Source: a virus
Virus genome (UHGV): UHGV-0138835
DNA: 48,857 nucleotides
Strand: one strand, 5' to 3'
In this document: one piece after another, positions 1 through 48,857 of the stretch
Layout of the letters: every line of letters starts with the position of its first letter
How positions within the stretch are numbered: the first letter of the stretch is position 1
Notes under the pieces: model-generated
Told to the model about the DNA's origin: nothing
Seen by the model: only the letters and a program-made list of their open reading frames with translations
Databases searched by the model: none
Made by a program: the position numbers and the translations under genes

Positions 1-2375
1 CAGAAGATCTTTATAAAAAAGTTAAGGAAAACGCCGATGATATTGGTCAGCATGAGTCAAGAATTGACTCATTAGAAGTGTACAGCGAAAAAGTTGGCAG
101 CGAACTGGAGCAAGCAAAAGCAAGCCTGCAAAACGCGTCACTTGCTCTTATTAATAACTCACTTGCACAGACAAACACGCGCGTAACTCTTACCGCTCAG
201 TACAAGAAAGGCAGGACAGAGACTAAAGCGGAAATTGACCGTATTGACAACGTTATCGCTGAAGAGAAAAAAGCGACAGCGGAATCACTGGAAACCATCA
301 CAGCAGAAATGAATACGATGGATTCCAACCTTAAAGGTCAAATCTCTAACGTGCAACGAGCAGTAGCTGACGAGGCCAGCGCCCGCGCTGAAGCTATTAA
401 CGGTGTAAACGCCTCAATAAGCAATCTCGACAAGAAAACTGACGCCAGCGTTAACCGCCTTGATCAAGCTATCGCCGACGAAACAAGCGCACGCACCCAG
501 GCAGTCAGCGACGTTAACGCAAATATCTCAGCGCTTGATAAGAAAACTGACGCCAGCGTTAAACGTTTGGATCAAGCGATTGCAGACGAAACAAGCGCCC
601 GCAGCGAAGCCATCAGTGGAGTAAATGCCTCGGTATCAGCGCTCGACAAGAAAACTGACTCAAGTATAAGCCGTCTTGATAAGGCAATAGCAGACGAGAC
701 GAGCGCGAGAACTGAAGCCATTAACGGTGTGAAGGCGTCAATTTCCACACTTGACGGCAAGGTTACAAGTAACGTTAATCGTCTTGATAAGGCGATTGCA
801 GACGAAACGAAGGCACGCACTGACGCTATCAGTAGCGTGAATGCAAGCATTAGCACACTTGAAAGCAACACCGAATCAGAAGTAAGCAGACTTGATCAGG
901 CAATCGCTGACGAGGCCAGCGCTCGCGCACAAGCCATCAGCGGTGTGAATGCTTCGATAGAAAGTCTTGAAAGTAAAACCGATGCGAGCGTTTCCCGTCT
1001 TGATAAAGCAATAGCAGATGAAACGCAGGCAAGAAGCGACGCAATAACAGAGGTTAAAGCTGATTTAACAACACTAGAAAGCAACACAAACGCCAGCGTT
1101 AAGCGTCTTGATCAGGCAATTGCAGACGAAACAAGCGCCAGAGGACAAGCTATCAGCGAAGTTAGCGCAAGTGTCAGCACGCTTGATAATAAAGTGACAA
1201 GCAACGTCACCAGGATGGACAAAGCCATCGCCGACGAAACAAAAGCACGCACAGACGCAATAAGCGGCCTCAGTGCATCGCTTACCAGTACGATTAATTC
1301 AAAAGTATCTGAAGTGTCGACAGCGCTCTCTACGCATGAGGAATCAAGCGCGGAAAAATTTAGCCAGATCTCAGCGTCTTTCGAATCAGTAAACTCAAGT
1401 ATTACAGAATGGTCGCAGGCAATGGCAACGGCTGACGAGGCATTATCAAGCAAAATTGATCAGTTGACAGTAACAGTTAACGGGAACAAAACGGCGATAG
1501 AGACGACATCGAAAGCATTAACCGACTTCAAAGGTAATGTTGATGCGTCGTACTCTATCAAGCTGGCGACCGACAACAACGGAATGAAATACGCAACAGG
1601 TATGTCGCTTGGCCTCACTGGTGACGGCACTAACTTTCAGTCGCAGTGTATTTTCCTTGTTGACCGTTTCGTGTTAATGACCGCAGCAAACGGCACATAT
1701 ACAACGCCTTTCTATGTCACCAATGGCGCAATGTATGTAAGAGAAGCGTTTATTAAGGACGGAACTATCAACTCCGCCAAAATAGCTGATCAAATACAGT
1801 CAGTTAATTACAGCTGGGAAAACGGTACAGGATGGGCGATAAATAAAGCCGGTGACGCAGTATTTAACCAGGTAACCGTAAGGGGTACGGTATACGCTTA
1901 TGCTGGTGTGTTTAACGGTACTGTTTACGCAACTGGCGGTAAATTTACTGGAGCAGTTGAAGCTACAAGTTTTGTTGGTGACGTAGCAAGTATGTCAGTG
2001 ATAAACGAGGATGTATTTCCGTCAATGAGGGGAAATGGCAGCAGGCGCGTTTCGAAAACTTATCTTGATTCAAGTTCATCAAGTTTATCAAAAACAGTTT
2101 ACGTTATGATTCCGTATGATTTGTCATACTATACATATAGTGAATCTTCTCGCATCAATGTAACTATAAATATAAGCGGACACCAAAAAACAATTAATAT
2201 AGAAAGGCCAGCATCAACCCCAGCAATGTCAACTGTCGCGGTGCACTGTGTATCTGGCCTCACATACCCAACAATTACAGTAGAGGTGACGGAAAACTTT
2301 ACCAATACATCTAATGCAGCAATAAGAAAACCAGGTTTAATACTTATAACAAGAAGTTCAGGAACATGGATATAA
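1..2375 (+). CDS. tail fiber / host-specificity protein, 5'-partial (reading frame open to window start, codon phase from nt 3)
   Basis: No in-frame stop upstream of the track ORF start at 78; nine tandem 36-aa repeats of consensus RLDxAIADETSARxxAIxxVNASISxLDxKTxxSVx, then a Gly/Thr/Tyr-rich beta-type C-terminus typical of fibers; position just before a second fiber and attP/int. Confidence 0.7.
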   Translation, partial: EDLYKKVKENADDIGQHESRIDSLEVYSEKVGSELEQAKASLQNASLALINNSLAQTNTRVTLTAQYKKGRTETKAEIDRIDNVIAEEKKATAESLETITAEMNTMDSNLKGQISNVQRAVADEASARAEAINGVNASISNLDKKTDASVNRLDQAIADETSARTQAVSDVNANISALDKKTDASVKRLDQAIADETSARSEAISGVNASVSALDKKTDSSISRLDKAIADETSARTEAINGVKASISTLDGKVTSNVNRLDKAIADETKARTDAISSVNASISTLESNTESEVSRLDQAIADEASARAQAISGVNASIESLESKTDASVSRLDKAIADETQARSDAITEVKADLTTLESNTNASVKRLDQAIADETSARGQAISEVSASVSTLDNKVTSNVTRMDKAIADETKARTDAISGLSASLTSTINSKVSEVSTALSTHEESSAEKFSQISASFESVNSSITEWSQAMATADEALSSKIDQLTVTVNGNKTAIETTSKALTDFKGNVDASYSIKLATDNNGMKYATGMSLGLTGDGTNFQSQCIFLVDRFVLMTAANGTYTTPFYVTNGAMYVREAFIKDGTINSAKIADQIQSVNYSWENGTGWAINKAGDAVFNQVTVRGTVYAYAGVFNGTVYATGGKFTGAVEATSFVGDVASMSVINEDVFPSMRGNGSRRVSKTYLDSSSSSLSKTVYVMIPYDLSYYTYSESSRINVTINISGHQKTINIERPASTPAMSTVAVHCVSGLTYPTITVEVTENFTNTSNAAIRKPGLILITRSSGTWI
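348..1319 (+). repeat. 9 x 108-bp tandem coding repeats (36-aa units) inside the tail-fiber gene
   Basis: Repeat units read directly from the translated ORF (aa 91-414); explains the spurious minus-strand ORFs 572-871, 896-1087, 1112-1453. Confidence 0.85.
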
Positions 2376-2380
2376 AAAAT

Positions 2381-2408
2381 AACCCCGCTTCGCGCGGGGT
2401 TTTCTTTT
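2381..2408. terminator. bidirectional rho-independent terminator (stem CCCCGC/GCGGGG flanked by A-run and T-run)
   Basis: Hairpin ccccgc-ttcgc-gcgggg followed by ttttctttt on + and preceded by aaaaaataa; sits between convergent genes. Confidence 0.6.
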
Positions 2409-2655
2409 AGTAGTTAGCTACACAGTTAGAAGGGCTACCGATGCGGCGCATGTTGTGATCGAGTTCGTGACACCATTGACCAGTATAAGGCAGTTTTTCA
2501 GTGTCATAGACAAGATGCCCGTTAACATCATAAACAACATCCTGTGGAATTACTCCACTATTCGGCAGGTTATGCAATGCGGCTTCCTTATCAACAGCAC
2601 AGCCAGTAAGAGCTACAGCCGCAGCAAACAAAACCACTTTGAACATGTTTTTCAT
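2407..2655 (-). CDS. small lipoprotein (82 aa), candidate superinfection-exclusion / receptor-blocking lipoprotein (Cor/Llp-like by context only)
   Basis: N-terminal signal peptide MKNMFKVVLFAAAVALTGC with lipobox LTGC; antisense gene wedged between two tail-fiber genes. Confidence 0.55.
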   Translation of the reverse strand: MKNMFKVVLFAAAVALTGCAVDKEAALHNLPNSGVIPQDVVYDVNGHLVYDTEKLPYTGQWCHELDHNMRRIGSPSNCVANY

Positions 2656-2832
2656 TTTTAAAGCCTCATTCTCGTTTGTTCATCCGGTTCATCCGGTGGC
2701 TTAAATATCCGACAAAAGCACATTTCGTATATTGACACAAATCAACAAATACATTTTGTGTAAGCAGAAAATGCAACACAGATCACAAAATGGTAGAATT
2801 ATTCCGTTAATTAACAAAATGGAGTCATTGCG

Positions 2833-5800
2833 ATGATTTACACAACTGGAACAATTGCCATCAACGGCAATGCTGTTACAGGCACGGGAACAAACTTTTC
2901 CGCGCCGCTTTCTCTCATTCGTGTAGGCTGCACGCTCATTGCAATCGGCAATCCGGTGCAGATCTTTACCATCACAGAAATTAAAAGCGGTACTGAACTG
3001 TCAGTGACGCCAGCAGCTAACCCTGCAATCCCTGCGGGAACAAAATTTAGTATTCTGCTATCTGACTCAATCTCAGTTGATGGTCTTGCTCAGGACGTAG
3101 CTGAAACCCTGCGTTACTACCAGGGCAAGGAAACAGAGATCGCCGCCGCTGTCGAGTGGTGGGAAGATTTTGGCGGAGAAGGTCAGTTGGATCAGCTTCT
3201 TACCAACATTCGCGCAGAAACAGCCAAATCAACCGCCAATGCTCAAAAAACAGAAACTGACAAAAACGCAGCAGAAGCGTCAAAAACAGCGGCTGCAAAA
3301 TCCGCCACGGCAGCGAAAACATCAGAAACCAACGCTAAGGCAAGTGAGACAGCAGCAAAGACAAGCGAAACCAACGCCAAAACGTCAGAGAACAGGGCGC
3401 AAGAATATCTAAATCAAATGGGAAGGCTTACCAGTCCAATGGTTCAATGTGATTGGCCCGTTACAACTGGTACGACTGACGCTTACGTTAAGATAGCTAA
3501 AGTTACCAACCCAGGTAGCAGCTCCTGCCACATGACACTAATGATCACTAATGCCGGTAACTACGGGACAAGTTACGGAAACATTGATTTTGTCGAGATC
3601 TCCGCTCGCGGTTTTCCCGATGAACTGAACGCCGATAATGTATCTAAATACTTGAGTATCCGCCGCTTAGGTTCACCAAATCTGGCAACTGATAATCAGA
3701 TGCGTTATGGGCTTGTTAAGGGCGATAACTTTTTTGAGGTCTGGTGTCGTCAGCGAGCATTTACCGGAAGCGCAAAGGTCGCTGTACTGGCGCAGACTAA
3801 TCAAAACACGGAATTATACATTCCCGAAGGATTTGTTAAACAAGACAATGCACCATCAGGATTTATTGAAAGCCCGGCAGCAAGGATTTACGACCAGGTA
3901 AACAAACCCAGCAAGGCGGATTTGGGCCTTTCTAACGCTATGCTTATAGGCGCTTTTGGTCTTGGCGGTACTGGAATAGGGTTGACTGGTTACATGACTG
4001 ATCAGGAACTACTACAAGAGCTAAGGGCTAAAGGTGGGTGTTTCTGGAGATCAGGAAAACCAACAGGTAGCACGGCGACCATTTATAGCCACGGTTCTGG
4101 TATATTCTCGCGGTGCGCCGATACGTGGTCAGCGATCAATATCGACTACTCAACCGCGAAGGTTAAGGTCTATGCCGGTAACGACAATGGACTTAACAAT
4201 AACACTTTTGCCGTTAATGAGCTATACGGAACTAAAAACAAGCCGTCGAAATCAGATGTTGGACTTGGCAACGTAACGAACGATGCGCAGGTGAAAAAAA
4301 TCGGCGATGTTATGTCTGGTGACCTGGCGATCAAAAAAGGGACACCGTCATTCTTTCTGCGGTCAGACAGTGGAACCGCCCATGTATGGTTCCAAAATGC
4401 GGATCAGACGGAACGCGGCGTTATTTTTGCGCCTACAAATTCTGAGACGCTTGGTGAAGTTCACATCAGGGCTAAAAACGCAAAAGGTGAAACAAACGGT
4501 GATCTTATTGTTCGCCACGACGGGGTGGTTGAGGTTCAGAATCTCACAGCGGCTAAAAAAGCCAAAAGCGTAACCGCAGAATTTGCAAACACAAGCACTA
4601 GCTCCGATGATACCACGGTAAATATCAAAGGATCACAGCATACGCCTTTGGTTTTAACGCGCAACAACACAATTAAAAACTTATCCATTGGGTTTAAGGT
4701 TGATGATGTTGATCAAAAATACCTGGGTATAGCTGGCGACGGTGATTTGTATTTTGGTAGTTATTCTGACCACACAAAAAACAGCAAAGTGATCACACAA
4801 GCAATACTCGATAGCGGGGTAACGGTAGGCGGTAAAACAACCTTTTCTGACCTTGCCACATTCAGTGCTGGTATATATGGGGCCATAGAACCGGAAATAA
4901 TTAACAGCAAGACTGTAGATCTTAACAACCTTGTCATTAAGTCCTCTGATAAAGGTTCAGTTAAGTATTATCAATGCACATCTTCCGGGGCTGGTAACTC
5001 CATTACCAATAAGCCTGACGGCGTAGGCGGTAACTTTTTGCTACGTGTAGAATCTATTCGTAAGGTTACGGATTCAGATTATACAAACTTGCAAACCCTG
5101 GTTGGCACAGACACGAAACAAATATACGTTCGCTATTGTGAAAATGGCAATTGGTCCGCATGGAGTCAGGTTGTTGTTTCAGGAAGGAATCAGGATGTAA
5201 ACGTAAGGTCGTTAACCACTGGTACCCCTGTAAAATCTGGTGGCGGGCAAATTGATGTACTTGGGAGTACGTCAGATTATAGCGCGATGAATTGTACTGT
5301 GCGTGGTGTTGATAGCACTGGAACCAATTCGGCGTGGTCGGTAGGTACATCAGAAAGCACAGGAAAAATGTTGTACCTGAAAAACCACAGAAGCAGCGCT
5401 CAAGTGCTGTTAAATGGCGATGACGGCGCGGTGCAACTACTAAGCGGTACCGTCAACAGTGCTACAGCACAGGCGCTAACCATCAACAAAGATGAGGTTA
5501 ACTCAACTGCCGATTTAGTAATTAGAAAACAAACAGGGACTGGCAGTCGTTTTGCTTTACAGAACGCAGGTAATGCAGAACTACCGTTTTCTGTCAGTGT
5601 GTGGGGTTCCAGTACTCGACAAAACGTTTTTGAGGTTGCAACGTCTGCTGCGTATCTGTTTTATGCGCAAAGAACGCCAGCAGGCCAGTTGTTTGATGTA
5701 AATGGCGCTATTAATTGCACAACGCTGAATCAGTCATCAGACCGCGACCTTAAAGACGATATTCTCGTTATCAGCGACGCGACGAAAGCAATCCGTAAAA

Positions 5801-6150
5801 TGAACGGATACACCTACACGCTCAGGGAAAACGGGATGCCTTATGCTGGCGTTATTGCACAGGAAGTAATGGAGGCGATACCAGAAGCTGTGGGATCGTT
5901 TACTCATTACAGTGAAGAGTTGCAGGGACCAACGGTTGACGGCAACGAGCTACGCGAAGAAACGCGTTATCTCAATGTTGACTACGCCGCAGTAACTGGC
6001 TTACTTGTCCAGGTTGCACGCGAAACGGATAACCGCGTCACCGAACTGGAAGAGGAAAATGCCAGCTTACGCGCTAACATTGCTGTAATGGATGAGCGTA
6101 TCGCAAAACTTGAAGCGCTTGTCAGTAAGTTGACCGGAAGCGAAGAATAA
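2833..6150 (+). CDS. tail fiber protein with C-terminal intramolecular chaperone (peptidase S74-like) auto-processing domain
   Basis: 1105 aa; the C-terminal ~130 aa (DLKDDILVISDATKAIRKMNGYTYTL...YLNVDYAAVTGLLVQV...EEENASLRANIAVMDERIAKLEALV) matches the recalled endosialidase/T5 L-shaped-fiber chaperone domain; SD GGAG 8 nt upstream. Confidence 0.8.
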   Translation: MIYTTGTIAINGNAVTGTGTNFSAPLSLIRVGCTLIAIGNPVQIFTITEIKSGTELSVTPAANPAIPAGTKFSILLSDSISVDGLAQDVAETLRYYQGKETEIAAAVEWWEDFGGEGQLDQLLTNIRAETAKSTANAQKTETDKNAAEASKTAAAKSATAAKTSETNAKASETAAKTSETNAKTSENRAQEYLNQMGRLTSPMVQCDWPVTTGTTDAYVKIAKVTNPGSSSCHMTLMITNAGNYGTSYGNIDFVEISARGFPDELNADNVSKYLSIRRLGSPNLATDNQMRYGLVKGDNFFEVWCRQRAFTGSAKVAVLAQTNQNTELYIPEGFVKQDNAPSGFIESPAARIYDQVNKPSKADLGLSNAMLIGAFGLGGTGIGLTGYMTDQELLQELRAKGGCFWRSGKPTGSTATIYSHGSGIFSRCADTWSAINIDYSTAKVKVYAGNDNGLNNNTFAVNELYGTKNKPSKSDVGLGNVTNDAQVKKIGDVMSGDLAIKKGTPSFFLRSDSGTAHVWFQNADQTERGVIFAPTNSETLGEVHIRAKNAKGETNGDLIVRHDGVVEVQNLTAAKKAKSVTAEFANTSTSSDDTTVNIKGSQHTPLVLTRNNTIKNLSIGFKVDDVDQKYLGIAGDGDLYFGSYSDHTKNSKVITQAILDSGVTVGGKTTFSDLATFSAGIYGAIEPEIINSKTVDLNNLVIKSSDKGSVKYYQCTSSGAGNSITNKPDGVGGNFLLRVESIRKVTDSDYTNLQTLVGTDTKQIYVRYCENGNWSAWSQVVVSGRNQDVNVRSLTTGTPVKSGGGQIDVLGSTSDYSAMNCTVRGVDSTGTNSAWSVGTSESTGKMLYLKNHRSSAQVLLNGDDGAVQLLSGTVNSATAQALTINKDEVNSTADLVIRKQTGTGSRFALQNAGNAELPFSVSVWGSSTRQNVFEVATSAAYLFYAQRTPAGQLFDVNGAINCTTLNQSSDRDLKDDILVISDATKAIRKMNGYTYTLRENGMPYAGVIAQEVMEAIPEAVGSFTHYSEELQGPTVDGNELREETRYLNVDYAAVTGLLVQVARETDNRVTELEEENASLRANIAVMDERIAKLEALVSKLTGSEE

Positions 6151-6179
6151 TGGGTGATGTGCGAAGAACATCGCCGCGC

Positions 6180-6208
6180 GAAACGAGGCTAACGCCTCGT
6201 TTCTTTTT
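6180..6208 (+). terminator. rho-independent terminator after tail-fiber gene
   Basis: gaaacgaggc-taac-gcctcgtttc hairpin followed by TTTTT. Confidence 0.65.
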
Positions 6209-6229
6209 GTGTACCAAATAGTGACCAAA
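6208..6229 (+). repeat. 22-bp perfect direct repeat, copy 1 (tgtgtaccaaatagtgaccaaa); candidate integrase arm-type site / attP-region repeat
   Basis: Exact 22-mer recurs at 6439-6460, flanking a ~210-bp AT-rich tract just upstream of int. Confidence 0.5.
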
Positions 6230-6438
6230 ATGATAAATCAAAAACAAAAACATAACATAACACATTGAATACAAATGAATTTTTCATTAAGTTATCCATT
6301 CAAAAGATAAGTAGGTAGCGCCATTTCTATCATTTCATATCGTGTCACATCGTCACCGTTTCACGTTGATTTCAAAAGAAATATTTATTCTATCGTGTCA
6401 TATCGCTCCCCATCGTGTTACTATCCATGCGTAAAATG

Positions 6439-6460
6439 TGTGTACCAAATAGTGACCAAA
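6439..6460 (+). repeat. 22-bp perfect direct repeat, copy 2; ends 2 nt before the int start codon
   Basis: Identical to 6208-6229. Confidence 0.5.
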
Positions 6461-6462
6461 TT

Positions 6463-7662
6463 ATGCTTACAGATACCAAATTACGAAACATTCACGGCAA
6501 GCCATACGACGGCCCGGAAGAAGTACCGGACGCTGGCGGATTGTCTGCCAGGATAAGCCCGCGAGGAGTTATATCTTTCCAGTATCGCTACCGATTCAAC
6601 GGCAAGCCTCGACGGATGAAGATCGGCACATACGGAGAAATAACACTCAAAGAAGCGCGCGCGGAGGTGGCGGCGCACAAAGAAGTATTAAACTCAGGTC
6701 GAGATCCATCGGTAGCAAAAAGAATGCACCTTTCTCGCGTTACGACACGGGCAACGGTTGAGGATATTGTCAGGGAGTACATGGAATCAACGCAGGCAAG
6801 GAGCATGGTCAACTATAAGCAGGTTGAAGCGATGTTGAATAAGCACGTCATCAGGCCATACGGTAGCTATATAGTCGATGATATGGACGCTATGATGTGG
6901 GAGGGAGTTTTTAGAAAGGTAGCTAATGGTGGTGCGCCAGTTCAGGCGGGAATAGTTCTCAACAGAATGAAAGCGGTAATAAAATACGCCATGCGCCGCC
7001 GCCGCGTGGATCGTGACGACATATCGTTACTACGCGTGAAAGACGTTGGTAAAAACCCAGCGCAAGGGAAGCGGGTTTTGTCAATACAAGAGATTCGCCA
7101 TCTAATCAGCCTTATAGACAGTTCAAAAATGGCGCGTCTAAATCAGATATTGATGAAACTGATTATATTCACCGGATGCAGGACAAGCGAGCTAACAAAC
7201 GCAAGGCGAGAACATTTCGATCTTGATAACTGCGTGTGGACTGTGCCTGGTGCATTGAGTAAGAACAGAAACGAGTTTAAACGCGGTTTATCCGACGTTA
7301 GCGTCGATTTATTGCGTGAGGCTATGGATCTGCATAGCTTTGATTTTGTCTTCGTTCCTGTGCTTTCTGGAAGGGATGAGGCGGTGGACAGAAGCGTACC
7401 GAAAACAGCGGCAAGGGATTTAATGATGAGGATGGGCGGCGAGCCGTGGTCGTGTCACGATCTACGCCGCACCGTGAGGACAAACCTTTCAGCGCTTGGC
7501 GTTGCGCCTCACGTCGCTGAAAAGGTTTTGGGGCATAAGCTGGCGGGGATGTTGGCTATATACGATCAGTATGACTATGTGAGGGAACAAATAGAGGCGA
7601 TGAATAAACTGGCTGATTATTACATGAAGCCCATTGATTTACAAAATGAAATAACGTCCTGA
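6463..7662 (+). CDS. int: tyrosine recombinase / phage integrase (P4-type)
   Basis: N-terminal arm-binding-like region (ARISPRGVISFQYRYRFNGKPRRMKIGTYGEITLKEARAE) and C-terminal catalytic region with HDLRRT...LGH; start taken at ATG 6463 (the track ORF begins at 6415). Confidence 0.85.
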   Translation: MLTDTKLRNIHGKPYDGPEEVPDAGGLSARISPRGVISFQYRYRFNGKPRRMKIGTYGEITLKEARAEVAAHKEVLNSGRDPSVAKRMHLSRVTTRATVEDIVREYMESTQARSMVNYKQVEAMLNKHVIRPYGSYIVDDMDAMMWEGVFRKVANGGAPVQAGIVLNRMKAVIKYAMRRRRVDRDDISLLRVKDVGKNPAQGKRVLSIQEIRHLISLIDSSKMARLNQILMKLIIFTGCRTSELTNARREHFDLDNCVWTVPGALSKNRNEFKRGLSDVSVDLLREAMDLHSFDFVFVPVLSGRDEAVDRSVPKTAARDLMMRMGGEPWSCHDLRRTVRTNLSALGVAPHVAEKVLGHKLAGMLAIYDQYDYVREQIEAMNKLADYYMKPIDLQNEITS

Positions 7663-7838
7663 TAACGGTAAAGAGAGCCGCCGTGCTTTAATGCTGGCAT
7701 TCCCTTAACAGGTTCAGGGAATGGAGTACCTGAATCCTTCCATTTTTTAACCAGTTTAAAAAAGGCGGACTTACTAAGCCCGCCCAACATTTTTTGCACT
7801 TGCTCACGATTAATAAGAATTGCGCCGATCTTATCCAT
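7620..7838 (-). CDS. excisionase / AlpA-family small DNA-binding protein (putative Xis)
   Basis: 72 aa, HTH-like, convergent with and overlapping the int 3' end; family assignment from pattern only. Confidence 0.45.
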   Translation of the reverse strand: MDKIGAILINREQVQKMLGGLSKSAFFKLVKKWKDSGTPFPEPVKGMPALKHGGSLYRYQDVISFCKSMGFM

Positions 7839-8500
7839 TATCTTTTCCCCGTGTATTCAACGTGTCCGATACATCCATCAATAATAGCTTGCGCCATGTT
7901 GCGATAATCGCACGAAAATTCGTTGTCGCGGTTAAAGTTAATCTCTTTCGCCGCATCTTCACCGATAACCTTAGTAGCTAGTGCGAAAGCTATTTCAGCA
8001 AGCGCCTTTTCTTTCGGATCTACATGCAGCTTGAAAGCGCATGTTGTCCATGATAGCGGCCTCTCTAAGCATAAATCTTCCTTGCTTTCACATATAGCCC
8101 ATTTGTCACCAACATATTTAAATTTAACGACATCTAGAACCGTTCCGCTCGTAAGACCTACACAATCAAGCCACACGCCAACTGGAGGCTTTTCGCCTGC
8201 CAACCATTCCGTTTTTTCTTGTTGCGTTTCGCAATCATGCCGCTCATCTTCGATTAATTCATCAATGATTTCACTTTCTTTATTCATGCCGTCATCATCC
8301 TTATTCGATAAATTAGCGTATTTATCAAATTTCCAGCTTGCAGCCATAACCGAATAAGTGCCGCCAGTGTCAGCGCGAACACCCAATAAATAGTATGATC
8401 CAAAATTATATTCTGTGCGGCATGTTGTTACCTCAAACGATGGGTAACACTCAGGGTTAGTGCGATGGCTAATCACGCCAATTGCTTTAAGTTTATTCAT
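7838..8500 (-). CDS. hypothetical protein (220 aa), integrase-proximal accessory gene
   Basis: Long ORF, translationally coupled to downstream gene (TAATG overlap); no family recognised. Confidence 0.4.
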   Translation of the reverse strand: MNKLKAIGVISHRTNPECYPSFEVTTCRTEYNFGSYYLLGVRADTGGTYSVMAASWKFDKYANLSNKDDDGMNKESEIIDELIEDERHDCETQQEKTEWLAGEKPPVGVWLDCVGLTSGTVLDVVKFKYVGDKWAICESKEDLCLERPLSWTTCAFKLHVDPKEKALAEIAFALATKVIGEDAAKEINFNRDNEFSCDYRNMAQAIIDGCIGHVEYTGKR

Positions 8501-8514
8501 TTGCTTATCCTCGA

Positions 8515-8691
8515 TTACGCCACAGTTACATTGTCAACTTTGATAAAATATTCAGGATGATTTTCTATTTCGTTCTTGAAGTGCGCGTGACACAATCGCC
8601 ACTCCCGCGCCTGGTTGTGAAAATAGTAAACGTATTCGCCATCAATCTTGTATAAAATGCCTGTAGGTTTAGCCATGTAGTAACGAACCAT
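8515..8691 (-). CDS. hypothetical small protein
   Basis: Track ORF 8515-8745 trimmed to the internal ATG that overlaps the NinB stop by one base. Confidence 0.3.
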   Translation of the reverse strand: MVRYYMAKPTGILYKIDGEYVYYFHNQAREWRLCHAHFKNEIENHPEYFIKVDNVTVA

Positions 8692-9122
8692 TATTGCCCC
8701 CAGCGTTTTATAAATTCCTCGTTTAACTTCGTATCGCCAGACCACTGAACACCATGTTCAGCGCCGAACGAGTAGATCAGTTCGATTAATTCGCTAAATT
8801 CTGCTTTACCCATCCGGCTGGTTGACGTTCCCAGCACAACAAATCCTGATTTATCAAGATTAGGGACGACGCCATATTTTTTAAGCCCGGCAGTAAATAC
8901 CGCTTTCCAGTCTTCAGGTGACAGTTTTTTGCCGTACCAATTAACCTGATCGCTAATGTCGGTTAACAGCGCCCATAAAAGGCTATTTTGACTAAGCGAG
9001 CGGGTTTTCTCCTTGATGGTAATAATCAGCGGGCTTTTGCTATCAGGCTGGATTTCACTTATCTGCCTGATAGCGTTTTCTTTTACTGCGTCGTTTACTA
9101 TTTCAAATCTTATTTGCCTCAT
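8691..9122 (-). CDS. ninB: NinB recombination protein (lambda NinB/Orf family)
   Basis: Strong similarity to recalled lambda NinB (…RSLDQN..LWA.L.D.S.QV.W.G…VPNL…GFVV.G.STSRM…FSELIELI..FG…GV.WS). Confidence 0.85.
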   Translation of the reverse strand: MRQIRFEIVNDAVKENAIRQISEIQPDSKSPLIITIKEKTRSLSQNSLLWALLTDISDQVNWYGKKLSPEDWKAVFTAGLKKYGVVPNLDKSGFVVLGTSTSRMGKAEFSELIELIYSFGAEHGVQWSGDTKLNEEFIKRWGQ

Positions 9123-9837
9123 GGTTAGATAACGCCTCGTTTATTCTATTTGATGCAATTTCGAAATATTTTTCATCCTTTTCTATGCCGATAAAACGCC
9201 GATTAGTATTAATGCACGCAACGCCAGTAGTCCCGCTTCCCATGCAGTTATCAAGAACTAAATCACATTCGTTGGTATATGTTTTAATTAAATATTCCAT
9301 AAGCGCTACAGGCTTCTGTGTTGGGTGCAGCTTCACCCTATCTCGCGTAAACTCTAGTACCGTAACTGGATAGCGTTCGCCGCCACTCACCGTAGTTACA
9401 ATACCCGATGGATTGTAGTTAGATGTTTCCCCTCCTTTTTTACATTTATACGGCTTAAATCCCTCCCTCATTTGAGGGTTGTAAGTTGGCGGCTTATCAT
9501 AGAACACCAACACATTTTCATGATCCTTTAGCGGAGCGCGTTTAGCGTTCAGAAACCCTGTTCCAGCCTCTTTGCGCCAAATCCACTCATATCGAAGCAT
9601 ACCAAGATTGGACGCGCCTAAAACCTTGTCAAACGGCGTCTGGGCAGTCAGCACAATCGCCCCACAGCTTATGCGCTTGTATTCATCCCATAGAGACGGC
9701 AAATCAATAACGCTATCCCATTTGTTTCGCGTAGTCCCATACGGCAAATCACACAAAATCAAATTAATACTACAGTCTGGAATAGACTTCATAACCTCCA
9801 GGCAATCGCCTAACAATAATGCAATACCTTTACTCAT
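9103..9837 (-). CDS. DNA methyltransferase, beta-class N6-adenine/N4-cytosine (orphan)
   Basis: N-terminal motif IV DLPY (DPPY-like) and C-terminal motif I LDNCMGSGTTGVAC. Confidence 0.8.
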   Translation of the reverse strand: MSKGIALLLGDCLEVMKSIPDCSINLILCDLPYGTTRNKWDSVIDLPSLWDEYKRISCGAIVLTAQTPFDKVLGASNLGMLRYEWIWRKEAGTGFLNAKRAPLKDHENVLVFYDKPPTYNPQMREGFKPYKCKKGGETSNYNPSGIVTTVSGGERYPVTVLEFTRDRVKLHPTQKPVALMEYLIKTYTNECDLVLDNCMGSGTTGVACINTNRRFIGIEKDEKYFEIASNRINEALSNHEANKI

Positions 9838-9846
9838 GTTATAGCC

Positions 9847-10044
9847 TCATAATACACCGTTACTATTTTTCCACTGTGCCCGCGCATACATAATCGCCTG
9901 CAAAGAAATTAGCCGCGAGCTTGTCATGAAAGCGCCTTTTAAATATTTCATATCAACCGTGACAGGCTTATCAGGATCGTCGCCGCGCATGTATTCCGCA
10001 ATCGTGCTCAAATCCTCAACGGTTAAATCTAATTCCTTGTTCAT
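9847..10044 (-). CDS. hypothetical protein (65 aa)
   Basis: ORF in operon context. Confidence 0.3.
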   Translation of the reverse strand: MNKELDLTVEDLSTIAEYMRGDDPDKPVTVDMKYLKGAFMTSSRLISLQAIMYARAQWKNSNGVL

Positions 10045-10054
10045 GACTTACCCC

Positions 10055-10261
10055 TTACACAATCCGCATTGTGTTTCGTAATTCCCCGCGCAGCGCCTGC
10101 AAAGCGTAACGAATCGGCACAAAAGCCCGGTTAAATTTTACGTGCCTGTATTTGCGCATTAGTGGAGGCGTATAAACCATCGCGCCGCAAGAATTGCATG
10201 GAAATTTAAAGTGAGATTCATCAATGAATGTTTCAACTGAATAAAAAATTACACGTCTCAT
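10055..10261 (-). CDS. hypothetical protein (68 aa), Cys-containing
   Basis: ORF in operon context. Confidence 0.3.
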   Translation of the reverse strand: MRRVIFYSVETFIDESHFKFPCNSCGAMVYTPPLMRKYRHVKFNRAFVPIRYALQALRGELRNTMRIV

Positions 10262-10818
10262 AATTCCAACCCCGTTTCGCCGTTAAGTTTTTCGATCTCA
10301 AACACTGGTTTATCAGGAAGCAGGCCGTTATTTTTACGGTATTCGTTTAATAAGTTACTAAAATTAAATGCGACAACATTTGAATAACCATAAAAACGCG
10401 CGTTTCTGAAAAAATATTTACCGTCAAACTTATTAACGGTTAATAGATTCTCACTTCCTAACATCCGTAATATTCTGCCGACCTTTCCTTTGTTTATATT
10501 AATATTCAATTCATTCTTAACATCTTCCGCTGAAAAATACCCGCTGCTATTTGAAAACAAAGGGATTATATCCCTTATCGCCATTTCTCTTACTGACTTC
10601 AAGCAATATGATAATCTTTTACTATTTAGATCTACTTTTATAATAACGCCATCAGAAACCAAAGCATCCAAAGCGCAAATTATTTCACCTTCAGGTCCAG
10701 GAATAGATTTAACTATCGTTCCCTCACCTGAAATAACAGCGTCATTTAAAAAATCAATTATTTGTTGTTGGTATGAAGTTTTCATTTTCAGCCTCGCTTT
10801 AAACGCGATAACAGCCAC
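10258..10818 (-). CDS. hypothetical protein (186 aa) in a visibly AT-rich segment; possible acquired accessory gene
   Basis: Sequence is markedly AT-rich by eye compared with the flanking helicase and methyltransferase genes; no family recognised. Confidence 0.4.
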   Translation of the reverse strand: MAVIAFKARLKMKTSYQQQIIDFLNDAVISGEGTIVKSIPGPEGEIICALDALVSDGVIIKVDLNSKRLSYCLKSVREMAIRDIIPLFSNSSGYFSAEDVKNELNININKGKVGRILRMLGSENLLTVNKFDGKYFFRNARFYGYSNVVAFNFSNLLNEYRKNNGLLPDKPVFEIEKLNGETGLEL

Positions 10819-10861
10819 CAGAAAGCGGTAAACTTTCCGGTAAGCCGTTTGCTCATATTGA

Positions 10862-12277
10862 TTAAAAAGATGCGTTATTCTGATTGTTTCGTTGGCTAAA
10901 TCGGCTTGTACGATGATTCATGGACTGAATGCACGCGGCGGCGGCCTTACCCTGGTCGCATGGTAATATATTGCCGTTGTCATCAAACCGCTGGTAAATA
11001 GTACCAGTTTTCCCGTGACGGTTTTTAGATACAATTATTTCCATGTATTCGCGTGCTACAGACTGCTCATCGTAATAACCATCGCGGTAAACCATGATGA
11101 TCCTGTCAGCGTCTTGCTCAAGGTTCCCTGAATCTCGAAGATCTGAATTATTAGGGCGCTTGTTAGGTCGTTCCTCAACGCGGCGGGATAACTGGGCCAG
11201 CGCCAACACTGGTACACGCAATTCTTTCGCCATCATCTTCAACGACCATGACAATTGCCCTACAGCGAGATCGTGACGTTCGGCCTTAGCCAGCTTCATC
11301 AACCCGATGTAGTCAATCATTACCATACCCAGGTTGGGGTGTTCCTGTTTCATCCGTTCCGTGGTGGCGCGTATTTCCTCAACCGTTAACTGCGACGCGT
11401 CAACGATCCACACATCAAGATTAGCAAGTGCACTCATACCCTGGCCAACATGCGCCCACCCCTCATCATCAAGTTTTACCGGATTGCGCAGGCAGTCAGT
11501 TGATAAATTGCCAGCGCCAGCTATAGCGCGCTCAGTCATCTGATCGAGCGACATTTCAAGCGTGAATAACAAAACACCAACCCGCTGATCCTTGCTGCCA
11601 GGGTAAGGGCGCTCAGCAGCAGCGCGGGCAATCGCCAGCGCCAACGCAGATTTACCAGACCCAGGGCGTCCGGCGAGAAGTACCAAATCAGTGGCGTTAA
11701 TACCGCCTAACATTTCGTCGAGCGGTTCTATCCCTGTTTTGATGTTGTCAGAATTGACACCGCATTCCATGCGCTTGCTTAAAACCTCTGTGTATTCCTG
11801 TACCGCATCGCGCAACAGAACAGGGATAATCTTGTCTTTCGTTACCTTTAATTTTGAATACCGGGAATCAAAATCTTTCATCGTCTCTTTGACGACCTCA
11901 AGCGTACCCGTTTCCAGTTTGTAGCGCATATCGTCGATGAGTTCCAACATCTGACGCCGCTGGTGCTCTTCCCGTAGTAGCTGTGCGTACCCCTTCAGGT
12001 TGGCAGCAGAAGGACACGATCGCGCCGTTTGCATTAGCGGTACAAAGTTTTCGTTGCCAATCTCATCGCCAACCAATAACGCATCGATAAGATTCCTGTT
12101 TCTGGCTTGCGCCCTGATAATTTCAAACGCACGTTTATACAGCGGAATCGTGAACACTTCAGGATCAAGAGTGGCGAGAACATCTTGCGCGTTAGGAGTT
12201 AGGCCGCCTAACAGCAGCCCGCCGATAACTGACGCTTCACGTTCCTGCCGTAGTGAGTTTATTTGCTCAGTTACCAT
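10862..12277 (-). CDS. replicative DNA helicase, DnaB family
   Basis: N-terminal DnaB-like ERAVLGGLLL-type motif (EASVIGGLLLGG), Walker A GRPGSGKSA, length 471 aa. Confidence 0.85.
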   Translation of the reverse strand: MVTEQINSLRQEREASVIGGLLLGGLTPNAQDVLATLDPEVFTIPLYKRAFEIIRAQARNRNLIDALLVGDEIGNENFVPLMQTARSCPSAANLKGYAQLLREEHQRRQMLELIDDMRYKLETGTLEVVKETMKDFDSRYSKLKVTKDKIIPVLLRDAVQEYTEVLSKRMECGVNSDNIKTGIEPLDEMLGGINATDLVLLAGRPGSGKSALALAIARAAAERPYPGSKDQRVGVLLFTLEMSLDQMTERAIAGAGNLSTDCLRNPVKLDDEGWAHVGQGMSALANLDVWIVDASQLTVEEIRATTERMKQEHPNLGMVMIDYIGLMKLAKAERHDLAVGQLSWSLKMMAKELRVPVLALAQLSRRVEERPNKRPNNSDLRDSGNLEQDADRIIMVYRDGYYDEQSVAREYMEIIVSKNRHGKTGTIYQRFDDNGNILPCDQGKAAAACIQSMNHRTSRFSQRNNQNNASF

Positions 12278-12295
12278 TATGTTATTTCCTCCGGT

Positions 12296-13438
12296 TTACA
12301 AAATGGAATATTCAGGGTAATAAACAAAGCGCCCTATCTCACCATGATCCGGGCTGTAAATAATAACCGCCGCCAGGCGACGCGACCGCCATCCGCCATT
12401 AGTAGAATAAGCATCCTTACCGGCTAACGTGCCGTGATACTCAACAACGCCCAACGATGATTCAATCATCCGTTGATGATGCCAGTGCCCGCAGTGGGCG
12501 TAAACCGCCGCAGACTTCCCGAAATCATCGCGCCAGTCAGACACGCAAGCAGCCAATAAATTTTCCGGTTTTTTGATAGTGTGCCCGTGGTGGTAAGCAA
12601 GGAATGTTTTTCCGTACTGTGTGTGGTGGACGATGGCAGGGGACACATCAACCGTCACGCGCGGTTCATCTTCGTAAAAAGCCGCCAGCGACGCACGTAG
12701 CCATATCATTCCTGACTGGTCGTGATTGCCGGATAACACCTGTATTTCAACATCCTTATGATTTAATAACATCTTCCCTACCGCCCGCCGGACCGACCGG
12801 ATCGCTACATAAACAAGTTTTGCGTAGCGTGAATCGCAATCAAGTACGTGATTGCTTGATGGCGTAACTGGCAACAGACCGTCTGTGTGAAGAATATCCC
12901 CACCGAGAAGCAATACAGCTTTTTCAGACATCGGCGCAGCGCCTACAGCGTAGTCAAAGAAGTCATTCAACACGCGCTCAGCAATCCCAGTGTCGTAGCT
13001 CTCGCCGCATTCAGCTTTATGAGCAAGCGCCCCGATATGCAGATCAAATACCGGATAAAGGGCAAGGCTTTTTTGAAAATCAATTTCAGGCACTGGCACG
13101 GCCTCCGCGCGTGGTATTTCTTCCGTGAATGCGTCGCGGGCAGCTTCCATTACCTTTTCCATTTCATCGCGGTCACGGGCTGTTTTAATCCAGCGCATGA
13201 CTGTCTTCCCGTCTTTATCGACAAGAACAGATTCACCAGTAACGCCAAAACCCGGTGCGCGGCGCGTTGATAACAAACCGCGTTTCGCCAGCTTTGCGCC
13301 CAGACGCTCGACGTTGCGTTTTGACATGCAATATTTTTCAGCGATCTGTTTATACGTAAGACCGTTGTTATATTCAGCGATCAATTGCTCATCGCTGATT
13401 TTTCTTTGCGACATAATGTTAATTCCTCCAGTTAACAA
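12296..13438 (-). CDS. HTH domain fused to calcineurin-like metallophosphoesterase
   Basis: N-terminal HTH (LTYKQIAEKYCMSKRNVERL); phosphoesterase motifs DLH, GGDILHTDG, SGNHDQ, HHGH, GHWHH; start may be the internal ATG at 13414. Confidence 0.6.
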   Translation of the reverse strand: MLTGGINIMSQRKISDEQLIAEYNNGLTYKQIAEKYCMSKRNVERLGAKLAKRGLLSTRRAPGFGVTGESVLVDKDGKTVMRWIKTARDRDEMEKVMEAARDAFTEEIPRAEAVPVPEIDFQKSLALYPVFDLHIGALAHKAECGESYDTGIAERVLNDFFDYAVGAAPMSEKAVLLLGGDILHTDGLLPVTPSSNHVLDCDSRYAKLVYVAIRSVRRAVGKMLLNHKDVEIQVLSGNHDQSGMIWLRASLAAFYEDEPRVTVDVSPAIVHHTQYGKTFLAYHHGHTIKKPENLLAACVSDWRDDFGKSAAVYAHCGHWHHQRMIESSLGVVEYHGTLAGKDAYSTNGGWRSRRLAAVIIYSPDHGEIGRFVYYPEYSIL

Positions 13439-13447
13439 AATGTATAC

Positions 13448-14191
13448 CTACTTACACGCAAAAAGTTCAGATACCCAAAGCTGCCCCTTAGCGGTAAATA
13501 GTGATTGGACGTAACCTTCAGCCGAACATTTTACCACTCCATAGCCTTTTTCTACGAACCACTGTTTGAACATACGCCCACCGCGCTTAATTCGCGTATC
13601 GTACACGTCAACCTGTTCAAGTTTTTTGTTGAGTTGCGTAGCAGTCATACCCAAAGGCTTAGCGACCTGTGTAGCGTTGCGATGCTGTTCGTTTTTTGCA
13701 ATAGCATTATAAACAGCCGCTTTCGGTGCTAATTCCTTATTTTCCAGCGCCAGACGATCAACTTCTTTCTGTGCTAATAGTTTTTGCTCTACCTCATCCG
13801 CCCATGCGCGAGCAGCCGCAACCGGATCAGTGAAGTCCGGCAAAGCTGGTTTAAAACCGTAATGTCCATTTTCACGCAAAGCAGGGAGAACTTCTTCACA
13901 CACCCAATCCTGGAAGCGCTCAGCAAATTCTATTTTTGATCGCATCACAAGGCGGTACATATCTGATTCATGAATTAGCGTTACGCCTTGCGGTTTAGGG
14001 TCAAAACCCAAACACTGCATTTCACCGTATTTGATTTTAATCAATGACTTACAATGTTGTTTTAGAGCGTCCGCAGGTCTGATATACCCCAAAGCCCGCG
14101 CCACATCCATTGCAACAAAAGCAGGTTTACCATCATAAATTACAGCAGTGATTTTATTGTCATCAAAATTAAAACACATCAACTCAGACAT
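13448..14191 (-). CDS. antirepressor, Bro-N / KilA-C domain protein
   Basis: N-terminal Bro-N signature (FNFDDNKITAVIYDGKPAFVAMDVARALGY); start taken at ATG 14191 with GGGGAA SD. Confidence 0.7.
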   Translation of the reverse strand: MSELMCFNFDDNKITAVIYDGKPAFVAMDVARALGYIRPADALKQHCKSLIKIKYGEMQCLGFDPKPQGVTLIHESDMYRLVMRSKIEFAERFQDWVCEEVLPALRENGHYGFKPALPDFTDPVAAARAWADEVEQKLLAQKEVDRLALENKELAPKAAVYNAIAKNEQHRNATQVAKPLGMTATQLNKKLEQVDVYDTRIKRGGRMFKQWFVEKGYGVVKCSAEGYVQSLFTAKGQLWVSELFACK

Positions 14192-14323
14192 TGTAATTTC
14201 CCCGCAAAACGCTCTACAACGCAAAAATCCCACCGCGTAACACGTTCGCACATGTTGCAGTGTATTATTGCGCCAGAGGCGCTATCAGGTGGCTAATTTT
14301 TGATTTACAGACCGGTAGGTAGG

Positions 14324-14425
14324 TTATGGATTGACTAGAAGGAACAAACCGCCGAATAAGGCGACGTTAACAGCGATTGCCGCAGCGATGGCAAAAGCCA
14401 TGGCGAAAACGTGTTTACCGTCCAT
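14324..14425 (-). CDS. possible micro-ORF (33 aa), hydrophobic single-helix peptide MDGKHVFAMAFAIAAAIAVNVALFGGLFLLVNP
   Basis: Read by hand in the gap between the antirepressor and replication genes; weak SD. Confidence 0.25.
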   Translation of the reverse strand: MDGKHVFAMAFAIAAAIAVNVALFGGLFLLVNP

Positions 14426-14558
14426 TTTAAAATTCTCTCTGTAACGCTCTATAACGAGCTAATCGCAAAAAGGTAAGCAAGTATAGCACCACATGCGATT
14501 TATCTCGCTGGCGAGCTTGTTTTGCTGGTTATTTTGGGTTTTTGTGGATCGTGGTTAG

Positions 14559-15611
14559 TCAAAGAGCGCCAGCGCGTGTATCGCGTAGCGTTTTTGGTTT
14601 AAGCAGGAAATCAAGTGTCGCAGTGAAGCCATCGCCGAAGTAAAAATCTGAAGCCTTGTTTTTGAATGCTTCGAAGTAGGCGATAAAGCCGTTAATGCTT
14701 TTGTCTTTCAGGTAGTCAGTGAACGCATAGATCTTGCGTTCAAGATCCCGATCAAGTTCAGCAGGTGGCAACAGGCCGTCAAACGTGATGTTAAACTCTT
14801 CCACCACATCGGCAGCGTTTACAGTAGCTGATAGCTTGCGCCATTGTTCAGCGTCAGCCAGATACCCATCGAATTTAGTTACCCGGCAAATGTTAACAGG
14901 CTTAGGTGTTCCGCCACGGCTACGCCATTGCGTTAAAGCCCACTCAATCACTAATGTGATCTCATCCTCCGTATATGCTTTACGTGTTTTTGTTTCTGTC
15001 AGTAGTTCGATGAACGGTTTAGCATCACGACATTTACATCCTGCCTTGTCGTTGTAGAATGCCAGGCAACGCAATGCCGCTTCGTTTACGCCATCCTGAT
15101 TGAACATTTTTTGTTCATTTTCGACAATACACGAAGTGTATATATCTTTTTCTCTTTCTTTTTCTATTTCTAATTCTAATTCATGACCCTTTCCTGACCC
15201 GGTCATGACCCTATCATGACCTTTTTGTGTTGGATTGATTAACTTTTCTAATTTTAATTGCTCCTTCGCTGTGTTTATGGCGGCCCTGTAAGCGCTTTTA
15301 GAAGTCATTGATTGGTCCAGCCTTTTCAATAACTTTAAACAAGTTATGTGGCCTTGAGAACATTCAAACAAACCAATTTCGATGAAGTATTTCATCATTT
15401 CTTCTATACGTTTTTCAGTAGATCCGACGTTTCGCGCAATTATTCTTGCGTCATGTCGTAGGTCAAAAGTTAGATTGTGCTGATCTACGTCATAAGTTAT
15501 TAGTTCTAGGCAATACCAATAAAGCCCGTATCCTTCCAGTCCATAATCTAATAAAACGTTTTGAAGTTTTTCATCGCGGTTCGCATCGCTATCATGCTTA
15601 AACCACTTCAT
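14559..15611 (-). CDS. replication initiation protein (replisome-organizer-like N-terminal domain), contains internal iterons
   Basis: N-terminus MKWFKHDSDANRDEKL…GLEGYGLYWYCLE typical of phage replisome organizers; iterons in the linker region. Confidence 0.6.
   Translation of the reverse strand: MKWFKHDSDANRDEKLQNVLLDYGLEGYGLYWYCLELITYDVDQHNLTFDLRHDARIIARNVGSTEKRIEEMMKYFIEIGLFECSQGHITCLKLLKRLDQSMTSKSAYRAAINTAKEQLKLEKLINPTQKGHDRVMTGSGKGHELELEIEKEREKDIYTSCIVENEQKMFNQDGVNEAALRCLAFYNDKAGCKCRDAKPFIELLTETKTRKAYTEDEITLVIEWALTQWRSRGGTPKPVNICRVTKFDGYLADAEQWRKLSATVNAADVVEEFNITFDGLLPPAELDRDLERKIYAFTDYLKDKSINGFIAYFEAFKNKASDFYFGDGFTATLDFLLKPKTLRDTRAGAL
15138..15221. repeat. putative origin of replication: AT-rich tract plus four 9-bp iterons (TCATGACCC / TCCTGACCC) at exact 11-bp spacing
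   Basis: Iterons at 15181, 15192, 15203, 15214, immediately after the tract tatatatctttttctctttctttttctatttctaattctaat; located inside the initiator gene as in lambda O. Confidence 0.5.
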
Positions 15612-15614
15612 AGA

Positions 15615-15869
15615 TCATTCCTCCGGCAATGCAATGTCATAAATGTCGCCGTATTCGTCAGCGCGTTTAATGAATCCTTTGCGGATCAATGAATTTAATG
15701 CGTCAACAGTAGTATGCAGTGGTAGTTCGCACACTTTTGCGATCTCTTCGCGTGAAGCATGTGCGCGGCCTTTGTTGTCTGCCTTTTCTGCAAACGCAAT
15801 TAAGACAAGTTTTTGGATCGGGCTGTTAAGTTTTACGTTCCATACTTCATTCATCATGTGCATACTCAT
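15615..15869 (-). CDS. winged-helix HTH protein, first gene of the leftward early operon (Cro position)
   Basis: 84 aa, divergent from the repressor gene; HTH-like segment SREEIAKVCELPLHTTVDALNSLIRKGFI. Confidence 0.5.
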   Translation of the reverse strand: MSMHMMNEVWNVKLNSPIQKLVLIAFAEKADNKGRAHASREEIAKVCELPLHTTVDALNSLIRKGFIKRADEYGDIYDIALPEE

Positions 15870-16174
15870 CTTGTTTTTCTCCTATGGTTAGAGTGAACGC
15901 GCGGGCGGGCATCCCATTAGCATTAGATAGCAGTGACTGACCGCTCAACAGATCCCGCCGTTGCGTGATATTTGTTTTTCGCTTCGCAGCGACACCGGAT
16001 TTTTAAAGAGCTTAAGGAATTGGCCTTTTGTGCTTTCCTTTATCTTTTTTCTTGCATCATTGCAACTATGGCCTTACCTTGTCTGCAAGTTTACATAATG
16101 GCTTTAACAGGTCAAGGCTTGAAAAACACGTTTTGTGACTTGCATCAAACTTTTTTAGGTTATAGGGTAGCGAC
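15870..16174. promoter_or_regulatory. divergent immunity regulatory region (OR-like) with repeated CTTGCATCA motifs and a candidate leftward boxA/boxB
   Basis: CTTGCATCA at 16051 and 16139; TTTACATAATGG at 16090; minus-strand boxA-like GCTCTTTAAAAA (plus 16000-16011) followed by a hairpin at plus 15979-15992. Confidence 0.45.
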
Positions 16175-16822
16175 ATGAAAACAAAATGGTATGACTTAGC
16201 AAAGCAGCTCATGCGGGCGCAGGGCATGAGTCAGGATTCATTGGCTGATCTCATGGGGATAACCAAAGGTGGCCTTTCGCACTGGCTGAACGGTCGCCGT
16301 GAGCCAAATCTTGAAGATATTGCGCGGATCATGCGGGCGCTTGGGCGTCGGCAGTTTACTGTCACACATGACGGGATGGTTATCGATGATTCTGTTTCTA
16401 ACACGTTACCGGGAGCGCCACCGCGTGATTTAGGCAGTTACCCGGTTGTTGACTGGAAGGATGTAGCAAACAATATGGAAGGCACATGCCGATCAACATT
16501 GCCACACATTACTACTAGCGTTATTTGTTCGGATGATAGTTATTGGCTGGTTGCTAAAGGTGAATCAATGAACGCACCGCAGGGGTTAAGCATCCCGGCG
16601 GGGACTATGATACTCGTTGACCCGCACGCGCCAGCTATTGACGGAAAACTTGTTATAGCACAACTGGAGGAAGGGCAGATACCTACGTTTAAACAGTTGA
16701 TTATTGATGGAGGCCGAAAACTTTTGCGTTCACTGAATCCGTTGTATCCGCCGATCCCTATGAATCCAGAGTCAAAAATCATTGGCGTGGTTGTTGATGC
16801 GAAGATCGTAAACCTGCCATAA
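16175..16822 (+). CDS. CI-type repressor (HTH_XRE + LexA-like S24 peptidase domain), P22 C2-like
   Basis: C-terminal domain closely matches recalled P22 C2 (GSYP…SEDS.WL…G.SM.AP.GLSIP.G..ILVDP……GKLV.A.LE…..TFK.L..D.GRK.L..LNP.YP.I…….KIIGVVVDAK..NLP). Confidence 0.9.
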   Translation: MKTKWYDLAKQLMRAQGMSQDSLADLMGITKGGLSHWLNGRREPNLEDIARIMRALGRRQFTVTHDGMVIDDSVSNTLPGAPPRDLGSYPVVDWKDVANNMEGTCRSTLPHITTSVICSDDSYWLVAKGESMNAPQGLSIPAGTMILVDPHAPAIDGKLVIAQLEEGQIPTFKQLIIDGGRKLLRSLNPLYPPIPMNPESKIIGVVVDAKIVNLP

Positions 16823-16827
16823 ACATT

Positions 16828-16853
16828 AGCCGCCTGGTGGCGGCTTTTCTTTG
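16828..16853 (+). terminator. rho-independent terminator after repressor gene
   Basis: agccgcc-tggt-ggcggct hairpin followed by TTTCTTTGTT. Confidence 0.6.
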
Positions 16854-16946
16854 TTCGAAAAAACACCAAAACGTAAACAGAAAACGCTATTTATTGTTTA
16901 AATATCAATAGTATATAAAATATTTTAAAAAAGTATACAAAATGGA

Positions 16947-16975
16947 TTGACTCGATGTTATACGGGGAGTATATT
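16947..16975 (+). promoter_or_regulatory. candidate sigma70 early promoter (pL-like): -35 TTGACT, 17-bp spacer, -10 TATATT
   Basis: Hexamers and spacer read directly; upstream of the nut site and the N-like gene. Confidence 0.5.
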
Positions 16976-17016
16976 GCGAGTCAAAGGAGGCAGCAAGGCA
17001 GGGAAGGAAGGTTACT

Positions 17017-17054
17017 TGCTCTTTAATAATCTGGTCAGCCGCTGGAAGTGCGGC
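17017..17054 (+). promoter_or_regulatory. candidate nut site: boxA-like TGCTCTTTAA plus boxB hairpin GCCGC-UGGAAGU-GCGGC
   Basis: boxA 17017-17026 resembles the recalled rrn/lambda boxA; 11-nt spacer; boxB stem-loop 17038-17054. Confidence 0.5.
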
Positions 17055-17110
17055 AATTAACGAAGATGATTTTTTATTAAGTTTCATCAAGGATATACGG
17101 AGATCAGATT

Positions 17111-17401
17111 ATGAGCGTTACAATTATGTATGGAAAATGTGATAGCAAAATGAACGCCAGGGAACGCAGAAGGATAAAAAGAGAAAACGAAAGAAAATCA
17201 TCACCTGCAATTAATAAAACAGACAATGTGGATAAAGCTATTCGATTTGCAAACGAGGAAAGGTGCAAACCAAATAGCATTAAAGAACGTCGCAAAGGAT
17301 CAGTAAAATGGTATACGGAAAATGAAAGCGGCAGCTACTACCACGCAACGCAACCACGCCATTTAGGGGAGAAACCCCTGGATAAAGTCCGTTACCATTA
17401 A
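17111..17401 (+). CDS. N-like transcription antitermination protein (P22 gene 24-like)
   Basis: N-terminus MSVTIMYGKCDSKMNARERRRIKRENERK resembles recalled P22 gp24 (MTVITYGKS…AKTRRHERRRKLA) with an arginine-rich motif; first gene after promoter and nut. Confidence 0.6.
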   Translation: MSVTIMYGKCDSKMNARERRRIKRENERKSSPAINKTDNVDKAIRFANEERCKPNSIKERRKGSVKWYTENESGSYYHATQPRHLGEKPLDKVRYH

Positions 17402-17550
17402 TACAAAATGTAAACATTCGGAGGTTACATTATGGTTATCGAGGCGCTTCAATTCAAACTGACAGTAGCGGAAATGCTTCATGATGCCGAAATGTGGAGC
17501 GCCGCGAATAAAGCCTTATACATAGTGTTAACAGCGAAGGAGATTAAAGA

Positions 17551-18192
17551 GTGAAAACAGAGTTACACAAAAAACTGTGGACGATTCAGCAAACGCTGAA
17601 CGCGCCGAAAAATCAGCGTAATAATTTCGGCGGATACAATTACAGGTCGGCGGAGGATATTTTAGAAGCGGTCAAACCACTGCTTCAAAGTATTACGCTG
17701 ACTGTAAGCGATGAAATTGTCCTGATCGGCAATCGCTATTATGTGAAAGCCACTGCGACACTAAGCGACGGTGAGGATGAAATAGCGGTAACTGCTTACG
17801 CCAGGGAGGAAGAAAGCAAGAAGGGAATGGACGCAAGCCAGTTAACTGGCGCGACATCAAGTTACGCGCGTAAATACGCGTTGAACGGATTGTTCTGTAT
17901 TGACGATGCGCGTGATCCTGATACTGATGCATACGCCAAGCAGACAGGCCAGCAGCCTCGCCAACAGAAAAACCCACCAAAACAACAACCACAGCAGCAG
18001 AAGGCGCCGCCAAATCCTGACGAAGTGTTAGCGCGTTTCTGTGATGCAGCAGCGAAAGCGCCGGACGCTAACAAGTTACGCGAGATCTTCGGCAAGTGCT
18101 GGAAGCTATTGCCTAAGGATTCAGAACAACAACAGAAAGCGAAAGACGTTTATGACATTCGCTTGAAAGAGCTTAACGGGGAGATCGGTTAA
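17551..18192 (+). CDS. erf: Erf single-strand annealing recombinase
   Basis: Strong match to recalled P22 Erf (…LNAPKNQ.N.FG.Y.YRS.EDILE.VKPLL……SDEIVLIG.RYYVKATAT..DGE………AREEE.KKGMDA.Q.TGATSSYARKY.LNGLF.IDDA.D.DT); GTG start with AAGGAG SD. Confidence 0.9.
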   Translation: MKTELHKKLWTIQQTLNAPKNQRNNFGGYNYRSAEDILEAVKPLLQSITLTVSDEIVLIGNRYYVKATATLSDGEDEIAVTAYAREEESKKGMDASQLTGATSSYARKYALNGLFCIDDARDPDTDAYAKQTGQQPRQQKNPPKQQPQQQKAPPNPDEVLARFCDAAAKAPDANKLREIFGKCWKLLPKDSEQQQKAKDVYDIRLKELNGEIG

Positions 18193-18605
18193 TGAGCGTA
18201 AACTCAATCACACTTGGTGGTAACGTTGGCAACGATCTAGAAGTGCGCTACACGCCTAGCGGGAAAGCAATCGGTAGCTTCTCGTTGGCTGTTCAACAGG
18301 GCTACGGTGATAACAAACGTGCAATGTGGGTGACGTGCCTGATATTCGGTGAGCGTGCGGAAAAATTAGCGCCACATATCCGTAAGGGGACGAAGCTGGT
18401 TGTAAGTGGTCGTCTGGACGTTCGCCAGTACGATCGGAACGATGGCACGAAGGGGACGGCGGTCGAAGTAGCGGTTAATGACTTTGAGTTCATGGCAGGA
18501 GGTCAGCAGCAGGGCCAGCAGCAGGGCCAGCGCCAGCCACCGCAACAGAATCAAGGCGGCGGCAATCAACCTCCGATGGACTTCGATGATGATATTCCTT
18601 TTTGA
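18192..18605 (+). CDS. ssb: single-stranded DNA-binding protein
   Basis: OB-fold-like N-terminus, Gly/Gln-rich linker and acidic C-terminal tail DFDDDIPF. Confidence 0.85.
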   Translation: MSVNSITLGGNVGNDLEVRYTPSGKAIGSFSLAVQQGYGDNKRAMWVTCLIFGERAEKLAPHIRKGTKLVVSGRLDVRQYDRNDGTKGTAVEVAVNDFEFMAGGQQQGQQQGQRQPPQQNQGGGNQPPMDFDDDIPF

Positions 18606-18618
18606 TTCAATAGGTTAG

Positions 18619-18900
18619 GTGATGGGTTGTTATTTAAAAGCACCGCCACCGCCGCGAACAAAAGAGCAAGTATTGAAAGAAGCCCGTGATCAAATTGATC
18701 GCGGGTTTTTTATTGCTGGTAGTTCGGCTGAACGGATGGCGAAAAGATTTAGTGACCTGTACGCAAAACAAATATGGTTCGACAACTGGCAGGCAAGTTT
18801 TTACCCACCGCAAAGAAAACCGGATATGCACTGGCCTGAATATGTCGATCCACGCATGCGCAAATATCGCGGGCGTATGGGCCAGGTTATTAACGATTAA
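18619..18900 (+). CDS. hypothetical protein (93 aa)
   Basis: ORF in tightly packed + strand operon. Confidence 0.35.
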   Translation: MMGCYLKAPPPPRTKEQVLKEARDQIDRGFFIAGSSAERMAKRFSDLYAKQIWFDNWQASFYPPQRKPDMHWPEYVDPRMRKYRGRMGQVIND

Positions 18901-18914
18901 TGAGGTATTAAATC

Positions 18915-19139
18915 ATGATCGAAGATAAAGAAGTTGACAATGAAATTCCTGACGGCGCTGATGAACTTATTACTTTCGGTGGCGGGCTGTACGAGTTTGA
19001 AACGTCGGCAGGGTGGATCGATAAGTGGCCTTTTCCAACTCGACAGGAATTAAGCGAACGTAAATCATTTGGCGAAGATGCCGAACGGCTGGCTAATAAC
19101 AAATGGCTTGATAAGTTCATTGCGGAGGGTGGCAAATGA
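18915..19139 (+). CDS. hypothetical protein (74 aa)
   Basis: ORF in operon. Confidence 0.35.
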   Translation: MIEDKEVDNEIPDGADELITFGGGLYEFETSAGWIDKWPFPTRQELSERKSFGEDAERLANNKWLDKFIAEGGK

Positions 19140-19249
19140 ATCTTGCAAAAATTGCCGCATTGCTTGCGGCTTTATCTATCGCCGTGCTGTATCTCAGCGT
19201 GTCGCTTTATATCACGGTAGCGATCATTAAACTCATTACTAACATGTGA
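19136..19249 (+). CDS. micro-ORF (37 aa), hydrophobic membrane peptide MNLAKIAALLAALSIAVLYLSVSLYITVAIIKLITNM
   Basis: ATGA overlap with the upstream gene, SD GGAGGGTGG; below ORF-track cutoff. Confidence 0.35.
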   Translation: MNLAKIAALLAALSIAVLYLSVSLYITVAIIKLITNM

Positions 19250-19257
19250 GGCCAATC

Positions 19258-19377
19258 ATGAAAGTCGGTAAGGATATTGTGACTGTCGCGTTTTGCATTA
19301 TTTGCTTCCTGTTTGTGGTTGTTTCTTGTGGCGCATTTGCTGCGTTGGTTAGCTTTATTTTTAGAGGGTTGCCGTGA
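19258..19377 (+). CDS. micro-ORF (39 aa), hydrophobic membrane peptide MKVGKDIVTVAFCIICFLFVVVSCGAFAALVSFIFRGLP
   Basis: ATG 19258; its stop overlaps the start of the next gene (GTGATGA). Confidence 0.35.
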   Translation: MKVGKDIVTVAFCIICFLFVVVSCGAFAALVSFIFRGLP

Positions 19378-19646
19378 TGAAAACATGGGATGCAAAGGCT
19401 GGTGATCTTGTTGTGTTGCCTGAATATCGTGATGACCCTGGCCTGGTTGTACTGAATAAGGGGAGCTACGATCAGCGCCCGTTACTGGTTAAATATCTTG
19501 ACGGAACAATCATAGAGCCGCGTTTCTTTGACAATATTGAACTGAAGGCCCGCAATGTTCGCGTTAAGCCGTTCCGGGCTTATGTTGAAGACCACTGGCG
19601 GAAATTGTTCGCCGGACTGAATGGGATGTTTGGCGTATGGCTATAA
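19377..19646 (+). CDS. hypothetical protein (89 aa)
   Basis: ORF in operon. Confidence 0.35.
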   Translation: MKTWDAKAGDLVVLPEYRDDPGLVVLNKGSYDQRPLLVKYLDGTIIEPRFFDNIELKARNVRVKPFRAYVEDHWRKLFAGLNGMFGVWL

Positions 19647-19828
19647 AATTAGTGAAAGTTAAAGACCTGAAAGGCGGCGAAAAGATCCGCACGTGGTATG
19701 GCTATAAATTTATTGTCGCTGCCTTTTCTTTCGGGCCAGGGGGTCAAGTAACATTATTTGATGAAGAAGACGACGAGGTGGGTAAATGGCATCTTGAACA
19801 ATATGTTGAGGTGTTAAATGAAAATTAA
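19637..19828 (+). CDS. hypothetical protein (63 aa)
   Basis: ORF in operon. Confidence 0.3.
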   Translation: MAIKLVKVKDLKGGEKIRTWYGYKFIVAAFSFGPGGQVTLFDEEDDEVGKWHLEQYVEVLNEN

Positions 19829-20150
19829 ATTACATAAAGCGTATGATAGCCAGACAAACAAGCTATCACTATTTATTGAGTTCGAACGCCGGATCGTGTG
19901 TGTACCGTGGGCGCGGCGCTTTAATGATGCAGCAGGGCGGCGGCAGTTCGCGTTAGACATGTTGTTACGCGGTTGCGGCCTTATGCGCCCGCTATCTGAT
20001 TTAAAACGGATGATGCCTGGATCGTTCGGTCAGATTGATGAGATTGAAATAAGCCAGGAAGAACTAAAACGGGCGCGTGATTTATTCCTTTCAAGTGAAG
20101 GAAACCCGTTTAATCAAGAAACTGAAATGAAATGGCATCACCCACTATAA
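19818..20150 (+). CDS. hypothetical protein (110 aa)
   Basis: ORF in operon. Confidence 0.35.
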   Translation: MKIKLHKAYDSQTNKLSLFIEFERRIVCVPWARRFNDAAGRRQFALDMLLRGCGLMRPLSDLKRMMPGSFGQIDEIEISQEELKRARDLFLSSEGNPFNQETEMKWHHPL

Positions 20151-20163
20151 AAGGATGAACATC

Positions 20164-20784
20164 ATGAACGACATCAAAACAGCTTATTCACTTGGCAGCA
20201 ATGGCATGTTAATCACTCGCTACACTGAAGACGCAAGTTTTCATGAAGTGGAAACGAAGGATTATCACGAAGTATTAAAAGATATGGAAGCTGGCAAGTA
20301 TGACGCTGATTTGAATCTGGCGTTACAGATTGTTGATATTGTGATGGATGCGTCGATCCGCGATTATGTGTCTTTAAATGCTGAAGAAAAAACGGCTGTA
20401 GCTCGTTATGTCTTCTGCCTTACTTTCGTAAAACGAATGGAAGAAGAATTTGGACGAGTACCAGTGCCGGAAGAAATTGACCCGCTGGCGTTCGGAAGTG
20501 CTGTTATTTTCCCGTTAGATGAAAATCATATGGGTAGCGTTGCGCTGTATTCTATGCGCGGCGTAATGAAAGAAATATTCGAGGCTAAAGCGTTACAGAA
20601 GTGTATTGATGAAGGGCACAAAGAGGAAGACGTAAAGGCGATCATGCCATTGTTTTACGGCGAAATGGTTGGAAATAATATGCGTGCAAATGATTTAGGT
20701 ATACAGGCGGCTATAGCTGTGCTTAATGATGTACGGAAAAACGTGCAGCCAATGCCTGAACCTGAAAAGCGCGTACTTCATTAA
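20164..20784 (+). CDS. hypothetical protein (~206 aa)
   Basis: ORF; start moved to second ATG with better SD spacing. Confidence 0.4.
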   Translation: MNDIKTAYSLGSNGMLITRYTEDASFHEVETKDYHEVLKDMEAGKYDADLNLALQIVDIVMDASIRDYVSLNAEEKTAVARYVFCLTFVKRMEEEFGRVPVPEEIDPLAFGSAVIFPLDENHMGSVALYSMRGVMKEIFEAKALQKCIDEGHKEEDVKAIMPLFYGEMVGNNMRANDLGIQAAIAVLNDVRKNVQPMPEPEKRVLH

Positions 20785-20883
20785 CGTTGTGGTTGCGATC
20801 GCATAAATATACGTTTTGTGTTGCGATCGCAAATCCGTTTTGTGAACTGAAATCAAAAGGTTTACGGCGCGGAGGAAAACAAG

Positions 20884-21102
20884 ATGGCCCGCGAATTAAT
20901 GCTTTATTGTGTTGAGGGTGGAGTAGGTCACGATGCCTACATCGCCGGGAAAGGCTATCCAGCCGATGAAGTGCTTTCTAATATGCACTTCCGGGAAAAT
21001 GAAAGCCGGGTGTCTGTGTGGAAACGGTGTATTGATGGTATTGAAGTTGTAAGTATCGAACGGTATTTAGGCACATTTGATTACGGTGTTATTGAGGCTT
21101 AA
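20884..21102 (+). CDS. hypothetical protein (72 aa)
   Basis: ORF in operon. Confidence 0.3.
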   Translation: MARELMLYCVEGGVGHDAYIAGKGYPADEVLSNMHFRENESRVSVWKRCIDGIEVVSIERYLGTFDYGVIEA

Positions 21103-21200
21103 TTATGGACGACACATTGTTTTATATGTGCTGTTGCTGGGGTTTTATTGCCTTATGCCTGTTTATCAGGTGGTTTATTGAATACCATATGAGGTGATAT

Positions 21201-21395
21201 ATGAAAAAGGTTGGCGGTTATACGTTGCCTGATAACGCTAAATTGGCGGGAATTGGTTTTAGCGGCTGTTATTACTACAACAATGTAGGCGATATTTATT
21301 GCGTGCGTTTTGTCGATGGTGTACAGCATTTTCGCAGACTACCAGACATTGAATTGAGTAAACTTATCCGTGAGGTGTCATTACATGCGGTTTAA
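21201..21395 (+). CDS. hypothetical protein (64 aa)
   Basis: ORF in operon. Confidence 0.3.
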   Translation: MKKVGGYTLPDNAKLAGIGFSGCYYYNNVGDIYCVRFVDGVQHFRRLPDIELSKLIREVSLHAV

Positions 21396-21588
21396 ACATT
21401 ACAGAGAATGGATGATTCCAGAATCAGCAACAAAGGCAGCGCCCGGAATATTTTCGGGCGTTTATTTTTATATGGAAGGTAAATGGTATTTCGGCAGCAG
21501 GCCGGATCACTATTATCAAGAAGTGTGCAAATCTCACACATGGGACATTAATGAGCGCGTGCAAGGCGGTGTAATAGACGAGGTTTAA
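21370..21588 (+). CDS. hypothetical protein (72 aa)
   Basis: ORF in operon. Confidence 0.3.
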   Translation: MRCHYMRFKHYREWMIPESATKAAPGIFSGVYFYMEGKWYFGSRPDHYYQEVCKSHTWDINERVQGGVIDEV

Positions 21589-21589
21589 A

Positions 21590-21826
21590 ATGGTTAAGAG
21601 CTTTTTTAACTGGTTGGGGGCGTGGCTTTTGGCTACGCTTTTTGTTTTCCTGGCGGCCCTGACTGCTATCGGTGTTATCATGCTGGGGGCTATGTTTATT
21701 ACGTGGTCGCTGCCTGAATTTAACGACATTGGGAATATTCTTTTTGCAGCCCGCGCTTTATTGGCTGTTAGCGCATTCATTGGTTTTTGCTGGACTGTAG
21801 CGCCTGATTGGGGTGATGAATGGTGA
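21590..21826 (+). CDS. hypothetical membrane protein (78 aa, two hydrophobic helices)
   Basis: Hydrophobic composition. Confidence 0.35.
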   Translation: MVKSFFNWLGAWLLATLFVFLAALTAIGVIMLGAMFITWSLPEFNDIGNILFAARALLAVSAFIGFCWTVAPDWGDEW

Positions 21827-22064
21827 TCCTATGGCTTTGTTCAATATGTCAGAACTGCAATTTAATGCCGTAAAAGCTGCCGCCCGCGCTGCGCTTTCTG
21901 CCTGCAAAGCGGAGGTAGAAAGAAACGGCTACAGCGATAAAGCTACGCGGATGATATTAGAAAAGCATTATCGCAAGGTTGCCCCATTAATCAGTATTGA
22001 GCGCTTTGTGTGGTTGGTGGGGTATTTAAACAACCGTTGGGGGACGGAACAAGATTATTTCTAA
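21813..22064 (+). CDS. hypothetical protein (83 aa)
   Basis: ORF in operon. Confidence 0.3.
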   Translation: MMNGDPMALFNMSELQFNAVKAAARAALSACKAEVERNGYSDKATRMILEKHYRKVAPLISIERFVWLVGYLNNRWGTEQDYF

Positions 22065-22073
22065 GGGGGCGTA

Positions 22074-22613
22074 ATGAAAAATGATTTTGGAGGCAGCCAC
22101 ACTCCTAAGGAAATTAAAGATCTATGGCAGACGCCTAAACCAGTTTTCAGGGGAATGGATCGTGAATTTGAATTTGTCGCTGACGTTGCGGCAAACAAGG
22201 AAAATGCGCTAGTTCCTCGGTATATAACAGAAGAAATGGACACGCTGCATTATCCGTGGGGAGCGGTGGCAATGCCTGGTGAGTATGTCTGGATGAATCC
22301 GCCATATTCGAATCCGGGGCCATTCGTTGATAAAGCAGCGATTGAACACAGCCGAAATCACATAGGTTGCGTAATGTTATTGCCCGCTGACGTTTCTGTT
22401 AGCTGGTTTATGAACGGCATTGAGACGGCAAACGAATGCCGATTAATCACGCGCGGGCGGCTGGCGTTTATCAATGCTGCGACTGGTAAGCCAGTAAGCG
22501 GAAACAACAAAGGCAGTTTGTTTTTGATCTGGCATCCACGGTGCAGACATGAATGTATTTTTACACACATAACACGCAAAGAGCTATACGCAAGAGGTGC
22601 AGATAATGACTAG
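22074..22613 (+). CDS. phage Dam-like N6-adenine DNA methyltransferase (second orphan MTase)
   Basis: NPPY catalytic motif (WMNPPYSN) in a ~180-aa protein of the phage Dam family pattern. Confidence 0.7.
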   Translation: MKNDFGGSHTPKEIKDLWQTPKPVFRGMDREFEFVADVAANKENALVPRYITEEMDTLHYPWGAVAMPGEYVWMNPPYSNPGPFVDKAAIEHSRNHIGCVMLLPADVSVSWFMNGIETANECRLITRGRLAFINAATGKPVSGNNKGSLFLIWHPRCRHECIFTHITRKELYARGADND

Positions 22614-23103
22614 TGCGGCAGATTTATTGCGACTTGCAGAGGAAACAATTGAGCAAAGGGGGAAACAAAACGGCTACGACAGAAAAGAGGAAAAATCAGC
22701 GCCAAAAATAGCCACTATTTACAACGCTAAAAAGGGGGCGAATTTAACACCACTTGATGTATGGGATCTGTTGATTTGTCTCAAGGAGGCGCGATTAGAG
22801 GCAATTTTAGTTAATGGCGGGAATCCGGTTGATACACTGGTTGATTTAATTAGCTACAGCGCACTAAAAGCGGAGCAAATATTAAATGATCTGGAGAATG
22901 AACAAAATAAAAATCAGTTCACTGCCGCCAATATTAATGATGGAATAATAAATGACGCAGCAATAACAAGCTGTAAGGGATTGCCACCTTCAATGCTTAA
23001 CCCTCAATGCGGTTGTATTTCAACTCGGCTTGATTTGAGTTTTGACAGATCTGAAGCTATTCGCGATAAGAGGTATAACCCAAATGAAAAAGGTGACAAT
23101 TGA
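22597..23103 (+). CDS. conserved phage protein of unknown function (168 aa)
   Basis: ORF in operon; no confident family. Confidence 0.4.
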   Translation: MQIMTSAADLLRLAEETIEQRGKQNGYDRKEEKSAPKIATIYNAKKGANLTPLDVWDLLICLKEARLEAILVNGGNPVDTLVDLISYSALKAEQILNDLENEQNKNQFTAANINDGIINDAAITSCKGLPPSMLNPQCGCISTRLDLSFDRSEAIRDKRYNPNEKGDN

Positions 23104-23587
23104 CAGGTTACTGGCCTGCGTTTATGTCGCCGTTTTCGTAATCATCAACCTAATTGTTAACCATTGCGGCCCGTGGGTAATTCCGATCACCACGGTAGCC
23201 GCTGTGTGTGTCAATATGATGATCCGTGACTTCCTGTTATATGACGGCGGCCTGAAATGGTCGGCTACAACATGCGCCGCCGCTGGCGCAATCACGGTGC
23301 TGATAAATTACGATGCTGGAATGGTGGCGATTGCGTCATTCGTTGCGGTTGTTTCCGGTGCGCTTATTTCTGGCGGCGTTTACCGGGTTTTACCTGGTGA
23401 TTTCGATTCGAAACGATGGCCTGCAAATATAGCTTCAGCCATCGGTGATGCGTTGATTTTCCCTACGCTATCGTTCATGGCATTTATGCCTGAAATATCA
23501 GCTATGCAGTTCATCTCAAAAATGGCAGCGGTAACGGTGATCACTATCATCATGCGCCGCTATTTCACGTTTGAGGGAAGAAAATGA
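23084..23587 (+). CDS. integral membrane protein (~167 aa, multiple TM helices); very tentatively VUT/YhhQ-like
   Basis: Strongly hydrophobic; weak resemblance to recalled YhhQ segment (AS..G[DN]…F…F.AF); start at ATG 23084. Confidence 0.4.
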   Translation: MKKVTIDRLLACVYVAVFVIINLIVNHCGPWVIPITTVAAVCVNMMIRDFLLYDGGLKWSATTCAAAGAITVLINYDAGMVAIASFVAVVSGALISGGVYRVLPGDFDSKRWPANIASAIGDALIFPTLSFMAFMPEISAMQFISKMAAVTVITIIMRRYFTFEGRK

Positions 23588-24111
23588 ATTGGGAAGATTA
23601 TTTTATATACAATCCAGACACGGGTAAATTGTACTGGAAATGTAGAAATGATATAGATGAATCAAGGCGTAAACAATGGAATGCGTGCAACGCTGGTCAT
23701 GAAGTTGGATATATTGGCGGTAGCGGTGGTTATCTTAACACAGCGCTTACCGTAGGCGGGAAGCGTTATAATTTAAAAGTTCACAGAATATGTTATGAGA
23801 TGTACTATGGCCCAATACCTGAAGGTAAGGAGGTTGATCATATAAATCACATTAAAACAGACAATCGAGCCGTCAATCTTGAATTAAAAGACCATAAAGA
23901 TAATATGCGCAATATGTCTTTGATGGTAAACAATACCAGTGGATGCGCTGGTATCCATAAAAATAAACATGGTAAATGGGTTGTTAGAATAGGCGGAGGC
24001 AAAAGAGGCGAGAGGGTTTATATAGGGTGTTTTTCTGATATTAATGACGCAATAAAAGCACGACGCGACGCTGAAAAAGAGTATGGCTATCATGAAAACC
24101 ACGGCAAATAG
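23584..24111 (+). CDS. HNH homing endonuclease with AP2-like DNA-binding domain
   Basis: HNH core HRICYEMYYGPIPEGKEVDHINHIKTDNRAVNLE and AP2-like GIHKNKHGKWVVRIGG…YIGCFSDINDAIKARRDAE. Confidence 0.8.
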   Translation: MNWEDYFIYNPDTGKLYWKCRNDIDESRRKQWNACNAGHEVGYIGGSGGYLNTALTVGGKRYNLKVHRICYEMYYGPIPEGKEVDHINHIKTDNRAVNLELKDHKDNMRNMSLMVNNTSGCAGIHKNKHGKWVVRIGGGKRGERVYIGCFSDINDAIKARRDAEKEYGYHENHGK

Positions 24112-24370
24112 AACAACCCGCCAGCCGCCGCGCGGCTTTGCCAGTGCTGTATTCCTTGCTAACGACCGGGCCATCACGCGTACTACGCTCAACCGCGTTT
24201 TACCGGACTAAAGTTTACAAAATGGCGTCATTGCGTGATGTGGATCACATAATGGCGATTTTCACCTTGTTCTGACGTATCCATTTTGTATACTTCAAAC
24301 AAGAAAAATGCTCTTTAAAAATCCGGTAGCGCTGAAATGCGTAGAAATCACCTGAAAAGGAGAGAGCATT

Positions 24371-24547
24371 ATGCCTTTTGATAATTACCAATGGCATGAC
24401 GACTATGAACGAGAGAGCGTCATGCGTGCAATGTGCAATGTATGCAGCACGAAGAAAGGAGGCTGTAACGAGTGCAACGAATGCTTAGAACATTGGCTAA
24501 GGGCCGGACACGCCGAAAGGCTGAACGAAACAGAGAATCAAAAATAA
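24371..24547 (+). CDS. small Cys-rich (zinc-ribbon-like) protein, 58 aa
   Basis: Strong SD AAAGGAGAG 7 nt upstream; CNVCSTKKGGCNECNEC; below ORF-track cutoff. Confidence 0.35.
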   Translation: MPFDNYQWHDDYERESVMRAMCNVCSTKKGGCNECNECLEHWLRAGHAERLNETENQK

Positions 24548-24561
24548 TCGGGGTGGTTTTT

Positions 24562-25167
24562 ATGCAAAACCCTAAAAAACCCATAAGACGCCGTTGCAAA
24601 TGCTGCGGCGTTTTTTTTGAACCTAAATATCACAATCAAACGTGGTGCAGCGATGAATGTCTGGAAGAACTGAAGTTTGATCAGCTATGCCGCGAACGTG
24701 AAAAGGCTATGAAGGCTATGGAGCGGAAGAAACGCCGTGACAGCCAGCGTGAGGAACGCAACAGGAAGCGGAAACAGTTAAATCCGCGCAGCTACTGGAT
24801 TAAACAGGCGCAGGCCGTATTTAATGCCTATATCCGCGAACGTGACGCGCTATTGCCGTGCATATCCTGCGGGACTTATTACGGTGAGCAATGTTCATGG
24901 GATGCGGGACATTACAGGACGGTAGCCGCTGCCGGACACCTTCGCTTTAACGAGGATAATTGCCACAAACAATGCAGGCACTGCAACCAGACATTAGACG
25001 GCAACATCGGAGGGTATCGCCCAGCACTGATTCGAAAAATTGGCCTCGCCAGGGTGGTGGCGCTGGAGAACAACAACGAAACTCACAAATGGACGATAGA
25101 AGAATGTAAGGAAATCATAAAAGTCTATCAGGCGAAATTAGACGCCTTAAGGAGAAAGGCAGCATGA
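24562..25167 (+). CDS. ninG: NinG (Rap) recombination protein
   Basis: Strong match to recalled lambda NinG (RRRCK…C…PRSYWIKQAQ…N.FIRERD..LPCISCGT….WDAGHYRT.AAA..LRFNE.N.HKQC..CNQ…GN…YR..LI.RIG……E.N…H.WTIEECK.I). Confidence 0.85.
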   Translation: MQNPKKPIRRRCKCCGVFFEPKYHNQTWCSDECLEELKFDQLCREREKAMKAMERKKRRDSQREERNRKRKQLNPRSYWIKQAQAVFNAYIRERDALLPCISCGTYYGEQCSWDAGHYRTVAAAGHLRFNEDNCHKQCRHCNQTLDGNIGGYRPALIRKIGLARVVALENNNETHKWTIEECKEIIKVYQAKLDALRRKAA

Positions 25168-25571
25168 ATGAATATTCTTTTAGCCTGCCTTACCCGCCAT
25201 CGAATAATCGCTATTACCGACATTCACGCGGTTTTCACTATATCAGCAAAGTGGGGAAGGAATACAGGGAACAAGTAAGAGACATCATCGAGCTATTAAA
25301 TTTAAACATCAACCTATCTTGCCGACTGGCAATTACCATTCATGCCGCGCCGCCGGATAACCGAACCAGAGATCTGGATAATATCCCTAAATGCCTTTTT
25401 GATAGTCTTACTTATGCAGAGTTCTGGAAGGATGACGGACAAATCGACGCAATAAAAATTGTTCGCTGCCGGAAGGTAAAAGGCGGACGCTTGTTTATTA
25501 AGGTACGCGAACGCGGCGACCTGTTACCGGATATTGGTGAATACGAAACTAATATGTGGGGTGAGCAATGA
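25164..25571 (+). CDS. rusA: RusA Holliday-junction resolvase
   Basis: Match to recalled RusA (YSF.LPYPPSNNRYYRH.RG…RDLDN..K…D.LT.A.FW.DD.Q…….KGGRL). Confidence 0.85.
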   Translation: MNEYSFSLPYPPSNNRYYRHSRGFHYISKVGKEYREQVRDIIELLNLNINLSCRLAITIHAAPPDNRTRDLDNIPKCLFDSLTYAEFWKDDGQIDAIKIVRCRKVKGGRLFIKVRERGDLLPDIGEYETNMWGEQ

Positions 25572-25750
25572 AAAACGAAGTTAAAGATCTGCAAATAGAT
25601 ATTCAGCGCGATGAGCATGATTTAGCTACAGTCCGACAAATACAGGCTTTTCACATGAGAGAACTGCTTGCGCTGAAAGAGCTTGAAAGAAAGTTGGTCC
25701 AGTCAATATCTGATCGCAAAAGACTGGTTGCGCGTTACAGGGGAAAATAA
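25568..25750 (+). CDS. hypothetical protein (60 aa)
   Basis: ORF translationally coupled between rusA and Q. Confidence 0.3.
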   Translation: MKNEVKDLQIDIQRDEHDLATVRQIQAFHMRELLALKELERKLVQSISDRKRLVARYRGK

Positions 25751-26472
25751 TGAATCTGGAATCAATTCTTAAATTCCACTTCCCAAAATCACCGCGTTTG
25801 TCAGATGAAAGCCGGGGCACGTCCCCGGATGCGCTTAATACCACGGACGCACTAACTGCCGCAGGTATGGCGCAATCGCGCGTAGAGCTTGGTTATAGCG
25901 CTTTTTTGGGGAAGATGGAACTATCACAAGCCGAAAAACATAAGGCCGTAGTTTTGCTTACAGAGCGTTTAAGGGCTATGGCAAAAGATTATGAATACGT
26001 CATGGAACTGGACGAGGCCAAACGCAATGATCTCATTATTCTTGTTGCCGTTTTCGCGTTTCGGGATTATTGCCAGAGTGCAGCGACCGAAAAAGTTTGC
26101 CCGGAATGCGGCGGATATAAATTTACGTTTGACGAATACGGAGAAAAACACCTTTGCAAAAAATGCAAGGGGCATGGGAAAGTTCTTAATCATTGTAAAC
26201 AATGCAAGGGCCGTGGCGAAGTGCCGGATAAAGCAGCCAGCGAAGCGGCGGAAATGCCAGTATTCAAAACGTGTCAGCATTGCGGCGGGCGCGGGTACTC
26301 GCGTTTCCCTGTAGATCTCGTTCGGCAGGCTGTCAATCAGCTTGTCTTTCCGGTAAGCCGATCAACATGGTGGAAGAAATACCGCGCTTTCTATGAAGAC
26401 GCCATTGCTGAATTGTTCAAAGAAGAGGTGCGGGCAGATAACGAAATTAAACGAGTTACGCGGGGTGAATGA
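25750..26472 (+). CDS. Q: late-gene antitermination protein Q (lambda Q family)
   Basis: N-terminus MNLESILKFHFPKSPRLSD closely parallels recalled lambda Q (MRLESVAKFHSPKSPMMSD); Cys-rich zinc-binding region. Confidence 0.8.
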   Translation: MNLESILKFHFPKSPRLSDESRGTSPDALNTTDALTAAGMAQSRVELGYSAFLGKMELSQAEKHKAVVLLTERLRAMAKDYEYVMELDEAKRNDLIILVAVFAFRDYCQSAATEKVCPECGGYKFTFDEYGEKHLCKKCKGHGKVLNHCKQCKGRGEVPDKAASEAAEMPVFKTCQHCGGRGYSRFPVDLVRQAVNQLVFPVSRSTWWKKYRAFYEDAIAELFKEEVRADNEIKRVTRGE

Positions 26473-26672
26473 TGGATAAGCTGGAAATAAACGATCAGTT
26501 TGCTGTTATCTTGTTCGAAGATAAAACAGGCGGTGCATGGTGTAAGAAGGTCACTGGTGCGGAAGCGCGATTAATATTGGGTATGGCAAGCGCGTTAAAC
26601 GAAGGCGAATTGCCAGCCGTACCAATTGAGCCAGTTCATATTTACGGACGGAGCAAAGACAATGAAGCCTAA
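26469..26672 (+). CDS. hypothetical protein (67 aa)
   Basis: ORF overlapping Q stop (ATGA). Confidence 0.3.
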   Translation: MMDKLEINDQFAVILFEDKTGGAWCKKVTGAEARLILGMASALNEGELPAVPIEPVHIYGRSKDNEA

Positions 26673-26931
26673 ATTAAAGGAACATCTATTTGCAAAGCTG
26701 GTCAATGACCTGACGTTATCAGCGCGGTTATGTCGTGATACGCAACAATTGAGGGCGTGGATAGCAAGAGATTTAAAAAAATATATTGAGCCTGGCGGGC
26801 CAGGTGGCGAAATCACAATGGACGAGGCCATTAAACGCCGTTCGGCTGAATGGTCAGTTAGTAACACTGGTTTAACCGGATACATTGAAGGCTATAACGA
26901 CTGTTTACAGGATCATAGCGATGGCAAGTAA
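26662..26931 (+). CDS. hypothetical protein (~89 aa)
   Basis: ORF; start at internal ATG 26662. Confidence 0.3.
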   Translation: MKPKLKEHLFAKLVNDLTLSARLCRDTQQLRAWIARDLKKYIEPGGPGGEITMDEAIKRRSAEWSVSNTGLTGYIEGYNDCLQDHSDGK

Positions 26932-27220
26932 AGACCTACATTTGAACCTGAAAGGGGAATATTTCCACGCCATATTGACCGGAAAGAAGGTGGAGGAATA
27001 CCGGCTTTATAATGACTATTGGCGTAAACGTCTGGAAGGGCGGGAATATGAGCGCCTGATTATTAAATGGGGATACCCTGCCAACCACGAAAAACACAGG
27101 ATTATTAACCTTCCTTATTTTGGGTACGAAGTAAAAACTATCACACATCCATTATTCGGCCCTGATCCTGTTAAGGTATTCGCAATTAAATGTAACAGAA
27201 ATTGGATGTTGAGAGGTTAG
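26921..27220 (+). CDS. ASCH (PUA-like) domain protein
   Basis: GxKxxExR signature (TGKKVEEYR) in a ~100-aa protein. Confidence 0.45.
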   Translation: MASKDLHLNLKGEYFHAILTGKKVEEYRLYNDYWRKRLEGREYERLIIKWGYPANHEKHRIINLPYFGYEVKTITHPLFGPDPVKVFAIKCNRNWMLRG

Positions 27221-27435
27221 AAATGAAAAGTAACCGTAAACGCCTTGTAAGGGCATACGATAAAGCATTAAAGGCTTTTGATGATCTGCGACGCAATAAG
27301 CGCCAGCGCCGAAAATGGGCGCGTATGCTTGTAAGGGAGTGGCATAGCGAGGACTATTTCCTTGATGCCAGGCACATGACGCAGGATGTAGCGGACGCAT
27401 TAGCTGATGAGAACGTTTATTATATGATGTGGTGA
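27202..27435 (+). CDS. hypothetical basic protein (77 aa)
   Basis: ORF in operon. Confidence 0.3.
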   Translation: MDVERLEMKSNRKRLVRAYDKALKAFDDLRRNKRQRRKWARMLVREWHSEDYFLDARHMTQDVADALADENVYYMMW

Positions 27436-27439
27436 TAAT

Positions 27440-27805
27440 ATGCAAATAATCATTGATTATCTTTGCCATGCTGCAAATACAGTTTTTGGCATGTATCAAC
27501 AACCATTCCTGAAGGAATGGGATGATATGCTAAACGACATCCTCGACAAAGGATTAATAATGGAGGTTGACGAGCTTACAATCAAATTTAATTATGATGG
27601 TGAAATTTATCTAATTTGGGTCGGGAATAGATGGTATTCATACGGTCATATTTATTCAATTGGTGGTAAGTTCATTAAAAGAAACCAGGAGTTCAGACCG
27701 CGCTTCCGCACAATGCGCCGCCTGCATGATCTGCATATGAAGTTATTCGAAGATCAGGAAGCACGGGAATTATTCAAAATTTACGGGGATAAATCATGGA
27801 GCTAA
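27440..27805 (+). CDS. hypothetical protein (121 aa)
   Basis: ORF in operon. Confidence 0.35.
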   Translation: MQIIIDYLCHAANTVFGMYQQPFLKEWDDMLNDILDKGLIMEVDELTIKFNYDGEIYLIWVGNRWYSYGHIYSIGGKFIKRNQEFRPRFRTMRRLHDLHMKLFEDQEARELFKIYGDKSWS

Positions 27806-28026
27806 AAATCTGGCAGGCTATCGACGTAGTTGATAATGAATTGTCTATGTTCGCCACTAACGGGAAACGCGTTGTGATCGCTACATGGACACGTAACCAT
27901 GATGATATTGCTTTTCGTCGCGCTGCGGCGGAATTGCTTTTCTCTGATGGCGGCTACACGATGAATATCGCACAGCTTGCCAGAATGAAAGATGAAATAC
28001 TGGTGGACAGCTACACAACTGCATAA
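27796..28026 (+). CDS. hypothetical protein (76 aa)
   Basis: ORF in operon. Confidence 0.3.
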   Translation: MELKIWQAIDVVDNELSMFATNGKRVVIATWTRNHDDIAFRRAAAELLFSDGGYTMNIAQLARMKDEILVDSYTTA

Positions 28027-28036
28027 CGGGGTGAAT

Positions 28037-28270
28037 ATGCGTATCTATGAGCACAAGCGGGATAAAACCCGCTTTTTTGTTCGTGCTGGCGTGGCGTACT
28101 GGTATCACGAATGCGGATACATTGAGGCGCTTGCTTACGACCTTGATTTTGAGCAGGAAAAGGAATGGTTCGATTTTAAAATTTACCGGAAGCGCAAACC
28201 AACTCGCGACGAGCGACACGCTATCCGTGACTTTTTAATCAGTATTGAGCGCTGGGGGACAGAAGAGTGA
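28037..28270 (+). CDS. hypothetical protein (~77 aa)
   Basis: ORF; start at ATG 28037 with GGGGTGA SD. Confidence 0.3.
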   Translation: MRIYEHKRDKTRFFVRAGVAYWYHECGYIEALAYDLDFEQEKEWFDFKIYRKRKPTRDERHAIRDFLISIERWGTEE

Positions 28271-28494
28271 AAGTAAAATTCTTGCACGATCACGGTTATC
28301 CGTCGCTGAAACAGGTTGTTGGTAAGGTTGTTAACGTAGTTCATAGCGATGATGTTACTTGCATGATTAACGGTGCTGACCTAATTGCCGCTGGCGCTGA
28401 TGATCATTACATAAATCCGGCATGGTCGTATACGTTCAGCCTGAGTGACTTCGTTGGCGACAAGGGGCGCGGGCTGGAAGTAGTCGAGGGTTAA
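28267..28494 (+). CDS. hypothetical protein (75 aa)
   Basis: ORF in operon. Confidence 0.3.
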   Translation: MKVKFLHDHGYPSLKQVVGKVVNVVHSDDVTCMINGADLIAAGADDHYINPAWSYTFSLSDFVGDKGRGLEVVEG

Positions 28495-28498
28495 TATC

Positions 28499-28741
28499 AT
28501 GGACGTTTACGAAGATCTATACCTTCAGACGAATACCCACACTTTTTATTTTCTGAAAAACGGCGTCGTATATCGCAGTGACGACGGGGTAATAATGAAA
28601 GAATGGTTATTTAAGCGTAAAGACCTACTCGACGATCTGGTTTTTGCCGGGATATTTCGTAAACGTCCGGCTAACCTGGAAGAAGAAATGTTGATAGAGG
28701 TATATCAAAATGAAAATCAGGGTAAGTTATTTCCGGGCTAA
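28499..28741 (+). CDS. hypothetical protein (80 aa)
   Basis: ORF in operon. Confidence 0.3.
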   Translation: MDVYEDLYLQTNTHTFYFLKNGVVYRSDDGVIMKEWLFKRKDLLDDLVFAGIFRKRPANLEEEMLIEVYQNENQGKLFPG

Positions 28742-28763
28742 AGATAAGGCAACAGGAAAGCAG

Positions 28764-28961
28764 ATGGCGATCCTGGTTAACGAGGCCAATTATATGTTTG
28801 TACTTCAGCCGTGGTGCATAGCTGACTATAACGATGATTATCGTCGTCACGGTGCGCGGGGTGCTGTAGGCATGAAAGGATGGCAACCGCGCGACATGGA
28901 AAACTATTGTGAATGGAAATTGATAGCAAAATATACGGTCGATTATAAAGGGGTTTTCTGA
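28764..28961 (+). CDS. hypothetical protein (~65 aa)
   Basis: ORF; start at ATG 28764 with AGGAAA SD. Confidence 0.3.
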   Translation: MAILVNEANYMFVLQPWCIADYNDDYRRHGARGAVGMKGWQPRDMENYCEWKLIAKYTVDYKGVF

Positions 28962-28979
28962 TAGTGGTGAGGTGGTGTT

Positions 28980-29186
28980 ATGCAGGTTAAATGTGTCGAA
29001 TCAAATAGCGGCGTTTTTGTAGTCGATAAGATTTATCACGTCTATCAGGTTTTGGGCGTTGACTGCGATGAAAGAGATCAAGTGTTAATTGATGAAGATG
29101 GCGACCCGTGGAAATTCCTATATCGCTACGCCAGCGGCGGCGATGTTATTGGTATTCGCCTTCGTGCAAAATTTGAACTATGTTAA
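28980..29186 (+). CDS. hypothetical protein (68 aa)
   Basis: ORF in operon. Confidence 0.3.
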   Translation: MQVKCVESNSGVFVVDKIYHVYQVLGVDCDERDQVLIDEDGDPWKFLYRYASGGDVIGIRLRAKFELC

Positions 29187-29195
29187 GGTTTAATC

Positions 29196-29495
29196 ATGAA
29201 AAGCGATAAATTCATTGCGTGCTGTTTTGTTGAAGTGCCTAAAGGTGATGTTTTCTGCAATTATGAATTTAAAGACAGTTTAGGCCGATCTCATGTTGTA
29301 GTTGGTAAGCGCGGAGACTGGTTATACATCACTGATGGTGACAGGATCTTCACCAAAAACCAGTTATTAAGAATAAAGGCAGAAAATAATGAAATACCTG
29401 TTGGCAATATGGGGATTATGAACTACCACGCTGGTTTATCGTTAAAACACGATGCGGTGAATAAAGCGCGTAGCTTGCCTGGTGCTGAATTTTAA
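29196..29495 (+). CDS. hypothetical protein (99 aa)
   Basis: ORF in operon. Confidence 0.3.
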   Translation: MKSDKFIACCFVEVPKGDVFCNYEFKDSLGRSHVVVGKRGDWLYITDGDRIFTKNQLLRIKAENNEIPVGNMGIMNYHAGLSLKHDAVNKARSLPGAEF

Positions 29496-29518
29496 TTTCT
29501 TACGAAGGAGAATAACAA

Positions 29519-29842
29519 ATGTCTAAATTTATCAGCGTTAAGGTTTTCCGTGGCACTTTTCCAGAAGATGAGAAAAATGGACAATTCGCAGGACAGCCTG
29601 GCGCATGTTTCCGTGTAGCCACTGATGACGAAGCTAACGTCAAGTGCTTCCATGTATCTGAACCTCCTTTTGACGTGAAACATCTTGACGATGCAAATCA
29701 CGTTAAACATTTTGTTTTCGCATCTGTGGTGCTAAATCCTTGCCCTGATGCTGAAGTGGAATTACTTGGGGCTGAACTGGTTGCGGAATATAAAATGACT
29801 GAAGGAGAAGAGGGGGGAATTGAAATTGAGCGCATCAAATAA
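29519..29842 (+). CDS. hypothetical protein (107 aa)
   Basis: ORF with SD AAGGAG upstream. Confidence 0.35.
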   Translation: MSKFISVKVFRGTFPEDEKNGQFAGQPGACFRVATDDEANVKCFHVSEPPFDVKHLDDANHVKHFVFASVVLNPCPDAEVELLGAELVAEYKMTEGEEGGIEIERIK

Positions 29843-30077
29843 GCTGTATAAAGTCAGGTGTAAAGGAGAATACCCAGGCTTTACGATTGGTTGCGAATAC
29901 CTGGGCCACATTGGGTACGGACCTTTCGGTGAGTTGGGGATGAATACAATGGACGACGACGGCGACAGCCGGACGCTTGATCTTGATTCTGATGATTTCG
30001 AATACATCCCGCCAGTAACTTACCGTGCCGTTGATGATTTCCTGGCTGAACATGAAGACGAGGACGATGATGATTGA
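29820..30077 (+). CDS. hypothetical acidic protein (85 aa, C-terminal EDEDDDD)
   Basis: ORF in operon. Confidence 0.3.
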   Translation: MKLSASNKLYKVRCKGEYPGFTIGCEYLGHIGYGPFGELGMNTMDDDGDSRTLDLDSDDFEYIPPVTYRAVDDFLAEHEDEDDDD

Positions 30078-30264
30078 ATGCCTTATTGCTGTTATTGTTT
30101 TGCTTTATATCGCTGGCGCGATCCTGATGTCATGTTTTATTAAGTATAGCGGCGCTGAACCTGGTGGCCTCGAGATTCCTTTATGGCCTGCAGTGATGTT
30201 TCTCGCTTTCTTCGATGCTACGGTGGAGCAAATCAGGCGAGCTATTAAGGAGCGCAAGAAATGA
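30067..30264 (+). CDS. small membrane protein (~65 aa)
   Basis: Hydrophobic helix IECLIAVIVLLYIAGAILM; start at ATG 30067. Confidence 0.3.
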   Translation: MMIECLIAVIVLLYIAGAILMSCFIKYSGAEPGGLEIPLWPAVMFLAFFDATVEQIRRAIKERKK

Positions 30265-30443
30265 TCGAAGATGGTGTATACGCCGCAACAGTAGTAGACG
30301 GGTTGTTTTACCGCGTAGAAGGTGATGATATTCGCATTCGCGTTGGCGGTGGTGAGTGGGTATCGCCAATCATTAAGACGACACGAGAAACAATTAAAAT
30401 ATTTCTTGATGCTGGTGAACTGGCGAGGGTTAGCGACCTATGA
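30261..30443 (+). CDS. hypothetical protein (60 aa)
   Basis: ORF in operon. Confidence 0.3.
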   Translation: MIEDGVYAATVVDGLFYRVEGDDIRIRVGGGEWVSPIIKTTRETIKIFLDAGELARVSDL

Positions 30444-30616
30444 ACGAGATCGAAGATGGTATCTATTTGCACATGTTATTTAGCATCGCCTATTTGGTTA
30501 AAGGTGATAAGGTAATGACACAAAGCGCGGGCAATAAATATTGGGAATCAAGCGGCATGGATCGCGAACATATGCAAACATTGCTTGATAATGGCCTGAT
30601 ATACAGAAAGCAGTAA
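30440..30616 (+). CDS. hypothetical protein (58 aa)
   Basis: ATGA overlap with upstream gene; below ORF-track cutoff. Confidence 0.25.
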   Translation: MNEIEDGIYLHMLFSIAYLVKGDKVMTQSAGNKYWESSGMDREHMQTLLDNGLIYRKQ

Positions 30617-30624
30617 ATCCGTAT

Positions 30625-30653
30625 TTGTAGGGCGTAAACAAACAGATTAAAAT
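30625..30653 (+). promoter_or_regulatory. candidate late promoter (pR'-like): -35 TTGTAG, 17-bp spacer, -10 TAAAAT
   Basis: Hexamers read directly; ~30 nt upstream of a terminator hairpin and the lysis cassette. Confidence 0.4.
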
Positions 30654-30681
30654 ATTTCCTAACAATGCGAAATTGTAATTA

Positions 30682-30703
30682 CCCGGCCCAGCGCCGGGTT
30701 TTT
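30682..30703 (+). terminator. rho-independent terminator hairpin just upstream of holin (tR'-like)
   Basis: cccggc-ccagc-gccggg followed by TTTTT; SD GGAGG and holin ATG follow. Confidence 0.5.
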
Positions 30704-30723
30704 GCTTTGTTGGAGGTAAATCT

Positions 30724-30924
30724 ATGTTCGACAGAATACGGGAGGCGTGTGCGTATGTGACTGGTGCAGTAACCGCTTTTTTCGGTGCTATAACCATCAA
30801 TGACGTTGCAGTGTTCGTTGGTATCTTATCAACCATTGGCACATTTGCCGTTAATTATTACTTCAAATCACAGGAGAACAAGCGAGCGCAAGAGGAACAC
30901 GACGCGCGAATGGGGAATAAGTAA
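30724..30924 (+). CDS. holin (pinholin-like, two TM domains)
   Basis: 66 aa, two hydrophobic helices, basic C-terminus, directly upstream of a SAR endolysin as in phage 21. Confidence 0.7.
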
Positions 30925-30925
30925 A

Positions 30926-31417
30926 ATGATTAGCCAATCGCTGAAAAACAAGATTGTTGCGGCGGCGGCTGGTGGGGCGATCGCTATTGCGGCGGTGATG
31001 GTAAAAGATCTTGAGGGTGTGGAGTACAAGGCATACAGAGATGTCATCGGTGTTTACACGATATGTTATGGACACGTCGGGAAAGACATCATGCTTGGTA
31101 AGACTTACACGCAATCAGAATGCGATGCTTTGTTAAATAAAGATCTGCACAAGACCGCAAAAGCGATTGACCCATATATCAAAGTCGAAATATCAGATTT
31201 TACCCGCGCAGCACTTTATTCATTCGCCTATAACGTAGGCGCTACCAATTTCAAAACATCAACCTTATTGAAGCTACTCAATGACGGCAAGAAATCAGAG
31301 GCGTGCGCACAGCTTAAACGCTGGGTATACGCTGGCGGTAAGAAGTGGCAAGGCCTGGTAAACCGCCGCGAGGTTGAATATGCCGTTTGCGAATGGGGTG
31401 AAACATGGACAAGGTGA
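30926..31417 (+). CDS. SAR endolysin (GH24 lysozyme with N-terminal signal-arrest-release domain)
   Basis: Close match to recalled phage 21 R21 (GGAIAIA…LEGV.Y…[28 protein letters not shown]……YSF.YNVGA.NF.TSTLL……W.YAGGK.W.GL..RRE.E). Confidence 0.85.
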
Positions 31418-31875
31418 AGACGTTAATCATCGCCGTTGTTGTTTGCATTATTGCCAGCCTTACAGCCGTAACGTGTTATTACCAGGGTGAGGCAGCAAGG
31501 TTACAGGAAGAAGTCACGGTAACGAAAGGCGCACTGAAAACGGCAAGTAACACTATTCAGCAGATGAAGGAGCGAAACGCCGAACTGTCAAAACTTGATA
31601 AGAGGTATCACGATGAGATTAAAGCTATCAGATCTGACATTGCCGATCTGCGCACTGGCATTGATAACGGCACTATCAGGCTGCGCGTCAACGCAATACC
31701 CGTGCGAGTGTCCGACCCCGCCGGAACCGCCAGCGCCATTGATGGAGCCGCCTGTAGACTCACTCCCGACGCTGAATCGGCTTATCTATCCCTCAGAGAA
31801 CAACTAAAAGAGAAAGATGCGAAGATAACCGCGCTTCATGGCTACATCAAAACGCAGTGCTTACGCAAAGAATAA
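31405..31875 (+). CDS. Rz: Rz i-spanin
   Basis: N-terminal TM helix then coiled-coil periplasmic domain; contains embedded +1-frame Rz1. Confidence 0.75.
31613..31807 (+). CDS. Rz1: Rz1 o-spanin (lipoprotein embedded within Rz)
   Basis: Lipobox ITALSGC, proline-rich mature peptide, ATG 31613 with AGAGG SD, fully inside Rz in another frame. Confidence 0.7.
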   Translation: MRLKLSDLTLPICALALITALSGCASTQYPCECPTPPEPPAPLMEPPVDSLPTLNRLIYPSENN

Positions 31876-32202
31876 CAGCGCGTGGACGTGTCGCCGTTTC
31901 CGCCAGCCAGCCATAACCGGGCCAATCCTTCCCGCGAGCGGCGGCGGAAATTCAAAAACACGTAATACCGGATCAACAGTCCCATTAACAGGTCAGGCGC
32001 CACCTGGGTAGAAGAAAGCGCCATTTACTCACCTGCCACGCGTAGGACGAGCGCCCGGATCTGTTTATCAGAGATGTTAAGCAGGTCCAGTTTTATAAAA
32101 TTCTGCAAACGGTACTCACTAAGCGCCGTTTTCAGTGTTTTATGTCATTCCTGCCGCTGTATAAACAGGAAGTAAAAGCAAACCAGACAGGAGATTATTC
32201 TG

Positions 32203-32787
32203 ATGGCTAAGGCTAAAGGCATTAAGTTGCCTCAATTCAAAGTCCCGCTCTTTGAGCATACAACCGTTTTCTTTTGCCCGACCCGCGAGATGTTCTATGA
32301 ATTTTGCGAAAAGGCAGGGATCCCAATCGAACCTGATTTCGAACTGGCAGGGGGATTAACACTTACTTGCACTGGCGAGAAAGGCGGTAACTTCTATGTG
32401 ATCGCAGTATTCGACAATGAGTTAGGAACGCTGGTACATGAAGCGGCGCATACCACATTCCATGTTTTAAGCGATGTAGGCGTCGTTGCAACTACAGATC
32501 CAAGCCATCCGGCAAACGAGACTTATGCTTACATGGTGGGCCGTATCTTTGATGCATTTTTCCCCATCCTGGCAGAATCAAATGAAGCACAGGTTGCAGC
32601 AATGCAGGCCGCTGAAGTCGTAGAGAAGGCATTAGAACAGGCAGAAAAGGCGACTGATGCAGCAGAACAGGCAGTGGAACAGGCAGAGCAGCCGAAAGAA
32701 GAGAAAAAACCAGCTAAGAAAGGCAAACGTAAGCCTAAAGCAAAAGAAGCGCTTGTACCGCGTGTTATGAGCTTTAAACGGGGGTGA
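32203..32787 (+). CDS. HExxH-motif protein with Ala/Glu/Lys-rich C-terminal tail (possible zinc metallopeptidase)
   Basis: LVHEAAHTTFH motif; low-complexity basic C-terminus; between lysis cassette and micro-ORF array. Confidence 0.5.
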   Translation: MAKAKGIKLPQFKVPLFEHTTVFFCPTREMFYEFCEKAGIPIEPDFELAGGLTLTCTGEKGGNFYVIAVFDNELGTLVHEAAHTTFHVLSDVGVVATTDPSHPANETYAYMVGRIFDAFFPILAESNEAQVAAMQAAEVVEKALEQAEKATDAAEQAVEQAEQPKEEKKPAKKGKRKPKAKEALVPRVMSFKRG

Positions 32788-32789
32788 TT

Positions 32790-32858
32790 ATGGTTACTTT
32801 CCTGTTAGGTTTATTTATCGGAATGGCTGCCGCTGTAATATTACTGGTCGGTGAATAA
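32790..32858 (+). CDS. micro-ORF 1 (22 aa) hydrophobic single-helix peptide MVTFLLGLFIGMAAAVILLVGE
   Basis: SD GGGGGTGA 5 nt upstream; read by hand; below ORF-track cutoff. Confidence 0.45.
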   Translation: MVTFLLGLFIGMAAAVILLVGE

Positions 32859-32862
32859 TGTT

Positions 32863-32979
32863 ATGGACGATTATATCATCGCCGGATTAATCGGTATTTC
32901 TGTATTTCTTGTTGGTTCTATCATAGTTGCATTGATAAACGCATATATCAAGCATTGGGTGGGGTTGAAAGATGATTGA
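32863..32979 (+). CDS. micro-ORF 2 (38 aa) MDDYIIAGLIGISVFLVGSIIVALINAYIKHWVGLKDD
   Basis: SD GGTGA 9 nt upstream. Confidence 0.45.
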   Translation: MDDYIIAGLIGISVFLVGSIIVALINAYIKHWVGLKDD

Positions 32980-33046
32980 TCCGCTCATTATCCTTTCTGC
33001 CTGCGTCGCTGTATGGCTGGCGATCATGATATTCATTGAAAGCTGA
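32972..33046 (+). CDS. micro-ORF 3 (24 aa) MIDPLIILSACVAVWLAIMIFIES
   Basis: ATGATTGA overlap with micro-ORF 2; SD GGGTGGGG upstream. Confidence 0.4.
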   Translation: MIDPLIILSACVAVWLAIMIFIES

Positions 33047-33057
33047 AGGTATTCACC

Positions 33058-33132
33058 ATGAATATTTACGATCTAATATGGTGGTCAGTGGTCGCCGTCA
33101 TTATCTATTTCTGGTGGAAGAATGTTGTATAG
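33058..33132 (+). CDS. micro-ORF 4 (24 aa) MNIYDLIWWSVVAVIIYFWWKNVV
   Basis: SD GAAGGT 8 nt upstream. Confidence 0.45.
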   Translation: MNIYDLIWWSVVAVIIYFWWKNVV

Positions 33133-33139
33133 GTGAAGC

Positions 33140-33220
33140 ATGAACGCATACGAAATGCTATTGCTGGTGGCTGTAGTTGTAGTCATTGCTGTTGATTTTT
33201 ATAGAGGGTTTAAAAGATGA
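33140..33220 (+). CDS. micro-ORF 5 (26 aa) MNAYEMLLLVAVVVVIAVDFYRGFKR
   Basis: SD AGGTGA 4 nt upstream. Confidence 0.45.
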   Translation: MNAYEMLLLVAVVVVIAVDFYRGFKR

Positions 33221-33288
33221 GAGAAGCAGACTTCTTTTGCATAATTATAGTGATCGTCATCGTTGCGGTGCTTTTAAGCGTTAACTGA
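33217..33288 (+). CDS. micro-ORF 6 (23 aa) MREADFFCIIIVIVIVAVLLSVN
   Basis: ATGA overlap with micro-ORF 5; SD GAGGG upstream. Confidence 0.4.
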   Translation: MREADFFCIIIVIVIVAVLLSVN

Positions 33289-33305
33289 ATCGCAGGGGGT
33301 TGAAA

Positions 33306-33374
33306 ATGAAATGGCTTGATTTCTTTTTCCTGGTTGTTGCGATTGTTTTTACCATGACCGCGCTGACTCAATAG
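33306..33374 (+). CDS. micro-ORF 7 (22 aa) MKWLDFFFLVVAIVFTMTALTQ
   Basis: SD AGGGGG 7 nt upstream. Confidence 0.45.
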   Translation: MKWLDFFFLVVAIVFTMTALTQ

Positions 33375-33382
33375 GTGAATAT

Positions 33383-33457
33383 ATGGAAACTATCGAAGCC
33401 GTATTATTCGTATGTATCGCGGCGGTTGTTATTGTGGGGTTTATTATCAATGTCTGA
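33383..33457 (+). CDS. micro-ORF 8 (24 aa) METIEAVLFVCIAAVVIVGFIINV
   Basis: SD AGGTGA 5 nt upstream. Confidence 0.45.
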   Translation: METIEAVLFVCIAAVVIVGFIINV

Positions 33458-33518
33458 CGGTGATTTCTTAATCATGGCTATATGCACGTTGTTAGTCGTT
33501 ATCGTTTTCTTCGCATAA
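33450..33518 (+). CDS. micro-ORF 9 (22 aa) MSDGDFLIMAICTLLVVIVFFA
   Basis: ATGTCTGA overlap with micro-ORF 8 (coupled). Confidence 0.35.
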   Translation: MSDGDFLIMAICTLLVVIVFFA

Positions 33519-33527
33519 AGGTAAACA

Positions 33528-33611
33528 ATGAAAGAATTATTCGACTGGTTGGAAGTATTAACATACTGCGCAAGTTTTGTTGCTTGCGTATACATCATCA
33601 ATAAATATTGA
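33528..33611 (+). CDS. micro-ORF 10 (27 aa) MKELFDWLEVLTYCASFVACVYIINKY
   Basis: SD AAGG 7 nt upstream; stop 10 nt before the terminase small subunit start. Confidence 0.45.
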   Translation: MKELFDWLEVLTYCASFVACVYIINKY

Positions 33612-33621
33612 GAGGTGAAAT

Positions 33622-34107
33622 ATGGCCCGCACTAAAAAGGCAAAGGCTGACGATAAAAAGCCAGCAGCCAAAAAGGTGGGCCGTCCGCATGGTTATACCG
33701 AAGAAAAGGCATTAGAAATCTGTGAGCTGGTGGCGGACGGTCAGAGTATTAACAAAATTTCGAAGATGCCTGATATGCCTGCGCGTTCAACAATCCTTAA
33801 ATGGTTCAGAGACGTGCCAGAGTTCTCGGACATGTACATGCGCGCGAAGGAGATCGGTTTTGAGGTATTGGCTGATGAGATTATCGACATAGCCGACGCA
33901 GCGGAGAACACCGATAAAGACCAATGCCGCCGCCATCAACTGATGATTGAAACGCGCAAGTGGTTACTGGCAAAACTGCAACCGCGTAAATATGGTGAGC
34001 GCGTCACGCAGGAGATCGTAGGTAACAGGGAAGAAGCACCCGTCCAGGTTGAAGTAACGAAAGAAGAGATCGCCCGCATCGTCCAGGAAGTAGAAGATGA
34101 GGTGTGA
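33622..34107 (+). CDS. terminase small subunit
   Basis: 161 aa, basic N-terminus with HTH-like segment, immediately upstream of and overlapping the large terminase; SD GAGGTGA. Confidence 0.7.
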   Translation: MARTKKAKADDKKPAAKKVGRPHGYTEEKALEICELVADGQSINKISKMPDMPARSTILKWFRDVPEFSDMYMRAKEIGFEVLADEIIDIADAAENTDKDQCRRHQLMIETRKWLLAKLQPRKYGERVTQEIVGNREEAPVQVEVTKEEIARIVQEVEDEV

Positions 34108-35588
34108 TTATGTTGACAATCAAAGAACGAGTTATTCAGTCCAAATGTGAAAACGATGGCCTGTTTTTCAATCGCTACTTCTATAAGCAAGCGAACGGAA
34201 CGAAGATGTTAATCTCAGGCCATCATTTAGCTATCCGTGATGCACTGCAACGCGTTATTAAAGGTGAGATAACCCGACTCATCATTAACATCCCTCCAGG
34301 GTACGGCAAAACCATGATCGCGACTATCAACATGATGGCGCGGTCCCTCGCAATAAATCCCCGCACAAGATTCCTTCACGTTTCCTATTCCAACAACCTG
34401 GCGCTACTCAATTCCTCGACTGTAAGAAACATGATCTGTACGCCTGAATATCAGGCAATGTGGCCCATGAAGATCCGCAACGATGCAAACTCCAAATCGA
34501 TGTGGTGGACCGAATACGGTGGCGGCGTGTATGCGACGTCATCACTTGGTCAGGTGACTGGGTTCCGTGCGGGGTACATGGAATCAGGATTTAACGGCGC
34601 GTTAATCATCGACGACCCATTAAAACCCGCTGACGCTTACTCCGACGTGGTGAGAAAGCAGGTAAACACCAACTATAATGATACGCTTGCTTCACGTCTG
34701 GCAGTGCAAACGACGCCTGTTATCGTCATCATGCAGCGCATCCACTACGATGATTTGTCCGGCTACCTGCTACGCGGTGGGAGTGGTGAGAAGTGGTATC
34801 ACCTTAACCTGCCAGTGAAGATTGACAACAGCATCGACTATTGGGATCTGTACCCGGAAAACGAGTTCGCCATCCCTATCGCTCACAACCTGCCAGACGG
34901 CTGGCTATGGCCTAAAAAGCACAATGACAACCACGAAGCAGGACTGAAGGCGCACAGAAGGTCATTCGAGGCCCAGTACATGCAGCGCCCGCGTAAATTC
35001 GACGAAGAGGGCGCATTGTGGACTGAAGCGATGATAACCGCCGCGCACCGGATGCAGATAACGCAGGAGAAAATACGCACTGTAATAGCTATTGACCCTG
35101 CGACAACATCATCTGATGAGTCGGACGAAACGGGGATCGTGGCGTGTTCCGCTTATGGTGGCGGTAAGAATGCTCAGTATTCTGTTGATGGCGACTACTC
35201 AGGCCGCATGTCTCCTAACGACTGGGCGCAAGCCTCAATGAACGCCTACAACATCCATGAAGCTGACGCGATAGTTATCGAAACAAACCAGGGCGGCGAA
35301 ATGGCAGAGGCCACGCTACGCAATGCAGGATTTAAAGGCCGCATTGTTAAGGTGCACGCAAGTAAAGGTAAATTCGCCCGCGCCGAACCAATATCAGCAC
35401 TATATGCACAGGGCAGAGTAGCCCACACTGGCAGCCTGTACACGCTGGAAAATCAAATGATGGAATATGTGCCAGCTACCGCCAAAAAATCCCCTGACCG
35501 TATGGATGCGATGGTGTGGGGTATCACTGAATTAAGCCAACCACAGGCTATGGGCCTCATGTTACCGAAGCGCCTGCGCGGATTTTAA
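34104..35588 (+). CDS. terminase large subunit
   Basis: Walker A-like PPGYGKT, ATPase then nuclease-type C-terminal half, 494 aa. Confidence 0.85.
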   Translation: MIMLTIKERVIQSKCENDGLFFNRYFYKQANGTKMLISGHHLAIRDALQRVIKGEITRLIINIPPGYGKTMIATINMMARSLAINPRTRFLHVSYSNNLALLNSSTVRNMICTPEYQAMWPMKIRNDANSKSMWWTEYGGGVYATSSLGQVTGFRAGYMESGFNGALIIDDPLKPADAYSDVVRKQVNTNYNDTLASRLAVQTTPVIVIMQRIHYDDLSGYLLRGGSGEKWYHLNLPVKIDNSIDYWDLYPENEFAIPIAHNLPDGWLWPKKHNDNHEAGLKAHRRSFEAQYMQRPRKFDEEGALWTEAMITAAHRMQITQEKIRTVIAIDPATTSSDESDETGIVACSAYGGGKNAQYSVDGDYSGRMSPNDWAQASMNAYNIHEADAIVIETNQGGEMAEATLRNAGFKGRIVKVHASKGKFARAEPISALYAQGRVAHTGSLYTLENQMMEYVPATAKKSPDRMDAMVWGITELSQPQAMGLMLPKRLRGF

Positions 35589-35615
35589 AATCTGACTCAC
35601 AATCCCCCACAAGTT

Positions 35616-35650
35616 TTTCTATTTTTCGCGTAGCAACGCGTAAACATGTA
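35616..35650 (+). promoter_or_regulatory. conserved element with tandem CGCGTA (10-bp spacing), copy 1, in portal 5' leader
   Basis: tttctatttttcgcgtagcaacgcgtaaacatgta; a near-identical copy lies at 48240-48275 upstream of the M gene. Confidence 0.4.
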
Positions 35651-35666
35651 TTCAGGAGTAAACATT

Positions 35667-37037
35667 ATGCCATCAAATTTAGATTTGGCGGTTAACGCTG
35701 CCTTGTCACAACGTCAGGCGGCCTATGCCCGCTATGCCGCAGCCAACCCATTCACTATGGGGATAGATGCCAAACGTGATGCCGCGTGGAGTGAATACGG
35801 ATTCAAAGAAGAGATCACGTATGACGACCTGTATAAGCTGTACAGACGCGGTGGTATTGCTCACGGTGCTATTGAGAAAATCATCACGACTTGCTGGCGC
35901 ACCAGGCCAACGATGATCGAGGGAACAGAAGACGAGAAAGCGGAAACGGAAACACCCTGGGAAAGAGACATCAAGAAACAGTTTGATAACAGATTCTGGC
36001 GCATCATTGCTGAATGTGACCGCCGCCGCCTCATTGGTCGTTATGCTGGCCTGTTGATTCATGTCAGAGATAGCCAGCCGTGGGATCAGCCAGTGACAAA
36101 AGGCGTAGGCATTGCCAAATTTACCCCGGTATGGGCTGGCGCTCTTACGCCGAAGGAGTTCGAAGAAGACCCGAACAGTGAAAACTATGGCCTGCCTACA
36201 TGGTGGGAATACAAGGAGCGCATAAACAGCAAGACTATTGCCAGAAAGATCCACCCTGACCGCATATTTATCTTTGGTGACTATTCTGATGATGCCATCG
36301 CCTTCCTTGAACCGTCCTATAACGCCTTTGTGTCACTTGAGAAAGTGGAAGGCGGTAGCGGTGAATCATTCCTGAAAAACGCTGCCCGCCAGTTAGCTAT
36401 CTCGTTCGATAAAGAGATTGATTTCCGCTCCCTTGCTGCAACATACGGATGCGACGTCACAGAGCTACGCGAAAGATTCAATGAGGCTGCTGCTGAAATG
36501 AATAAGGGTAATGATGTGATGATGGCATTACAAGGGGCGACAGTAAGCCCGCTGGTGACTGCCGTATCTGACCCGTCGGCAACCTATGACGTCAACCTGC
36601 AAACCGCCGCCGCTGGTATTGATATTCCTACCCGCATCCTGGTTGGGAACCAGCAGGGGGAACGCGCATCAACCGAAGACCTGCGTTACTTCAACAGTCG
36701 CTGTATGACCCGCAGGGAGGAAATTGGCGGTGAGCTTGAGGATCTATTCCGCAAGATGGCAGATCTCCGCCTTATCAGTATGCCAATTGACGTATCAGTG
36801 ATATGGGACGACCTGAACGCCATGACAAAAGCCGAACTACTGGAAGCGGCACACAAAATGGCGCAAATCAATCAGGCTTGTTTGGCTACTGGTGAAGAAA
36901 TATTTAGCGGTGACGAGATCCGCGAGGCTGCCGGATACGATGGCCCTGCCAGTGTAGTGGAAATGGAAGAGGAAAACGATGATGAAGGTGAAGAAGATAA
37001 TCAGGCGAATACCTCCAGCCGCGATAATGCCATCTAA
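35667..37037 (+). CDS. portal protein (SPP1 gp6-like by size and context)
   Basis: ~456 aa gene directly after the large terminase and before a MuF-like gene; acidic C-terminus; start at ATG 35667 with CAGGAG SD. Confidence 0.65.
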   Translation: MPSNLDLAVNAALSQRQAAYARYAAANPFTMGIDAKRDAAWSEYGFKEEITYDDLYKLYRRGGIAHGAIEKIITTCWRTRPTMIEGTEDEKAETETPWERDIKKQFDNRFWRIIAECDRRRLIGRYAGLLIHVRDSQPWDQPVTKGVGIAKFTPVWAGALTPKEFEEDPNSENYGLPTWWEYKERINSKTIARKIHPDRIFIFGDYSDDAIAFLEPSYNAFVSLEKVEGGSGESFLKNAARQLAISFDKEIDFRSLAATYGCDVTELRERFNEAAAEMNKGNDVMMALQGATVSPLVTAVSDPSATYDVNLQTAAAGIDIPTRILVGNQQGERASTEDLRYFNSRCMTRREEIGGELEDLFRKMADLRLISMPIDVSVIWDDLNAMTKAELLEAAHKMAQINQACLATGEEIFSGDEIREAAGYDGPASVVEMEEENDDEGEEDNQANTSSRDNAI

Positions 37038-37053
37038 CACCGAAGACCCGACC

Positions 37054-37923
37054 ATGACAGGTAAGTTACGGTCGGGCGCTATCAAGCGTTTTAAAGCCTG
37101 CCTGAAGAAAGTTGCGGATCCGTATATTGCCATACTGGACAGAATGCAATATAGCCTGGCTGTTAATAAAAAATACACCTTTCAGATCTACATTGACGAA
37201 TTACATGACTTGCTGGAAGACGCCAGCGACATGATTGATGAGATATTCGAGTTAACAGACCCGGAAAACTTCTGGTTCTGGCAGGAATACGTGAAGGTGG
37301 CGTATCAGCGAGGCACTTCACAGGAATACGCCAACCTTGCTAACCAGTCAGTCACATACTCCAGGGCTTATCCTGAAGTGTCGGCGGTATTAACCAGCCA
37401 GACCTATCGCACGCGTCTTGCTCTGGTCCGTACCCGTGTATTTGAAGAGATGCGCGGACTGACAGCGCAGATCAAGAAGGATATGGCCCGTCGATTAACT
37501 GAAGGCATGGCCCGTGGCTTAAACCCACTTGAAATAGCGCGTACATTGCAGCAGGAAACGCAATTACCGCTATACAGGTGCAAACGTATTGCCCGTACTG
37601 AAATATGCACAGCGTTACGCACAGCGCGTATGGATGAGGCAGAAGCGGCGACGGAAGAGCTTAACTTGCGCACTATGCAAATGCACATTTCGGCATTGTC
37701 ACCGACTACCAGGCTATCACACGCACAGCGACACGGGAAAACATACACCATAGAAGAGCAGCGCGAATGGTGGAGCAGATCCCCTAATTCAATTAACTGC
37801 AAATGCAGCACTATTACCGTATTAGTTGACGAAGACGGTAATATATTAAACAAACGAATATTAGATCGGGCGCAAGAAAACTATAAGGTTGCGCACGCTA
37901 AATATGGCGAAGATTGGGAGTAA
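37054..37923 (+). CDS. head morphogenesis protein (Mu F-like / SPP1 gp7 family)
   Basis: Position after portal; recalled MuF-like pattern; start at ATG 37054. Confidence 0.65.
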   Translation: MTGKLRSGAIKRFKACLKKVADPYIAILDRMQYSLAVNKKYTFQIYIDELHDLLEDASDMIDEIFELTDPENFWFWQEYVKVAYQRGTSQEYANLANQSVTYSRAYPEVSAVLTSQTYRTRLALVRTRVFEEMRGLTAQIKKDMARRLTEGMARGLNPLEIARTLQQETQLPLYRCKRIARTEICTALRTARMDEAEAATEELNLRTMQMHISALSPTTRLSHAQRHGKTYTIEEQREWWSRSPNSINCKCSTITVLVDEDGNILNKRILDRAQENYKVAHAKYGEDWE

Positions 37924-39196
37924 AACCGTGAGTAAAGAATTGATTCAGGTTAATACCAAATTAACCGCTAATACCATCCGCCGGGAAACGTATAACGGGC
38001 GTGAGCATATTGTTGTTCCGTCTTATACGTTACCATTCAATATCGTTATGAACCGTGAATATTACCCGGAGGCTGAAATTATCGCTAATTATCAGTCACT
38101 GGAGGGCACACTCGCACCGCTGGGCCATCCTACCGTTGACGGTGAATTTGTTTCCGCATTTAGCCCTGAAGGACTAAATATTGGTTTTTGTGGTGCATGG
38201 AACAGGAATGTTGAATTGCGCGGGAACCGTGTTTATGTGGAAAAATGGGTGGATGTTGAAACCGCCAGCCATTCAGAACAGGGCCGCGAATTATTAAACC
38301 GACTGGAAGCGCTGGAAAAAGGCGAAAGCAAAGATCCGATCTGGTCATCCGTAGCCGTATATCGTCAGCGTATGCCAGCTACTGAAGAGATGAAAGCCCA
38401 GGGTGCTGACAGCGTTGTCAAAATCATGTCGATTGACCATGACGCCATCTTACTGCATGAACCGCCAGCCGCGTCACCAGAACAGGGCGTTGGCCTGATG
38501 GTTAACACTGACCAGGCGAAGCCTTTAATGGCGGTGGCAATGAAAGAAAACAGCTATCGCACGCTTGAAAGACAACTGACGGAAGCGGCGCGTGAATTAC
38601 TTCCTGATGCCGATTATGTCTATGTTGTGGACTTCACAGATAAAGAAGTGACAATTGCAACAAATAAAAATTACGCGGAAAAATACAACTACCAAAAACA
38701 GGCTGATAAAATTATTCTCAATAATGGCGAGCTTGCAACCAATGAGGAAGGTAAATCGTGGTTCTCTCAGTTCGCTGAACACTTATCTAATCTTTTCTCC
38801 CTGAATGAAAAAATTAAGGCCAATAAATCGGAGGGTGAACCCATGCCTTTGACCAAAGAAGAACGCGCCGAACTGGTAAAAGAAATTAACGAAGGTTTAG
38901 CCGCTAATATCGCTAATGCAGTAGCAGAGGCATTAAAACCAGTACAGGCAAGCGTAGAAGAATTACAGACCAATCAGAAAGCGATTAAAGAAGAGATCGC
39001 AGCAAACGCAGATAAAGAAGTAGCAGAAAAACGCGCCGCAGTAGCAAGAGTACACGGCGAAATTGTTGCTAACGCATTAAGTGGCGAAGCGTTAGAAGCA
39101 ATGTTTAAATCCCTGGGCAAAGCCGCGCCAATGGCAACCAATGCAGCAAGCGAAGGTAAAAAAGGCGAAGTACCAGACTTTAACACTTATTTCTAA
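37904..39196 (+). CDS. head scaffolding protein (possibly protease-scaffold); start uncertain (ATG 37904 or GTG 37928)
   Basis: Between MuF-like and capsid genes; C-terminal half alanine/glutamate-rich helical, scaffold-like. Confidence 0.45.
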   Translation: MAKIGSKTVSKELIQVNTKLTANTIRRETYNGREHIVVPSYTLPFNIVMNREYYPEAEIIANYQSLEGTLAPLGHPTVDGEFVSAFSPEGLNIGFCGAWNRNVELRGNRVYVEKWVDVETASHSEQGRELLNRLEALEKGESKDPIWSSVAVYRQRMPATEEMKAQGADSVVKIMSIDHDAILLHEPPAASPEQGVGLMVNTDQAKPLMAVAMKENSYRTLERQLTEAARELLPDADYVYVVDFTDKEVTIATNKNYAEKYNYQKQADKIILNNGELATNEEGKSWFSQFAEHLSNLFSLNEKIKANKSEGEPMPLTKEERAELVKEINEGLAANIANAVAEALKPVQASVEELQTNQKAIKEEIAANADKEVAEKRAAVARVHGEIVANALSGEALEAMFKSLGKAAPMATNAASEGKKGEVPDFNTYF

Positions 39197-39212
39197 TTAA
39201 AAGGGGATCACA

Positions 39213-39641
39213 ATGTTTCGTTTTCGTCGTGTAAATATTGATGGTAAGTCAATTACCGAAACCCGCCTTGCTGGTGCTGAATTAAAACCGGGTGAACTGG
39301 TTAAACTGGCTAGTGGTAAATTTGCTAAAGCCGCCCCAGCCGATGTAGGCGCAACTCAACTGTTTGTCGTTAACCCGGCATTCCATGAAGGTAAAACCAT
39401 TGCTGATGCAATCGCAGCTAATGCTACGGCTGTTGCTGATTATGTAGAGCAGGGCCGTGAGTTTGCTCTTCGTGTTCCCGCTGCCACTTACACCAAAGGC
39501 GCGGCTATCGCTCTTTCTGCTACTGGCGTCAAGCTGTTTACCGCGCCGAGTGATGAGGGTACTGCGGACCCAATCATCGCATACTGCCAGGAAGACGTAA
39601 CCCTGGAAGCGGAAGACTTCATTCGCGTTCGCGTCGCTTAA
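39213..39641 (+). CDS. virion structural protein (head decoration or scaffold-associated), 142 aa
   Basis: Strong SD AAAGGGGA; immediately upstream of the capsid gene. Confidence 0.35.
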   Translation: MFRFRRVNIDGKSITETRLAGAELKPGELVKLASGKFAKAAPADVGATQLFVVNPAFHEGKTIADAIAANATAVADYVEQGREFALRVPAATYTKGAAIALSATGVKLFTAPSDEGTADPIIAYCQEDVTLEAEDFIRVRVA

Positions 39642-39658
39642 TTTAAAAGGGGAAAAAC

Positions 39659-40708
39659 ATGTACTTTACTAAAGAAAACCTTGCTACCAACGCCCGTATG
39701 CAGGGCCATTGGAAAGAACTGTGGGCGCAACGCAACATCTTCAACGATCAGCATGACGCCATGATTGCAGCAAACAAGGCGAACATGACCGCTGAAATGA
39801 TTGCCTGTAACGCCGTTGGCGGCTTTGCAAAAGAGTTCTGGAAAGAAATCGACAACCAGATTATCGAACTGAATACCGAAGAAATCGGTATTGAAATCGT
39901 CAACGACCTGATGGGTGTGCAAACCGTACTGCCTATCGGTAAAACGCTGAAAATGTACAGCGTATCCGGCGACATCAACGATGAAGTCGTAATGTCTATG
40001 GATGGTCAGGCGCCTCACGGCTATGATCACACCGAATACGGCAGCGATGGCGACCCGATCCCGATGTTCGCAGCGGGTTACGGTGTTAACTGGCGTTTAG
40101 CTCAGGGCTTAAATACTGTAGGTATTGACCTTGCCCTGGACAGCCAGCGCCTGAAACTGAAAAAATTCAACAAAGCACGCGTTAAATTCTACCTTGAAGG
40201 TAACGAAAACATCGTGGTTGATGGTCATAAAGCTATGGGTATTAAAAAACATAAAAACACCCAGCAACTGACTCTGACCGCTGACCTTACCACTGCAAAA
40301 TTTGACGCACTGATCGACTTCTTCACCGTTGGTGAATTTGGTGTTCTGGCCCGCAATAACTTCGTTGCTAAATATGATGTGATGTGGGTATCACCTGAAA
40401 TCATGGCTAACCTGGCACGTCCGCATATCGTTAACGGTGCTGTCGTTGGCAGTGTACTTAATACGGTTATGCCGTTCGCCCCTGTTGGTGAAATCCGTCA
40501 GACCTTTGCACTGAAAGGCAACGAAATCATTGCTTATCAGCGCCGCCGTGACGTCATCACCCCGCTGATCGGTATGACTACTGGTGTAGTTCCTGTTCCG
40601 CGCATGATGCCTACTGATAACTACAACTTCAAAATCATGTCTGCCGAAGGCTTACAAATCACCTGCGACATGCTGGGCCGTTCCGGTGTCGTTTACGGTC
40701 ACAAATAA
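39659..40708 (+). CDS. major capsid protein
   Basis: 349 aa, strong SD, followed by a strong terminator, position in head module. Confidence 0.6.
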   Translation: MYFTKENLATNARMQGHWKELWAQRNIFNDQHDAMIAANKANMTAEMIACNAVGGFAKEFWKEIDNQIIELNTEEIGIEIVNDLMGVQTVLPIGKTLKMYSVSGDINDEVVMSMDGQAPHGYDHTEYGSDGDPIPMFAAGYGVNWRLAQGLNTVGIDLALDSQRLKLKKFNKARVKFYLEGNENIVVDGHKAMGIKKHKNTQQLTLTADLTTAKFDALIDFFTVGEFGVLARNNFVAKYDVMWVSPEIMANLARPHIVNGAVVGSVLNTVMPFAPVGEIRQTFALKGNEIIAYQRRRDVITPLIGMTTGVVPVPRMMPTDNYNFKIMSAEGLQITCDMLGRSGVVYGHK

Positions 40709-40727
40709 TTTCGTGTTTCCTGTAACT

Positions 40728-40755
40728 CCCCGGCGCGATGCCGGGGATTTTTTTT
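40728..40755 (+). terminator. strong rho-independent terminator after capsid gene
   Basis: ccccggc-gcgat-gccgggg followed by ATTTTTTTT. Confidence 0.7.
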
Positions 40756-40773
40756 GTATGTGGAGCAAACAAA

Positions 40774-41160
40774 ATGGTCACTACAGAACAGGCGCGGGAA
40801 TATCTTGAAAGCCAGGGTATTGACCTGCCAGACATTATCTTATCCTTGCTGGTGGAGCAGGCAAATAGCGTTAATGAATGCCTTGATGCCAACTATCCGG
40901 CCTCCACTGCAACATTGATCCAACTTTATCTTATCGGCCTGTTAGGACTCACCCAGGCTAACAAGTACGTTTCCTCGCAAACTGGTCCGAACGGTGCAGG
41001 CCAGTCATACCGCTATGTCGATTTTAATAAAAAATGGAAGGCAGCCTACTCGTTGCTTTACTCCCTTGATAAACATCACTGTACAGCCGAACTGATTCCA
41101 CCAGATCCAGAAAACACCGCGCACGCTGGGCTTTGGATAGGTAAAAGCGGGAGGATGTAA
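40774..41160 (+). CDS. head-tail connector / head completion protein (by position)
   Basis: 128 aa; start at ATG 40774 after the terminator. Confidence 0.4.
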   Translation: MVTTEQAREYLESQGIDLPDIILSLLVEQANSVNECLDANYPASTATLIQLYLIGLLGLTQANKYVSSQTGPNGAGQSYRYVDFNKKWKAAYSLLYSLDKHHCTAELIPPDPENTAHAGLWIGKSGRM

Positions 41161-41162
41161 CA

Positions 41163-41348
41163 ATGTGGAACGACCTGACATTACCGGATCCGCTATTGCC
41201 GAAACTGTTTACCCGCGTGTGGGTGAAGACTGACACCGGGCGACAGGTGGCGGCCTACCTCAATGATGCTGGCGAATGGGTAATTCTTTGCCCGCGCGTA
41301 GCGAAAACCCATCCGAAAATCGTTAAATGGAGCTATGGCTATGAGTAA
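41163..41348 (+). CDS. hypothetical small structural-module protein (61 aa)
   Basis: ORF in operon. Confidence 0.3.
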   Translation: MWNDLTLPDPLLPKLFTRVWVKTDTGRQVAAYLNDAGEWVILCPRVAKTHPKIVKWSYGYE

Positions 41349-41727
41349 GATCGCGAGATTCAGCTACAAGGCATTAGCCACCATTTACCCAGTAACGCGT
41401 GACGACTGGAATAATTCGAAGGTATACGGGCAACCTTACCTGATTGATTGCACCTGGACGTCTACGGAAGGTAAAGACGAAAACGAGCGCGGGAGTGAAA
41501 CCGATGTTAGTTACGTCATATTTACCGAACTGCTTTACAACCTGCAACCAGTGGAGCGCCCCCAGAAAGGGTGGATGATTGCACTAGGTGACACCACGGC
41601 TTTTTCTGATCCGCTTGAAGCTGGCGCGAATGAGATCTCCGGCGTGGTTGAATGGGATATGAGCATGTTTAACGACACGCCTGATTATAAAATCATTACA
41701 GGTAACAGCGTGCACAGTAAATATTAA
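41335..41727 (+). CDS. head-tail adaptor protein (by position)
   Basis: 130 aa ORF in head-tail joining region. Confidence 0.35.
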   Translation: MAMSKIARFSYKALATIYPVTRDDWNNSKVYGQPYLIDCTWTSTEGKDENERGSETDVSYVIFTELLYNLQPVERPQKGWMIALGDTTAFSDPLEAGANEISGVVEWDMSMFNDTPDYKIITGNSVHSKY

Positions 41728-41738
41728 AGGGGTTTTCT

Positions 41739-42179
41739 ATGCCTATTAAGGGTGTTAAACGCGTCAGGGAGCGATTGAAGCAGGAACTAAAGGAAATTAC
41801 AGACAGAAAAACTCACGATGTATTATGGCGCGTAGGGATGCTGGCTGGTGGCTTCGCGGCGAACATGACCCCAGTTGATACGGGTTTTTTAATTAACAGC
41901 CAATTTCAGTATATAGGTAACACGGCGGAGGGTATGCAATTACGGCTTGGATATACGGCCCGTTACGCCGAATGGGTGCATGACATGCCGGGTAAATTAA
42001 AAGGTCAGCCGCGCGAACATTTCGGCAAAACCAGAGAAGGGGTTGAATTTGGCGGCGGTACTGGTAAGGGTGATTACTGGGATCCAAACGCGGAACCTGA
42101 ATTTTTGCGCAAGGCATTCGAAGATCCAAACAACGCCGACGATATTTATAAAGAGATTGTGGAAGGTTACAAAACATGA
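41739..42179 (+). CDS. tail completion / head-tail joining protein (by position)
   Basis: 146 aa, SD AAAGGGG. Confidence 0.4.
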   Translation: MPIKGVKRVRERLKQELKEITDRKTHDVLWRVGMLAGGFAANMTPVDTGFLINSQFQYIGNTAEGMQLRLGYTARYAEWVHDMPGKLKGQPREHFGKTREGVEFGGGTGKGDYWDPNAEPEFLRKAFEDPNNADDIYKEIVEGYKT

Positions 42180-42562
42180 AACGCAGCGAAGTATACGACG
42201 AAATAAGGGATTGGATTAAATCCCACGGGTACGATGAAGGTTATATTTTGCAGGCCCGTTTCTGGAATGAGCGATCCAATTCGAATAACAGCAGATACAT
42301 TGTCATACAGCAAAACGGCGGCGCGGCTGGTGAGGAAGCAGTAACCCGTGACTACTTCCGCATCCTGGTTATTTCAGCGCGTAATGACGCAAATATCAGT
42401 GAAGTGGAAGATCTCGCCGACGCTATACGGCAAAGTATGATAACAGAGTATAAAACTGATAAAATTACACACATGAAGCCAGTTGGCGCTATTCCTGCTA
42501 TGCAGACAAGAGAAGGGCGCTTTATTTTTACCGTAGCTTTTCAAACCATAATATCCAGATAA
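42176..42562 (+). CDS. tail terminator / neck protein (by position)
   Basis: 128 aa, ATGA overlap with upstream gene. Confidence 0.4.
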   Translation: MKRSEVYDEIRDWIKSHGYDEGYILQARFWNERSNSNNSRYIVIQQNGGAAGEEAVTRDYFRILVISARNDANISEVEDLADAIRQSMITEYKTDKITHMKPVGAIPAMQTREGRFIFTVAFQTIISR

Positions 42563-42575
42563 GAGGTAACAAACC

Positions 42576-43052
42576 ATGTCTCAGACTTGCGAAAATGGCT
42601 CATTTACAGGCCGTGACGTTGCTGTATTCTTTGCTATCGCTTGCCCTAATGCGAAACCTGGTAAAGAAGCATATAAAGCGTTAGGCATGATGCGCGGCAA
42701 AACGCTTTCCGTAGAATGGGAAACCGCAGACGCCACCGCTGATAAATCCGCCGACTATACCAAAGAATCCCTGGTCACTTACAAATCTGTTTCTTTCTCC
42801 GGCGACGGCGTATCACGTAGTGATGCTCTACACAACCAGAAAGAACTAAAGCGGCATGTAATGTCACCGGGCACTGCTACCGGAAATCAGCCATACGTGT
42901 GGCTAAAAATCGTCACCCCCACCGATGTGACTGAGGGTCCATTCCTTTGCACATCTTTCGAAGAAGAAGCGCCGCATGATGATGTGACAACCTGGTCCAT
43001 TGAGTGCGAAAGCGCGGGCCAGGTAACTGTAACCGATCCGACCGCCGAATAA
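42576..43052 (+). CDS. major tail (tube) protein
   Basis: 158 aa, followed by a strong terminator, upstream of tail assembly and tape-measure genes. Confidence 0.5.
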   Translation: MSQTCENGSFTGRDVAVFFAIACPNAKPGKEAYKALGMMRGKTLSVEWETADATADKSADYTKESLVTYKSVSFSGDGVSRSDALHNQKELKRHVMSPGTATGNQPYVWLKIVTPTDVTEGPFLCTSFEEEAPHDDVTTWSIECESAGQVTVTDPTAE

Positions 43053-43059
43053 ATAATAA

Positions 43060-43085
43060 AGGGGCTAAATAGCCCCTTCCTTTTA
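43060..43085 (+). terminator. rho-independent terminator after tail tube gene
   Basis: aggggct-aaat-agcccct hairpin followed by T-rich run. Confidence 0.65.
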
Positions 43086-43096
43086 GGGTGAATACT

Positions 43097-43777
43097 ATGA
43101 TCCATGTTCGTACAGGACAATTTGCGGCTGTGGTGAACGGTAAGCGCTATGAGTTTAACCCGTGTTTCGCTGCGATGGCTAAAATCGGTAATGACAGGGA
43201 GCTTGTGGAATGTTTCGCAACCATCCACGGTAGCAAATACCCTTCACGATTACCTACAGATCCAGACCTCCGCAATCGCATTATGGCGCGGTGTTATGGT
43301 GAGATAGTGCAAACGTCTATGTACATCCTGAAATGTTGCTCAGACGACGAAACAGGCCCGTTATTAGGCGAATGCTGGTTTACTTCTTCGGGTAAATTAA
43401 GGTTAAAGCCCGGAATAATGCCAGTTGATGATGTTATCACGCTGGCGCAACACTGCATGTACCACGGTTTAATTGGTGACGGCCCTGAAGAGGTCGCAAG
43501 CGATAGACGGGAAGGTGAATACAAACCAACGTTCGACATACTGGAGTTTGTTTATTCTGCCGTTGCTCACCTGGGGTTATCAGAATCAGAAGCGTGGAAT
43601 ATGACAATGACCGGATATAGGGCCGCTGTGCGTGCTAAAACGCCGCCAGAAGCAAGAAACAAACAAAAACGACCAGATGTATTACTGGATAAAAAGGCTT
43701 ATGACGATGGAATGAGGGAGGCTATGGAGATACTAAAAAGAATGGAAAATAGCGAGCAAGAAAAAGCCCGGGATTAG
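43097..43777 (+). CDS. tail assembly protein / chaperone (by position)
   Basis: 227 aa gene between tube and tape measure; no frameshift partner evaluated. Confidence 0.4.
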   Translation: MIHVRTGQFAAVVNGKRYEFNPCFAAMAKIGNDRELVECFATIHGSKYPSRLPTDPDLRNRIMARCYGEIVQTSMYILKCCSDDETGPLLGECWFTSSGKLRLKPGIMPVDDVITLAQHCMYHGLIGDGPEEVASDRREGEYKPTFDILEFVYSAVAHLGLSESEAWNMTMTGYRAAVRAKTPPEARNKQKRPDVLLDKKAYDDGMREAMEILKRMENSEQEKARD

Positions 43778-43798
43778 CCGGGCCTCTAAAATTCTGTG

Positions 43799-44158
43799 TT
43801 AGTTGAAATACGCATCAACTCTGTGGGCCACGTTTACACCATAAGACTCGCCATCATTAAACGCATTTAGTGACGCTTTATTATTTTTTGCCGCCTCTTT
43901 TAATCCATTGTACTTGCTATTAAGATCTTTCCATTCAGCGGTTTTTTCTAATACTGGCTTCATTGCGTAATGAATACAGCCAACGTTAAATGGCATTTCC
44001 AGATCACCATTACCGTCACCATGCTTTATATCGTACAACTGAGCATTATGCGCACATTCACGAAGTATGTATTTTGCAGACGGAGAGTGCTCAGCATTAG
44101 CATTAAGCGCAACCCCTGCAAGTACCGCCACGATTAAGATTTTTGCCAGACTTTTCAT
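43799..44158 (-). CDS. secreted/periplasmic protein (119 aa, signal peptide), moron
   Basis: Signal peptide MKSLAKILIVAVLAGVALNANA; antisense to the tail operon. Confidence 0.55.
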   Translation of the reverse strand: MKSLAKILIVAVLAGVALNANAEHSPSAKYILRECAHNAQLYDIKHGDGNGDLEMPFNVGCIHYAMKPVLEKTAEWKDLNSKYNGLKEAAKNNKASLNAFNDGESYGVNVAHRVDAYFN

Positions 44159-44170
44159 ATTTCACCCCGC

Positions 44171-44260
44171 TTAGTTTTTGTTTTTCAGCGCTTTTAACAT
44201 TTGCTCGATGAAGTCAGCATAGCGCTCATGTTCGTTGGGGTGGTAGTTTACGTTTTTCAT
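44171..44260 (-). CDS. small ORF (29 aa) MKNVNYHPNEHERYADFIEQMLKALKNKN, upstream partner of the secreted-protein gene
   Basis: SD AAGAGGATAAG upstream of ATG on minus strand; below ORF-track cutoff. Confidence 0.3.
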   Translation of the reverse strand: MKNVNYHPNEHERYADFIEQMLKALKNKN

Positions 44261-44339
44261 TTTCTTATCCTCTTTTGCTTCCTCCGGTCAATCCGGTCTT
44301 TTAAATCCCTTTGCTCTATCCCTTTCCTTTATCTTCTTT

Positions 44340-44406
44340 ATACAAAATGTACTCGTTGAAGTGAAGCCATTTTGTATAAAATAGAGACATAGATCACATT
44401 TTGTAT
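44340..44406. promoter_or_regulatory. inverted/direct repeats of ATACAAAATG / CATTTTGTAT in the divergent region upstream of the tape-measure gene
   Basis: ATACAAAATG 44340-44349; CATTTTGTAT at 44368-44377 and 44397-44406. Confidence 0.45.
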
Positions 44407-44417
44407 GAGGTTAAATC

Positions 44418-47400
44418 ATGTCAACAAATTTGGGTACAATTTACTACGAGGTTGACGCGAAAACGGGTCAGCTTCTGACTGTTCAACGCGATGTAGATCG
44501 CGCAACTGGCAAAATGGAAAAGGATTTGGAGCGCGTGGATAGTGCCGCTACTCAGGCAAGTAAGTCACTGTCAAAACTATCCTCGATTGCCAGCGCCCTG
44601 GGTGCTGCAATGGCAGCGAAAAAAATCATTGAGTATGCAAACGCCTGGCAGGAGGTGAATAACAGGCTAATCAATAGCGTTCGTGCTGGTGAATCGCTGG
44701 CAGACGTTAATCAGCGTGTATTTCAGATCGCGCAAAATTCACGAAGCGACCTTGATGCTACGGCAGATCTTTACGGTAAATTAGAGCGCTCGACGCGCGA
44801 CGCTGGTTTATCGACGAAAGCACTTGGTGATATGGTTGAAACCATTAACAAAACATTCCGCATTTCTGGCGCTTCTGCCGCTGAAGCAGAAGGCGGGATC
44901 CGTCAGTTGGGTCAATCCCTCGCCAAAGGTGTTTTGAATGGCGATGAATTTAACTCCGTTACAGAAAACGCCACCAGGCTGTCAGAGGGTTTAGCTAAAT
45001 CACTGGGCGTATCGTCGGCAGAAATGCGCAAGATGGCAGCAGAAGGGAAAATCACCCGTGAAGCTATCATTAAAGCCCTTAAGGAAATGAAAGCGGAAGT
45101 TGATGCTGAGTTTTCTAAACTCACCCCAACTATGCAGGAGGCTTTCACTGTTGCAGGCAACAACGCAGCTAAATTTTTCGGCAGCAATTCGTCAATTATG
45201 GGCGGGATTGGTGCTTTTAATTCGGCAGTTGTAACCCTGTCAGAAAACCTTAACGAAATAGCTACCGCATTTATTGGCCTTGCCACTGTGATGGGTGGCA
45301 GAGTGGTAAATAAATTCGTAGCTGCAACAGCAGAGGCATTAACTAACGCTCAGGCAACCAGGGCACAAACGGCAGCGGCACGGCAGGCCGCTCAGAGTGA
45401 ATTGGCGCTAGCTAACGCTCAGGTGGTATCAGCACGGCAATCAGTAGCGGCGGCGGCGGCAAGGCTGAGAGAGGCGCAGGCTTATGCTGCGGCAAATGCC
45501 GGAACAAAATTCGAAGTTCAGACGCTGAAAGAGTTGGCTGTAGCCAAAGCACAGAACACAGCGGCATCAAACGCCCTTACTGCGGCAGAGCAGCGCCTTG
45601 CTGCGGCCCACACTGCGGCGGCGGCTAATGCAGGGCTACTAAAAACAGCATTTAGCGCTACTCTGGGCGCGATCGGCGGTATCCCTGGCGCGTTAATGCT
45701 TGCTGTTTACGGGTTGACAGCATATGTAGATCACGTAGATCAAACAGCAGAGGCAAACCGCAACCTTGCTGATTCAGTGGATGTTAGTACCGAATCACTG
45801 GAGCGAATGAGCAAGGCGGCTAAACTGGCTGGCGCAGATAAACTACAAATATCAATGGGTCAGTTAGAGGAAGACATTGACAGTCTTAACAAACAGATTG
45901 ACCAGGACACGCAGGCGCTGGAACTGAATAAGCGGGCACTGGAGAACGCCGAGGAGGGATCACGCGCTTACGCCAACCTATCGAAAGCTAATCAGGAAAT
46001 CACAGCCCGCCTGACCAGGGAAGAAGCACAGCGTGAAGATATTCTCGACCGCCTTAATCAAATGCAGCGCAAATATATTTTGCTTATGCAGGATACAGAT
46101 CCGCTAATGAAGACCCTTGCCACTTCATTGGGGTTGGTGGCGGATGCATACGGAAGAATCACCACAGAAGCAGAACGCGCAGCAGCAGCAACGCAACACG
46201 CTTCAGCAGCGCTTAACGCAGATCAACAAGAACTAATAGATCTGGCAAACCGCCGCCTGGAACTGGCAAAACTCGACTCCAAAACAGCCAGCAGGGAAAA
46301 GGCGATTGATGGGTTTAAGCGTGAGGCTGAGAAAGCAAACCTGACCGGGGAAGCGTATGAAAAATACATGGCTACAATGACCAAAGCATACGACACCGAG
46401 CAGAAACGCGCCGAAGCTGAAAGAAAGGCCAATCAAGGGAAGAAAACTGGCGAAAGCGAGGAAAAAAAACGTCTAAAAGAGGCTGAACGCCTACGCAAAG
46501 AGCTTGAGAAACGGGGACAGAATGTTGCAGACAAATACAACGTCGAAGCAGCCGCGCAACGTAAACTAAAAGAGGATCAGAAAGCACTAAACGCAGCATT
46601 AGAAAGCGGCAAAATAAGCGCGGAACAATATAATAAGGCATGGAAGGAATTAATTGGAACCGAGGAGCAACGCAAGCGCCAGGCTGGCTGGGATAATCTG
46701 GTAAACAATGAGCTGCAACTACGCGGGCAGCTAGACCCAATTCAGCAGGCGATGAACGAATGGGCGGTTCGCAAACAAATGCTCACAGATTTAGGCGCTA
46801 CAGAGCAATATATGAGGGAGCAAGAAAAAGCGCACGAGAGGGAAATGCTATCACTTCAGTGGGAGAGGTATAAGGCGCAGTCATTGACCAACCAACTGTT
46901 AGGTGATGCCGTTGATGCAATGAGCGGATCTGCAACTAACGCGCTTGTCGGCCTGATTAACGGTACTCAGAGCTGGCAACAGGCGCTTGCTAACATTGGC
47001 AATACGATTCTGTCATCCGTGATCGGTACGCTTGTTCAGATGGGCGCTGAATGGGTCAAGCAGCAATTAATAGGGGAGGCTGCCAGTGCCGCCGCAACAG
47101 CAAAGGCAATGGGCGAGGCGGTGGCGTTAAGTTCTGCATGGTCCACCCCGGCCTACCTAGCAAGCGTGGCAACAATGGGCGGCGCAGCGACGGCGGGATC
47201 AACAGCGATGGCCACCGGACTTGCTGGAGCAAAAGCGCTTGCTCTGGGTGGCGCTCGTTATAACGGCGGTGCGGTTAATGGTGGTAGCCTGTATCGCGTA
47301 GGGGAACACGGGATACCGGAGCTATTCCAGACGAGCAACGGGCGTCAGTATATGATTCCTGGTGAAAATGGCAGGGTCATTCCTGGCCGCGATCTTTTCA

Positions 47401-47567
47401 GCGGTGGCGGCATCAATATGCCTGTAAACATTAACGTTCAGACCACAAACGGGTTTAGCGATGAGGACAGTCGCAGGCTTGAACAAACGATGGAACGCGT
47501 AGCAATGAAAATGATGGCAAGGGAATCGCAACGACCGGGAGGAATGTTGCAACCGCGCCGCAAATAA
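44418..47567 (+). CDS. tail tape measure protein
   Basis: 1049 aa, Ala/Gln/Glu-rich helical, position before the M gene. Confidence 0.85.
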   Translation: MSTNLGTIYYEVDAKTGQLLTVQRDVDRATGKMEKDLERVDSAATQASKSLSKLSSIASALGAAMAAKKIIEYANAWQEVNNRLINSVRAGESLADVNQRVFQIAQNSRSDLDATADLYGKLERSTRDAGLSTKALGDMVETINKTFRISGASAAEAEGGIRQLGQSLAKGVLNGDEFNSVTENATRLSEGLAKSLGVSSAEMRKMAAEGKITREAIIKALKEMKAEVDAEFSKLTPTMQEAFTVAGNNAAKFFGSNSSIMGGIGAFNSAVVTLSENLNEIATAFIGLATVMGGRVVNKFVAATAEALTNAQATRAQTAAARQAAQSELALANAQVVSARQSVAAAAARLREAQAYAAANAGTKFEVQTLKELAVAKAQNTAASNALTAAEQRLAAAHTAAAANAGLLKTAFSATLGAIGGIPGALMLAVYGLTAYVDHVDQTAEANRNLADSVDVSTESLERMSKAAKLAGADKLQISMGQLEEDIDSLNKQIDQDTQALELNKRALENAEEGSRAYANLSKANQEITARLTREEAQREDILDRLNQMQRKYILLMQDTDPLMKTLATSLGLVADAYGRITTEAERAAAATQHASAALNADQQELIDLANRRLELAKLDSKTASREKAIDGFKREAEKANLTGEAYEKYMATMTKAYDTEQKRAEAERKANQGKKTGESEEKKRLKEAERLRKELEKRGQNVADKYNVEAAAQRKLKEDQKALNAALESGKISAEQYNKAWKELIGTEEQRKRQAGWDNLVNNELQLRGQLDPIQQAMNEWAVRKQMLTDLGATEQYMREQEKAHEREMLSLQWERYKAQSLTNQLLGDAVDAMSGSATNALVGLINGTQSWQQALANIGNTILSSVIGTLVQMGAEWVKQQLIGEAASAAATAKAMGEAVALSSAWSTPAYLASVATMGGAATAGSTAMATGLAGAKALALGGARYNGGAVNGGSLYRVGEHGIPELFQTSNGRQYMIPGENGRVIPGRDLFSGGGINMPVNINVQTTNGFSDEDSRRLEQTMERVAMKMMARESQRPGGMLQPRRK

Positions 47568-47572
47568 TAAAA

Positions 47573-47604
47573 ACCCCGGTACAATTCCGGGGTTATTTCG
47601 TATT
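47573..47604 (+). terminator. rho-independent terminator after tape-measure gene
   Basis: accccgg-tacaatt-ccggggt hairpin followed by TATTTCGTATTT. Confidence 0.6.
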
Positions 47605-47704
47605 TATAACCGACCATTCCGCACGATATATCCTCTTCCGAAAATTACCTGCCAGATGTTCCAGATCTCCAGCCAGGTGAATTTATCGCCTTCCATATCC
47701 CACC

Positions 47705-47959
47705 TCACTTATGCGCCCCTTTTACCCCGCAGTGTCTGTTATATTCCAGATGGTCGATAATTAACCACGCCTTTAAATCTTCGCTGAATAACCGCCAATC
47801 GGGGTTGATGTCAAATTTATAACCGTAGCCATCGCGTAATTTTTTGGGGTTGGCCTCTTTTTTCAGGAAAGCATTTAATAAAGCCTTGCCCTTTTTGATG
47901 ATCCGGTCCTGTGCGTTTTTTTGTGCTTTCAGATTTTTACCAATCGCTACCAATTTCAT
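47705..47959 (-). CDS. hypothetical basic protein (84 aa), moron; second gene of a minus-strand pair
   Basis: ORF antisense to the tail operon; SD GGGGTGAG upstream. Confidence 0.45.
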   Translation of the reverse strand: MKLVAIGKNLKAQKNAQDRIIKKGKALLNAFLKKEANPKKLRDGYGYKFDINPDWRLFSEDLKAWLIIDHLEYNRHCGVKGAHK

Positions 47960-47977
47960 AACTCACCCCACAATCCA

Positions 47978-48133
47978 TTAGTTGACCACTTTCAGGAAGA
48001 AATCACGGTATTCATCTTCTTTTGCATTCATCATGAATTGACCGTATTTGAATGCGTCATCAAAGCCTTTAACTATCGCCACTTCCACCTGTTCGAATGC
48101 GTTGTTCAGCATTACCACTACATAACGCTTCAT
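47978..48133 (-). CDS. small protein (51 aa) MKRYVVVMLNNAFEQVEVAIVKGFDDAFKYGQFMMNAKEDEYRDFFLKVVN, first gene of the minus-strand pair
   Basis: Strong SD AAGGAGG 6 nt upstream of ATG on minus strand; below ORF-track cutoff. Confidence 0.4.
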   Translation of the reverse strand: MKRYVVVMLNNAFEQVEVAIVKGFDDAFKYGQFMMNAKEDEYRDFFLKVVN

Positions 48134-48239
48134 GTTGGCCTCCTTTGTCGGTACTGCTTTTTCTTCTTGCTTACTATATACATCTTGTTACGTCCTGTGT
48201 GAAGCCATTTCGTAAACTGGGTATAATTCTTGTGATGAA

Positions 48240-48275
48240 TTTCTCATTTTTCGCGTAGAAGCGCGTAAAGATGTA
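48240..48275 (+). promoter_or_regulatory. conserved element with tandem CGCGTA, copy 2, in the M-gene 5' leader (with TATAAT at 48222-48227 upstream)
   Basis: tttctcatttttcgcgtagaagcgcgtaaagatgta; about 32 of 35 positions shared with 35616-35650. Confidence 0.4.
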
Positions 48276-48302
48276 CACAATATGTAACTTATAGGGGGAA
48301 TC

Positions 48303-48656
48303 ATGCCGGAAGTTTTCAGATGGACGCCGCAAAGAAGCTACAGCGTGACCAGGGAACCAAATGTGTCGGTCGTTAAACTTGGTGATGGTTATGAACAGCG
48401 CCAGGCGAAAGGGATTAACACGTTGCTTGATAAATACACCCTGGTTTTTAAAGGCAGTAGCGCAGGATGCGGTGATGGTAGAAACGTGGCGATCCAGGCA
48501 GAAGCATTCTTGAGGGCGCGCGGCGCTGTCGAGGCTTTTTACTGGTCGCCGTCTATGGATGGCGTGCAAAGGCTTTTTGTTTGCCGTAGCTGGAGTATGA
48601 CAAAGGACGGGCCTGTATACACGCTAAACGCAACGTTTGAGCAAGTTGTTGGCTAA
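48303..48656 (+). CDS. M: minor tail protein M (lambda gpM family)
   Basis: Match to recalled lambda M (FRW…GDGY.QR…FEQVV), 117 aa, follows the tape measure. Confidence 0.8.
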   Translation: MPEVFRWTPQRSYSVTREPNVSVVKLGDGYEQRQAKGINTLLDKYTLVFKGSSAGCGDGRNVAIQAEAFLRARGAVEAFYWSPSMDGVQRLFVCRSWSMTKDGPVYTLNATFEQVVG

Positions 48657-48853
48657 TGGGGGTTGATATGTACGGGACTTGTGTAGTTGACAAAACTGAC
48701 GCTTTTACATTGTTTGACGACTATGAAATCAACGACCTTACTGTAAAAGCTGACAACGGCGATATATGGTATCTTCACGACGTTGGTGATGGGTATGTGG
48801 GGTGTAGATCCTGGGAAGGGAAGGAGGTTTTATTTTTGGTTGATGGCGTATAA
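48656..48853 (+). CDS. hypothetical small protein (65 aa) downstream of M
   Basis: ORF; alternative start at ATG 48668 with GGGGG SD. Confidence 0.3.
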   Translation: MGVDMYGTCVVDKTDAFTLFDDYEINDLTVKADNGDIWYLHDVGDGYVGCRSWEGKEVLFLVDGV

Positions 48854-48857
48854 ACAC

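Follow-up and report, generated by a model that had tools for sequence, protein, structure and literature searches.

A tandem array of diverged 36-residue units in the J-type central tail fibre of an mEp021-group coliphage: predicted helical shaft and copy-number variation among relatives

The way in which a non-contractile phage tail gets its tip to the outer membrane, and through it, is still being worked out. The start of a viral DNA stretch of 48,857 nt (UHGV-0138835, the whole of which we call the window) bears on this problem, in that a long reading frame there encodes a tandem array of 36-residue units: to which protein does the array belong, what does it form, and how, and with what effect, does its length change from one phage to another?

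We found that the frame belongs to host-specificity protein J, the central tail fibre, of which the window carries the 3' 2.4 kb. Because the frame runs open as far as window base 3, what the window encodes is only the last 790 aa of a J-type protein, the 5' ~2.7 kb of the gene lying beyond the window start. The parts that served to identify it are as follows.

3..2375, plus strand: 3' part of the J gene (790 codons plus stop), from the frame open from base 3, Pfam, megablast and PHROG
1494..1907, plus strand: Phage_Tail_Tip (PF09327) domain, the beta-prism part of the central straight fibre, from Pfam, PDB and Foldseek
1962..2372, plus strand: C-terminal beta-sandwich (aa 654-790), presumed receptor-binding domain, from AF2 (pLDDT 84-97) and Foldseek

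The Pfam match to Phage_Tail_Tip (formerly DUF1983) covered aa 498-635 with E 2.1e-38 and 131.7 bits, against a cutoff of 22; this domain also gave PDB sequence matches to lambda J (8iyk, 8xcj, 8jvm) and Foldseek matches to gpJ713 structures. The best Foldseek matches of the predicted receptor-binding domain were 9wca_F, 8xcj_F and 8xck_F (gpJ713; lambda and A8 central tail fibre), at E 2e-9 to 1e-8. In megablast the fragment matched the 'host specificity protein J' of phages mEp010, 013, 021, 044, 515 and 554, and its PHROG assignment was central tail fiber J. Full-length relatives possess an N-terminal hub and FN3 domains (PF13550, PF24801, PF24421, PF24489), the N-terminal ~900 aa being outside the window. 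In the syntenic mEp genomes J follows the tail assembly genes K and I and precedes the side fibre genes, and the window corresponds to the downstream half of that order, with a side fibre gene (2833-6150) next after J. An earlier note had placed the repeats in the first tail-fiber gene; that gene is instead the central fibre J, truncated by the window start, and the true side fibre is the gene at 2833-6150. The Phage_Tail_Tip domain, the gpJ-fold receptor-binding domain and the gene position all fit a J-type central tail fibre of the lambda gpJ family, and this is what the gene encodes. Since phages of the mEp021 (mEpimmI) coliphage group cover 60-86% of the window at 87-93% identity with gene order in common, the source phage is a member of that group.

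The array occupies positions 348-1319, as the note had stated, in nine in-register units preceded by two related or associated elements.

87..239, plus strand: helical 'pre-leader' element (aa 29-79, QAKASLQNASLALINNSLAQTNTRVTLTAQYKKG), from relatives' spacer sequences and blastn
240..347, plus strand: degenerate 'leader' unit RIDNVIAEEKKATAESLETITAEMNTMDSNLKGQIS, a weak tenth copy, with a unit HMM score of 8.8 bits
348..1319, plus strand: nine tandem 108-nt / 36-aa units, types A-I, from register, autocorrelation, unit HMM and repeat search
348, 456, 564, 672, 780, 888, 996, 1104 and 1212, plus strand: starts of units A-I, in frame of the long ORF

In-register identity was 60.5% at a lag of 108 and ~61% at lags of 216 and 324, and 22-30% at all other lags tested; a repeat search gave a spacing of 108 nt with 63-72% identity. 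The unit consensus, RLDqAIADETsARtxAISgVnASistLdxktxssVs, agrees in essentials with that proposed earlier. The units were not, however, near-perfect or little diverged, as had been claimed. Pairwise identity between them averaged 60% in nucleotides (range 47-70%) and 59% in amino acids (33-75%), identity at codon positions 1, 2 and 3 was 70%, 76% and 34%, and the longest exact in-register stretch common to window units was 23 nt. Tandem Repeats Finder, at default settings, recovered merely 2.2 copies at 77%; the units being too diverged for that program, we defined the array by register, autocorrelation and a unit HMM. A second copy of the pre-leader element is found as the ~50-aa spacer that separates two repeat blocks in most relatives (L007, L040, L036 and the mEp phages), and by blastn window positions 111-284 matched L040 3283-3456 at 83%.

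Two explanations of the relation among units were set aside. Recent duplication or concerted evolution does not agree with the observation that orthologous units of L040 are ~95% identical, vs ~60% for paralogues within the window, and third codon positions look saturated. A diversity-generating retroelement seems unlikely, since inter-unit differences fall mostly at third codon positions, against its expected pattern. On these sequence comparisons the units are old, diverged paralogues held alike by selection at the protein level, and not fresh duplicates.

The periodicity of the sense strand is also reflected on the opposite strand, where three long frames occur, and a possible terminator follows the gene.

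572..871, minus strand: antisense ORF of 99 aa, a repeat by-product (ORF list, frame analysis)
896..1087, minus strand: antisense ORF of 63 aa, a repeat by-product (ORF list, frame analysis)
1112..1453, minus strand: antisense ORF of 113 aa, a repeat by-product (ORF list, frame analysis)
2381..2401, no strand assigned: G+C-rich hairpin with T runs on both strands, resembling a bidirectional terminator between J and a convergent lipoprotein gene

Lengths of 63-113 codons might suggest real genes overlapping J, but we think this almost certainly wrong: the three ORFs are one frame, with stops only opposite RLDQ units (GAT-CAR giving TGA) and open sequence opposite RLDK, and what they encode is low in complexity and mirrors the repeat. 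The limits of the ORFs are thus set by the K/Q alternation in J, which bears out the earlier view that the repeats create spurious antisense ORFs. For annotation, it follows that diverged in-frame J repeats yield long antisense ORFs that are not to be called genes.

To compare copy number we drew relatives from IMG/VR, GenBank phages and the protein database. Units numbered 2-12 per J in 43 of 47 relatives (six mEp isolates and 41 from IMG/VR), and no unit was found in the four others, which are more divergent; copy number, whose comparison among relatives the note had proposed, is therefore not invariant. The unit types at the ends were usually kept, unit A being first in 31 relatives and unit I last in 35. 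The J proteins of E. coli prophages in the protein database (n=120) had 1-5 units, and as that search gave only these shorter proteins, the long IMG/VR variants are under-represented there. A conserved-domain peptide scan of genome contigs gave 67 pattern matches, of which none was confirmed by tblastn.

Comparisons between close relatives located several of the length changes. Relative to L013, the J genes of L014 and L018 differ by exactly +108 and -108 nt and are otherwise 99.6-99.9% identical. mEp515 corresponds to mEp021 minus 1002 nt, and over the 167 nt that contain the junction mEp515 is matched by either mEp021 copy. The window J corresponds to its closest relative, L040, minus 354 nt, with flanks that are 94.7% and 99.3% identical, and the join lies inside a 20-nt stretch common to two units.

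1104..1123, plus strand: recombination junction CGTCTTGATCAGGCAATTGC, matching L040 unit 'b' on the left and L040 unit 'H' on the right

The deletion relative to L040, together with the exact +108 and -108 nt differences, supports length change by inter-unit recombination, and we attribute the 2 to 12 copies of the relatives to recombination of the units. The suggestion that shaft length could vary by unequal recombination thus stands, in whole-unit steps among relatives and with deletion or duplication junctions in stretches common to units. High DNA identity between neighbouring units, typical of recombination-prone repeats, is absent in the window (60%, longest exact stretch 23 nt), so that the window array is itself a poor recombination substrate. 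The conserved 5' ends of the units (RLD[QK]AIADE...) probably keep DNA identity enough for occasional inter-unit homologous recombination or slippage, and such events would remove or duplicate whole units in frame. By this mechanism the window array ABCDEFGHI probably derives from an 11-unit, two-block type, ABCDEFGb-spacer-PHI, via the 354-nt loss.

The single-block arrangement ABCDEFGHI was absent from the six isolates and the 41 IMG/VR relatives, and might be put down to faulty assembly, the 11-unit two-block array having been collapsed or joined chimerically. The join does sit in a stretch common to two units, and the unequal identity of its flanks to L040 is a pattern that a chimera could give. 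We nevertheless regard an artefact as very improbable. Mosaic identity is a normal outcome of phage recombination, the units are only ~60% identical, the common stretch, at 20 nt, is shorter than the k-mers usual in assembly, the reading frame is preserved exactly across the join, and one-block arrays arise independently in several relatives (mEp515, L025, L027/28, L029, L030, L032 and L039).

Copy number could be compared with receptor use through the published receptors of the mEp isolates (PMC11893012): LamB users have 4, 9, 12 and 12 units and OmpA users 4 and 12, and over this whole range, from 4 to 12 units, the phages plate on E. coli K-12 with the same receptors (PMC11893012). Inside single clusters of receptor-binding domains, copy number ranges over 3-12; the window domain belongs to cluster 3, with L007, L008, L011, L012 and L041. 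Given the overlap in unit counts of LamB and OmpA users (PMC11893012) and the range inside clusters, we rejected the idea that receptor use follows copy number. The proposal that array length alters host range is accordingly without support, at least for receptor choice, and a role of copy number in deciding the receptor used is not supported. As to the selective value of a given length, fibre reach through surface polysaccharide is one candidate.

We used AF2 to model the array, as monomers and with alignments of 34 sequences in one run and 66 in the other. The full fragment was modelled with one continuous helix from aa 34 to 481, at moderate pLDDT (55-78), and a second run, with a shorter construct and the larger alignment, gave units G-I as helical at pLDDT 85-96. 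These models agree with the term modular shaft used in the earlier note, and extend the helix past the array.

1320..1445, plus strand: non-repeat continuation of the helix (aa 440-481) in AF2, aligning with the helical shafts of two fibres, F2-pyocin 25vf_A and T1 gp33 9l9p_S

The composition of the units points the same way. Hydrophobic residues recur with a dominant period of 3.60 residues, Pro and aromatic residues are absent from the 321 aa of the repeat that were analysed, and 85% of the LIVMF moment, taken over 116 distinct units, is aligned when each residue turns the helix by 100 degrees, giving an amphipathic helix with a single hydrophobic stripe. A PDB sequence search with the repeats alone gave no significant match, the best (E 0.34) being to coronavirus spike HR1, which we did not count as homology. 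Each 36-residue unit would make exactly ten helical turns, placing the large hydrophobics L2, I6, I17, V20, I24, L27 and V35 on one straight stripe with a spacing of 7+11+11+7 residues; such a stripe leads one to expect a three-helix rod that is under-wound and roughly straight. At the equivalent position, F-pyocin central fibres have a trimeric coiled-coil shaft (PMC13455828; bioRxiv 10.64898/2026.02.24.707460; PMC12874032), and by analogy with solved homologues (PMC13455828, PMC12874032) the shaft described here is probably trimeric. With standard helix geometry, the rod would measure ~5.4 nm per unit and ~49 nm for nine units, and it would separate the tail-tip cone from the Phage_Tail_Tip beta-prism and the receptor-binding domain. 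Taken as a whole, the explanation that the J units form a helical rod, and are gained and lost by inter-unit recombination, seems to us likely.

An alternative function for the shaft is that of a docking platform, mainly for the side tail fibre (2833-6150), with the number or the position of attached side fibres depending on unit number or on the spacer. He et al. suggested that side fibres may attach at short stretches of phage shafts that are not coiled (PMC12874032), and most relatives do have the ~50-aa non-unit spacer, of which the window keeps one copy, upstream of the array. Yet mEp021, with 12 units in two blocks, and mEp515, with 4 units in one, share their downstream fibre genes, so that block number does not track the side-fibre set, and we identified no attachment motif. 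Docking as the main function is, in our opinion, unlikely.

A further possibility, to which we give tentative credence, is that the rod is a metastable spring. Conversion from coiled coil to triangular beta-prism has been reported for the F7-pyocin central fibre (PMC12874032), and He et al. 2026 (PMC12874032) described the fold switch and its motif SxSxxMxxLxS and predicted switches in 21/24 siphophage central fibres. [quoted passage not shown] The fibre would shorten several-fold, and the tail tip would be drawn to the outer membrane and opened, with copy number setting stroke length and stored energy. Such switching extends the helical-rod explanation and does not exclude it.

Several observations are consistent with switching. 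The C-terminal part of the window protein is homologous to the F2-pyocin central fibre (E 5e-29), in an alignment running from unit G through the non-repeat helix to the prism domain, and the predicted helix ends at aa 481 with beta strands from aa 514 inside PF09327, so that the coil is directly N-terminal to the prism strands. Most of the nine units have one each of a forward motif, A12-x-[TSA]14-x-x-I17-x-x-V20-x-A22, and a reversed motif across the unit boundary, [SA]33-x-V35-x-x-L2-x-x-A5-x-A7. Motifs of the SxSxxMxxLxS type numbered 27, vs 8.0 +/- 2.7 in shuffles, a count made on units that are not independent observations: the nine were copied from one ancestor, and the enrichment is therefore worth about two independent observations. 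Motif density was 6.8 per 100 aa in the repeats vs 0.43 in other window ORFs. Small residues are near-invariant at the 'S' positions (A7, A12, A22 and S/A33), all of which face the solvent in the helix, a placement unexpected in an ordinary coiled coil; E9 and R13, an i/i+4 pair within the core stripe, are invariant. With its period of 3.6 residues the helix has in effect one continuous 'stutter', a feature that, according to a second F-pyocin study, lowers the unwinding barrier (bioRxiv 10.64898/2026.02.24.707460).

Other observations do not favour switching. Both AF2 runs gave the helical state only, including the second, which was aimed at the beta-prism alternative and returned a confident helix. 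Between the units and the solved F-pyocin shaft there is no significant similarity in sequence, and the match to 25vf_A comes from the non-repeat helix together with the prism domain. In the reported switch 163 residues take part, whereas here >320 residues per chain would need refolding, and He et al. note that lambda and T5 work without this mechanism (PMC12874032). The more specific proposal, that the units are a tandemly expandable form of the F-pyocin fold-switching coiled coil (ten turns in the virion, a beta-hairpin once triggered), with recombination tuning reach, stroke and energy, is for us slightly more doubtful still. If true, the natural variants of 2-12 units on one receptor-binding domain would be a ready length series for the scaling of the mechanism.

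More generally, the J proteins of the mEp021 group present a natural series in which one receptor-binding domain is carried on shafts of 2 to 12 equal-length modules, ~5 nm each if helical. This series could show whether shaft length affects adsorption through O-antigen or capsule, and could distinguish a passive spacer from a fold-switching spring. In phage engineering, the unit boundaries offer in-frame splice points at which fibre length could be changed with the receptor-binding domain untouched.

The window protein may be compared with four known systems. Lambda gpJ (PDB 8iyk, 8k35, 8xcj, 8xck) has the Phage_Tail_Tip / central straight fibre and C-terminal receptor-binding fold of the window protein, but lambda J (1132 aa) matches only from Phage_Tail_Tip onward, the repeat shaft being without counterpart in the alignment; lambda is also without a large fold switch (He et al., PMC12874032). 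T1 gp33 (PDB 9l9p; PMC11945409) is a J-type match with E 5.5e-27, and its C-terminal part, which is without an experimental structure, has related helical repeats with the motif IA[DT]ET.A that align to window units H-I. The T1 repeats differ from the window units in sequence and length and are fewer; the receptor of T1 is FhuA, and its gp33 protrusion is ~37 nm as predicted by AF3 (PMC11945409).

The F-type pyocins (F7: PMC12874032; F2/PyoF10, PDB 25vf: PMC13455828; PA0641: bioRxiv 10.64898/2026.02.24.707460) likewise have J-type fibres with a long trimeric alpha-helical shaft right before the beta-prism, and the F2 fibre is homologous to the window protein over aa 353-619, with the motif SxSxxMxxLxS in common. 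The pyocin shaft, however, has ~165-180 residues and is heptad-based, with one stutter and no tandem array, whereas the window shaft has a predicted ~450 helical residues, of which 324 lie in the nine 36-aa units, at a periodicity of 3.6 residues. For the F7 pyocin the fold switch has been demonstrated; for the window protein it is a hypothesis.

Closest are the mEpimmI phages mEp010, 013, 021, 044, 515 and 554, which have the same J gene, architecture and unit types as the window. Their J genes are 80-85% identical in nucleotides to the window J over the matched parts (35-66% of the 2.4-kb query), and their genomes ~90% identical to the rest of the window over the matched 60-86%. The window differs in that its array is one unbroken block of nine units and its receptor-binding-domain cluster contains none of the six receptor-tested mEp isolates. 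Our literature search for tandem repeats in protein J gave nothing relevant; 'repeats of different length (positions 950-1,475)' had already been noted in mEp J proteins (PMC11893012), and to that observation the present analysis adds a definition of the 36-aa unit, its copy numbers and the junctions at which these change.

The 348-1319 repeat array lies in a + strand frame that ends at 2375 and is open up to window base 3, so that the window begins inside the gene, and a 790-aa fragment of the product is present. In a megablast search this fragment matched "host specificity protein J" of the six mEp021-group (mEpimmI) coliphages, and Pfam Phage_Tail_Tip (PF09327, E 2e-38) was detected at its aa 498-635. 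The array had been assigned previously to a "first tail-fiber gene"; it sits instead in J, the central tail fibre gene, cut by the window start, and the gene that follows encodes the true side tail fibre. The remaining window is ~90% identical to the six mEp genomes over the matched 60-86% and continues across the start/end point of their linear records; it is therefore about 49 kb of a ~54-kb mEp021-group phage, beginning in the 3' part of J. Around 6150-6300, the side fibre gene passes directly into a match to position 1 of the mEp044, mEp010 and mEp013 records, which begin at the integrase. The window is therefore a phage genome that has been circularised or permuted differently, and not a prophage joined to host DNA here. 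The features next to J are as follows.

2381-2401, G+C-rich hairpin (AACCCCGCTTCGCGCGGGGTT) with flanking T runs on both strands
2407-2655, - strand, lipoprotein of 82 aa (MKNMFKVVLFAAAVALTGC...), lipobox LTGC; PHROG 12984 "lipoprotein", E 1e-26
2833-6150, + strand, side tail fibre of 1105 aa, Peptidase_S74 intramolecular chaperone domain at its C-terminus

The hairpin is likely a bidirectional terminator common to J and the lipoprotein gene, which is convergent with J and lies where mEpimmI phages have been described to carry Lpp superinfection-exclusion genes (PMC11893012). The side fibre has an N-terminal low-complexity stretch rich in Ala/Thr/Lys, and parts of its DNA are 80-87% identical to the side fibre genes of the unrelated lambdoid phages Ayreon, vB_EcoS-640R1, mEp460 and PhiR70_1 and of Salmonella phage Tennessee, suggesting that fibre modules have been exchanged in mosaic fashion. 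On the other side of J, a putative HNH endonuclease gene of 567 nt separates J from tail assembly gene I in mEp021 (1227-1793 of its locus), and mEp515 has an ORF of equal size at the same position (also 1227-1793), annotated as hypothetical; the other four mEp isolates are without it.

The array itself comprises nine units, each exactly 108 nt (36 aa), within the J frame.

240-347, + strand, degenerate tenth "leader" unit, from the unit HMM
348, 456, 564, 672, 780, 888, 996, 1104 and 1212, + strand, unit starts in the in-frame 108-nt register

Identity in register reached 60.5% for a lag of 108 and ~61% for 216 and 324, against 22-30% at all other lags tested, and an independent repeat search gave a spacing of 108 nt at 63-72% identity; the periodicity is thus real and far above chance. 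The nine units described in the earlier note are accordingly present, but they are not the near-perfect copies of little divergence that it took them for: pairs of units are on average 60% (nt) and 59% (aa) identical, no exact in-register match is longer than 23 nt, and Tandem Repeats Finder detected only 2.2 copies. Identity at codon positions 1, 2 and 3 is 70%, 76% and 34%. The units are old paralogues, kept together by protein-level selection.

The three antisense ORFs, also described previously as spurious, all belong to a single frame, whose only stops within the repeat (466, 574, 898 and 1114) each face an RLDQ-type unit at its GAT-CAR (Asp-Gln) codons, whereas the frame stays open across RLDK-type units; the ORFs are therefore by-products of the repeat. 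Minus-strand Rho-independent terminators predicted by the depositors within the J repeats of mEp554 (4474-4512), mEp044 (4547-4593) and mEp515 (4974-5012) may be false positives due to repeat sequence.

"Repeats of different length (positions 950-1,475)" have already been mentioned for the mEp J proteins (PMC11893012), so that their existence is not new. We applied a unit HMM, followed by unit typing, to the six mEp J proteins and 41 IMG/VR loci. Of these 47 relatives, 43 have 2-12 units, and no unit passed the threshold applied in the remaining 4, which are more divergent. Arrays open with a type A unit in 31 of the 43 and close with type I in 35. The 120 best E. coli prophage J proteins in a large protein database have 1-5 units, most commonly 3.

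Unit arrays in J (letters, unit types; dash, ~50-aa spacer; L numbers, loci of relatives)
mEp021, mEp044: ABDJFGK-LCEHI
mEp554: ABDJFGK-LBEHI
L007: ABCDEFGK-LOI
L036, L040: ABCDEFGb-PHI
mEp010: AFGK-LBEHI
Window: ABCDEFGHI
L014: ABGQ-FFDI
L013: ABGQ-FDI
L018: ABGQ-RI
mEp515: ABDI
L029: MDI

Most relatives (L001, L003-L005, L007-L010, L036 and L040 among them) have two repeat blocks separated by the spacer, which duplicates, in diverged form, the element upstream of the window array (aa 29-79; 87-239). The two-block arrays are a higher-order duplication of "pre-leader + leader + units", of which the window keeps one module only.

Unit gain and loss in the J shaft has a well documented history. 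Aligned to L040, the window falls into two pieces, 1-1139 (94.7%) and 1092-1766 (99.3%), and 354 nt of L040 are skipped; the switch point (CGTCTTGATCAGGCAATTGC, 1104-1123) is identical in both L040 units concerned. Similarly, removing 1002 nt from mEp021 gives mEp515, and the junction falls within 167 nt over which mEp515 matches both mEp021 copies. Relative to L013, L014 has exactly 108 nt more, as a tandem FF duplication, and L018 exactly 108 nt less, the three J genes being 99.6-99.9% identical elsewhere. These junctions bear the marks of unequal homologous recombination between units, or of slippage between them; some of these changes are recent.

The proposal of a variable-length shaft changing by recombination consequently holds, since copy number is not invariant; its extension to host range, in the sense of receptor choice, is not supported. 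When J proteins were clustered by receptor-binding domain (last 150 aa), copy number differed within every cluster with at least 2 members: 4-12 in that holding LamB users, 3-12 in that holding OmpA users and 3-11 in the one to which the window belongs. The LamB users mEp010, 013, 044 and 554 have 9, 4, 12 and 12 units, and the OmpA users mEp021 and mEp515 have 12 and 4 (receptors from PMC11893012). The receptor tests on all six phages used E. coli K-12 (PMC11893012). Copy number thus does not set which receptor is used.

The array makes up the helical shaft in a central fibre of the J type. An AlphaFold2 monomer model from a 34-sequence alignment gave a single helix over aa 34-481 (pLDDT 55-78), and a shorter construct with units G-I gave the same helix at pLDDT 85-96. 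The 321 aa of the repeat that were analysed contain no proline and no aromatic residue, one third are Ala or Ser, and hydrophobicity recurs predominantly every 3.60 residues. When 116 distinct units taken from all relatives are considered at 100 degrees per residue, L2, I6, I17, V20, I24, L27 and V35 form one stripe, with spacings of 7+11+11+7 = 36, on which E9, T10, R13 and T31 also fall. The best PDB match of the repeat region (348-590, units A and B) was the coronavirus spike HR1 coiled coil 6m39_A, through a common "RLD" core (RLDQAIADE in the query, RLDKLEAD in the spike); at E 0.34, this match is at chance level. Judging from the trimeric shafts whose structures are solved in F-pyocin central fibres (PMC13455828; bioRxiv 10.64898/2026.02.24.707460; PMC12874032), the shaft would be an under-wound three-helix rod, of ~5.4 nm per unit and ~49 nm for nine units.

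A further and more tentative reading, on balance improbable, is that the units form a fold-switching coiled coil. In F7-pyocin, a 163-residue coiled coil of the central fibre becomes a beta-prism upon cell contact, a conversion needed for killing; the authors defined the motif SxSxxMxxLxS and predicted such switching in 21 of 24 siphophage central fibres (He et al., PMC12874032). Each unit of the array has one motif in forward orientation (A12..A22) and, spanning the unit boundary, one in reverse (S/A33..A7'), at a density 16-fold that of the other window ORFs. At the "S" positions (A7, A12, A22 and S/A33), which lie on the exposed helix face, the residues are small and hardly vary, as the fold-switch model predicts and as is hard to square with a plain coiled coil. 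Yet the units are copies of one ancestor and so provide few independent observations of the motif, the repeat region alone had no significant similarity to solved structures in a sequence search, and the monomer runs never produced a beta state.

The J shaft offers a testable link to this newly described mechanism. The J fragment as a whole matched, among solved structures, the F2-pyocin central fibre (25vf_A, E 5e-29), T1 gp33 (9l9p_S) and the J-like gp24 (23gd_D); its sequence match to lambda J is limited to the tail-tip domain. The C-terminal part of the AlphaFold2 model matches the gpJ713 structures of lambda and A8.

Follow-up and report, generated by a model that had tools for sequence, protein, structure and literature searches.

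The closest described relative of the gene studied here is gp116 of the coliphage mEp010 (mEp010_116, 'Lpp010'), a type-C Lpp that was cloned as 'pLpp010' (Negrete-Mendez et al. 2025, PMC11893012). When pLpp010 was expressed in E. coli W3110 from an IPTG-induced plasmid, no plaques were formed by mEp010, mEp044, mEp554, or lambda, and mEp013 escaped the exclusion (PMC11893012). LamB is required by mEp010, mEp013, mEp044, and mEp554 alike (PMC11893012). With the unrelated type-A lipoprotein Lpp021 (gp81 of mEp021) in the same vector, exclusion was limited to mEp021 and mEp515, both OmpA-dependent (PMC11893012). Lpp021 comes from the same phage group and also excludes phages with the same receptor as its own phage, but it is of a different sequence type and is tied to OmpA-dependent phages. 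The exclusion data for Lpp010 come from plaque or spot assays (PMC11893012).

Two other lipoproteins serve as points of comparison. Llp of phage T5 is a small lipoprotein (~60 aa when mature) with a single intramolecular disulfide; its gene stands next to the receptor-binding gene in divergent orientation, and the protein inactivates the outer-membrane receptor of its own phage. This receptor is FhuA, whose plug Llp jams from the periplasm (FhuA-Llp structure, PMC9586334). LamB has no plug and no known allostery (PMC9586334), so the Llp mechanism cannot match in detail for a lipoprotein directed at LamB. Of phages that target LamB, Bas23 among them, Van den Berg et al. (2022) wrote that they 'likely do have SE lipoproteins' (PMC9586334). 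Cor, known from phi80, HK022, N15, and T1 (NF047972, PHROG 1119), is an exclusion lipoprotein that acts on FhuA-dependent phages.

We analyzed a single stretch of 48,857 nucleotides, virus genome UHGV-0138835, referred to as the window. The original prediction of an 82-aa open reading frame on the opposite strand at 2407..2655 was confirmed from the frame and its translation. This gene, lpp, lies on the minus strand, with the stop codon included in these coordinates, and is annotated here as the type-C Lpp exclusion lipoprotein of mEpimmI phages; its product is MKNMFKVVLFAAAVALTGCAVDKEAALHNLPNSGVIPQDVVYDVNGHLVYDTEKLPYTGQWCHELDHNMRRIGSPSNCVANY. The protein was 96.3% identical to Lpp010 over its full length (79/82 residues). 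The differences were M4V in the signal peptide and V44G and N45S in the most variable loop of the family. It also matched the family profile PHROG 12984 'lipoprotein' with an E value of 9e-27 over aa 7-82. A Shine-Dalgarno sequence, GAGG, is located 8 nt before the lpp ATG (2664..2667, minus strand) and is invariant in six phages. Homologues were present in 44 phage records, 21 columns were invariant in an alignment of 23 family members, and the dN/dS of lpp against close relatives was 0.04-0.08, indicating strong purifying selection. Together these mark lpp as a real gene rather than a chance reading frame.

The precursor begins with a basic n-region and a hydrophobic core, followed by the lipobox L16-T17-G18-C19 (2599-2610), which fits the pattern [LVI][ASTVI][GAS]C. 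As read from the sequence, the signal peptide comprises aa 1-18 (2602..2655, minus strand) and ends in L-T-G ahead of Cys19, whose codon is 2599-2601; the N-terminus reads MKNMFKVVLFAAAVALTG, and the chain continues CAVDK... from the cleavage point on. A signal peptide with a lipobox had been predicted originally, and the invariance of Cys19 among 23 homologues bears this out. The residue at position +2 of a lipoprotein decides its sorting by the Lol rule. Here, it is Ala, and the outer membrane is the predicted destination. The mature domain of 64 aa (2410..2601, minus strand) was divided from family alignments into a variable tether, aa 20-30, and a conserved core, PNSGV.P...DTEKLP.TGQWC...RRIGSPSNC..Y. 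In the same 23-sequence alignment, C78 was invariant along with Cys19, and C62 was nearly so (at least 90%); C62 and C78 probably form a disulfide in the mature protein. AlphaFold2 gave models of low confidence both for the full precursor (pLDDT 55.8, 23-sequence alignment) and for the mature domain (pLDDT 62.8, 18-sequence alignment). Foldseek comparison of the low-confidence model with the PDB returned no match below E 4.8. A profile search of PDB sequences returned nothing below E 0.48, with no Llp among the matches.

The gene lies directly 3' of gpJ on the opposite strand, a slot that the window shares with mEp010, mEp013, mEp044, mEp554, MagusPhagus, Bas22, Bas23, and EP23. Originally, it was placed between two tail-fiber genes, and this description holds for the downstream border, which is formed by a side (lateral) tail fiber gene (2833..6150, plus strand) with a C-terminal Peptidase_S74 intramolecular chaperone domain. 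The upstream gene, by contrast, is not a generic fiber but the 3' part of gene J, encoding the central tail fiber or tail tip (1..2375, plus strand, frame open to the window start). It carries the Pfam domain Phage_Tail_Tip and matches the 'host specificity protein J' of related phages. Its distal ~130 aa (1986-2375, plus strand) are the presumed receptor-binding tip. Gene J also contains a long array of ~36-aa repeats (LD.AIADETSAR...) at window positions 300-1400, in which Tandem Repeats Finder reported a 108-bp period at 426-659. Variable-length repeats in the repeat-bearing part of J have been described in the mEpimmI paper (PMC11893012).

J and lpp converge on a common terminator. The 31 nt between the J stop (2375) and the lpp stop (2407) are filled by a GC-rich hairpin at 2381..2401, which scored as an intrinsic terminator on both strands, in agreement with the bidirectional terminator proposed at the outset. 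The records of mEp010, mEp013, mEp044, and mEp554 have terminators annotated at this position. On the other side of lpp, a divergent intergenic region of 177 bp (2656..2832) was 89-94% identical among six phages. Synonymous sites in the adjacent lpp differed by 23-47%, so the intergenic region was conserved 3-4 times better, which suggests that it is constrained by divergent regulatory signals. The second fiber gene had been credited with a promoter region here, and this is weakly supported. An extended -10 element, TGGTAGAAT, found in a relaxed promoter scan at 2791-2799 on the plus strand, lies ahead of the side-fiber ATG and is invariant, but a scan of 2200-3000 for sigma-70 consensus sites found no promoter. 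The relaxed scan yielded nothing convincing for lpp itself, the best candidates being ATGACT-19-AATAAT and TTGTTA-16-TACCAT. A tandem repeat, TTCATCCGG in two copies, is present near the 5' end of lpp (~2681-2698, plus strand). Open reading frames of 37-42 aa that phanotate called upstream of lpp in the mEp records were treated as spurious, as the frames are weak and non-conserved in the window.

Beyond this locus, window positions 6280-12000 were 92-93% identical to mEp010, mEp013, and mEp044, and positions 2352-11998 were 87% identical to MagusPhagus. These matches place the relatives of the window among the 'mEpimmI' (mEp021-like) non-lambdoid temperate coliphages. The likeness to mEp010 extends to the lipobox, the slot between J and the side fiber, the opposite strand, the shared terminator, and an intergenic region that is 93% identical. 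The J tips of the two phages, however, are of different classes, with 21% identity over the distal 130 aa. Prophage copies of window positions 2300-2900 were found at 99.2% identity in a few E. coli chromosomes. Some match to this segment was present in 26/5426 complete E. coli genomes, and in 10 the match was nearly full-length. A tyrosine integrase gene (6415-7662) directly follows the side tail fiber, and from this placement the window is in vegetative (attP-joined) order rather than in the order of an integrated prophage; attP is expected at about 6150-6415.

Related prophages carry other versions of the slot. In an mEpimmI-like prophage of E. coli M15, cor occupies the place of lpp, behind upstream sequence common with window positions 2731-2888. 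With cor standing there behind the same upstream region, the slot after J behaves as an exchange site for exclusion genes. In this prophage (L005:3796-6167), two extra small ORFs lie between J and cor, and cor is separated from the side-fiber gene by an IS903B insertion. A lambdoid prophage of E. coli O68:H12 strain 97.3 (L004:5037-5534) encodes a chimeric Lpp homologue downstream of a lambdoid gpJ. The N-terminal half of this protein resembles Bas22 and the last 26 residues match the mEp/window type exactly, so recombination within the gene is implied. The start annotated for this homologue, giving 166 aa, is over-extended.

Members of the lipoprotein family were confined to the tail modules of phages and prophages. 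Among 1.84 billion representative proteins, a profile search recovered three genuine clusters (at 50% identity) and no bridge from the family to Cor or Llp. Two giant repetitive proteins from the same search are probably spurious. Outside the temperate phages, homologues were found in the same slot and orientation after gpJ in Seuratvirus (Seurat, CAjan, Bas21-24), Nonagvirus (9g), and Dhillonvirus (EP23, PNS1, HH3). These were 50-66% identical to the window protein overall and ~70-77% identical over its C-terminal 52 residues (aa 31-82). They share the family, position, orientation, and LamB association of the window lipoprotein, but they have a shorter Gly-rich tether in place of AVDKEAALHNL. 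Their phages also differ in being virulent, and the likely role of the gene in them would be protection of progeny from debris rather than protection of a lysogen. The BASEL carriers Bas21, Bas22, Bas23, and Bas24 are all LamB-dependent (S5 Table, PMC8594841).

The J tips fall into two classes. Class I includes mEp010, mEp013, mEp044, mEp554, Bas22, 9g, and HK97; class II (the Seurat/WildeMaa/EP23 type) includes the window, MagusPhagus, Bas21, Bas23, Bas24, and EP23. Tips of the two classes were 21-25% identical over the distal 130 aa and still detectably related (27-32% identity, E 1e-4 to 1e-6). With the last 129 aa of the window tip as query, matching tips were found in 32 phage records, all 32 of which also encoded the lipoprotein, and the matches include the LamB-dependent Bas21, Bas23, and Bas24. 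Close records of the mEp010/HK97-type tip (>=60% identity) numbered 12, and the lipoprotein was present in 10, the exceptions being two HK97 records. HK97, which adsorbs to LamB (PMC6832061), is the only close exception to the co-occurrence of tip and Lpp. Its J tip (NC_002167 18642-19028) shows 70% identity to the class I tip of mEp010, and the Lpp gene is absent. The window tip, at 39-55% identity to those of MagusPhagus, Bas23, and EP23, falls by sequence in the HK97/Seurat LamB-binding group, and we infer from this that LamB is the receptor of the window phage.

The sequence of the lipoprotein follows the phage backbone and not the tip class. The proteins of the window (class II) and mEp010 (class I) are 96% identical, and those of Bas22 (class I) and Bas23 (class II) are almost identical. 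A candidate co-variation of the Lpp loop at aa 44-45 with the class of J tip was rejected, as the loops of Bas22 and Bas23 are identical. Near-identical lipoproteins are paired with tips that are only 21-25% identical, and lambda is excluded in spite of its unrelated J tip; both points speak for an action of the lipoprotein on the receptor rather than on any one phage protein.

Taken together, we consider it probable (roughly 0.8) that this small outer-membrane lipoprotein makes the cell refractory to phages that use the LamB maltoporin as terminal receptor. The original prediction of a receptor-blocking exclusion factor is supported in two ways, namely by the exclusion of LamB-dependent phages, including lambda, by the 96.3%-identical Lpp010 (PMC11893012) and by the strict co-occurrence of the gene family with LamB-type J tips. 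The exclusion role stands, although its likely target is LamB and not FhuA. For the window allele, exclusion of LamB-dependent phages is supported by extension from its 96%-identical orthologue; the data for Lpp010 concern mEp phages with class I tips and lambda, whereas the window phage pairs its Lpp with a class II tip. As to the route of action, we infer lipidation, a location at the inner leaflet of the outer membrane, direct binding to LamB, the side of the membrane involved, and the stage that is blocked, as follows. The signal peptide of 18 residues would be cut at the lipobox and Cys19 acylated, after which the mature protein of 64 residues, having Ala at +2, would be delivered by the Lol pathway to the inner leaflet of the outer membrane. 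In this position, the conserved and probably disulfide-locked core may bind LamB, and a J tail tip meeting LamB in this state would fail to bind productively or to trigger DNA ejection. In a lysogen, the benefit would be superinfection exclusion of the phage's own kind and of lambda-like competitors. In lytic growth, progeny would not be wasted on debris, which would account for the gene in virulent Seuratvirus and Dhillonvirus phages as well. How LamB would be disabled is more finely balanced. We see an even chance that the mechanism differs from the plug jamming of Llp, either through insertion of the core into the channel from the periplasm or through exposure at the cell surface. Were the core inserted into the LamB channel, maltodextrin uptake should also suffer. 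Were the mechanism indeed unlike that of Llp, the escape of mEp013 would reflect an ongoing arms race in which J tips are pitted against the receptor as modified by Lpp.

Other ways of arriving at exclusion were weighed against this reading. The lipoprotein might be flipped to the cell surface and sterically mask the extracellular loops of LamB, an arrangement that has been raised for exclusion lipoproteins directed at receptors lacking a plug, such as LamB and LptD (PMC9586334). Partial masking of an epitope would fit the J-variant-specific escape of mEp013, a phage that depends on LamB and has an Lpp of its own almost identical to Lpp010, so that exclusion evidently depends on the J variant. 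However, no surface-export signal is known or was detectable in the lipoprotein sequence, Cys19 is separated from the conserved core by a short tether (~11 residues), and T5 Llp, once claimed to be external, proved to be periplasmic (PMC9586334). On balance, we regard surface masking as unlikely.

The block could also fall after adsorption, during penetration by the tail tip or tape-measure protein or during transit of DNA through the periplasm, and leave LamB itself untouched. HK97 gp15 and T4 Imm/Sp are examples of such a block. Plaque and spot assays, from which the published exclusion data derive, are compatible with it, and a lipoprotein of the inner leaflet of the outer membrane would face the periplasm, where ejection proteins act. 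Against this, the co-occurrence of the gene with a LamB-type tip spans four unrelated backbones with different tape-measure and injection proteins, and lambda, which injects by a different route (ManYZ) from HK97 (PtsG), is excluded as well (PMC6832061). We therefore hold a post-adsorption block to be rather improbable. That exclusion is indirect, with overproduction of the lipoprotein lowering the level of LamB through envelope stress or an assembly defect, is very unlikely. The published test did use IPTG-induced expression from a plasmid, but the LamB-dependent mEp013 still plates on cells expressing Lpp010, so functional LamB must be present in them, and the unrelated Lpp021 does not exclude LamB phages from the same vector. 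Hardly any credence is left for the gene product being a member of the Cor/Llp family that acts on FhuA. The protein is a small lipoprotein whose gene borders a receptor-binding gene, T5 llp too is oriented divergently to the receptor-binding gene of its phage, and the PHROG Cor family (PHROG 1119) gave a marginal match (E 0.058). That match covers aa 4-29, the signal peptide. The comparison with Cor and Llp drawn originally is thus an analogy of function, since profile searches and alignments detected no homology to either outside the signal peptide. With hhalign, the family alignment aligned with Cor over residues 1-22, the signal peptide and lipobox (probability 4.8%), and likewise with T5 Llp over residues 1-22 only. 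Searches of NCBIfam returned signal-peptide matches without a hit to the Cor model NF047972, which a genuine Cor matches at 52.7 bits, and Pfam and PADLOC searches returned nothing meaningful. The cysteine pattern differs as well: the mature chains of Llp and Cor carry one Cys close to each terminus, and both cysteines of the lipoprotein described here lie in its last 21 residues. Finally, the phages associated with the family use LamB and not FhuA. At the level of sequence, membership in the Cor/Llp family is refuted; the likeness to Cor, which is non-homologous yet sits in the same slot of the related prophage in strain M15, and to Llp is one of function and genome position. Equally hard to credit is a lysis lipoprotein (an o-spanin of the Rz1 type) or a housekeeping lipoprotein with no part in exclusion, to which the small size and lipobox might point. 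The phage has a separate lysis cassette 28 kb from lpp, with an endolysin (30800-31417), an Rz-like i-spanin (31405-31875), and, embedded in the latter, a canonical proline-rich Rz1 o-spanin (31595-31807) with the lipobox LSGC. This separate Rz/Rz1 pair excludes a spanin role. The lipoprotein itself is not proline-rich, and its family occurs only in phage and prophage tail modules.

The function of the family is already known: it was described in 2025 from an orthologue with 96% identity, after the family had drawn attention in 2021-2022. The window contributes a new allele together with a new combination of J tip and Lpp. What remains of interest is how a lipoprotein of 64 residues inactivates a porin that has no plug, and the specificity of exclusion for J variants. 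More broadly, receptor-matched exclusion genes can be found reliably in the slot that follows gpJ in siphophages. One small family travels with LamB-binding J tips through temperate mEpimmI phages, a lambdoid prophage, and virulent Seuratvirus, Nonagvirus, and Dhillonvirus phages, and the presence of lpp in a phage would predict its use of LamB. Lysogens carrying lpp are predicted to be resistant to lambda-like and Seurat-like phages, a resistance that is relevant to phage therapy cocktails and to host-range prediction.

Follow-up and report, generated by a model that had tools for sequence, protein, structure and literature searches.

What does the DNA directly upstream of this phage's integrase gene do, and why does it hold two copies of the same 22-nucleotide sequence? 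We analyzed a 48,857-nucleotide stretch of viral DNA (UHGV virus genome UHGV-0138835; hereafter, the window). An earlier sequence-only reading had proposed that the two copies, with the AT-rich tract between them, form a phage attachment site (attP) in which integrase arm-type sites surround a core that it did not locate.

The window belongs to an mEp021-like temperate coliphage of the mEpimmI group. Across its whole length it shares about 87 to 93% identity with phages that include mEp044, mEp010, mEp013, mEp515, mEp554, mEp021, and MagusPhagus; an identical record was absent among those searched. Three of these phages (mEp010, mEp013, and mEp044) match at 89 to 93% DNA identity over most of the window and at 94 to 95% over the int region, which places the integrase in type II. 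The published study of this group (PMC11893012) describes four integrase types, with types Ia and Ib inserting at ydaM/dgcM, type II at the 3' end of abgT, and type III at mppA. In the window, the tail-fibre gene, the tract between the repeats, and int are contiguous, whereas the GenBank records of mEp044, mEp010, and mEp013, which follow prophage order, begin inside the tract at window positions 6279-6280. The match to mEp554 stops at position 6249, about 50 nt before the end of that record. Because the prophage-order records are split within a tract that is unbroken here, the window has the non-integrated (circular or virion) arrangement, which answers the earlier question of whether it came from a virion or an integrated copy.

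The tail-fibre gene on the other side of the tract (window 2833-6150) encodes 1105 amino acids, and the annotation of related E. coli prophage genes that match its 3' end reads "pyocin knob domain-containing S74 family peptidase." Its final ~160 nt (window 5900-6059) are 85 to 86% identical to lambdoid side-tail-fibre genes (mEp460, Ayreon, and PhiR70_1) and are also common to hundreds of E. coli prophages. Such wide sharing indicates that the 3' end is a mosaic, exchangeable module.

Crossover in the 3' end of abgT

To locate the core, we searched 5,426 complete E. coli genomes for prophage junctions. Homology on the int side started at window position 6302 in 13 prophages. In strain 2017C-4173W12, the int end of the prophage adjoins ogt and a 99-nt remnant of abgT, and the tail-fibre end lies 54.6 kb away, beside the remainder of abgT. 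We aligned attP from the window with attL and attR from this lysogen and with an empty attB from strain 7/2. The attB site reads ...CCACCA AAAAGATAAG TGGATAGGGC... and attP reads ...CCATTC AAAAGATAAG TAGGTAGCGC.... The block AAAAGATAAG is common to all four sites, and the flanks switch around it as expected for hybrid sites: attL joins the host left flank to the phage right flank, and attR joins the phage left flank to the host right flank. The same attL junction, with phage-type bases retained directly to the right of AAAAGATAAG, was found in RM9245, UMNK88, and N1286, giving four independent lysogens that support it. Since the block is shared and phage-type bases follow it directly, the crossover is confined to AAAAGATAAG. 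Imperfect identity between attP (TAGGTAGC) and attB (TGGATAGG) extends beyond the core to about position 6319.

The core lies 72 nt past the left repeat and 127 nt ahead of the right repeat, and the two halves of the site part company in lysogens. The P-arm island (6172-6249) was present as one copy in each of 35 of the 5,426 genomes, and the type II P' arm as one copy in each of 13. In lysogens the P arm and the type II P' arm were never adjacent and stood about 54 kb apart, with one 22-mer kept at attR (the tail-fibre end) and the other at attL (the int end). On the evidence of these junctions, which come from close relatives with int regions 91 to 96% identical to that of the window, we show that positions 6208-6460 correspond to attP, with the core at 6302-6311 (Table 1). 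With the core between the repeats, and no junction mapping elsewhere, the architecture put forward in the sequence-only reading proves correct, and the comparison with prophage genomes that it suggested supplies the core it lacked; binding of the repeats by the integrase (Int) is the predicted part of that architecture.

The match to AAAAGATAAG in abgT lies 83 nt upstream of the stop codon, and integration removes the final 27 codons, with the phage providing a TGA at the core edge. The gene is thus left truncated (AbgT minus 27 residues) rather than restored. We also considered a tRNA gene or tRNA fragment as the target and rejected it. ARAGORN returned no gene in the window and Rfam no match at E values up to 1 over positions 5900-6800, in agreement with the earlier remark that no tRNA-like sequence was visible, and attB sits inside the abgT open reading frame (ORF).

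At mppA, a type III prophage (E. coli O157:H7 LSU61; L057 432-600 and L058 7700-8100) showed a different outcome. There, mppA is joined at attR to a new start codon (ATG) and a signal-peptide coding sequence contributed by the phage end, and the gene therefore appears to be restored, whereas type II integration truncates AbgT by 27 residues.

Table 1. Coordinates of features at and around attP (window numbering)
Feature	Position	Strand	Basis and remarks
Intrinsic terminator of the tail-fibre gene	6180-6207	+	Scan and inverted-repeat search; strong: 10-bp stem, 4-nt loop, T-run (6180-6203 plus T-run)
P-arm 22-mer, two tandem candidate Int arm-type half-sites TGTGTACCAAA and TAGTGACCAAA	6208-6229	+	Repeat search; attR of prophages
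Candidate IHF-like site ATTCAATGTGTTA	6258-6270	-	One mismatch from WATCAANNNNTTR; weak
CATTC, candidate part of a left core-type Int site	6297-6301	+	Invariant across all integrase types; abuts the crossover on the left
attP common core/crossover AAAAGATAAG	6302-6311	+	attP/attL/attR/attB alignment; identical to attB in the abgT 3' end
Repeat cluster A	6325-6358	+	Repeat search; ATCG at 6339 and 6349 (10-bp phasing); type II-specific
Repeat cluster B	6388-6421	+	Repeat search; ATCG at 6392, 6402, and 6412; overlaps candidate int promoter
TGTTACTAT, candidate extended -10 of int promoter	6416-6424	+	TGnTA(A/C)TATCC invariant in types II, Ia, and Ib
P'-arm 22-mer, two tandem candidate Int arm-type half-sites	6439-6460	+	Repeat search; attL of prophages
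int, tyrosine integrase, 399 aa, mEpimmI type II	6463-7662	+	Pfam; PHROG 1 integrase
72-aa ORF, candidate recombination directionality factor	7620-7838	-	Convergent with int; 43-nt overlap of int 3' end

The 22-nucleotide repeats across integrase types

The repeat that prompted the attP proposal, TGTGTACCAAATAGTGACCAAA, is present as two exact copies, 231 nt apart from start to start. They are the only matches on either strand of the 48.9 kb with up to three mismatches, and 100 dinucleotide-preserving shuffles with three mismatches permitted yielded none. All the details given for the repeats in the earlier reading held: both copies, a spacer of roughly 210 bp that measures 209 nt and is AT rich (31.6% GC versus 46.0% for the whole window), shorter motifs repeated within it (TATCGTGTCA, exact only at 6338-6347 and 6391-6400), and a right copy that ends 2 nt before the int ATG (6463). 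Within each 22-mer there are two tandem half-sites, GTGTACCAAA and GTGACCAAA, and the motif ACCAAA starts at 6213 and 6224 in the left copy and at 6444 and 6455 in the right copy. The AT-rich context is what might recommend a chance or low-complexity repeat in intergenic DNA, an explanation whose probability we regard as negligible given the empty shuffles and the conservation of the 22-mer in dozens of related phages and prophages. A scan for the 22-mer (18 specified bases) in 185,579 species-representative genomes gave nine matches, in unrelated metagenome-assembled genomes (MAGs), where about 17 would be expected by chance, and added no further host range.

If the 22-mers are read by the N-terminal domain of Int, they should persist where the core changes, and this is what we observed. 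The integrase carries an Arm-DNA-bind_3 domain (residues 2-87, E = 1e-19), followed by Phage_int_M (100-191) and Phage_integrase (205-371). Residues 1-60 are its best conserved part, with 70 to 73% identity between types, compared with 33 to 41% for the core-binding domain and 46 to 55% for the catalytic domain; PMC11893012 likewise reports that the N-terminal DNA-binding region is conserved and the remainder variable. An IMG/VR scan gave 36 loci with 11 intact attPs, which together with the window and MagusPhagus made 13 attPs of three types (II, Ia, and Ib). The IMG/VR loci were retrieved with a pattern that fixes most of the 22-mer, which inflates how invariant it appears; copies reached independently, by homology to int or to the tail-fibre gene, agree with them.

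In the alignment of the 13 attPs, four blocks are invariant: the terminator with the left 22-mer, CATTC, TGnTA(A/C)TATCC, and the right 22-mer. Identity between types II and I is 99% in the left 22-mer and falls to 60% in the inner P arm, 53% in the core, 32 to 53% in the inner P' arm, and 54% in the 5' coding sequence of int. The right 22-mer, by direct count, is identical at 20 to 21 of 22 positions in types Ia and Ib, within flanking DNA that is 32 to 54% identical; an alignment-derived cross-type identity of 0.61 for this copy was a gap artefact and was discarded. Variation in the 22-mer is restricted to positions 12-15, the spacer between the half-sites. The pattern is illustrated by the type Ib phage mEp021, in which TGTGTACCAAATCGTGACCAAA precedes int, TGTGTACCAAATAGAGACCAAA follows the same terminator, and the DNA between these two repeats is unrelated to the tract of the window. 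The geometry is also constrained. The left 22-mer stands 88 to 89 nt from CATTC in 13 of 13 intact attPs, and the right 22-mer follows CATTC by 142 nt in seven of seven type II sites and by 153 nt in six of six type I sites. The P' arms of the two types thus differ by 11 nt, about one helical turn.

Type III departs from this constancy at both ends together. In the LSU61 prophage, the left copy is TGTGCACCATTATGTGTACCATA and the right copy is TGTGTACCATATTGTGCGCCAAA; ACCAAA has become ACCAT(A/T), and the half-sites are spaced by 12 rather than 11, in both arms. Its N-terminal domain is 70% identical to that of type II, as is the case for type I, yet the arms have diverged. Overall identity of the domain therefore does not track arm sequence.

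Taken together, conservation, spacing, and concerted change make it likely that the 22-mers are the outer Int arm-type sites, each composed of two tandem 11-bp half-sites. The N-terminal Arm-DNA-binding domain of Int would bind these half-sites and the core-binding and catalytic domains would hold the core, with AT-rich DNA, probably bent by IHF, bringing arm and core sites into a lambda-type intasome. Part of the conservation of the left 22-mer could reflect hitch-hiking, since it is contiguous with a conserved terminator.

A possible third half-site in the P' arm, GATACCAAATTA (6470-6483, plus strand; int codons 4-7), was doubtful and was set aside. Type I reads ACGAAA or ACCAGG at these codons, and because the DNA is not kept there, the match is probably a coding coincidence; it may reflect merely conserved T-K codons.

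Could proteins other than Int be the readers of the 22-mers? The right copy sits between the candidate promoter and the int ATG, and the left copy abuts the terminator, positions that would suit an attP whose 22-mers are bound by an HTH protein (the recombination directionality factor, RDF), a host factor, or a transcription regulator and mainly control int expression or termination. We consider this unlikely. A pure int operator would have no need of a repeat that flanks the core on each side at a set spacing, and no extra copy occurs in the immunity region or the rest of the window. Moreover, types II and Ib share just 44% identity in the HTH ORF but 95% or more in the 22-mers; the type-specific inner repeats suit an HTH protein better.

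Two IMG/VR contigs from metagenome 3300045988, _076816 (40.9 kb) and _064823 (51.6 kb), carry the terminator, a single 22-mer, and int. In both (L023 reverse strand, position 3148; L034, position 536), the 209 bp between the repeats, that is, the segment with the core and the candidate int promoter, is precisely absent. The cause is either an assembly shortcut or an event at the direct repeats, recombination or slippage, that produced an integration-defective phage.

These contigs, with their recombination or assembly collapse between the copies, are compatible with a second alternative, in which the 22-mers are passive: a duplication scar, or homology boundaries for the exchange of a core/int cassette. 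The start of between-type divergence just inside the left 22-mer island points the same way. Still, this reading strikes us as very improbable. A neutral scar would not stay identical at 20 to 22 of 22 positions within DNA that is 32 to 54% identical, nor would it change at both ends together as in type III, and the right 22-mer is not a module boundary, because the exchanged module runs through int, well past that copy.

Keeping to the arm-site reading, we tentatively propose a broader scheme, which we hold with a little less than even confidence. The 22-mers and the conserved N terminus of Int would form a fixed arm scaffold of the mEpimmI group, on which the core, the inner P' arm, the core-binding and catalytic domains of Int, and the RDF are swapped as a unit. 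Such swaps would retarget the phage among three nearby E. coli loci (dgcM/ydaM, abgT, and mppA), with the one-helical-turn change in the P' arm keeping the arm-to-core phase, and the same repeats would now and then lead to precise deletion of the core and int promoter, giving rise to the integration-defective variants seen in gut metagenomes.

Interior of the P and P' arms

The terminator directly abuts the left 22-mer, an arrangement shared by types II, Ia, and Ib as well as by additional left-arm variants. It is 98 to 99% identical within and between integrase types and would protect attP from late read-through transcription. Between the left 22-mer and the core, the inner P arm (6230-6301) contains 20.8% GC and runs of A (AAAAACAAAAAC). 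It is 83% identical within type II and fixed in length, and this combination of variable sequence and constant length fits the role of a bendable spacer. At the candidate IHF-like site, type II relatives keep the consensus positions and vary at the N positions. The exact IHF consensus, WATCAANNNNTTR, occurs four times in the window, which is at chance level (3.05 expected), and nowhere in attP.

In the P' arm, cluster A is 94% identical within type II and 32% identical to type I, which has CCGT(T/A)CA repeats in place of the type II cluster A and B units. We regard cluster A as a candidate set of excisionase (RDF) sites or second-class Int sites. The P' arm would also carry the int promoter, with the candidate extended -10 at 6416-6424: the conserved TGnTAnTAT pattern is consistent with an extended -10 and would put the transcription start near 6431, GTGTCA at 6395-6400 is a possible -35, and within type II the motif varies solely at "n" (T/A/G). 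On this model, the int transcript would carry the right 22-mer at roughly +8 to +29. A sigma-70 consensus scan of positions 6050-6600 found its sole match inside the tail-fibre gene and none in the P' arm; TGTTACTAT was not called because it matches at 8 of 12 positions, below the threshold of 9 of 12. In the MagusPhagus record (PP925836.1), a 30-aa ORF is annotated within the P' arm of attP (L002 2943-3035) and is probably spurious, and the integrase (L002 3028-4263) is labelled "hypothetical protein."

Translation of int raises a separate point. The type II gene is without a recognizable Shine-Dalgarno sequence, the 22-mer ending 2 to 4 nt ahead of the ATG, whereas types Ia and Ib (L007 151-190, L015, and L038, compared with window 6439-6465) have a 12- to 16-nt spacer before int with GGGGG or AGAGG. 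Type II int translation may be intrinsically weak or otherwise initiated.

The candidate RDF is encoded by the 72-aa ORF that converges on int. With mEp021_02, whose Pfam matches are HTH_23 and HTH_28, it shares 44% identity, and it has a weak PHROG match to "DNA binding protein." Pfam and NCBIfam assigned it to no family, it matched no excisionase family, and a PDB sequence search gave no meaningful match. Its single-sequence AlphaFold model had a pLDDT of 63.7, with which Foldseek found nothing in the PDB below E = 2.7. From its position, its size, and the HTH match of the mEp021 homologue, we infer that the 72-aa protein is the RDF. We propose it as the binder of the inner repeats because the two diverge in parallel; the type-specific 10-bp-phased repeats would probably bind this small HTH protein, and Int and RDF together would lower int expression, as in KplE1 and P4. 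Transcripts of the early-left operon would be antisense to int over positions 7620-7662, where the gene ends.

Relation to known integration systems

In outline, the feature is an ordinary, largely anticipated lambda-style integration site. Integration at the 3' end of abgT is already published for phages of the same group and integrase type (mEp010, mEp013, and mEp044; PMC11893012). A search of the main text of that paper found none of "attP," "arm-type," "direct repeat," "excisionase," and "Xis," and the published description supplies insertion loci only. What we add is annotation rather than a new mechanism: the anatomy of the arm sites, the 10-bp crossover block, the geometry, and a candidate promoter. 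The mEpimmI coliphages, reported by their describers as prevalent in the human gut, thereby gain an annotated attP with a crossover block, candidate arm sites, candidate RDF sites, and a candidate int promoter. Our understanding of how such attachment sites work is unchanged. The family does offer three or four integrase specificities as a natural series, in which types I and II have near-identical arms and the arms of type III have diverged together, and this series could aid the study or engineering of core-specificity retargeting in P4-like (Arm-DNA-bind_3) integrases.

The arrangement of genes resembles that of KplE1/HK620/Sf6 and P4, in which int lies beside attP and points away from the core. 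In these modules, the stretch from the core to the start of int contains sites for RDF and for Int, transcription of the RDF gene is uncoupled from that of int, and the int promoter of KplE1 and P4 overlaps attL and is repressed by Int and RDF (PMC2951348). In the window, int likewise adjoins attP, with transcription running away from the core, which would place the int promoter in the P' arm (attL); here the 72-aa HTH ORF is convergent with int. Whereas KplE1/HK620/Sf6 and P4 integrate in tRNA genes, this phage uses the protein-coding abgT and leaves it unrestored.

The site itself resembles that of lambda: about 250 bp in length, with a short core, arm-type repeats on both sides, a separate N-terminal Int domain, P' sites in tandem next to int, and AT-rich bendable DNA between. 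Several details are unlike lambda. The N terminus of Int is of the Arm-DNA-bind_3 (P4-like) type, another Pfam family; int faces away from attP, whereas in lambda it follows xis; the candidate repeats for accessory proteins occupy the P' arm rather than the P arm; and there are 2 + 2 half-sites in place of the 2 + 3 arm sites of lambda (P1 and P2, and P'1 to P'3). Lambda and HK022 have arm sites in common and differ in core specificity. The near-identical arms and different cores of types I and II parallel that pair.

Follow-up and report, generated by a model that had tools for sequence, protein, structure and literature searches.

An orphan gene pair encoding putative small-barrel accessory proteins at the promoter-distal end of the early operon of mEp021-like coliphages

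The window, that is the whole 48,857-nt stretch of the virus genome UHGV-0138835, carries two small adjacent genes, p58 and p220, which are kept throughout the close relatives of the phage and are embedded in its lytic early operon. The reading that we favour, tentatively and with a little less than even confidence, is that they encode lineage-specific, near-universal delayed-early accessory binding proteins of the mEpimmI phages. Both are genes without family, annotation or relatives elsewhere that are nevertheless near-universal in a phage group common in gut Escherichia coli, and this is what lends the pair its interest.

Nucleotide comparison of the region identified the Escherichia phages mEp044 and mEp010 (92% identity), with mEp021, mEp013, mEp515, mEp554 and MagusPhagus as further relatives. 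To judge from these matches, the window is a mEp021-like (mEpimmI) temperate coliphage. The mEpimmI group is described as non-lambdoid, Nus-dependent temperate siphoviruses from gut E. coli (PMC11893012), and mEpimmI and lambdoid phages are reported to be equally common in human gut E. coli (PMC11893012). p58 and p220 are not discussed in that paper (PMC11893012), and no relevant term occurs in its supplements. The stretch from ninB to p72 was found as prophage in ~35 of 5,426 complete E. coli genomes; the remaining ~15 matching genomes carry a short p72-like piece only.

A tail-fibre gene (2833-6150, plus strand) is followed by a terminator and an intergenic gap, presumably attP, ahead of the integrase gene. 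The tyrosine integrase (6415..7662, plus strand; Pfam Arm-DNA-bind_3, Phage_int_M and Phage_integrase) is ~93-98% identical to those of the abgT-inserting mEp044, UMNK88 and 09-00049; the relatives are inserted beside an abgT remnant, and the integrases of abgT-inserting relatives are type II in the published scheme (PMC11893012). A long run of minus-strand genes meets the integrase gene head-on, and includes, in order of transcription, DnaB (10862-12277), a 186-aa winged-helix protein, ORFs of 68 aa and 65 aa, an N6/N4 methyltransferase (9103-9837), the Orf-family recombination mediator ninB (8691..9122; Pfam NinB, 5.5e-46; phrog_72), p58, p220 and p72. The last of these (7620..7838) encodes a basic (pI 9.9) Xis/AlpA-like DNA-binding protein of 72 aa (phrog_4745 'DNA binding protein', 3.9e-4), converges on the integrase gene with an overlap of 43 nt, and in one pairwise comparison matched the recognition helix and wing of lambda Xis locally (E 0.003). 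When identities to the window were compared over 38 loci, the p72 allele tracked the integrase (r=0.99), and p72 behaves as the partner of the integrase; the corresponding correlation for integrase versus p220 was r=-0.14. An Rfam scan of positions 6000-17500 returned no RNA family.

The first-pass annotation had placed two proteins between an excisionase-like gene and ninB, and both the ORFs and this layout were confirmed. The order ninB-p58-p220-p72 is kept in 50 of 50 related loci, which were drawn, with some overlap, from 7 phages, 11 E. coli chromosomes and 38 IMG/VR contigs; p58 is frameshifted in one of them (MagusPhagus). p58 (8515..8691, minus strand; 58 aa, pI 6.9) starts with the ATG at 8691, while p220 (7838..8500, minus strand; 220 aa), which is acidic (pI 4.9, net charge -12), starts with the ATG at 8500 and is preceded, 8 nt 5' of this codon, by a GAGGA Shine-Dalgarno motif. 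The end coordinate of 8745 originally given to the pair corresponds to a GTG that would open the longest ORF available here (76 aa), one overlapping ninB by 55 nt; the 58-aa version is the one chosen by PGAP and PHANOTATE in the relatives, and its frame is the conserved one. The genes had also been described as translationally coupled, and this holds literally at the two outer junctions, each of which is a TAATG with one base in common to stop and start (the TAA of ninB with the ATG of p58, and the TAA of p220 with the ATG of p72 at 7838). At the inner junction coupling is only plausible, since p58 and p220 do not overlap and are separated by a 14-nt spacer, inside which the Shine-Dalgarno motif is located.

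The reading frame of p58 is held at exactly 58 codons in copies that have diverged to 53% identity, and the pooled dN/dS (Nei-Gojobori) was 0.17 for p58, 0.26 for p220 and 0.04 for ninB. The conserved loci, the conserved frame and these ratios thus show that both genes are protein-coding and are under purifying selection that is looser than that on NinB. Orthologues occupy the same position in the related phages, mEp021_03 and mEp044_03 for p220 (68-89% identity) and mEp044_04 for p58 (90-97%), all three deposited as hypothetical, with the small ORF left without annotation in the mEp021 record; both orphan genes were thus already on record, as hypotheticals, in a phage group that has been published. 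A 144-aa antisense ORF (7923-8357, plus strand) is a Ser/Leu-rich mirror image of p220 and found no support as a gene.

The early minus-strand genes of the window run in the order Cro-like HTH, replication protein, DnaB, (methyltransferase), NinB, p58, p220 and Xis-like p72, and the counterpart cluster of mEp021, its minus-strand gp14 to gp02, which is divergent from the repressor gene, has the same gene order. In mEp021, nutL is located at the repressor divergence and the early operons are read via the N-like antiterminator Gp17 (PMC11893012). A candidate leftward promoter of the window (16115-16088, minus strand) lies beside the repressor homologue, and in a consensus scan nothing sigma-70-like turned up on the minus strand from 10785 to 7644, nor did any terminator-like site that would separate ninB, p58 and p220. 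The GC content of p58 and p220 (40-42%) shows no compositional break with that of ninB (43%), the methyltransferase (43%) or p72 (41%). In the leftward replication/recombination operon, p58 and p220 lie at the end farthest from the promoter, and their membership of a lytic early operon shifts the focus from defence to the lysis-lysogeny decision, host interaction and recombination.

It had been noted that neither protein belonged to a recognised family, and this was borne out in every collection searched. Pfam, PHROGs, NCBIfam and PADLOC gave no match for p58 or p220, PADLOC-DB contained no family that p220, p58, p72 or any of three upstream ORFs matched at E<=1, and PDB sequences gave nothing in a profile search with p220 or in single-sequence searches with p58 and p72. 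Searches of Pfam and PHROGs with each of 31 aligned p220 homologues returned noise only, among which was a RexA-like PHROG match to one homologue (E 0.16), and the best Pfam match for the barrels described below was DUF5348, at E 0.07-0.1 and below its cut-off. Homology to recombination-directionality or nin-region proteins was sought specifically and was not found. When the families of lambda NinA-NinI in Pfam and PHROGs were compared, only the upstream gene matched (NinB), and p58 and p220 matched none; likewise, an excisionase or directionality factor is a small basic winged-helix/HTH protein that tracks the integrase, a description that p72 fits and that p220 and p58, being acidic to neutral predicted barrels, do not.

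Homologues were found within the lineage only. There were 376 word-indexed homologues of p220, and among the 120 matches listed identities were 65-100%, with named sources that were nearly all E. coli 'hypothetical protein' entries, the others being one Shigella MAG and one Caudoviricetes MAG. For p58, seven clusters were found. An exhaustive profile (HMM) search of 1.84 billion representative proteins yielded 9 matches, all of them full-length members or fragments of the same family, and no relative outside it. GTDB species-representative genomes held no relative, and tblastn of p220 and p58 against 50,697 phage records (lambda included) at E<=1 retrieved only seven mEpimmI-type phages. The family was found only in E. 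coli/Shigella and in gut metagenome contigs, and on these searches p58 and p220 are true lineage-restricted orphans. A chimeric-looking fragment of 78 aa (P0128) was disregarded, as it came from a 699-nt contig at 1.2x coverage.

An AF2 model of p220 (pLDDT 76) contains two barrels, an acidic segment and a helical C-terminal domain. The N-terminal beta-barrel (aa 1-62; 8315..8500, minus strand) is mildly basic (pI 8.6), with predicted strands at 8-12, 22-32, 35-42, 48-52 and 56-60 (pLDDT 72-87). It is followed by an acidic linker (aa 63-100; 8201..8314, minus strand) of net charge -10 with the core DDDGMNKESEIIDELIEDERHDC, which is predicted to be disordered (pLDDT <50 at aa 65-94). The middle beta-barrel (aa 101-158; 8027..8200, minus strand) starts with a PPxGVWL motif and has predicted strands at 110-114, 121-130, 134-139, 146-150 and 155-158 (pLDDT 85-88), and the C-terminal three-helix domain (aa 159-220; 7841..8026, minus strand) has predicted helices at 162-179, 181-184 and 197-207. 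p58 is predicted to form one small beta-barrel, made of four strands, a short helix and a fifth strand.

These barrels are five-stranded, highly bent and antiparallel, with ~50-60 residues, like the solved members of the small beta-barrel class, and p58 and both p220 barrels are thus predicted to be generic small SH3/Tudor/Sm-like barrels, a fold whose ligands are peptides, proteins or single-stranded nucleic acid. Comparison of the N-terminal with the middle barrel, and of p58 with either, gave no hhalign signal of internal duplication. No catalytic, transmembrane, effector, nuclease or NTPase feature of p58 or p220 emerged from the searches or the model, and the net charge of p220 speaks against the view that the protein as a whole binds nucleic acid directly. 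Among known structures, B. subtilis YfhH (1sf9), the Spt5 KOW domain and the C-terminal Tudor domain of UvrD/PcrA resemble the p58 and p220 barrels at the level of fold only (4-20% identity) and point to no ligand. Foldseek matched p220 to the unnamed multi-barrel phage proteins A0A2I7R755, A0A5Q2W0D9 and A0A2I7RWL6 (188-200 aa) of BFVD over ~200 columns, with E 8e-6 to 8e-5 and probability 1.0, but with TM-scores of only 0.23-0.32 and identities of 12-17%.

The variation of p220 is in its alleles rather than in its presence or absence. At 75% identity, the N-terminal barrel falls into 3 types, the linker into 1, the middle barrel into at least 8 and the C-terminal domain into 4, and the N-terminal, middle and C-terminal types reassort freely. 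The middle barrel is hyper-mosaic, with a mean pairwise identity of 48%, as against 82% for the C-terminal domain, while the linker is, despite its predicted disorder, the best-conserved segment (dN/dS 0.13, with many invariant columns). The dS of the middle barrel is saturated (1.43) and its dN/dS is ~0.3; no positive selection was detected on the variable barrels, in which dN/dS was ~0.3 in close and distant pairs alike. Saturation of dS together with such a ratio thus points to old alleles shuffled by recombination, rather than to detectable recent positive selection. A search for covariation of the p220 segments or of p58 with ninB, the 65-, 68- and 186-aa genes or integrase/p72 found none.

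The data contain a hint, from allele comparison, that p58 may be linked to the middle barrel of p220. Divergence of p58 correlated weakly with that of the middle barrel (Mantel r=0.24, p=0.001) and not with that of the physically adjacent N-terminal barrel (r=0.02), the reverse of what simple linkage would lead one to expect. Since middle type 6 is found alongside every one of the four p58 types, however, the link amounts only to a hint. A natural variant of 127 aa (P0125) has the N-terminal barrel joined straight to the C-terminal domain, without linker and middle barrel, and the 53-kb contig that encodes it has, in the place of p58, a gene for a 246-aa product with weak likeness to Bro-N. 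This divergent lineage, L054, came from a separate look-up and was the sole exception to the presence of p58; the joint loss of p58 and of the linker/middle-barrel half was seen in this single lineage.

On the reading of p58 and p220 as accessory binding proteins, Gp17 would let transcription reach the end of the operon, and the two proteins would then be made during lytic growth or at the lysis-lysogeny decision, and not in the quiescent lysogen. Given the lack of any catalytic or membrane signature, and the fact that all of the folded beta units are small barrels, we read p220 as a modular adaptor. Its conserved helical C-terminal domain and invariant acidic linker would provide a constant function, while the two exchangeable barrels, the middle one above all, would set the specificity for a polymorphic partner. 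p58 would be a separate barrel, possibly working with the half of p220 that comprises the linker and middle barrel, and the pair would be dispensable modulators that engage phage or host factors at an early stage of infection. Two points temper this. As no positive selection was detected, an arms-race partner is not demonstrated, which counts against the accessory reading, and near-universal presence fits an integral role in the life cycle equally well as it fits an accessory modulator. A bolder and quite improbable extension is that p58 and p220 form a hitherto undescribed two-protein module made of small barrels alone, in which the shuffled barrels would recognise polymorphic targets of the host or of rival phages, the linker and helices would anchor the complex or act as its effector, and p58 would partner the linker/middle-barrel half. 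If this were true, the module would define a novel class of early, programmable phage adaptors, serving counter-defence or inter-phage competition.

The closest functional analogue of the pair, by position only, may be the accessory genes of the lambda exo-xis region (Ea22, Ea8.5 and Orf60a/61/63). Like p58 and p220, these immediately precede xis in the distal part of an early operon under N-type antitermination, and their products are likewise small and non-enzymatic. Ea22 is multi-domain and highly sequence-diverse between phages, and an unidentified host protein has been proposed as its binding partner (PMC10834534, PMC7093339). No homology underlies this likeness: comparison of the p220 profile with lambda Ea22 by hhalign gave a probability of 0.4%, and tblastn of p220 and p58 at E<=1 found no match in lambda to Ea22, Ea8.5, Orf60a, Orf61 or Orf63. 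The architectures also differ, Ea22 consisting of a coiled coil and a mixed alpha-beta dimer domain and p220 of a pair of beta-barrels joined by an acidic linker, together with a helical domain, and the operon that holds p58 and p220 is a replication operon, whereas that of lambda pL is a recombination operon.

A first alternative, live though in our estimate unlikely, is that p220, with or without p58, serves counter-defence or host takeover by neutralising a polymorphic host defence or host factor in lytic growth, possibly through acidic mimicry or sequestration by the invariant linker, with swappable barrels that track variant targets. Orphan, lineage-restricted, small and non-enzymatic early proteins of high allelic diversity are what this explanation would lead one to expect, and both the charge of the acidic linker (net -10) and the early-operon location are consistent with it. 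Anti-defence genes, however, are usually patchy among relatives, while p58 and p220 are near-universal. They also lie ~8 kb from the putative promoter and would therefore be expressed late among the early genes, the dN/dS of ~0.3 gives no sign of recent diversifying selection, and neither Pfam nor PADLOC offers a match.

An alternative to which we give the same low standing is that p58 and p220 are accessory factors of phage recombination or replication, for instance as partners for NinB/Orf, SSB or the Xis/Int excision complex, with translational coupling to keep their ratio fixed. The TAATG overlaps tie the pair to ninB upstream and to the Xis-like gene downstream, the genes are part of a replication/recombination cluster (PMC11893012), and single-stranded nucleic acid, or the surface of a polymerase or helicase, is a frequent ligand of Sm/Tudor/KOW-like barrels. 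Such stop/start overlaps are, however, commonplace in phage operons, and neither the p220 segments nor p58 covary with any of the neighbouring genes compared above; p220 is mosaic where ninB is nearly invariant, it is acidic overall, and p58 is swapped for the Bro-N-like gene in one lineage. The data do not discriminate among this explanation, counter-defence and the preferred accessory-protein reading, and both of the former are live alternatives.

The first-pass suggestion that the genes might be defence or lysogenic-conversion cargo, taken here to cover superinfection exclusion and expression from the prophage, is the least probable and is not supported: although they lie <1 kb from the integrase at the prophage end, match no family of known function and show strong allelic diversity in p220, they have no promoter or terminator of their own and form no compositional island, they run opposite to the integrase and are continuous with the lytic early operon, they are carried by all close relatives and so are not variable in presence, they are empty of PADLOC matches and of effector, nuclease, NTPase or transmembrane features, p220 moves independently of the integrase module (the r=-0.14 given above), and the exclusion functions of the group are already assigned to the repressor and to Lpp lipoproteins (PMC11893012).

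For the accessory binding proteins that we prefer, the invariant, predictedly disordered acidic linker set between shuffled barrels amounts to a natural domain-swap series, which could help to identify a binding partner. The conservation of a disordered linker, and the loss of p58 together with the linker/middle-barrel half of p220, are mildly curious observations in their own right.

The variable slot of this neighbourhood is the position of the methyltransferase gene, and not that of p58 and p220, the genes for a 58-aa protein predicted to form a beta-barrel and a 220-aa protein predicted to have two barrels and a C-terminal helical domain. The N6/N4 DNA methyltransferase is encoded on the minus strand between the 65-aa ORF and ninB (9103-9837). 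The window and mEp021 have its gene; mEp044, E. coli 2017C-4173W12, M15 and UMNK88 lack it, and in strain MS 21-1 the same position is occupied by a BRO-N gene. In composition, no gene of the operon looks more foreign than that of the 186-aa winged-helix protein (10258-10818, minus strand; weak MarR/Lrp-like matches), which has a GC content of 34% as against 46% for the window and is represented among relatives by alleles down to 35% identity.

Loss or disruption of p58 was seen in relatives. In the Escherichia phage MagusPhagus (L003 3994-4168) p58 is broken by a frameshift, which leaves 46 codons, after which the last 13 codons stand in another frame. Since MagusPhagus was isolated as a presumably viable virus, this suggests that p58 is not needed for plaque formation. 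In a divergent mEpimmI relative, found on a 53 kb Logan contig of SRR32406413 (L054 3264-4384), and also in L055, a 246-aa weakly Bro-N-like gene stands in place of p58. The p220 homologue there is a protein of 127 aa in which the N barrel is fused to the C domain, without the acidic linker and the middle barrel. On the plus strand, a Ser- and Leu-rich ORF of 144 aa (7923-8357) lies wholly within p220, and its composition mirrors the acidic codons of p220. It is most likely not a gene, because the selection pattern favours the minus-strand frame of p220.

The gene p72, which encodes a basic Xis-like protein of 72 aa on the minus strand, converges on the plus-strand integrase gene, the 3' ends of the two overlapping by 43 nt (7620-7662); the convergent overlap is annotated likewise in relatives. 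Inside the p72 ORF, on the minus strand, lies a terminator-like hairpin of 10 pairs, six of the 10 being G-C (7763-7785; GGGCGGGCTTAGTAAGTCCGCCT followed by TTTTT). Through such a hairpin, Xis could be made from antiterminated transcripts only.

A p72-like gene with 81% nucleotide identity also occurs at the eut locus of E. coli chromosomes, next to eutA, within the remnant of a prophage (L051 4973-5209; L052 4970-5206). Among the matches listed, at least 12 E. coli genomes carry it, and in those genomes neither p220 nor p58 was found beside it. The remnant is apparently that of a CPZ-55-type prophage, as in K-12, and in L052 yffS lies beside it.

Follow-up and report, generated by a model that had tools for sequence, protein, structure and literature searches.

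An AT-rich stretch of 972 nt (9847–10818) lies in the leftward replication/recombination operon of the virus genome UHGV-0138835, and raises the question of whether foreign genes have been inserted there. The whole stretch of DNA analysed, 48,857 nucleotides long and called the window below, is a mEp021-like (mEpimmI) temperate coliphage; this group, recently described, is reported to be frequent in the human gut (PMC11893012). Repressors are nearly identical within the mEpimmI group. The initial annotation had read the AT-rich stretch as a horizontally acquired accessory block of three genes of the kind that often serves defence or counter-defence. The three minus-strand ORFs were confirmed, at 10258–10818 (186 aa, from GTG 10818), 10055–10261 (68 aa) and 9847–10044 (65 aa). 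The first, referred to below as the winged-helix gene, sits directly downstream of a DnaB-type replicative helicase gene of the P22 gp12 type (10862–12277, minus strand; Pfam DnaB_C, 6.9e-76), and the order in the window is helicase, winged-helix gene, 68-aa gene, 65-aa gene, an orphan N6/N4 DNA methyltransferase (9103–9837, minus strand; Pfam N6_N4_Mtase, 5.4e-28) and NinB.

The 972-nt block has a GC content of 0.382, compared with 0.460 for the window, which places it among the lowest 0.7% of segments of equal length, the global minimum being at 10131–11102; this low GC exceeds chance. It is found in the 186-aa ORF, which has the lowest GC among 82 ORFs (0.342, z = -2.6; GC3 0.305, z = -2.2), with a deficit at all three codon positions. 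In a 120-nt profile, GC stays on a plateau of 0.30–0.38 across about 10200–10840 and is back to 0.42–0.51 over both small ORFs, whose values (0.425 for the 68-aa and 0.434 for the 65-aa ORF) are no different from those of the methyltransferase (0.429) or NinB (0.433); a sharp step is present only on the helicase side (helicase, 0.498). In conclusion, low GC is confined to one gene and does not extend over a block: the proposed AT-richness relative to the flanks holds for the 186-aa ORF, whereas the GC of the two small ORFs is within the normal range.

The product of this gene is probably a 175-aa protein starting at ATG 10785 (gene 10258–10785, minus strand), and not the 186-aa form: a GAGG precedes this ATG, and the 175-aa form is the one listed in RefSeq and public databases. 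All three genes are core in the mEpimmI group, as they are present and syntenic in 41/41 related IMG/VR viral contigs, in mEp phages and in RefSeq prophages; the reading as an accessory block is not supported within this group. In mEp021 (MH706966; PMC11893012) they are mEp021_08, mEp021_07 and mEp021_06, which follow one another as in the window, with the helicase gene on one side and methyltransferase/ninB on the other; a term search of the mEpimmI description (PMC11893012) returned no passage on them. The winged-helix gene was matched in 18 E. coli genomes, where nearly all copies adjoin an annotated 'replicative DNA helicase'. Two distant relatives (P0027 and P0150, 26% identity) keep the order DnaB, two-winged-helix gene, 62-aa gene and NinB, with a different initiator gene (HTH_36, or a 291-aa protein without a Pfam match, with or without a 370-aa protein); the helicase beside P0027 is 55% identical to that of the window. 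At this distance, a homologue of the 68-aa gene still follows the helicase and winged-helix genes. Such distant (D-class) relatives were not found in E. coli complete genomes. Salmonella phage 101962B_sal5 has three ORFs of the same lengths after its helicase gene, but their sequences are unrelated and the resemblance is a coincidence.

The three genes differ in how they compare with the mEp021 group. Identity is 91% for the 68-aa protein and 82–89% for the 65-aa protein, and the winged-helix protein is almost unchanged over its last 30 or so residues, whereas its N-terminal 135 or so residues are highly divergent, without detectable DNA homology; the 38–40% identity of the whole protein comes mostly from the tail, and the GC of the gene is 0.34 in the window versus about 0.43 in mEp021. 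Accordingly, blastn homology to mEp515, mEp021 and MagusPhagus ends at about 10347–10380 and resumes exactly at 10785. Three alleles were distinguished among related phages: A (the window), its sister B and the common allele C. Tiles covering 10451–10750 are missing from 33/33 allele-C contigs, and the GC of the N-terminal part is 0.32–0.35 in alleles A and B versus 0.43–0.46 in C. The first 135 or so codons of the minority allele A (10380–10785, minus strand) have the composition of a lower-GC lineage, and the gene is AT-rich because this phage carries that allele.

Alleles A and B are 70% identical, with dS above 1.4 and dN/dS of 0.12–0.17, and within allele A dN is 0 at a dS of about 0.1. 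By these substitution rates the alleles are old and under purifying selection, and this deep divergence is set in backbones that are otherwise 85–95% identical. The exchanged unit is about 405–435 bp long and encodes the N-terminal, two-winged-helix part of one gene. It is an allelic replacement by recombination inside a conserved gene, and not an inserted block. Horizontal acquisition, which had been suggested for the whole region, is thus retained for this N-terminal part, where DNA homology breaks and the GC is that of the allele, and is abandoned for the rest; the low-GC allele is ordinary phage mosaicism, not a defence island. Two scans of genome contigs, and a scan of viral sequences with P0027, did not find a donor of the low-GC allele.

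Conserved DNA on either side of the cassette may have served as recombination flanks for the allele swap, namely the spacer upstream and the tail-coding DNA downstream (10258–10379, minus strand). The spacer between the helicase and winged-helix genes is 76 nt long in the window, and 22–76 nt across relatives, including those with another initiator gene. It contains a stem-loop (10810–10849, minus strand): the RNA of 10780–10865 (minus strand) folds with -29.2 kcal/mol (z = -4.18), and 0/200 shuffled sequences were as stable. Among 27 distinct spacer variants, drawn from alleles A, B and C, the stem-loop hardly changes, and most of the differences fall in the loop; a consensus scan did not call it a terminator. 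When tiles over 13 kb of the window (6000–19000) were compared with 41 loci, no segment tracked the allele and no allele-specific partner or DNA site was found, and two variants of the helicase C-terminus assorted independently of the winged-helix allele.

The variable gene at this locus is the methyltransferase. Tiles 9251–9850 are missing from 41/41 IMG/VR relatives. RefSeq prophages also lack the gene, and in them the 65-aa gene is followed directly by ninB, whereas mEp021 and mEp515 carry the methyltransferase. The methyltransferase is therefore the real accessory insertion at the locus. It is also the only neighbour that matches PADLOC-DB v2 (MTase_II and orphan methyltransferase profiles), in which the 175-aa, 68-aa and 65-aa proteins matched 0 families at E up to 0.1. 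A role of the three genes in defence or counter-defence, as first proposed, does not emerge from this search; its sole link is the position of the winged-helix gene in the slot of lambda ren, together with a winged-helix fold whose likeness to Ren is weak in sequence.

Both small ORFs are, from their patterns of variation, ordinary-GC conserved coding genes of the same operon. The 68-aa gene (10055–10261, minus strand) was found at full length in 44 loci; of its 32 distinct sequences, 31 are intact, and variable sites number 24, 21 and 52 at the first, second and third codon positions. Its start overlaps the stop codon of the winged-helix gene (ATGA), and the two are probably translationally coupled. 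Its product is basic (pI 10.4), with an invariant motif YTPPLxRKY; it matched no family in Pfam, NCBIfam, PHROG or PADLOC, and its single-sequence structure model is unusable (pLDDT 43.5). A 43% identical homologue occupies the equivalent position in the distant relative L048, where an unrelated 63-aa ORF replaces the 65-aa gene. The 65-aa gene (9847–10044, minus strand) is intact in 25/25 distinct sequences (24, 20 and 47 variable sites by codon position) and encodes an acidic protein (pI 5.1) that matches phrog_21123, a family label without function (3.1e-10).

None of the three proteins had been recognised at first, and indeed no Pfam or NCBIfam model scored above its cut-off for any of them; yet the 65-aa protein is a phrog_21123 member, and the winged-helix protein has a predicted fold. 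Its AF2 model (mean pLDDT 76) contains two helix-helix-helix-wing units, WH1 (residues 1–62 or so) and WH2 (about 75–128), followed by a conserved C-terminal tail (129–175). The best Pfam match of the window protein is PF08100, with 22.3 bits for a cut-off of 25.6, and sequence searches of PDB, Pfam and NCBIfam returned only sub-threshold generic HTH matches. An exhaustive profile search of 1.84 billion representatives gave 7 matches, all in one narrow family, and no wider family. Tandem winged-helix structures (the C-terminal WH domains of SelB, RPC34/RPC62, ESCRT-II subunits) align with 10–18% identity, large rmsd and unrelated biology; these matches reflect the generic winged-helix fold only. 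Similarly, the model contains two winged-helix domains as in the WH1-WH2 of plasmid Rep proteins, a generic resemblance, and no Rep/O family model matches. The protein as a whole is neutral (pI 6.35, net charge 0), but its two recognition helices differ in charge, with no K/R and three D/E in WH1 and four K/R and no D/E in WH2.

The tail, …LNEYRKNNGLLPDKPVFEIEKLNGETGLEL, hardly varies between alleles A, B and C, and its motif Y-R-K-x-N-G-L-L-P…F-E…K-L-N is retained in P0027 despite 26% overall identity. Its AF2 confidence is low (pLDDT below 56), as would be expected of a flexible or partner-dependent segment. As the tail is also conserved in DNA (some 94% across the final 87 nt, as read off the allele sequences), part of its constancy could stem from recent recombination and not from constraint on the protein. 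Only chance short matches were found between the tail and lambda O/P, P22 gp18/gp12 or the window's own replication proteins.

The AT-rich island is a minority low-GC allele of a core, helicase-linked tandem winged-helix gene, and we infer that its product is an accessory of the replication module, a reading that we consider probable. The protein would be a replication accessory factor positionally equivalent to lambda ren. According to a preprint, Ren is 'likely involved in DNA replication', and both Ren and O make two-hybrid contacts with Rex proteins (bioRxiv 10.1101/2021.04.19.439022). WH2, with its basic recognition helix, would contact nucleic acid, and WH1, whose 'recognition' helix is acidic, would serve for contacts with proteins. 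Through its invariant tail the protein would bind a partner shared by the whole group, either the phage helicase, the co-translated 68-aa protein or a replisome protein of the host. The exchangeable two-winged-helix part would determine a specificity by which the alleles differ. In P22, the order is 18-12-ninA-ninB, with no winged-helix gene after a helicase 56% identical to that of the window; a helicase of the P22 gp12 type thus does not, in general, need this protein. A bolder version, which we find unlikely, sees in this protein the founder of a class, so far undescribed, of specificity factors coupled to the helicase in temperate enterobacterial phages. Its tail (YRKxNGLLP…FE..KLN) would then bind the phage's DnaB-type helicase or a conserved protein of the host replisome, and ancient balanced alleles would choose the exclusion system or the DNA or protein target. 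The protein would be functionally analogous to Ren, but with two domains, and would link replication to escape from exclusion by prophages.

Lambda Ren confers resistance to Rex exclusion. By analogy, the winged-helix protein could protect an infecting or induced phage from abortive infection or exclusion by resident prophages, old alleles escaping different systems. The gene occupies the ren slot, after the replication genes and before ninB (lambda O-P-ren-ninB), a slot that carries unrelated cargo in other P22-like phages, and alleles as divergent as these in backbones so similar agree with such a role. The alignment of Ren to the WH2 region and the name 'MarR family' given by NCBI to some Ren homologues are consistent with Ren being a small winged helix. 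Seven of 10 family members match phrog_142 ('Ren-like exclusion protein') at 4e-4 to 5e-3, but the window protein has no match and in no relative does the matched stretch pass alone; hhalign gave a probability of 4% with lambda Ren alone and 18.8% for the family against a 13-sequence Ren alignment. Membership of the Ren family is not established by these comparisons. In addition, PADLOC is empty, the dN/dS given above reveals no diversifying selection at the level of whole domains, and the gene is core and helicase-linked, unlike accessory (moron-type) phage genes, which are usually sporadic. Counter-defence as the function of the protein is thus improbable.

A role as helicase loader or adaptor, in which the tail binds the phage DnaB-type helicase and the winged helices deliver it to the initiator-origin complex, is no better placed and seems unlikely. 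Small loaders such as SPP1 G39P and DciA combine a folded N-terminal domain with a flexible helicase-binding C-terminal tail, an architecture that a folded N-terminal part and a conserved, low-confidence tail would fit. The gene keeps its place 22–76 nt downstream of the helicase gene whatever the initiator, and no recognisable loader (DnaC/DnaI or lambda P type) is annotated in the mEp021 replication operon. However, the winged-helix protein itself has no Pfam, NCBIfam or PHROG match to helicase loaders (DnaC/DnaI AAA+, lambda P), its tail is not similar in sequence to lambda P, lambda O or P22 gp18, and P22 gp12 has no such neighbour. Furthermore, the C-terminal variants of the helicase do not co-vary with the allele, and about 25% identity in the body of a loader would be unexpected while initiator and helicase remain about 90% identical.

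The homologue in phage MagusPhagus is annotated as a MarR-type regulator, which would act as a dimer on an operator and control the downstream early genes. Each of the 10 aligned members of the family matches phrog_1687 ('MarR family transcription regulator') over positions 3–153 of 162, with E-values of 1e-17 for P0027 (the best), 2.7e-10 for allele C and a weak 0.006–0.011 for the window allele, which is joined to the other members by the common tail and by synteny. There are sub-threshold MarR and HTH matches in Pfam and PDB, the recognition helix of WH2 is basic, and the gene is closely preceded by a conserved inverted repeat. The family label agrees with a winged-helix fold, but the name is an annotation transfer: MarR proteins have a single winged helix between dimerisation helices, whereas the AF2 model of the window protein has two tandem units and a low-confidence tail. 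With the MarR models PF01047 and PF12802, the window protein gave no match whatever and one of 10 relatives gave a sub-threshold MarR_2 match (E 8.5e-4). The inverted repeat is identical across alleles that are about 25% identical in their winged-helix domains, and is therefore not an allele-specific operator; the neutral charge of the protein also argues against this reading, which is very improbable.

The origin and initiator appear to lie elsewhere than in the AT-rich gene, as a 350-aa gene with a Lin1244_N match contains four iterons of about 11 bp (15180–15225) beside a pyrimidine/AT-rich run (region 15141–15225). An origin inside the AT-rich gene was rejected: the repeat search of 9800–10900 found only short two-copy matches expected by chance and no repeat family of more than two copies, and Tandem Repeats Finder found none there. 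That the ORF is a cis-acting element (replication origin, promoter or H-NS-bound silencing region) and not a foreign allele is hardly credible since, although the segment is the AT-richest of the window and lambda ori places iterons and an AT-rich region inside gene O, the convincing iteron array lies in the Lin1244_N gene, promoter-like sites are fewer than in shuffled sequences (2 versus 9.0 expected), the common allele C is not AT-rich, and the GC deficit affects all three codon positions of a gene whose protein is under strong purifying selection.

These results correct the picture of the locus: the island comes down to one mosaic allele of a core gene linked to the helicase, and the mobile accessory gene is the adjacent orphan methyltransferase. 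For the mEpimmI group, they define one hypervariable gene within a replication operon whose remainder is 85–95% conserved, and, given that repressors are nearly identical in this group, an old allelic polymorphism elsewhere may mark a second determinant of specificity or compatibility. The findings are unsurprising for the biology of temperate phages, and the function of the winged-helix protein is one that we infer; the gene nevertheless offers a tractable relative for the poorly understood ren slot of lambda.

Compared with known systems, the winged-helix protein shares with lambda Ren its place in the operon, an alignable WH2 region in a small protein and a weak profile similarity, but Ren has 96 aa and aligns as one winged-helix unit, whereas the window protein has 175 aa, two units and a distinct conserved tail. 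The organisation of the gene recalls the mosaic modules of lambda-type O. Unlike O, it has no iterons in or near it, no co-varying DNA site, and a separate initiator gene that does contain iterons. As in O, however, a diverged N-terminal module (in O, the origin-binding domain) is fused to a conserved C-terminal part within one gene, and, as in other lambdoid mosaics, this module is bounded by conserved DNA and swapped among similar backbones.

The AT-rich feature in the leftward early operon is ordinary temperate-phage mosaicism in an uncharacterised, narrowly distributed winged-helix gene. By DNA and protein comparisons the window falls within the mEp021-like (mEpimmI) coliphages, which one account of the group describes as temperate, non-lambdoid and Nus-dependent (PMC11893012). 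The operon lies on the minus strand and runs from the Lin1244_N-type replication protein gene (14559-15611, -) through genes encoding a Bro-N/KilAC antirepressor (13448-14251, -), a 380-aa protein matching phrog_704 (12296-13438, -; 1e-136) and a DnaB-type helicase (10862-12277, -). Directly after the helicase come three ORFs of 186 aa (the winged-helix gene, 10258-10818, -), 68 aa (10055-10261, -) and 65 aa (9847-10044, -), all confirmed where the initial annotation had placed them, then the N6/N4 DNA methyltransferase gene (9103-9837, -), the NinB gene (8691-9122, -), further small genes and the integrase.

All three ORFs had been described as AT-rich. The GC content of the 972-nt block (9847-10818) was 0.382, compared with 0.460 for the window, which ranks it among the lowest 0.7% of windows of that length (global minimum, 10131-11102). 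The 186-aa ORF had the lowest values of 82 ORFs (GC 0.342, GC3 0.305; z = -2.6), whereas the 68-aa and 65-aa ORFs (0.425 and 0.434) were at the level of the methyltransferase (0.429) and NinB (0.433) genes. In a fine profile, a plateau of 0.30-0.38 extended from about 10200 to 10840 and GC was normal across both small ORFs. The observation is thus only partly confirmed, because the dip is confined to one gene and steps sharply on the helicase side only (helicase 0.498).

DNA homology with mEp021-type phages extends across the helicase gene and reaches the ATG through the 76-nt spacer, is lost from 10785 to about 10380, and returns in the tail of the winged-helix gene and in downstream genes. 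Compared with the mEp021 type, the last ~30 residues of the protein are almost invariant and the first ~135 highly divergent (38-40% identity overall). Three allele classes were counted among 41 viral contigs: A, that of this window (2 contigs; N-terminal GC 0.32-0.33, GC3 0.25-0.28), B, ~70% identical to A (6 contigs; 0.34-0.35 and 0.28-0.31), and C, the mEp021 type (33 contigs; 0.43-0.46 and 0.39-0.49). Complete E. coli genomes contributed 7 A-type, 3 B-type and 8 other alleles. Within A, the N-terminal 135 codons gave dN = 0 and dS ~0.1; between A and B, dS was 1.4-2.0 and dN/dS 0.12-0.17. It follows that the alleles are old and functional, and have recombined among backbones at conserved flanks. 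Base composition points to evolution of the low-GC allele in a lower-GC lineage; a search for its donor found none. Horizontal acquisition, proposed for the block as a whole, is supported for this gene segment, with its homology break and low-GC allele, and not for an accessory block. This account of evolution and structure has good support.

The three genes are real and core, not accessory as first suggested: they are syntenic across mEp phages, MagusPhagus and RefSeq prophages, and present in 41/41 related IMG/VR contigs. Both small ORFs have stayed intact in almost every distinct sequence, and their variable sites show third-position bias (24/21/52 by codon position for the 68-aa gene, 24/20/47 for the 65-aa gene). 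The variable gene at this locus is instead the methyltransferase, an accessory insertion found in 0/41 IMG/VR contigs and in none of the RefSeq prophages examined, in which ninB directly adjoins the 65-aa gene. This orphan N6/N4 enzyme is carried by mEp021 and mEp515, is in part ~79% identical to Klebsiella phage genes, and is likely an anti-restriction accessory. In RefSeq prophages PGAP leaves the 68-aa gene unannotated, as a 212-nt gap (4839-5050 in locus L004, 3347-3558 in L056), despite its conservation, intactness, third-position-biased variation and homolog in a distant lineage.

Translation of the winged-helix gene likely starts at ATG 10785, preceded by GAGG, rather than at the less likely GTG 10818; the resulting 175-aa form is given in RefSeq and in a large protein collection. 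The 'recognition' helix of the first winged-helix unit is acidic (0 K/R, 3 D/E), that of the second is basic (4 K/R, 0 D/E), and the whole protein is neutral. Its stop codon overlaps the 68-aa gene start (ATGA). Upstream, the spacer transcript contains a strongly conserved 17-bp stem-loop (10810-10849, -; -29.2 kcal/mol for 10780-10865, z = -4.18), nearly invariant over 27 spacer variants, with differences mainly within the loop; TGTTTTCG follows it in many relatives. It may act as a weak terminator or serve as a site of processing or regulation.

Elsewhere in the operon, the antirepressor slot is highly variable: tiles 13451-14200 match few relatives, whichever the allele class, and in mEp021 the slot codes for a zinc-ribbon protein instead. 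The 380-aa protein gene adjoins the helicase gene in most relatives and is missing from locus L048; the relative in L052 has weak N-terminal HTH and metallophosphatase matches. An HNH/homing endonuclease gene separates the two genes in mEp515 (L001 6082-6636) and mEp021 (L002 6080-6583) and is absent from the window (corresponding site ~12277-12296). The helicase C-terminus (10862-10960, -) has two variants, …NHRTSRF(S/N)QRNNQNNASF and …QQRPAASRFSPRNNQNNASF, which assort independently of the winged-helix allele.

A defence or counter-defence island, the function first suggested, is not borne out, and ordinary mosaicism accounts for the feature. Defence profiles did not match the block proteins, and no curated family passed threshold for them. 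An origin inside the winged-helix gene was also rejected, as it contains no iterons and a good candidate origin lies within the Lin1244_N gene, at 15141-15225. There, four ~11-bp CATGACC-type (TCATGACCC-like) repeats (15180-15225) adjoin a pyrimidine/AT-rich run (15141-15182); 15001-15500 is the window's other deep GC dip (0.380). In PHROG scans the winged-helix family matched phrog_1687 (best 1e-17) and, weakly, phrog_142 'Ren-like exclusion protein' (4e-4). Profile-profile comparison with a Ren alignment gave a probability of just 18.8%, too low to establish Ren membership. In a preprint, ren is characterised as likely to take part in replication, and Ren and O are reported to make two-hybrid contacts with the Rex proteins (bioRxiv 10.1101/2021.04.19.439022). 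Our best reading is that the winged-helix protein is a replication-module accessory; hypothetically, its constant tail would dock on a constant partner and its exchangeable winged-helix body would set allele-specific specificity. Real evidence weighs against this reading: no partner or site co-varying with the allele was found, and P22 does without such a gene. The interest of the locus lies in an old allelic polymorphism within a replication operon that is otherwise conserved, and in a possible parallel with lambda ren.

The winged-helix family is very narrow: 1.84 billion proteins included 7 representatives of it. Its distant members P0027 and P0150 (26% identity to the window protein) come from a sister lineage of phages, in which the genes follow one another as DnaB helicase (55% identical), two-winged-helix gene, 62-aa gene (product 43% identical to its 68-aa homolog), NinB and integrase. 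Initiators vary in that lineage (HTH_36, or a 291-aa protein without Pfam match), and a 370-aa protein is present or absent; since the order is retained while initiators differ, the helicase linkage is older and stabler than any initiator linkage. P22 has ninA and ninB immediately after a 56%-identical helicase; in lambda, ren occupies the equivalent slot, and another P22-like phage has unrelated ORFs there. Seen broadly, the post-replication slot is variable; within mEpimmI and its sister lineage, the winged-helix gene is a fixed companion of the helicase.

What the first reader, a model, noticed from the sequence alone, without database searches (positions are those of the whole stretch)
12296..13438. 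HTH-metallophosphoesterase fusion protein embedded in the replication module
The protein combines an N-terminal HTH with a complete set of calcineurin-like phosphoesterase motifs (DxH, GDxxH, GNHD, H, GHxH). It lies between the DnaB-like helicase and the antirepressor. Such enzymes can be nucleases (Mre11/SbcD-like) or phosphodiesterases; a cyclic-nucleotide phosphodiesterase would be an anti-signalling (anti-CBASS/Pycsar-type) candidate, but that is speculation.
Basis: partly seen in the sequence, partly recalled or inferred. Interest (0 to 1): 0.55.

Follow-up and report, generated by a model that had tools for sequence, protein, structure and literature searches.

The report
Phage HTH-tethered metallophosphoesterase, probable DNA nuclease
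The gene is real and encodes a DNA-binding domain joined to an intact two-metal phosphoesterase, but it belongs to a very large, already catalogued and never tested phage family that most resembles DNA nucleases, and nothing found here supports an anti-signalling role.

Summary
The ORF on the minus strand encodes an N-terminal helix-turn-helix (HTH), a short hairpin/helix linker and a complete calcineurin-like metallophosphoesterase (MPE) core. The true start is the ATG at 13414, giving 372 aa rather than 380. All metal-binding residues are invariant in 69 homologs down to 28% identity. dN/dS is about 0.07.

It is not a one-off fusion. It matches PHROG 704 ("DNA repair exonuclease") at 1e-136. 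Homologs occur in 2,045 phage records and 4,278 protein clusters, and the gene is core in Drexlerviridae. I found no experimental study of the family.

"Embedded in the replication module" is true only for this mEp021-like lineage, where the gene sits next to dnaB in 37/37 loci. The antirepressor is an incidental insertion (10/37). In other lineages the gene usually lies just upstream of lysis or terminase genes.

Best reading: a stand-alone, DNA-tethered Mn-dependent nuclease acting in phage DNA metabolism (confidence about 0.55). The anti-CBASS/Pycsar idea has no positive support (about 0.07). It is an ordinary but uncharacterised core phage enzyme.

The parts
12296..13414 (-). Coding sequence of the HTH-metallophosphoesterase: 372 aa plus stop, starting at the ATG at 13414.
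   Evidence: Close homologs are 372 aa. PHROG 704 matches at 1e-136. dN/dS is 0.072.
13423..13429 (-). Ribosome-binding site GGAGGAA, 8 nt upstream of the ATG.
   Evidence: A near-identical site (GGAGGAA) precedes dnaB.
13283..13393 (-). N-terminal three-helix HTH domain (aa 8-44), sigma-70 region 4 / LuxR-like.
   Evidence: Weak Pfam hits. Weak match to the DevR/LuxR C-terminal domain. Model helices 8-16, 21-27 and 32-44 with pLDDT above 90. Strong HTH hits in homologs. dN/dS is 0.076.
13124..13243 (-). Beta-hairpin plus helix (aa 58-97) between the HTH and the catalytic core. It contains the nearly invariant W75. The conserved part of the family starts here.
   Evidence: Model. Conservation. 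Match starts at about residue 50-65.
12320..13075 (-). Calcineurin-like metallophosphoesterase core (aa 114-365).
13037..13045 (-). Motif I, D124-L-H126 (metal ligands).
   Evidence: Invariant in 69 sequences. Coordinates checked.
12887..12901 (-). Motif II, G172-D173-I-L-H176 (bridging Asp; His176 in 98% of sequences).
12827..12865 (-). Family-specific conserved loop T184...L191-D192-x-D194-x-R196, between motifs II and III. Candidate substrate-binding element (inference).
   Evidence: T184 is invariant; L191, D192, D194 and R196 are at 92-98%. Modelled confidently only with the deep alignment.
12719..12730 (-). Motif III, G229-N230-H231-D232.
   Evidence: N230 and H231 are invariant.
12581..12589 (-). 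Motif IV, H276-G277-H278.
   Evidence: H276 and G277 are invariant.
12479..12490 (-). Motif V, G309-H310-W-H312.
   Evidence: G309 and H312 are invariant; H310 is at 95%.
10862..12277 (-). Context: DnaB-like replicative helicase, 18 nt downstream in the same operon. This is the conserved neighbour in this lineage.
   Evidence: Pfam DnaB_C 6.9e-76. Adjacent in 37/37 mEp021-like loci, with an 18-nt gap in 33.
13448..14251 (-). Context: Bro-N/KilAC antirepressor immediately upstream. It is an incidental insertion, not a functional partner.
   Evidence: Present in only 10/37 related loci. Absent in MagusPhagus and replaced by a zinc-ribbon protein in mEp021.

Best explanation
The gene encodes a stand-alone, catalytically competent two-metal phosphodiesterase of the calcineurin-like superfamily, carried on an N-terminal HTH DNA-binding domain.

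The most likely mechanism has four steps:
1. The HTH places the enzyme on DNA.
2. The binuclear (probably Mn2+) centre is formed by D124, H126, D173, N230, H276, H310 and H312, with H231 as the catalytic histidine.
3. That centre hydrolyses DNA phosphodiester bonds as an exo- and/or endonuclease, as in Mre11, SbcD and PolD DP1, but without a Rad50/SbcC partner or a capping domain.
4. In this mEp021-like temperate phage the gene is expressed from the early operon together with the replication initiator and DnaB. There it would process DNA ends or replication/recombination intermediates, or degrade host DNA.

Shown here: the gene is real and under selection; the domain architecture; the intact active site; the fold and its nearest structural neighbours; the operon position; the absence of a partner ATPase; core-gene behaviour.

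Inferred: that the substrate is DNA, that the HTH binds DNA, and the biological role.
For: Full-length match to PHROG 704 'DNA repair exonuclease' at 1e-136.

All metal ligands are invariant in 69 sequences down to 28% identity, so catalysis is selected.

An HTH is conserved across the family, although its Pfam type varies. It is under purifying selection (dN/dS 0.076).

The gene behaves as a core gene. It is present with dnaB in 37/37 mEp021-like loci and in all 7 mEp-type phage records. It is persistent in 508/522 Drexlerviridae (PMC13164509).

The phage has an Erf annealase, SSB, Abc2, NinB and NinG but no dedicated recombination exonuclease.

The only phage stand-alone MPEs studied experimentally behave as nucleases tied to replication. 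Bxb1 gp47 has weak exonuclease activity and is required for DNA replication (PMC11795197). A10ZJ24 Gp48 has Mn-dependent phosphodiesterase and DNase activity (PMC12287305).
Against: No member of this family has been tested biochemically or genetically, as far as could find.

Profile comparisons show no specific sequence relationship to SbcD (2.7%), CpdA (7%) or Bxb1 gp47 (8.4%).

Gene position is not consistently in replication modules across lineages. It is often next to lysis or terminase genes, and once sits inside a head module, so the biological role may not be replication.

The name 'DNA repair exonuclease' is a pipeline label, not evidence.
Confidence: 0.55

Rival explanations
1. Anti-signalling phosphodiesterase: the MPE domain degrades cyclic mono-, di- or oligonucleotide second messengers of CBASS, Pycsar, Thoeris or type III CRISPR.
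For: The fold is compatible. Cyclic-nucleotide and other small-molecule phosphodiesterases are within 2-3 Z units of the top hits (MJ0936 14.0, Rv0805 12.5, GpdQ 12.3). The active site is intact.
Against: There is no similarity to any PADLOC model. No calcineurin-like anti-CBASS phage enzyme appears in the searched literature. The conserved HTH has no obvious use for a small-molecule hydrolase. The gene is core, syntenic and under strong purifying selection rather than variable like typical counter-defence genes (PMC13164509). The top structural neighbours are nucleases.
Confidence: 0.07
2. Nucleic-acid end-healing or nucleotide-pool enzyme: a 2',3'-cyclic phosphodiesterase/3'-phosphatase acting on broken RNA or DNA ends, or a hydrolase of nucleotides, working with neighbouring nucleotide-metabolism genes.
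For: Recurrent neighbours in several branches include DUF3310 'nucleotide kinase'-like proteins and dATP/dGTP pyrophosphohydrolase-like proteins. In some Drexlerviridae the next genes look, on my reading of the sequences, like a HAD-type phosphatase and a dNMP kinase; PMC13164509 calls them polynucleotide kinase and dNMP kinase. MPE domains perform end-healing in bacterial Pnkp (my own knowledge, not tested here).
Confidence: 0.12
3. Primarily a DNA-bound regulatory or assembly factor, for example a helicase-loading accessory for DnaB, a late-gene regulator placed before lysis/packaging genes, or a moonlighting cofactor like Bxb1 gp47. Catalysis would be secondary.
For: The gene is invariably adjacent to dnaB in this lineage, and no recognisable helicase loader is present. 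In many other phages it lies directly upstream of TerS/TerL or the lysis cassette, a position often held by late regulators (my own knowledge). The HTH type varies between lineages, as expected for sequence-specific binding. Bxb1 gp47 is a precedent for moonlighting.
Against: Every metal ligand and the catalytic His are invariant across the family, so the chemistry itself is under selection. T1-like phages that carry the gene have no DnaB-type helicase.
Confidence: 0.1
4. Ser/Thr/Tyr protein phosphatase like lambda NinI.
For: It belongs to the same superfamily, and lambdoid phages carry such an enzyme in the nin region (my own knowledge).
Confidence: 0.03

Closest known systems
PHROG 704 / the 'DNA repair exonuclease' (putative phosphoesterase) core gene of Drexlerviridae, Jerseyvirus, Webervirus and many Vibrio phages
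   Same: Full-length homology (1e-136; 55-65% identity to T1-like phage proteins). Same HTH + linker + MPE architecture, same invariant residues, similar length of 370-400 aa.
   Different: Here the gene sits in a temperate mEp021-like phage between the replication initiator and dnaB. In Drexlerviridae it sits upstream of the holin (PMC13164509). The family name is a homology-derived label; no function has been shown.
Mre11 / SbcD nucleases
   Different: No C-terminal capping domain: the protein ends with the core. It has an N-terminal HTH instead. No Rad50/SbcC partner is encoded in the window. There is no profile-level sequence similarity to E. coli SbcD (2.7%).
PolD small subunit DP1 (3'-5' proofreading exonuclease) and eukaryotic polymerase B-subunits
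   Different: No OB-fold domain and no cognate polymerase. This phage encodes no DNA polymerase among the genes examined. Identity is only 13%.
Mycobacteriophage cluster A metallophosphoesterases (Bxb1 gp47, L5 gp54, A10ZJ24 Gp48)
   Different: They are about 255 aa with no HTH. Motif I in Bxb1 gp47 reads D-T-Q rather than DxH. The sequence relationship is not robust: hhalign gives 67% with the shallow profile and 8.4% with the deep one. gp47 also serves as a serine-integrase directionality factor, whereas this phage has a tyrosine integrase.
Class III cyclic-nucleotide phosphodiesterases (CpdA, Rv0805/Icc)
   Different: They rank lower than the nucleases. There is no profile similarity to E. 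coli CpdA (7%). They have no HTH.

Membership tests
Calcineurin-like metallophosphoesterase superfamily | Five motifs supplying the binuclear metal site: DxH, GDxx(D/H), GNH(D/E), H, GHxH. | tested here: met
   DLH, GDILH, GNHD, HGH and GHWH are at the checked coordinates. They are invariant or at least 95% conserved in 69 homologs.
Calcineurin-like metallophosphoesterase superfamily | Beta-alpha-beta-alpha-beta sandwich fold, with the ligands at the C-terminal ends of the strands. | tested here: met
Calcineurin-like metallophosphoesterase superfamily | Match to the Pfam Metallophos (PF00149) or Metallophos_2 model. | tested here: not met
   No hit for this protein even at E<=0.1. Among 69 homologs, 17 and 11 hit these models (best E 2.7e-5). 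The family is too divergent for the Pfam models, so membership rests on motifs and fold.
PHROG 704 ('DNA repair exonuclease') | Full-length match to the family profile. | tested here: met
   E 1e-136, residues 12-376 of the 380-aa ORF against profile positions 2-387 of 390.
Mre11/SbcD nuclease | Sequence-profile similarity to SbcD/Mre11. | tested here: not met
   hhalign of A2 against E. coli SbcD gives probability 2.7%, aligning only the GNHD motif. No PDB sequence hit.
Mre11/SbcD nuclease | C-terminal capping domain following the phosphoesterase core. | tested here: not met
   The core ends at about residue 365 of 372. The extra domain is an N-terminal HTH.
Mre11/SbcD nuclease | Partner Rad50/SbcC-type ATPase encoded alongside. 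| tested here: not met
   The neighbours are Ant and DnaB. All large ORFs in the window are tail or packaging proteins. No recurrent ATPase neighbour appears in 232 loci.
Mre11/SbcD nuclease | Mn2+-dependent exo/endonuclease activity on DNA. | not testable with these tools
   Requires biochemistry.
PolD DP1 / polymerase B-subunit | OB-fold domain plus association with a cognate polymerase catalytic subunit. | tested here: not met
   The model has no OB fold. No DNA polymerase is found among the annotated window genes.
Class III cyclic-nucleotide phosphodiesterase (CpdA/Rv0805) | Specific sequence or structure similarity beyond the generic MPE core. | tested here: not met
Class III cyclic-nucleotide phosphodiesterase (CpdA/Rv0805) | Hydrolysis of cyclic nucleotides. 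| not testable with these tools
   Requires biochemistry.
Mycobacteriophage gp47/Gp48-type MPE | Specific sequence relationship. | tested here: inconclusive
   hhalign gives 67% (E 5e-5) with the 20-sequence profile but 8.4% with the 69-sequence profile.
Lambda NinI / PPP protein phosphatases | GDxHG, GDxVDRG and GNHE motifs. | tested here: not met
Known anti-defence or defence proteins (PADLOC models) | Profile match. | tested here: not met
   The only match is a chance-level hit of the HTH region (E 0.047).

The most novel reading that the evidence does not exclude
The enzyme is not a nuclease but a counter-defence phosphodiesterase that destroys nucleotide second messengers of CBASS, Pycsar, Thoeris or type III CRISPR. 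That would make PHROG 704, a core gene of T1-like, Jersey-like and mEp021-like phages, a very widespread and unrecognised anti-signalling family. The fold and intact active site do not exclude this. The conserved HTH, core-gene behaviour, purifying selection and nuclease-like structural neighbours all argue against it.
Probability: 0.07. Interest if true: 0.75.

Novelty: new member of a known kind. Interest (0 to 1): 0.3.

Why it matters
By itself this is one more copy of a catalogued phage gene. PGAP calls it 'hypothetical protein' and Pharokka-style pipelines call it 'DNA repair exonuclease'.

The wider point is that a protein conserved in thousands of phage genomes has never been tested. 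It is core in Drexlerviridae, which includes many therapeutic and laboratory-contaminant phages, and its name is only a homology guess.

Finding out what it cuts would fill a real annotation gap. It would also clarify how phages without an Mre11-Rad50 pair process DNA. The candidates are phage replication or recombination intermediates, host DNA, or something else. The mEp021-like phages and the BASEL T1-like phages are tractable E. coli systems for that experiment.

Tried and rejected
- Sequence libraries: Pfam, NCBIfam and PADLOC scans gave nothing for the catalytic domain.
- PDB by sequence: searches with the single protein and with a profile found only chance-level HTH hits.
- Link to Bxb1 gp47: an apparent relationship (hhalign 67%) did not survive a broader profile (8.4%), and I do not rely on it.
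- Profile comparisons with E. coli SbcD and CpdA were both insignificant, so sequence cannot separate nuclease from phosphodiesterase.
- BFVD returned only uncharacterised phage MPEs.
- Conserved partner gene: a search across 232 loci from four divergent branches found none. It found only a positional tendency towards lysis and terminase genes, and recurrent HNH endonucleases.
- Virion protein: this was raised by one branch where the gene lies in the head module. The mEp021 virion proteome reports 16 proteins, and the two encoded outside the structural cluster both lie upstream of the lysis region, not in the replication region.
- Literature: searches for escape mutants or defence interactions involving this family found nothing. 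The Metis and PUA-Cal-HAD papers concern T-even denA, not this gene.
- The search for related loci with the 69-sequence alignment failed for lack of a conserved peptide stretch.
- Savinov et al. 2012 could not be read. It is cited only through PMC11795197.

Full report

An ORF runs from 13438 to 12296 on the minus strand. The TTG at 13438 is only the most upstream possible start. A strong ribosome-binding site, GGAGGAA at 13423-13429, lies 8 nt before the ATG at 13414. Most close homologs are 372 aa. The CDS is therefore 12296-13414.

- DLH, aa 124-126
- GDILH, aa 172-176
- GNHD, aa 229-232
- HGH, aa 276-278
- GHWH, aa 309-312

In 20 homologs of 58-95% identity every one is invariant. In 69 homologs reaching 28% identity, these residues remain invariant: D124, H126, G172, D173, N230, H231, H276, G277, G309 and H312. 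H176, D232 and H310 are at least 95% conserved.

Against 36 mEp021-like relatives, dN/dS is 0.072 for the whole gene. It is 0.076 for the HTH and 0.045 for the catalytic core. The gene is real, expressed as a protein, and both domains are constrained.

The neighbours are as stated. A DnaB-type helicase lies downstream (Pfam DnaB_C 6.9e-76). A Bro-N/KilAC antirepressor lies upstream.

**2. What is it?**

This protein gives no Pfam Metallophos hit, no NCBIfam hit, no PADLOC hit and no PDB sequence hit for the catalytic part. It does match PHROG 704 ("DNA repair exonuclease") over its full length at 1e-136.

The family is very large:
- tblastn finds homologs in 2,045 of 50,697 phage records. These include Escherichia, Klebsiella, Salmonella and Vibrio phages, with T1-like Drexlerviridae, Webervirus and Jerseyvirus among them.
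- An exhaustive phmmer search finds 4,278 cluster representatives at E<=1e-3, of which 907 are at E<=1e-30. Nearly all are 370-420 aa.
- A 2026 pangenome study lists the gene as persistent in 508 of 522 Drexlerviridae, directly upstream of the lysis cassette (PMC13164509).

The two-domain architecture is the family norm. Among 69 diverse members, 17 reach Pfam Metallophos on their own. Most carry a recognisable N-terminal HTH, though of varying Pfam type: Sigma70_r4_2, LysR-type, Fis-type, HTH_23/28 and LuxR/GerE.

**3. Structure**

A first AlphaFold model from 20 sequences was mediocre (pLDDT 75). A model from the 69-sequence alignment is confident (pLDDT 91.6, pTM 0.78). It shows:
- a three-helix HTH, residues 8-44;
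- a flexible loop;
- a beta-hairpin plus helix, residues 58-97, where family-wide conservation begins (W75 is nearly invariant);
- a beta-alpha-beta sandwich core, residues 114-365, in which each motif follows a strand, as in canonical metallophosphoesterases.

This leans towards DNA nucleases but is not decisive.

Sequence profiles do not help. hhalign of the family against E. coli SbcD, E. coli CpdA and Bxb1 gp47 gives probabilities of 2.7%, 7.0% and 8.4%. An earlier 67% for gp47 with the shallow profile was not robust. The family is its own deep branch of the superfamily.

It also has a distinctive conserved loop, T184...L191-D192-x-D194-x-R196, between motifs II and III.

**4. Surroundings**

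The window is about 91% identical to the mEp021-like ("mEpimmI") temperate coliphages (PMC11893012).

On the minus strand the early operon reads, in order of transcription:
- 84-aa HTH_36 protein
- O-like initiator
- Ant
- the MPE gene
- DnaB
- MarR-like protein
- small ORFs
- DNA methyltransferase
- NinB

The plus strand carries the repressor, then an N-like antiterminator, Erf, SSB, Abc2 (anti-RecBCD), a second methyltransferase, an HNH endonuclease, NinG/Rap and a Q-like antiterminator.

So this phage has a P22-style recombination set without a dedicated exonuclease. All large ORFs are tail or packaging proteins, so no SbcC/Rad50-like ATPase is present.

Among 37 mEp021-like viral loci, the MPE gene and dnaB are adjacent in all 37, with an 18-nt gap in 33. 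A homolog of this Ant is present in only 10. The interval between the initiator and the MPE gene varies from about 300 to 1,600 bp. MagusPhagus has small ORFs there, and mEp021 has a 495-aa zinc-ribbon protein. The antirepressor is an incidental insertion.

**5. Context across the family**

I collected 236 viral loci from four divergent branches. I called ORFs, located the MPE gene in 232 loci with an HMM, and clustered the neighbours. ORF calling and labelling were crude, so the counts below are lower bounds.

No partner gene is universal. The recurrent neighbours, confirmed against PHROGs, are endolysin, terminase small and large subunits, HNH endonuclease, small DUF3310 "nucleotide kinase"-like proteins, dATP/dGTP pyrophosphohydrolase-like proteins and VRR-NUC.

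In at least 18 of 38 groups defined at 80% identity, lysis or terminase genes lie within five genes downstream on the same strand. Terminase accounts for 9 of these, sometimes as a direct MPE-TerS-TerL run.

Annotated genomes agree:
- upstream of the holin in a BASEL Drexlerviridae phage;
- in a small island with an HNH endonuclease between tail genes in Jerseyvirus wksl3;
- before an HNH endonuclease, an endolysin and head genes in a Vibrio phage;
- after the lysis cassette in a Rhodobacter phage.

In one branch the gene lies between MuF-like and scaffold genes.

"Embedded in the replication module" therefore describes this lineage only. The general pattern is a self-contained gene at the boundary between DNA-metabolism genes and late genes.

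**6. Mechanism**

The invariance of every metal ligand and of the catalytic histidine shows that phosphoester hydrolysis is the selected activity.

DNA is the most likely substrate, for four reasons:
- the conserved DNA-binding-type domain;
- the nuclease-dominated structural neighbours;
- core-gene behaviour;
- the experimental precedents among stand-alone phage metallophosphoesterases.

Those precedents are Bxb1 gp47 and A10ZJ24 Gp48. [quoted passage not shown] A10ZJ24 Gp48 has Mn-dependent phosphodiesterase and DNase activity that damages host DNA (PMC12287305).

I therefore favour an HTH-tethered, Mn-dependent DNA exo/endonuclease that works without a Rad50-like partner (confidence about 0.55). 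It would act on replication or recombination intermediates or on host DNA. Which of these is the true role cannot be decided here.

Rival readings:
- end-healing or nucleotide-pool enzyme, about 0.12;
- mainly regulatory or assembly factor, about 0.10;
- anti-signalling phosphodiesterase, about 0.07;
- protein phosphatase, about 0.03.

**7. The anti-defence speculation**

Nothing positive supports it. There is no PADLOC similarity and no relevant literature. In Stokar-Avihail et al., SECphi18 carries a homolog, but its escape mutations map elsewhere.

The gene's behaviour is also unlike typical counter-defence genes. It is core, syntenic and has a low dN/dS. The fold alone cannot exclude the idea, so I leave it at about 7%.

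**8. Novelty and verdict**

This is a new member of a known, catalogued but experimentally untested family. In databases the gene is "hypothetical protein" in mEp021/mEp554 and in 35 of 5,426 complete E. coli genomes. Elsewhere it is "DNA repair exonuclease" or "metallophosphoesterase".

Interest is modest (0.3). The finding is correct but ordinary. Its value lies in pointing to a very widespread core phage enzyme whose function nobody has measured.

Noticed in passing
window 12278-12295 (MPE-dnaB junction); L245:2845-3348 (mEp021_10); L004:6172-6672; L005:6208-6717: HNH (PHROG 99, AP2-type) homing-endonuclease genes recur immediately beside the MPE gene in unrelated phages. In mEp021 one lies between the MPE gene and dnaB. 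Three of 37 mEp-like loci have a 540-551-nt insert at that junction. Jerseyvirus wksl3 gp48 and a Vibrio phage gene lie in the same position. This fits the MPE gene being a conserved homing target. It may also explain its 65% identity between temperate mEp021-like and virulent T1-like phages.
   Followed up: partly
window 13448-14558: The interval between the O-like initiator and the MPE gene is an insertion hot spot. It holds an antirepressor here (10/37 related loci), a 495-aa zinc-ribbon protein in mEp021 and tiny ORFs in MagusPhagus. A 308-bp non-coding stretch (14252-14558) with a terminator-like hairpin at 14348-14365 precedes the Ant gene.
   Followed up: partly
window 16175-26472 (+) versus 8691-15869 (-): The layout is unlike lambda. 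The repressor, N-like antiterminator, Erf, SSB, Abc2 anti-RecBCD, a methyltransferase, an HNH endonuclease, NinG/Rap and the Q-like antiterminator all read in one direction. The replication genes and NinB read the other way, towards the integrase (6415-7662).
   Followed up: no
window 10258-12277: The phage encodes its own DnaB-type helicase, but no recognisable helicase loader was found. The next gene (10258-10818, 186 aa) has only weak MarR/winged-helix similarity.
   Followed up: no
window 14559-15869: The replication initiator appears split. An 84-aa HTH_36 protein (15615-15869) and a 350-aa Lin1244_N/O-like protein (14559-15611) are separated by 3 nt. Each matches a different part of phage replication-initiation families.
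   Followed up: no
window 12366-12386 (-): A GC-rich hairpin followed by a T-rich tract (terminator-like) lies inside the 3' part of the MPE coding sequence. It encodes the conserved RRLAAVIIY segment, so it is probably a by-product of coding rather than a terminator.
   Followed up: no
L092:5001-5969 and L095 (viral contigs): In one divergent branch the MPE gene lies inside the head-morphogenesis module, in the order TerL, portal, MuF-like, MPE, scaffold, major capsid. This hints at a late or even virion-associated role there. The published mEp021 virion proteome does not report the homolog.
   Followed up: partly
phage records MG065667.1, MG065675.1, MG065638.1; protein P0051: Records named 'Campylobacter phage A127/A118/A15a' and 'Streptococcus phage MBBL140' carry homologs 64-65% identical to this E. 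coli gene, at the same level as T1-like coliphages. The host labels look doubtful.
   Followed up: no
window 9103-9837 and 22074-22613: The window carries two separate DNA methyltransferase genes, one on each early operon, plus a free-standing HNH endonuclease at 23584-24111.
   Followed up: no
L083, L086 (Drexlerviridae-type viral contigs), genes +1 and +2 after the MPE gene: In a subset of T1-like phages the MPE gene is followed by a HAD-type phosphatase-like gene and a dNMP-kinase-like gene before the holin. I identified these by eye from their motifs. In other branches DUF3310 and dATP/dGTP pyrophosphohydrolase-like genes are adjacent. This is a weak link to nucleotide metabolism or end-healing.
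   Followed up: partly
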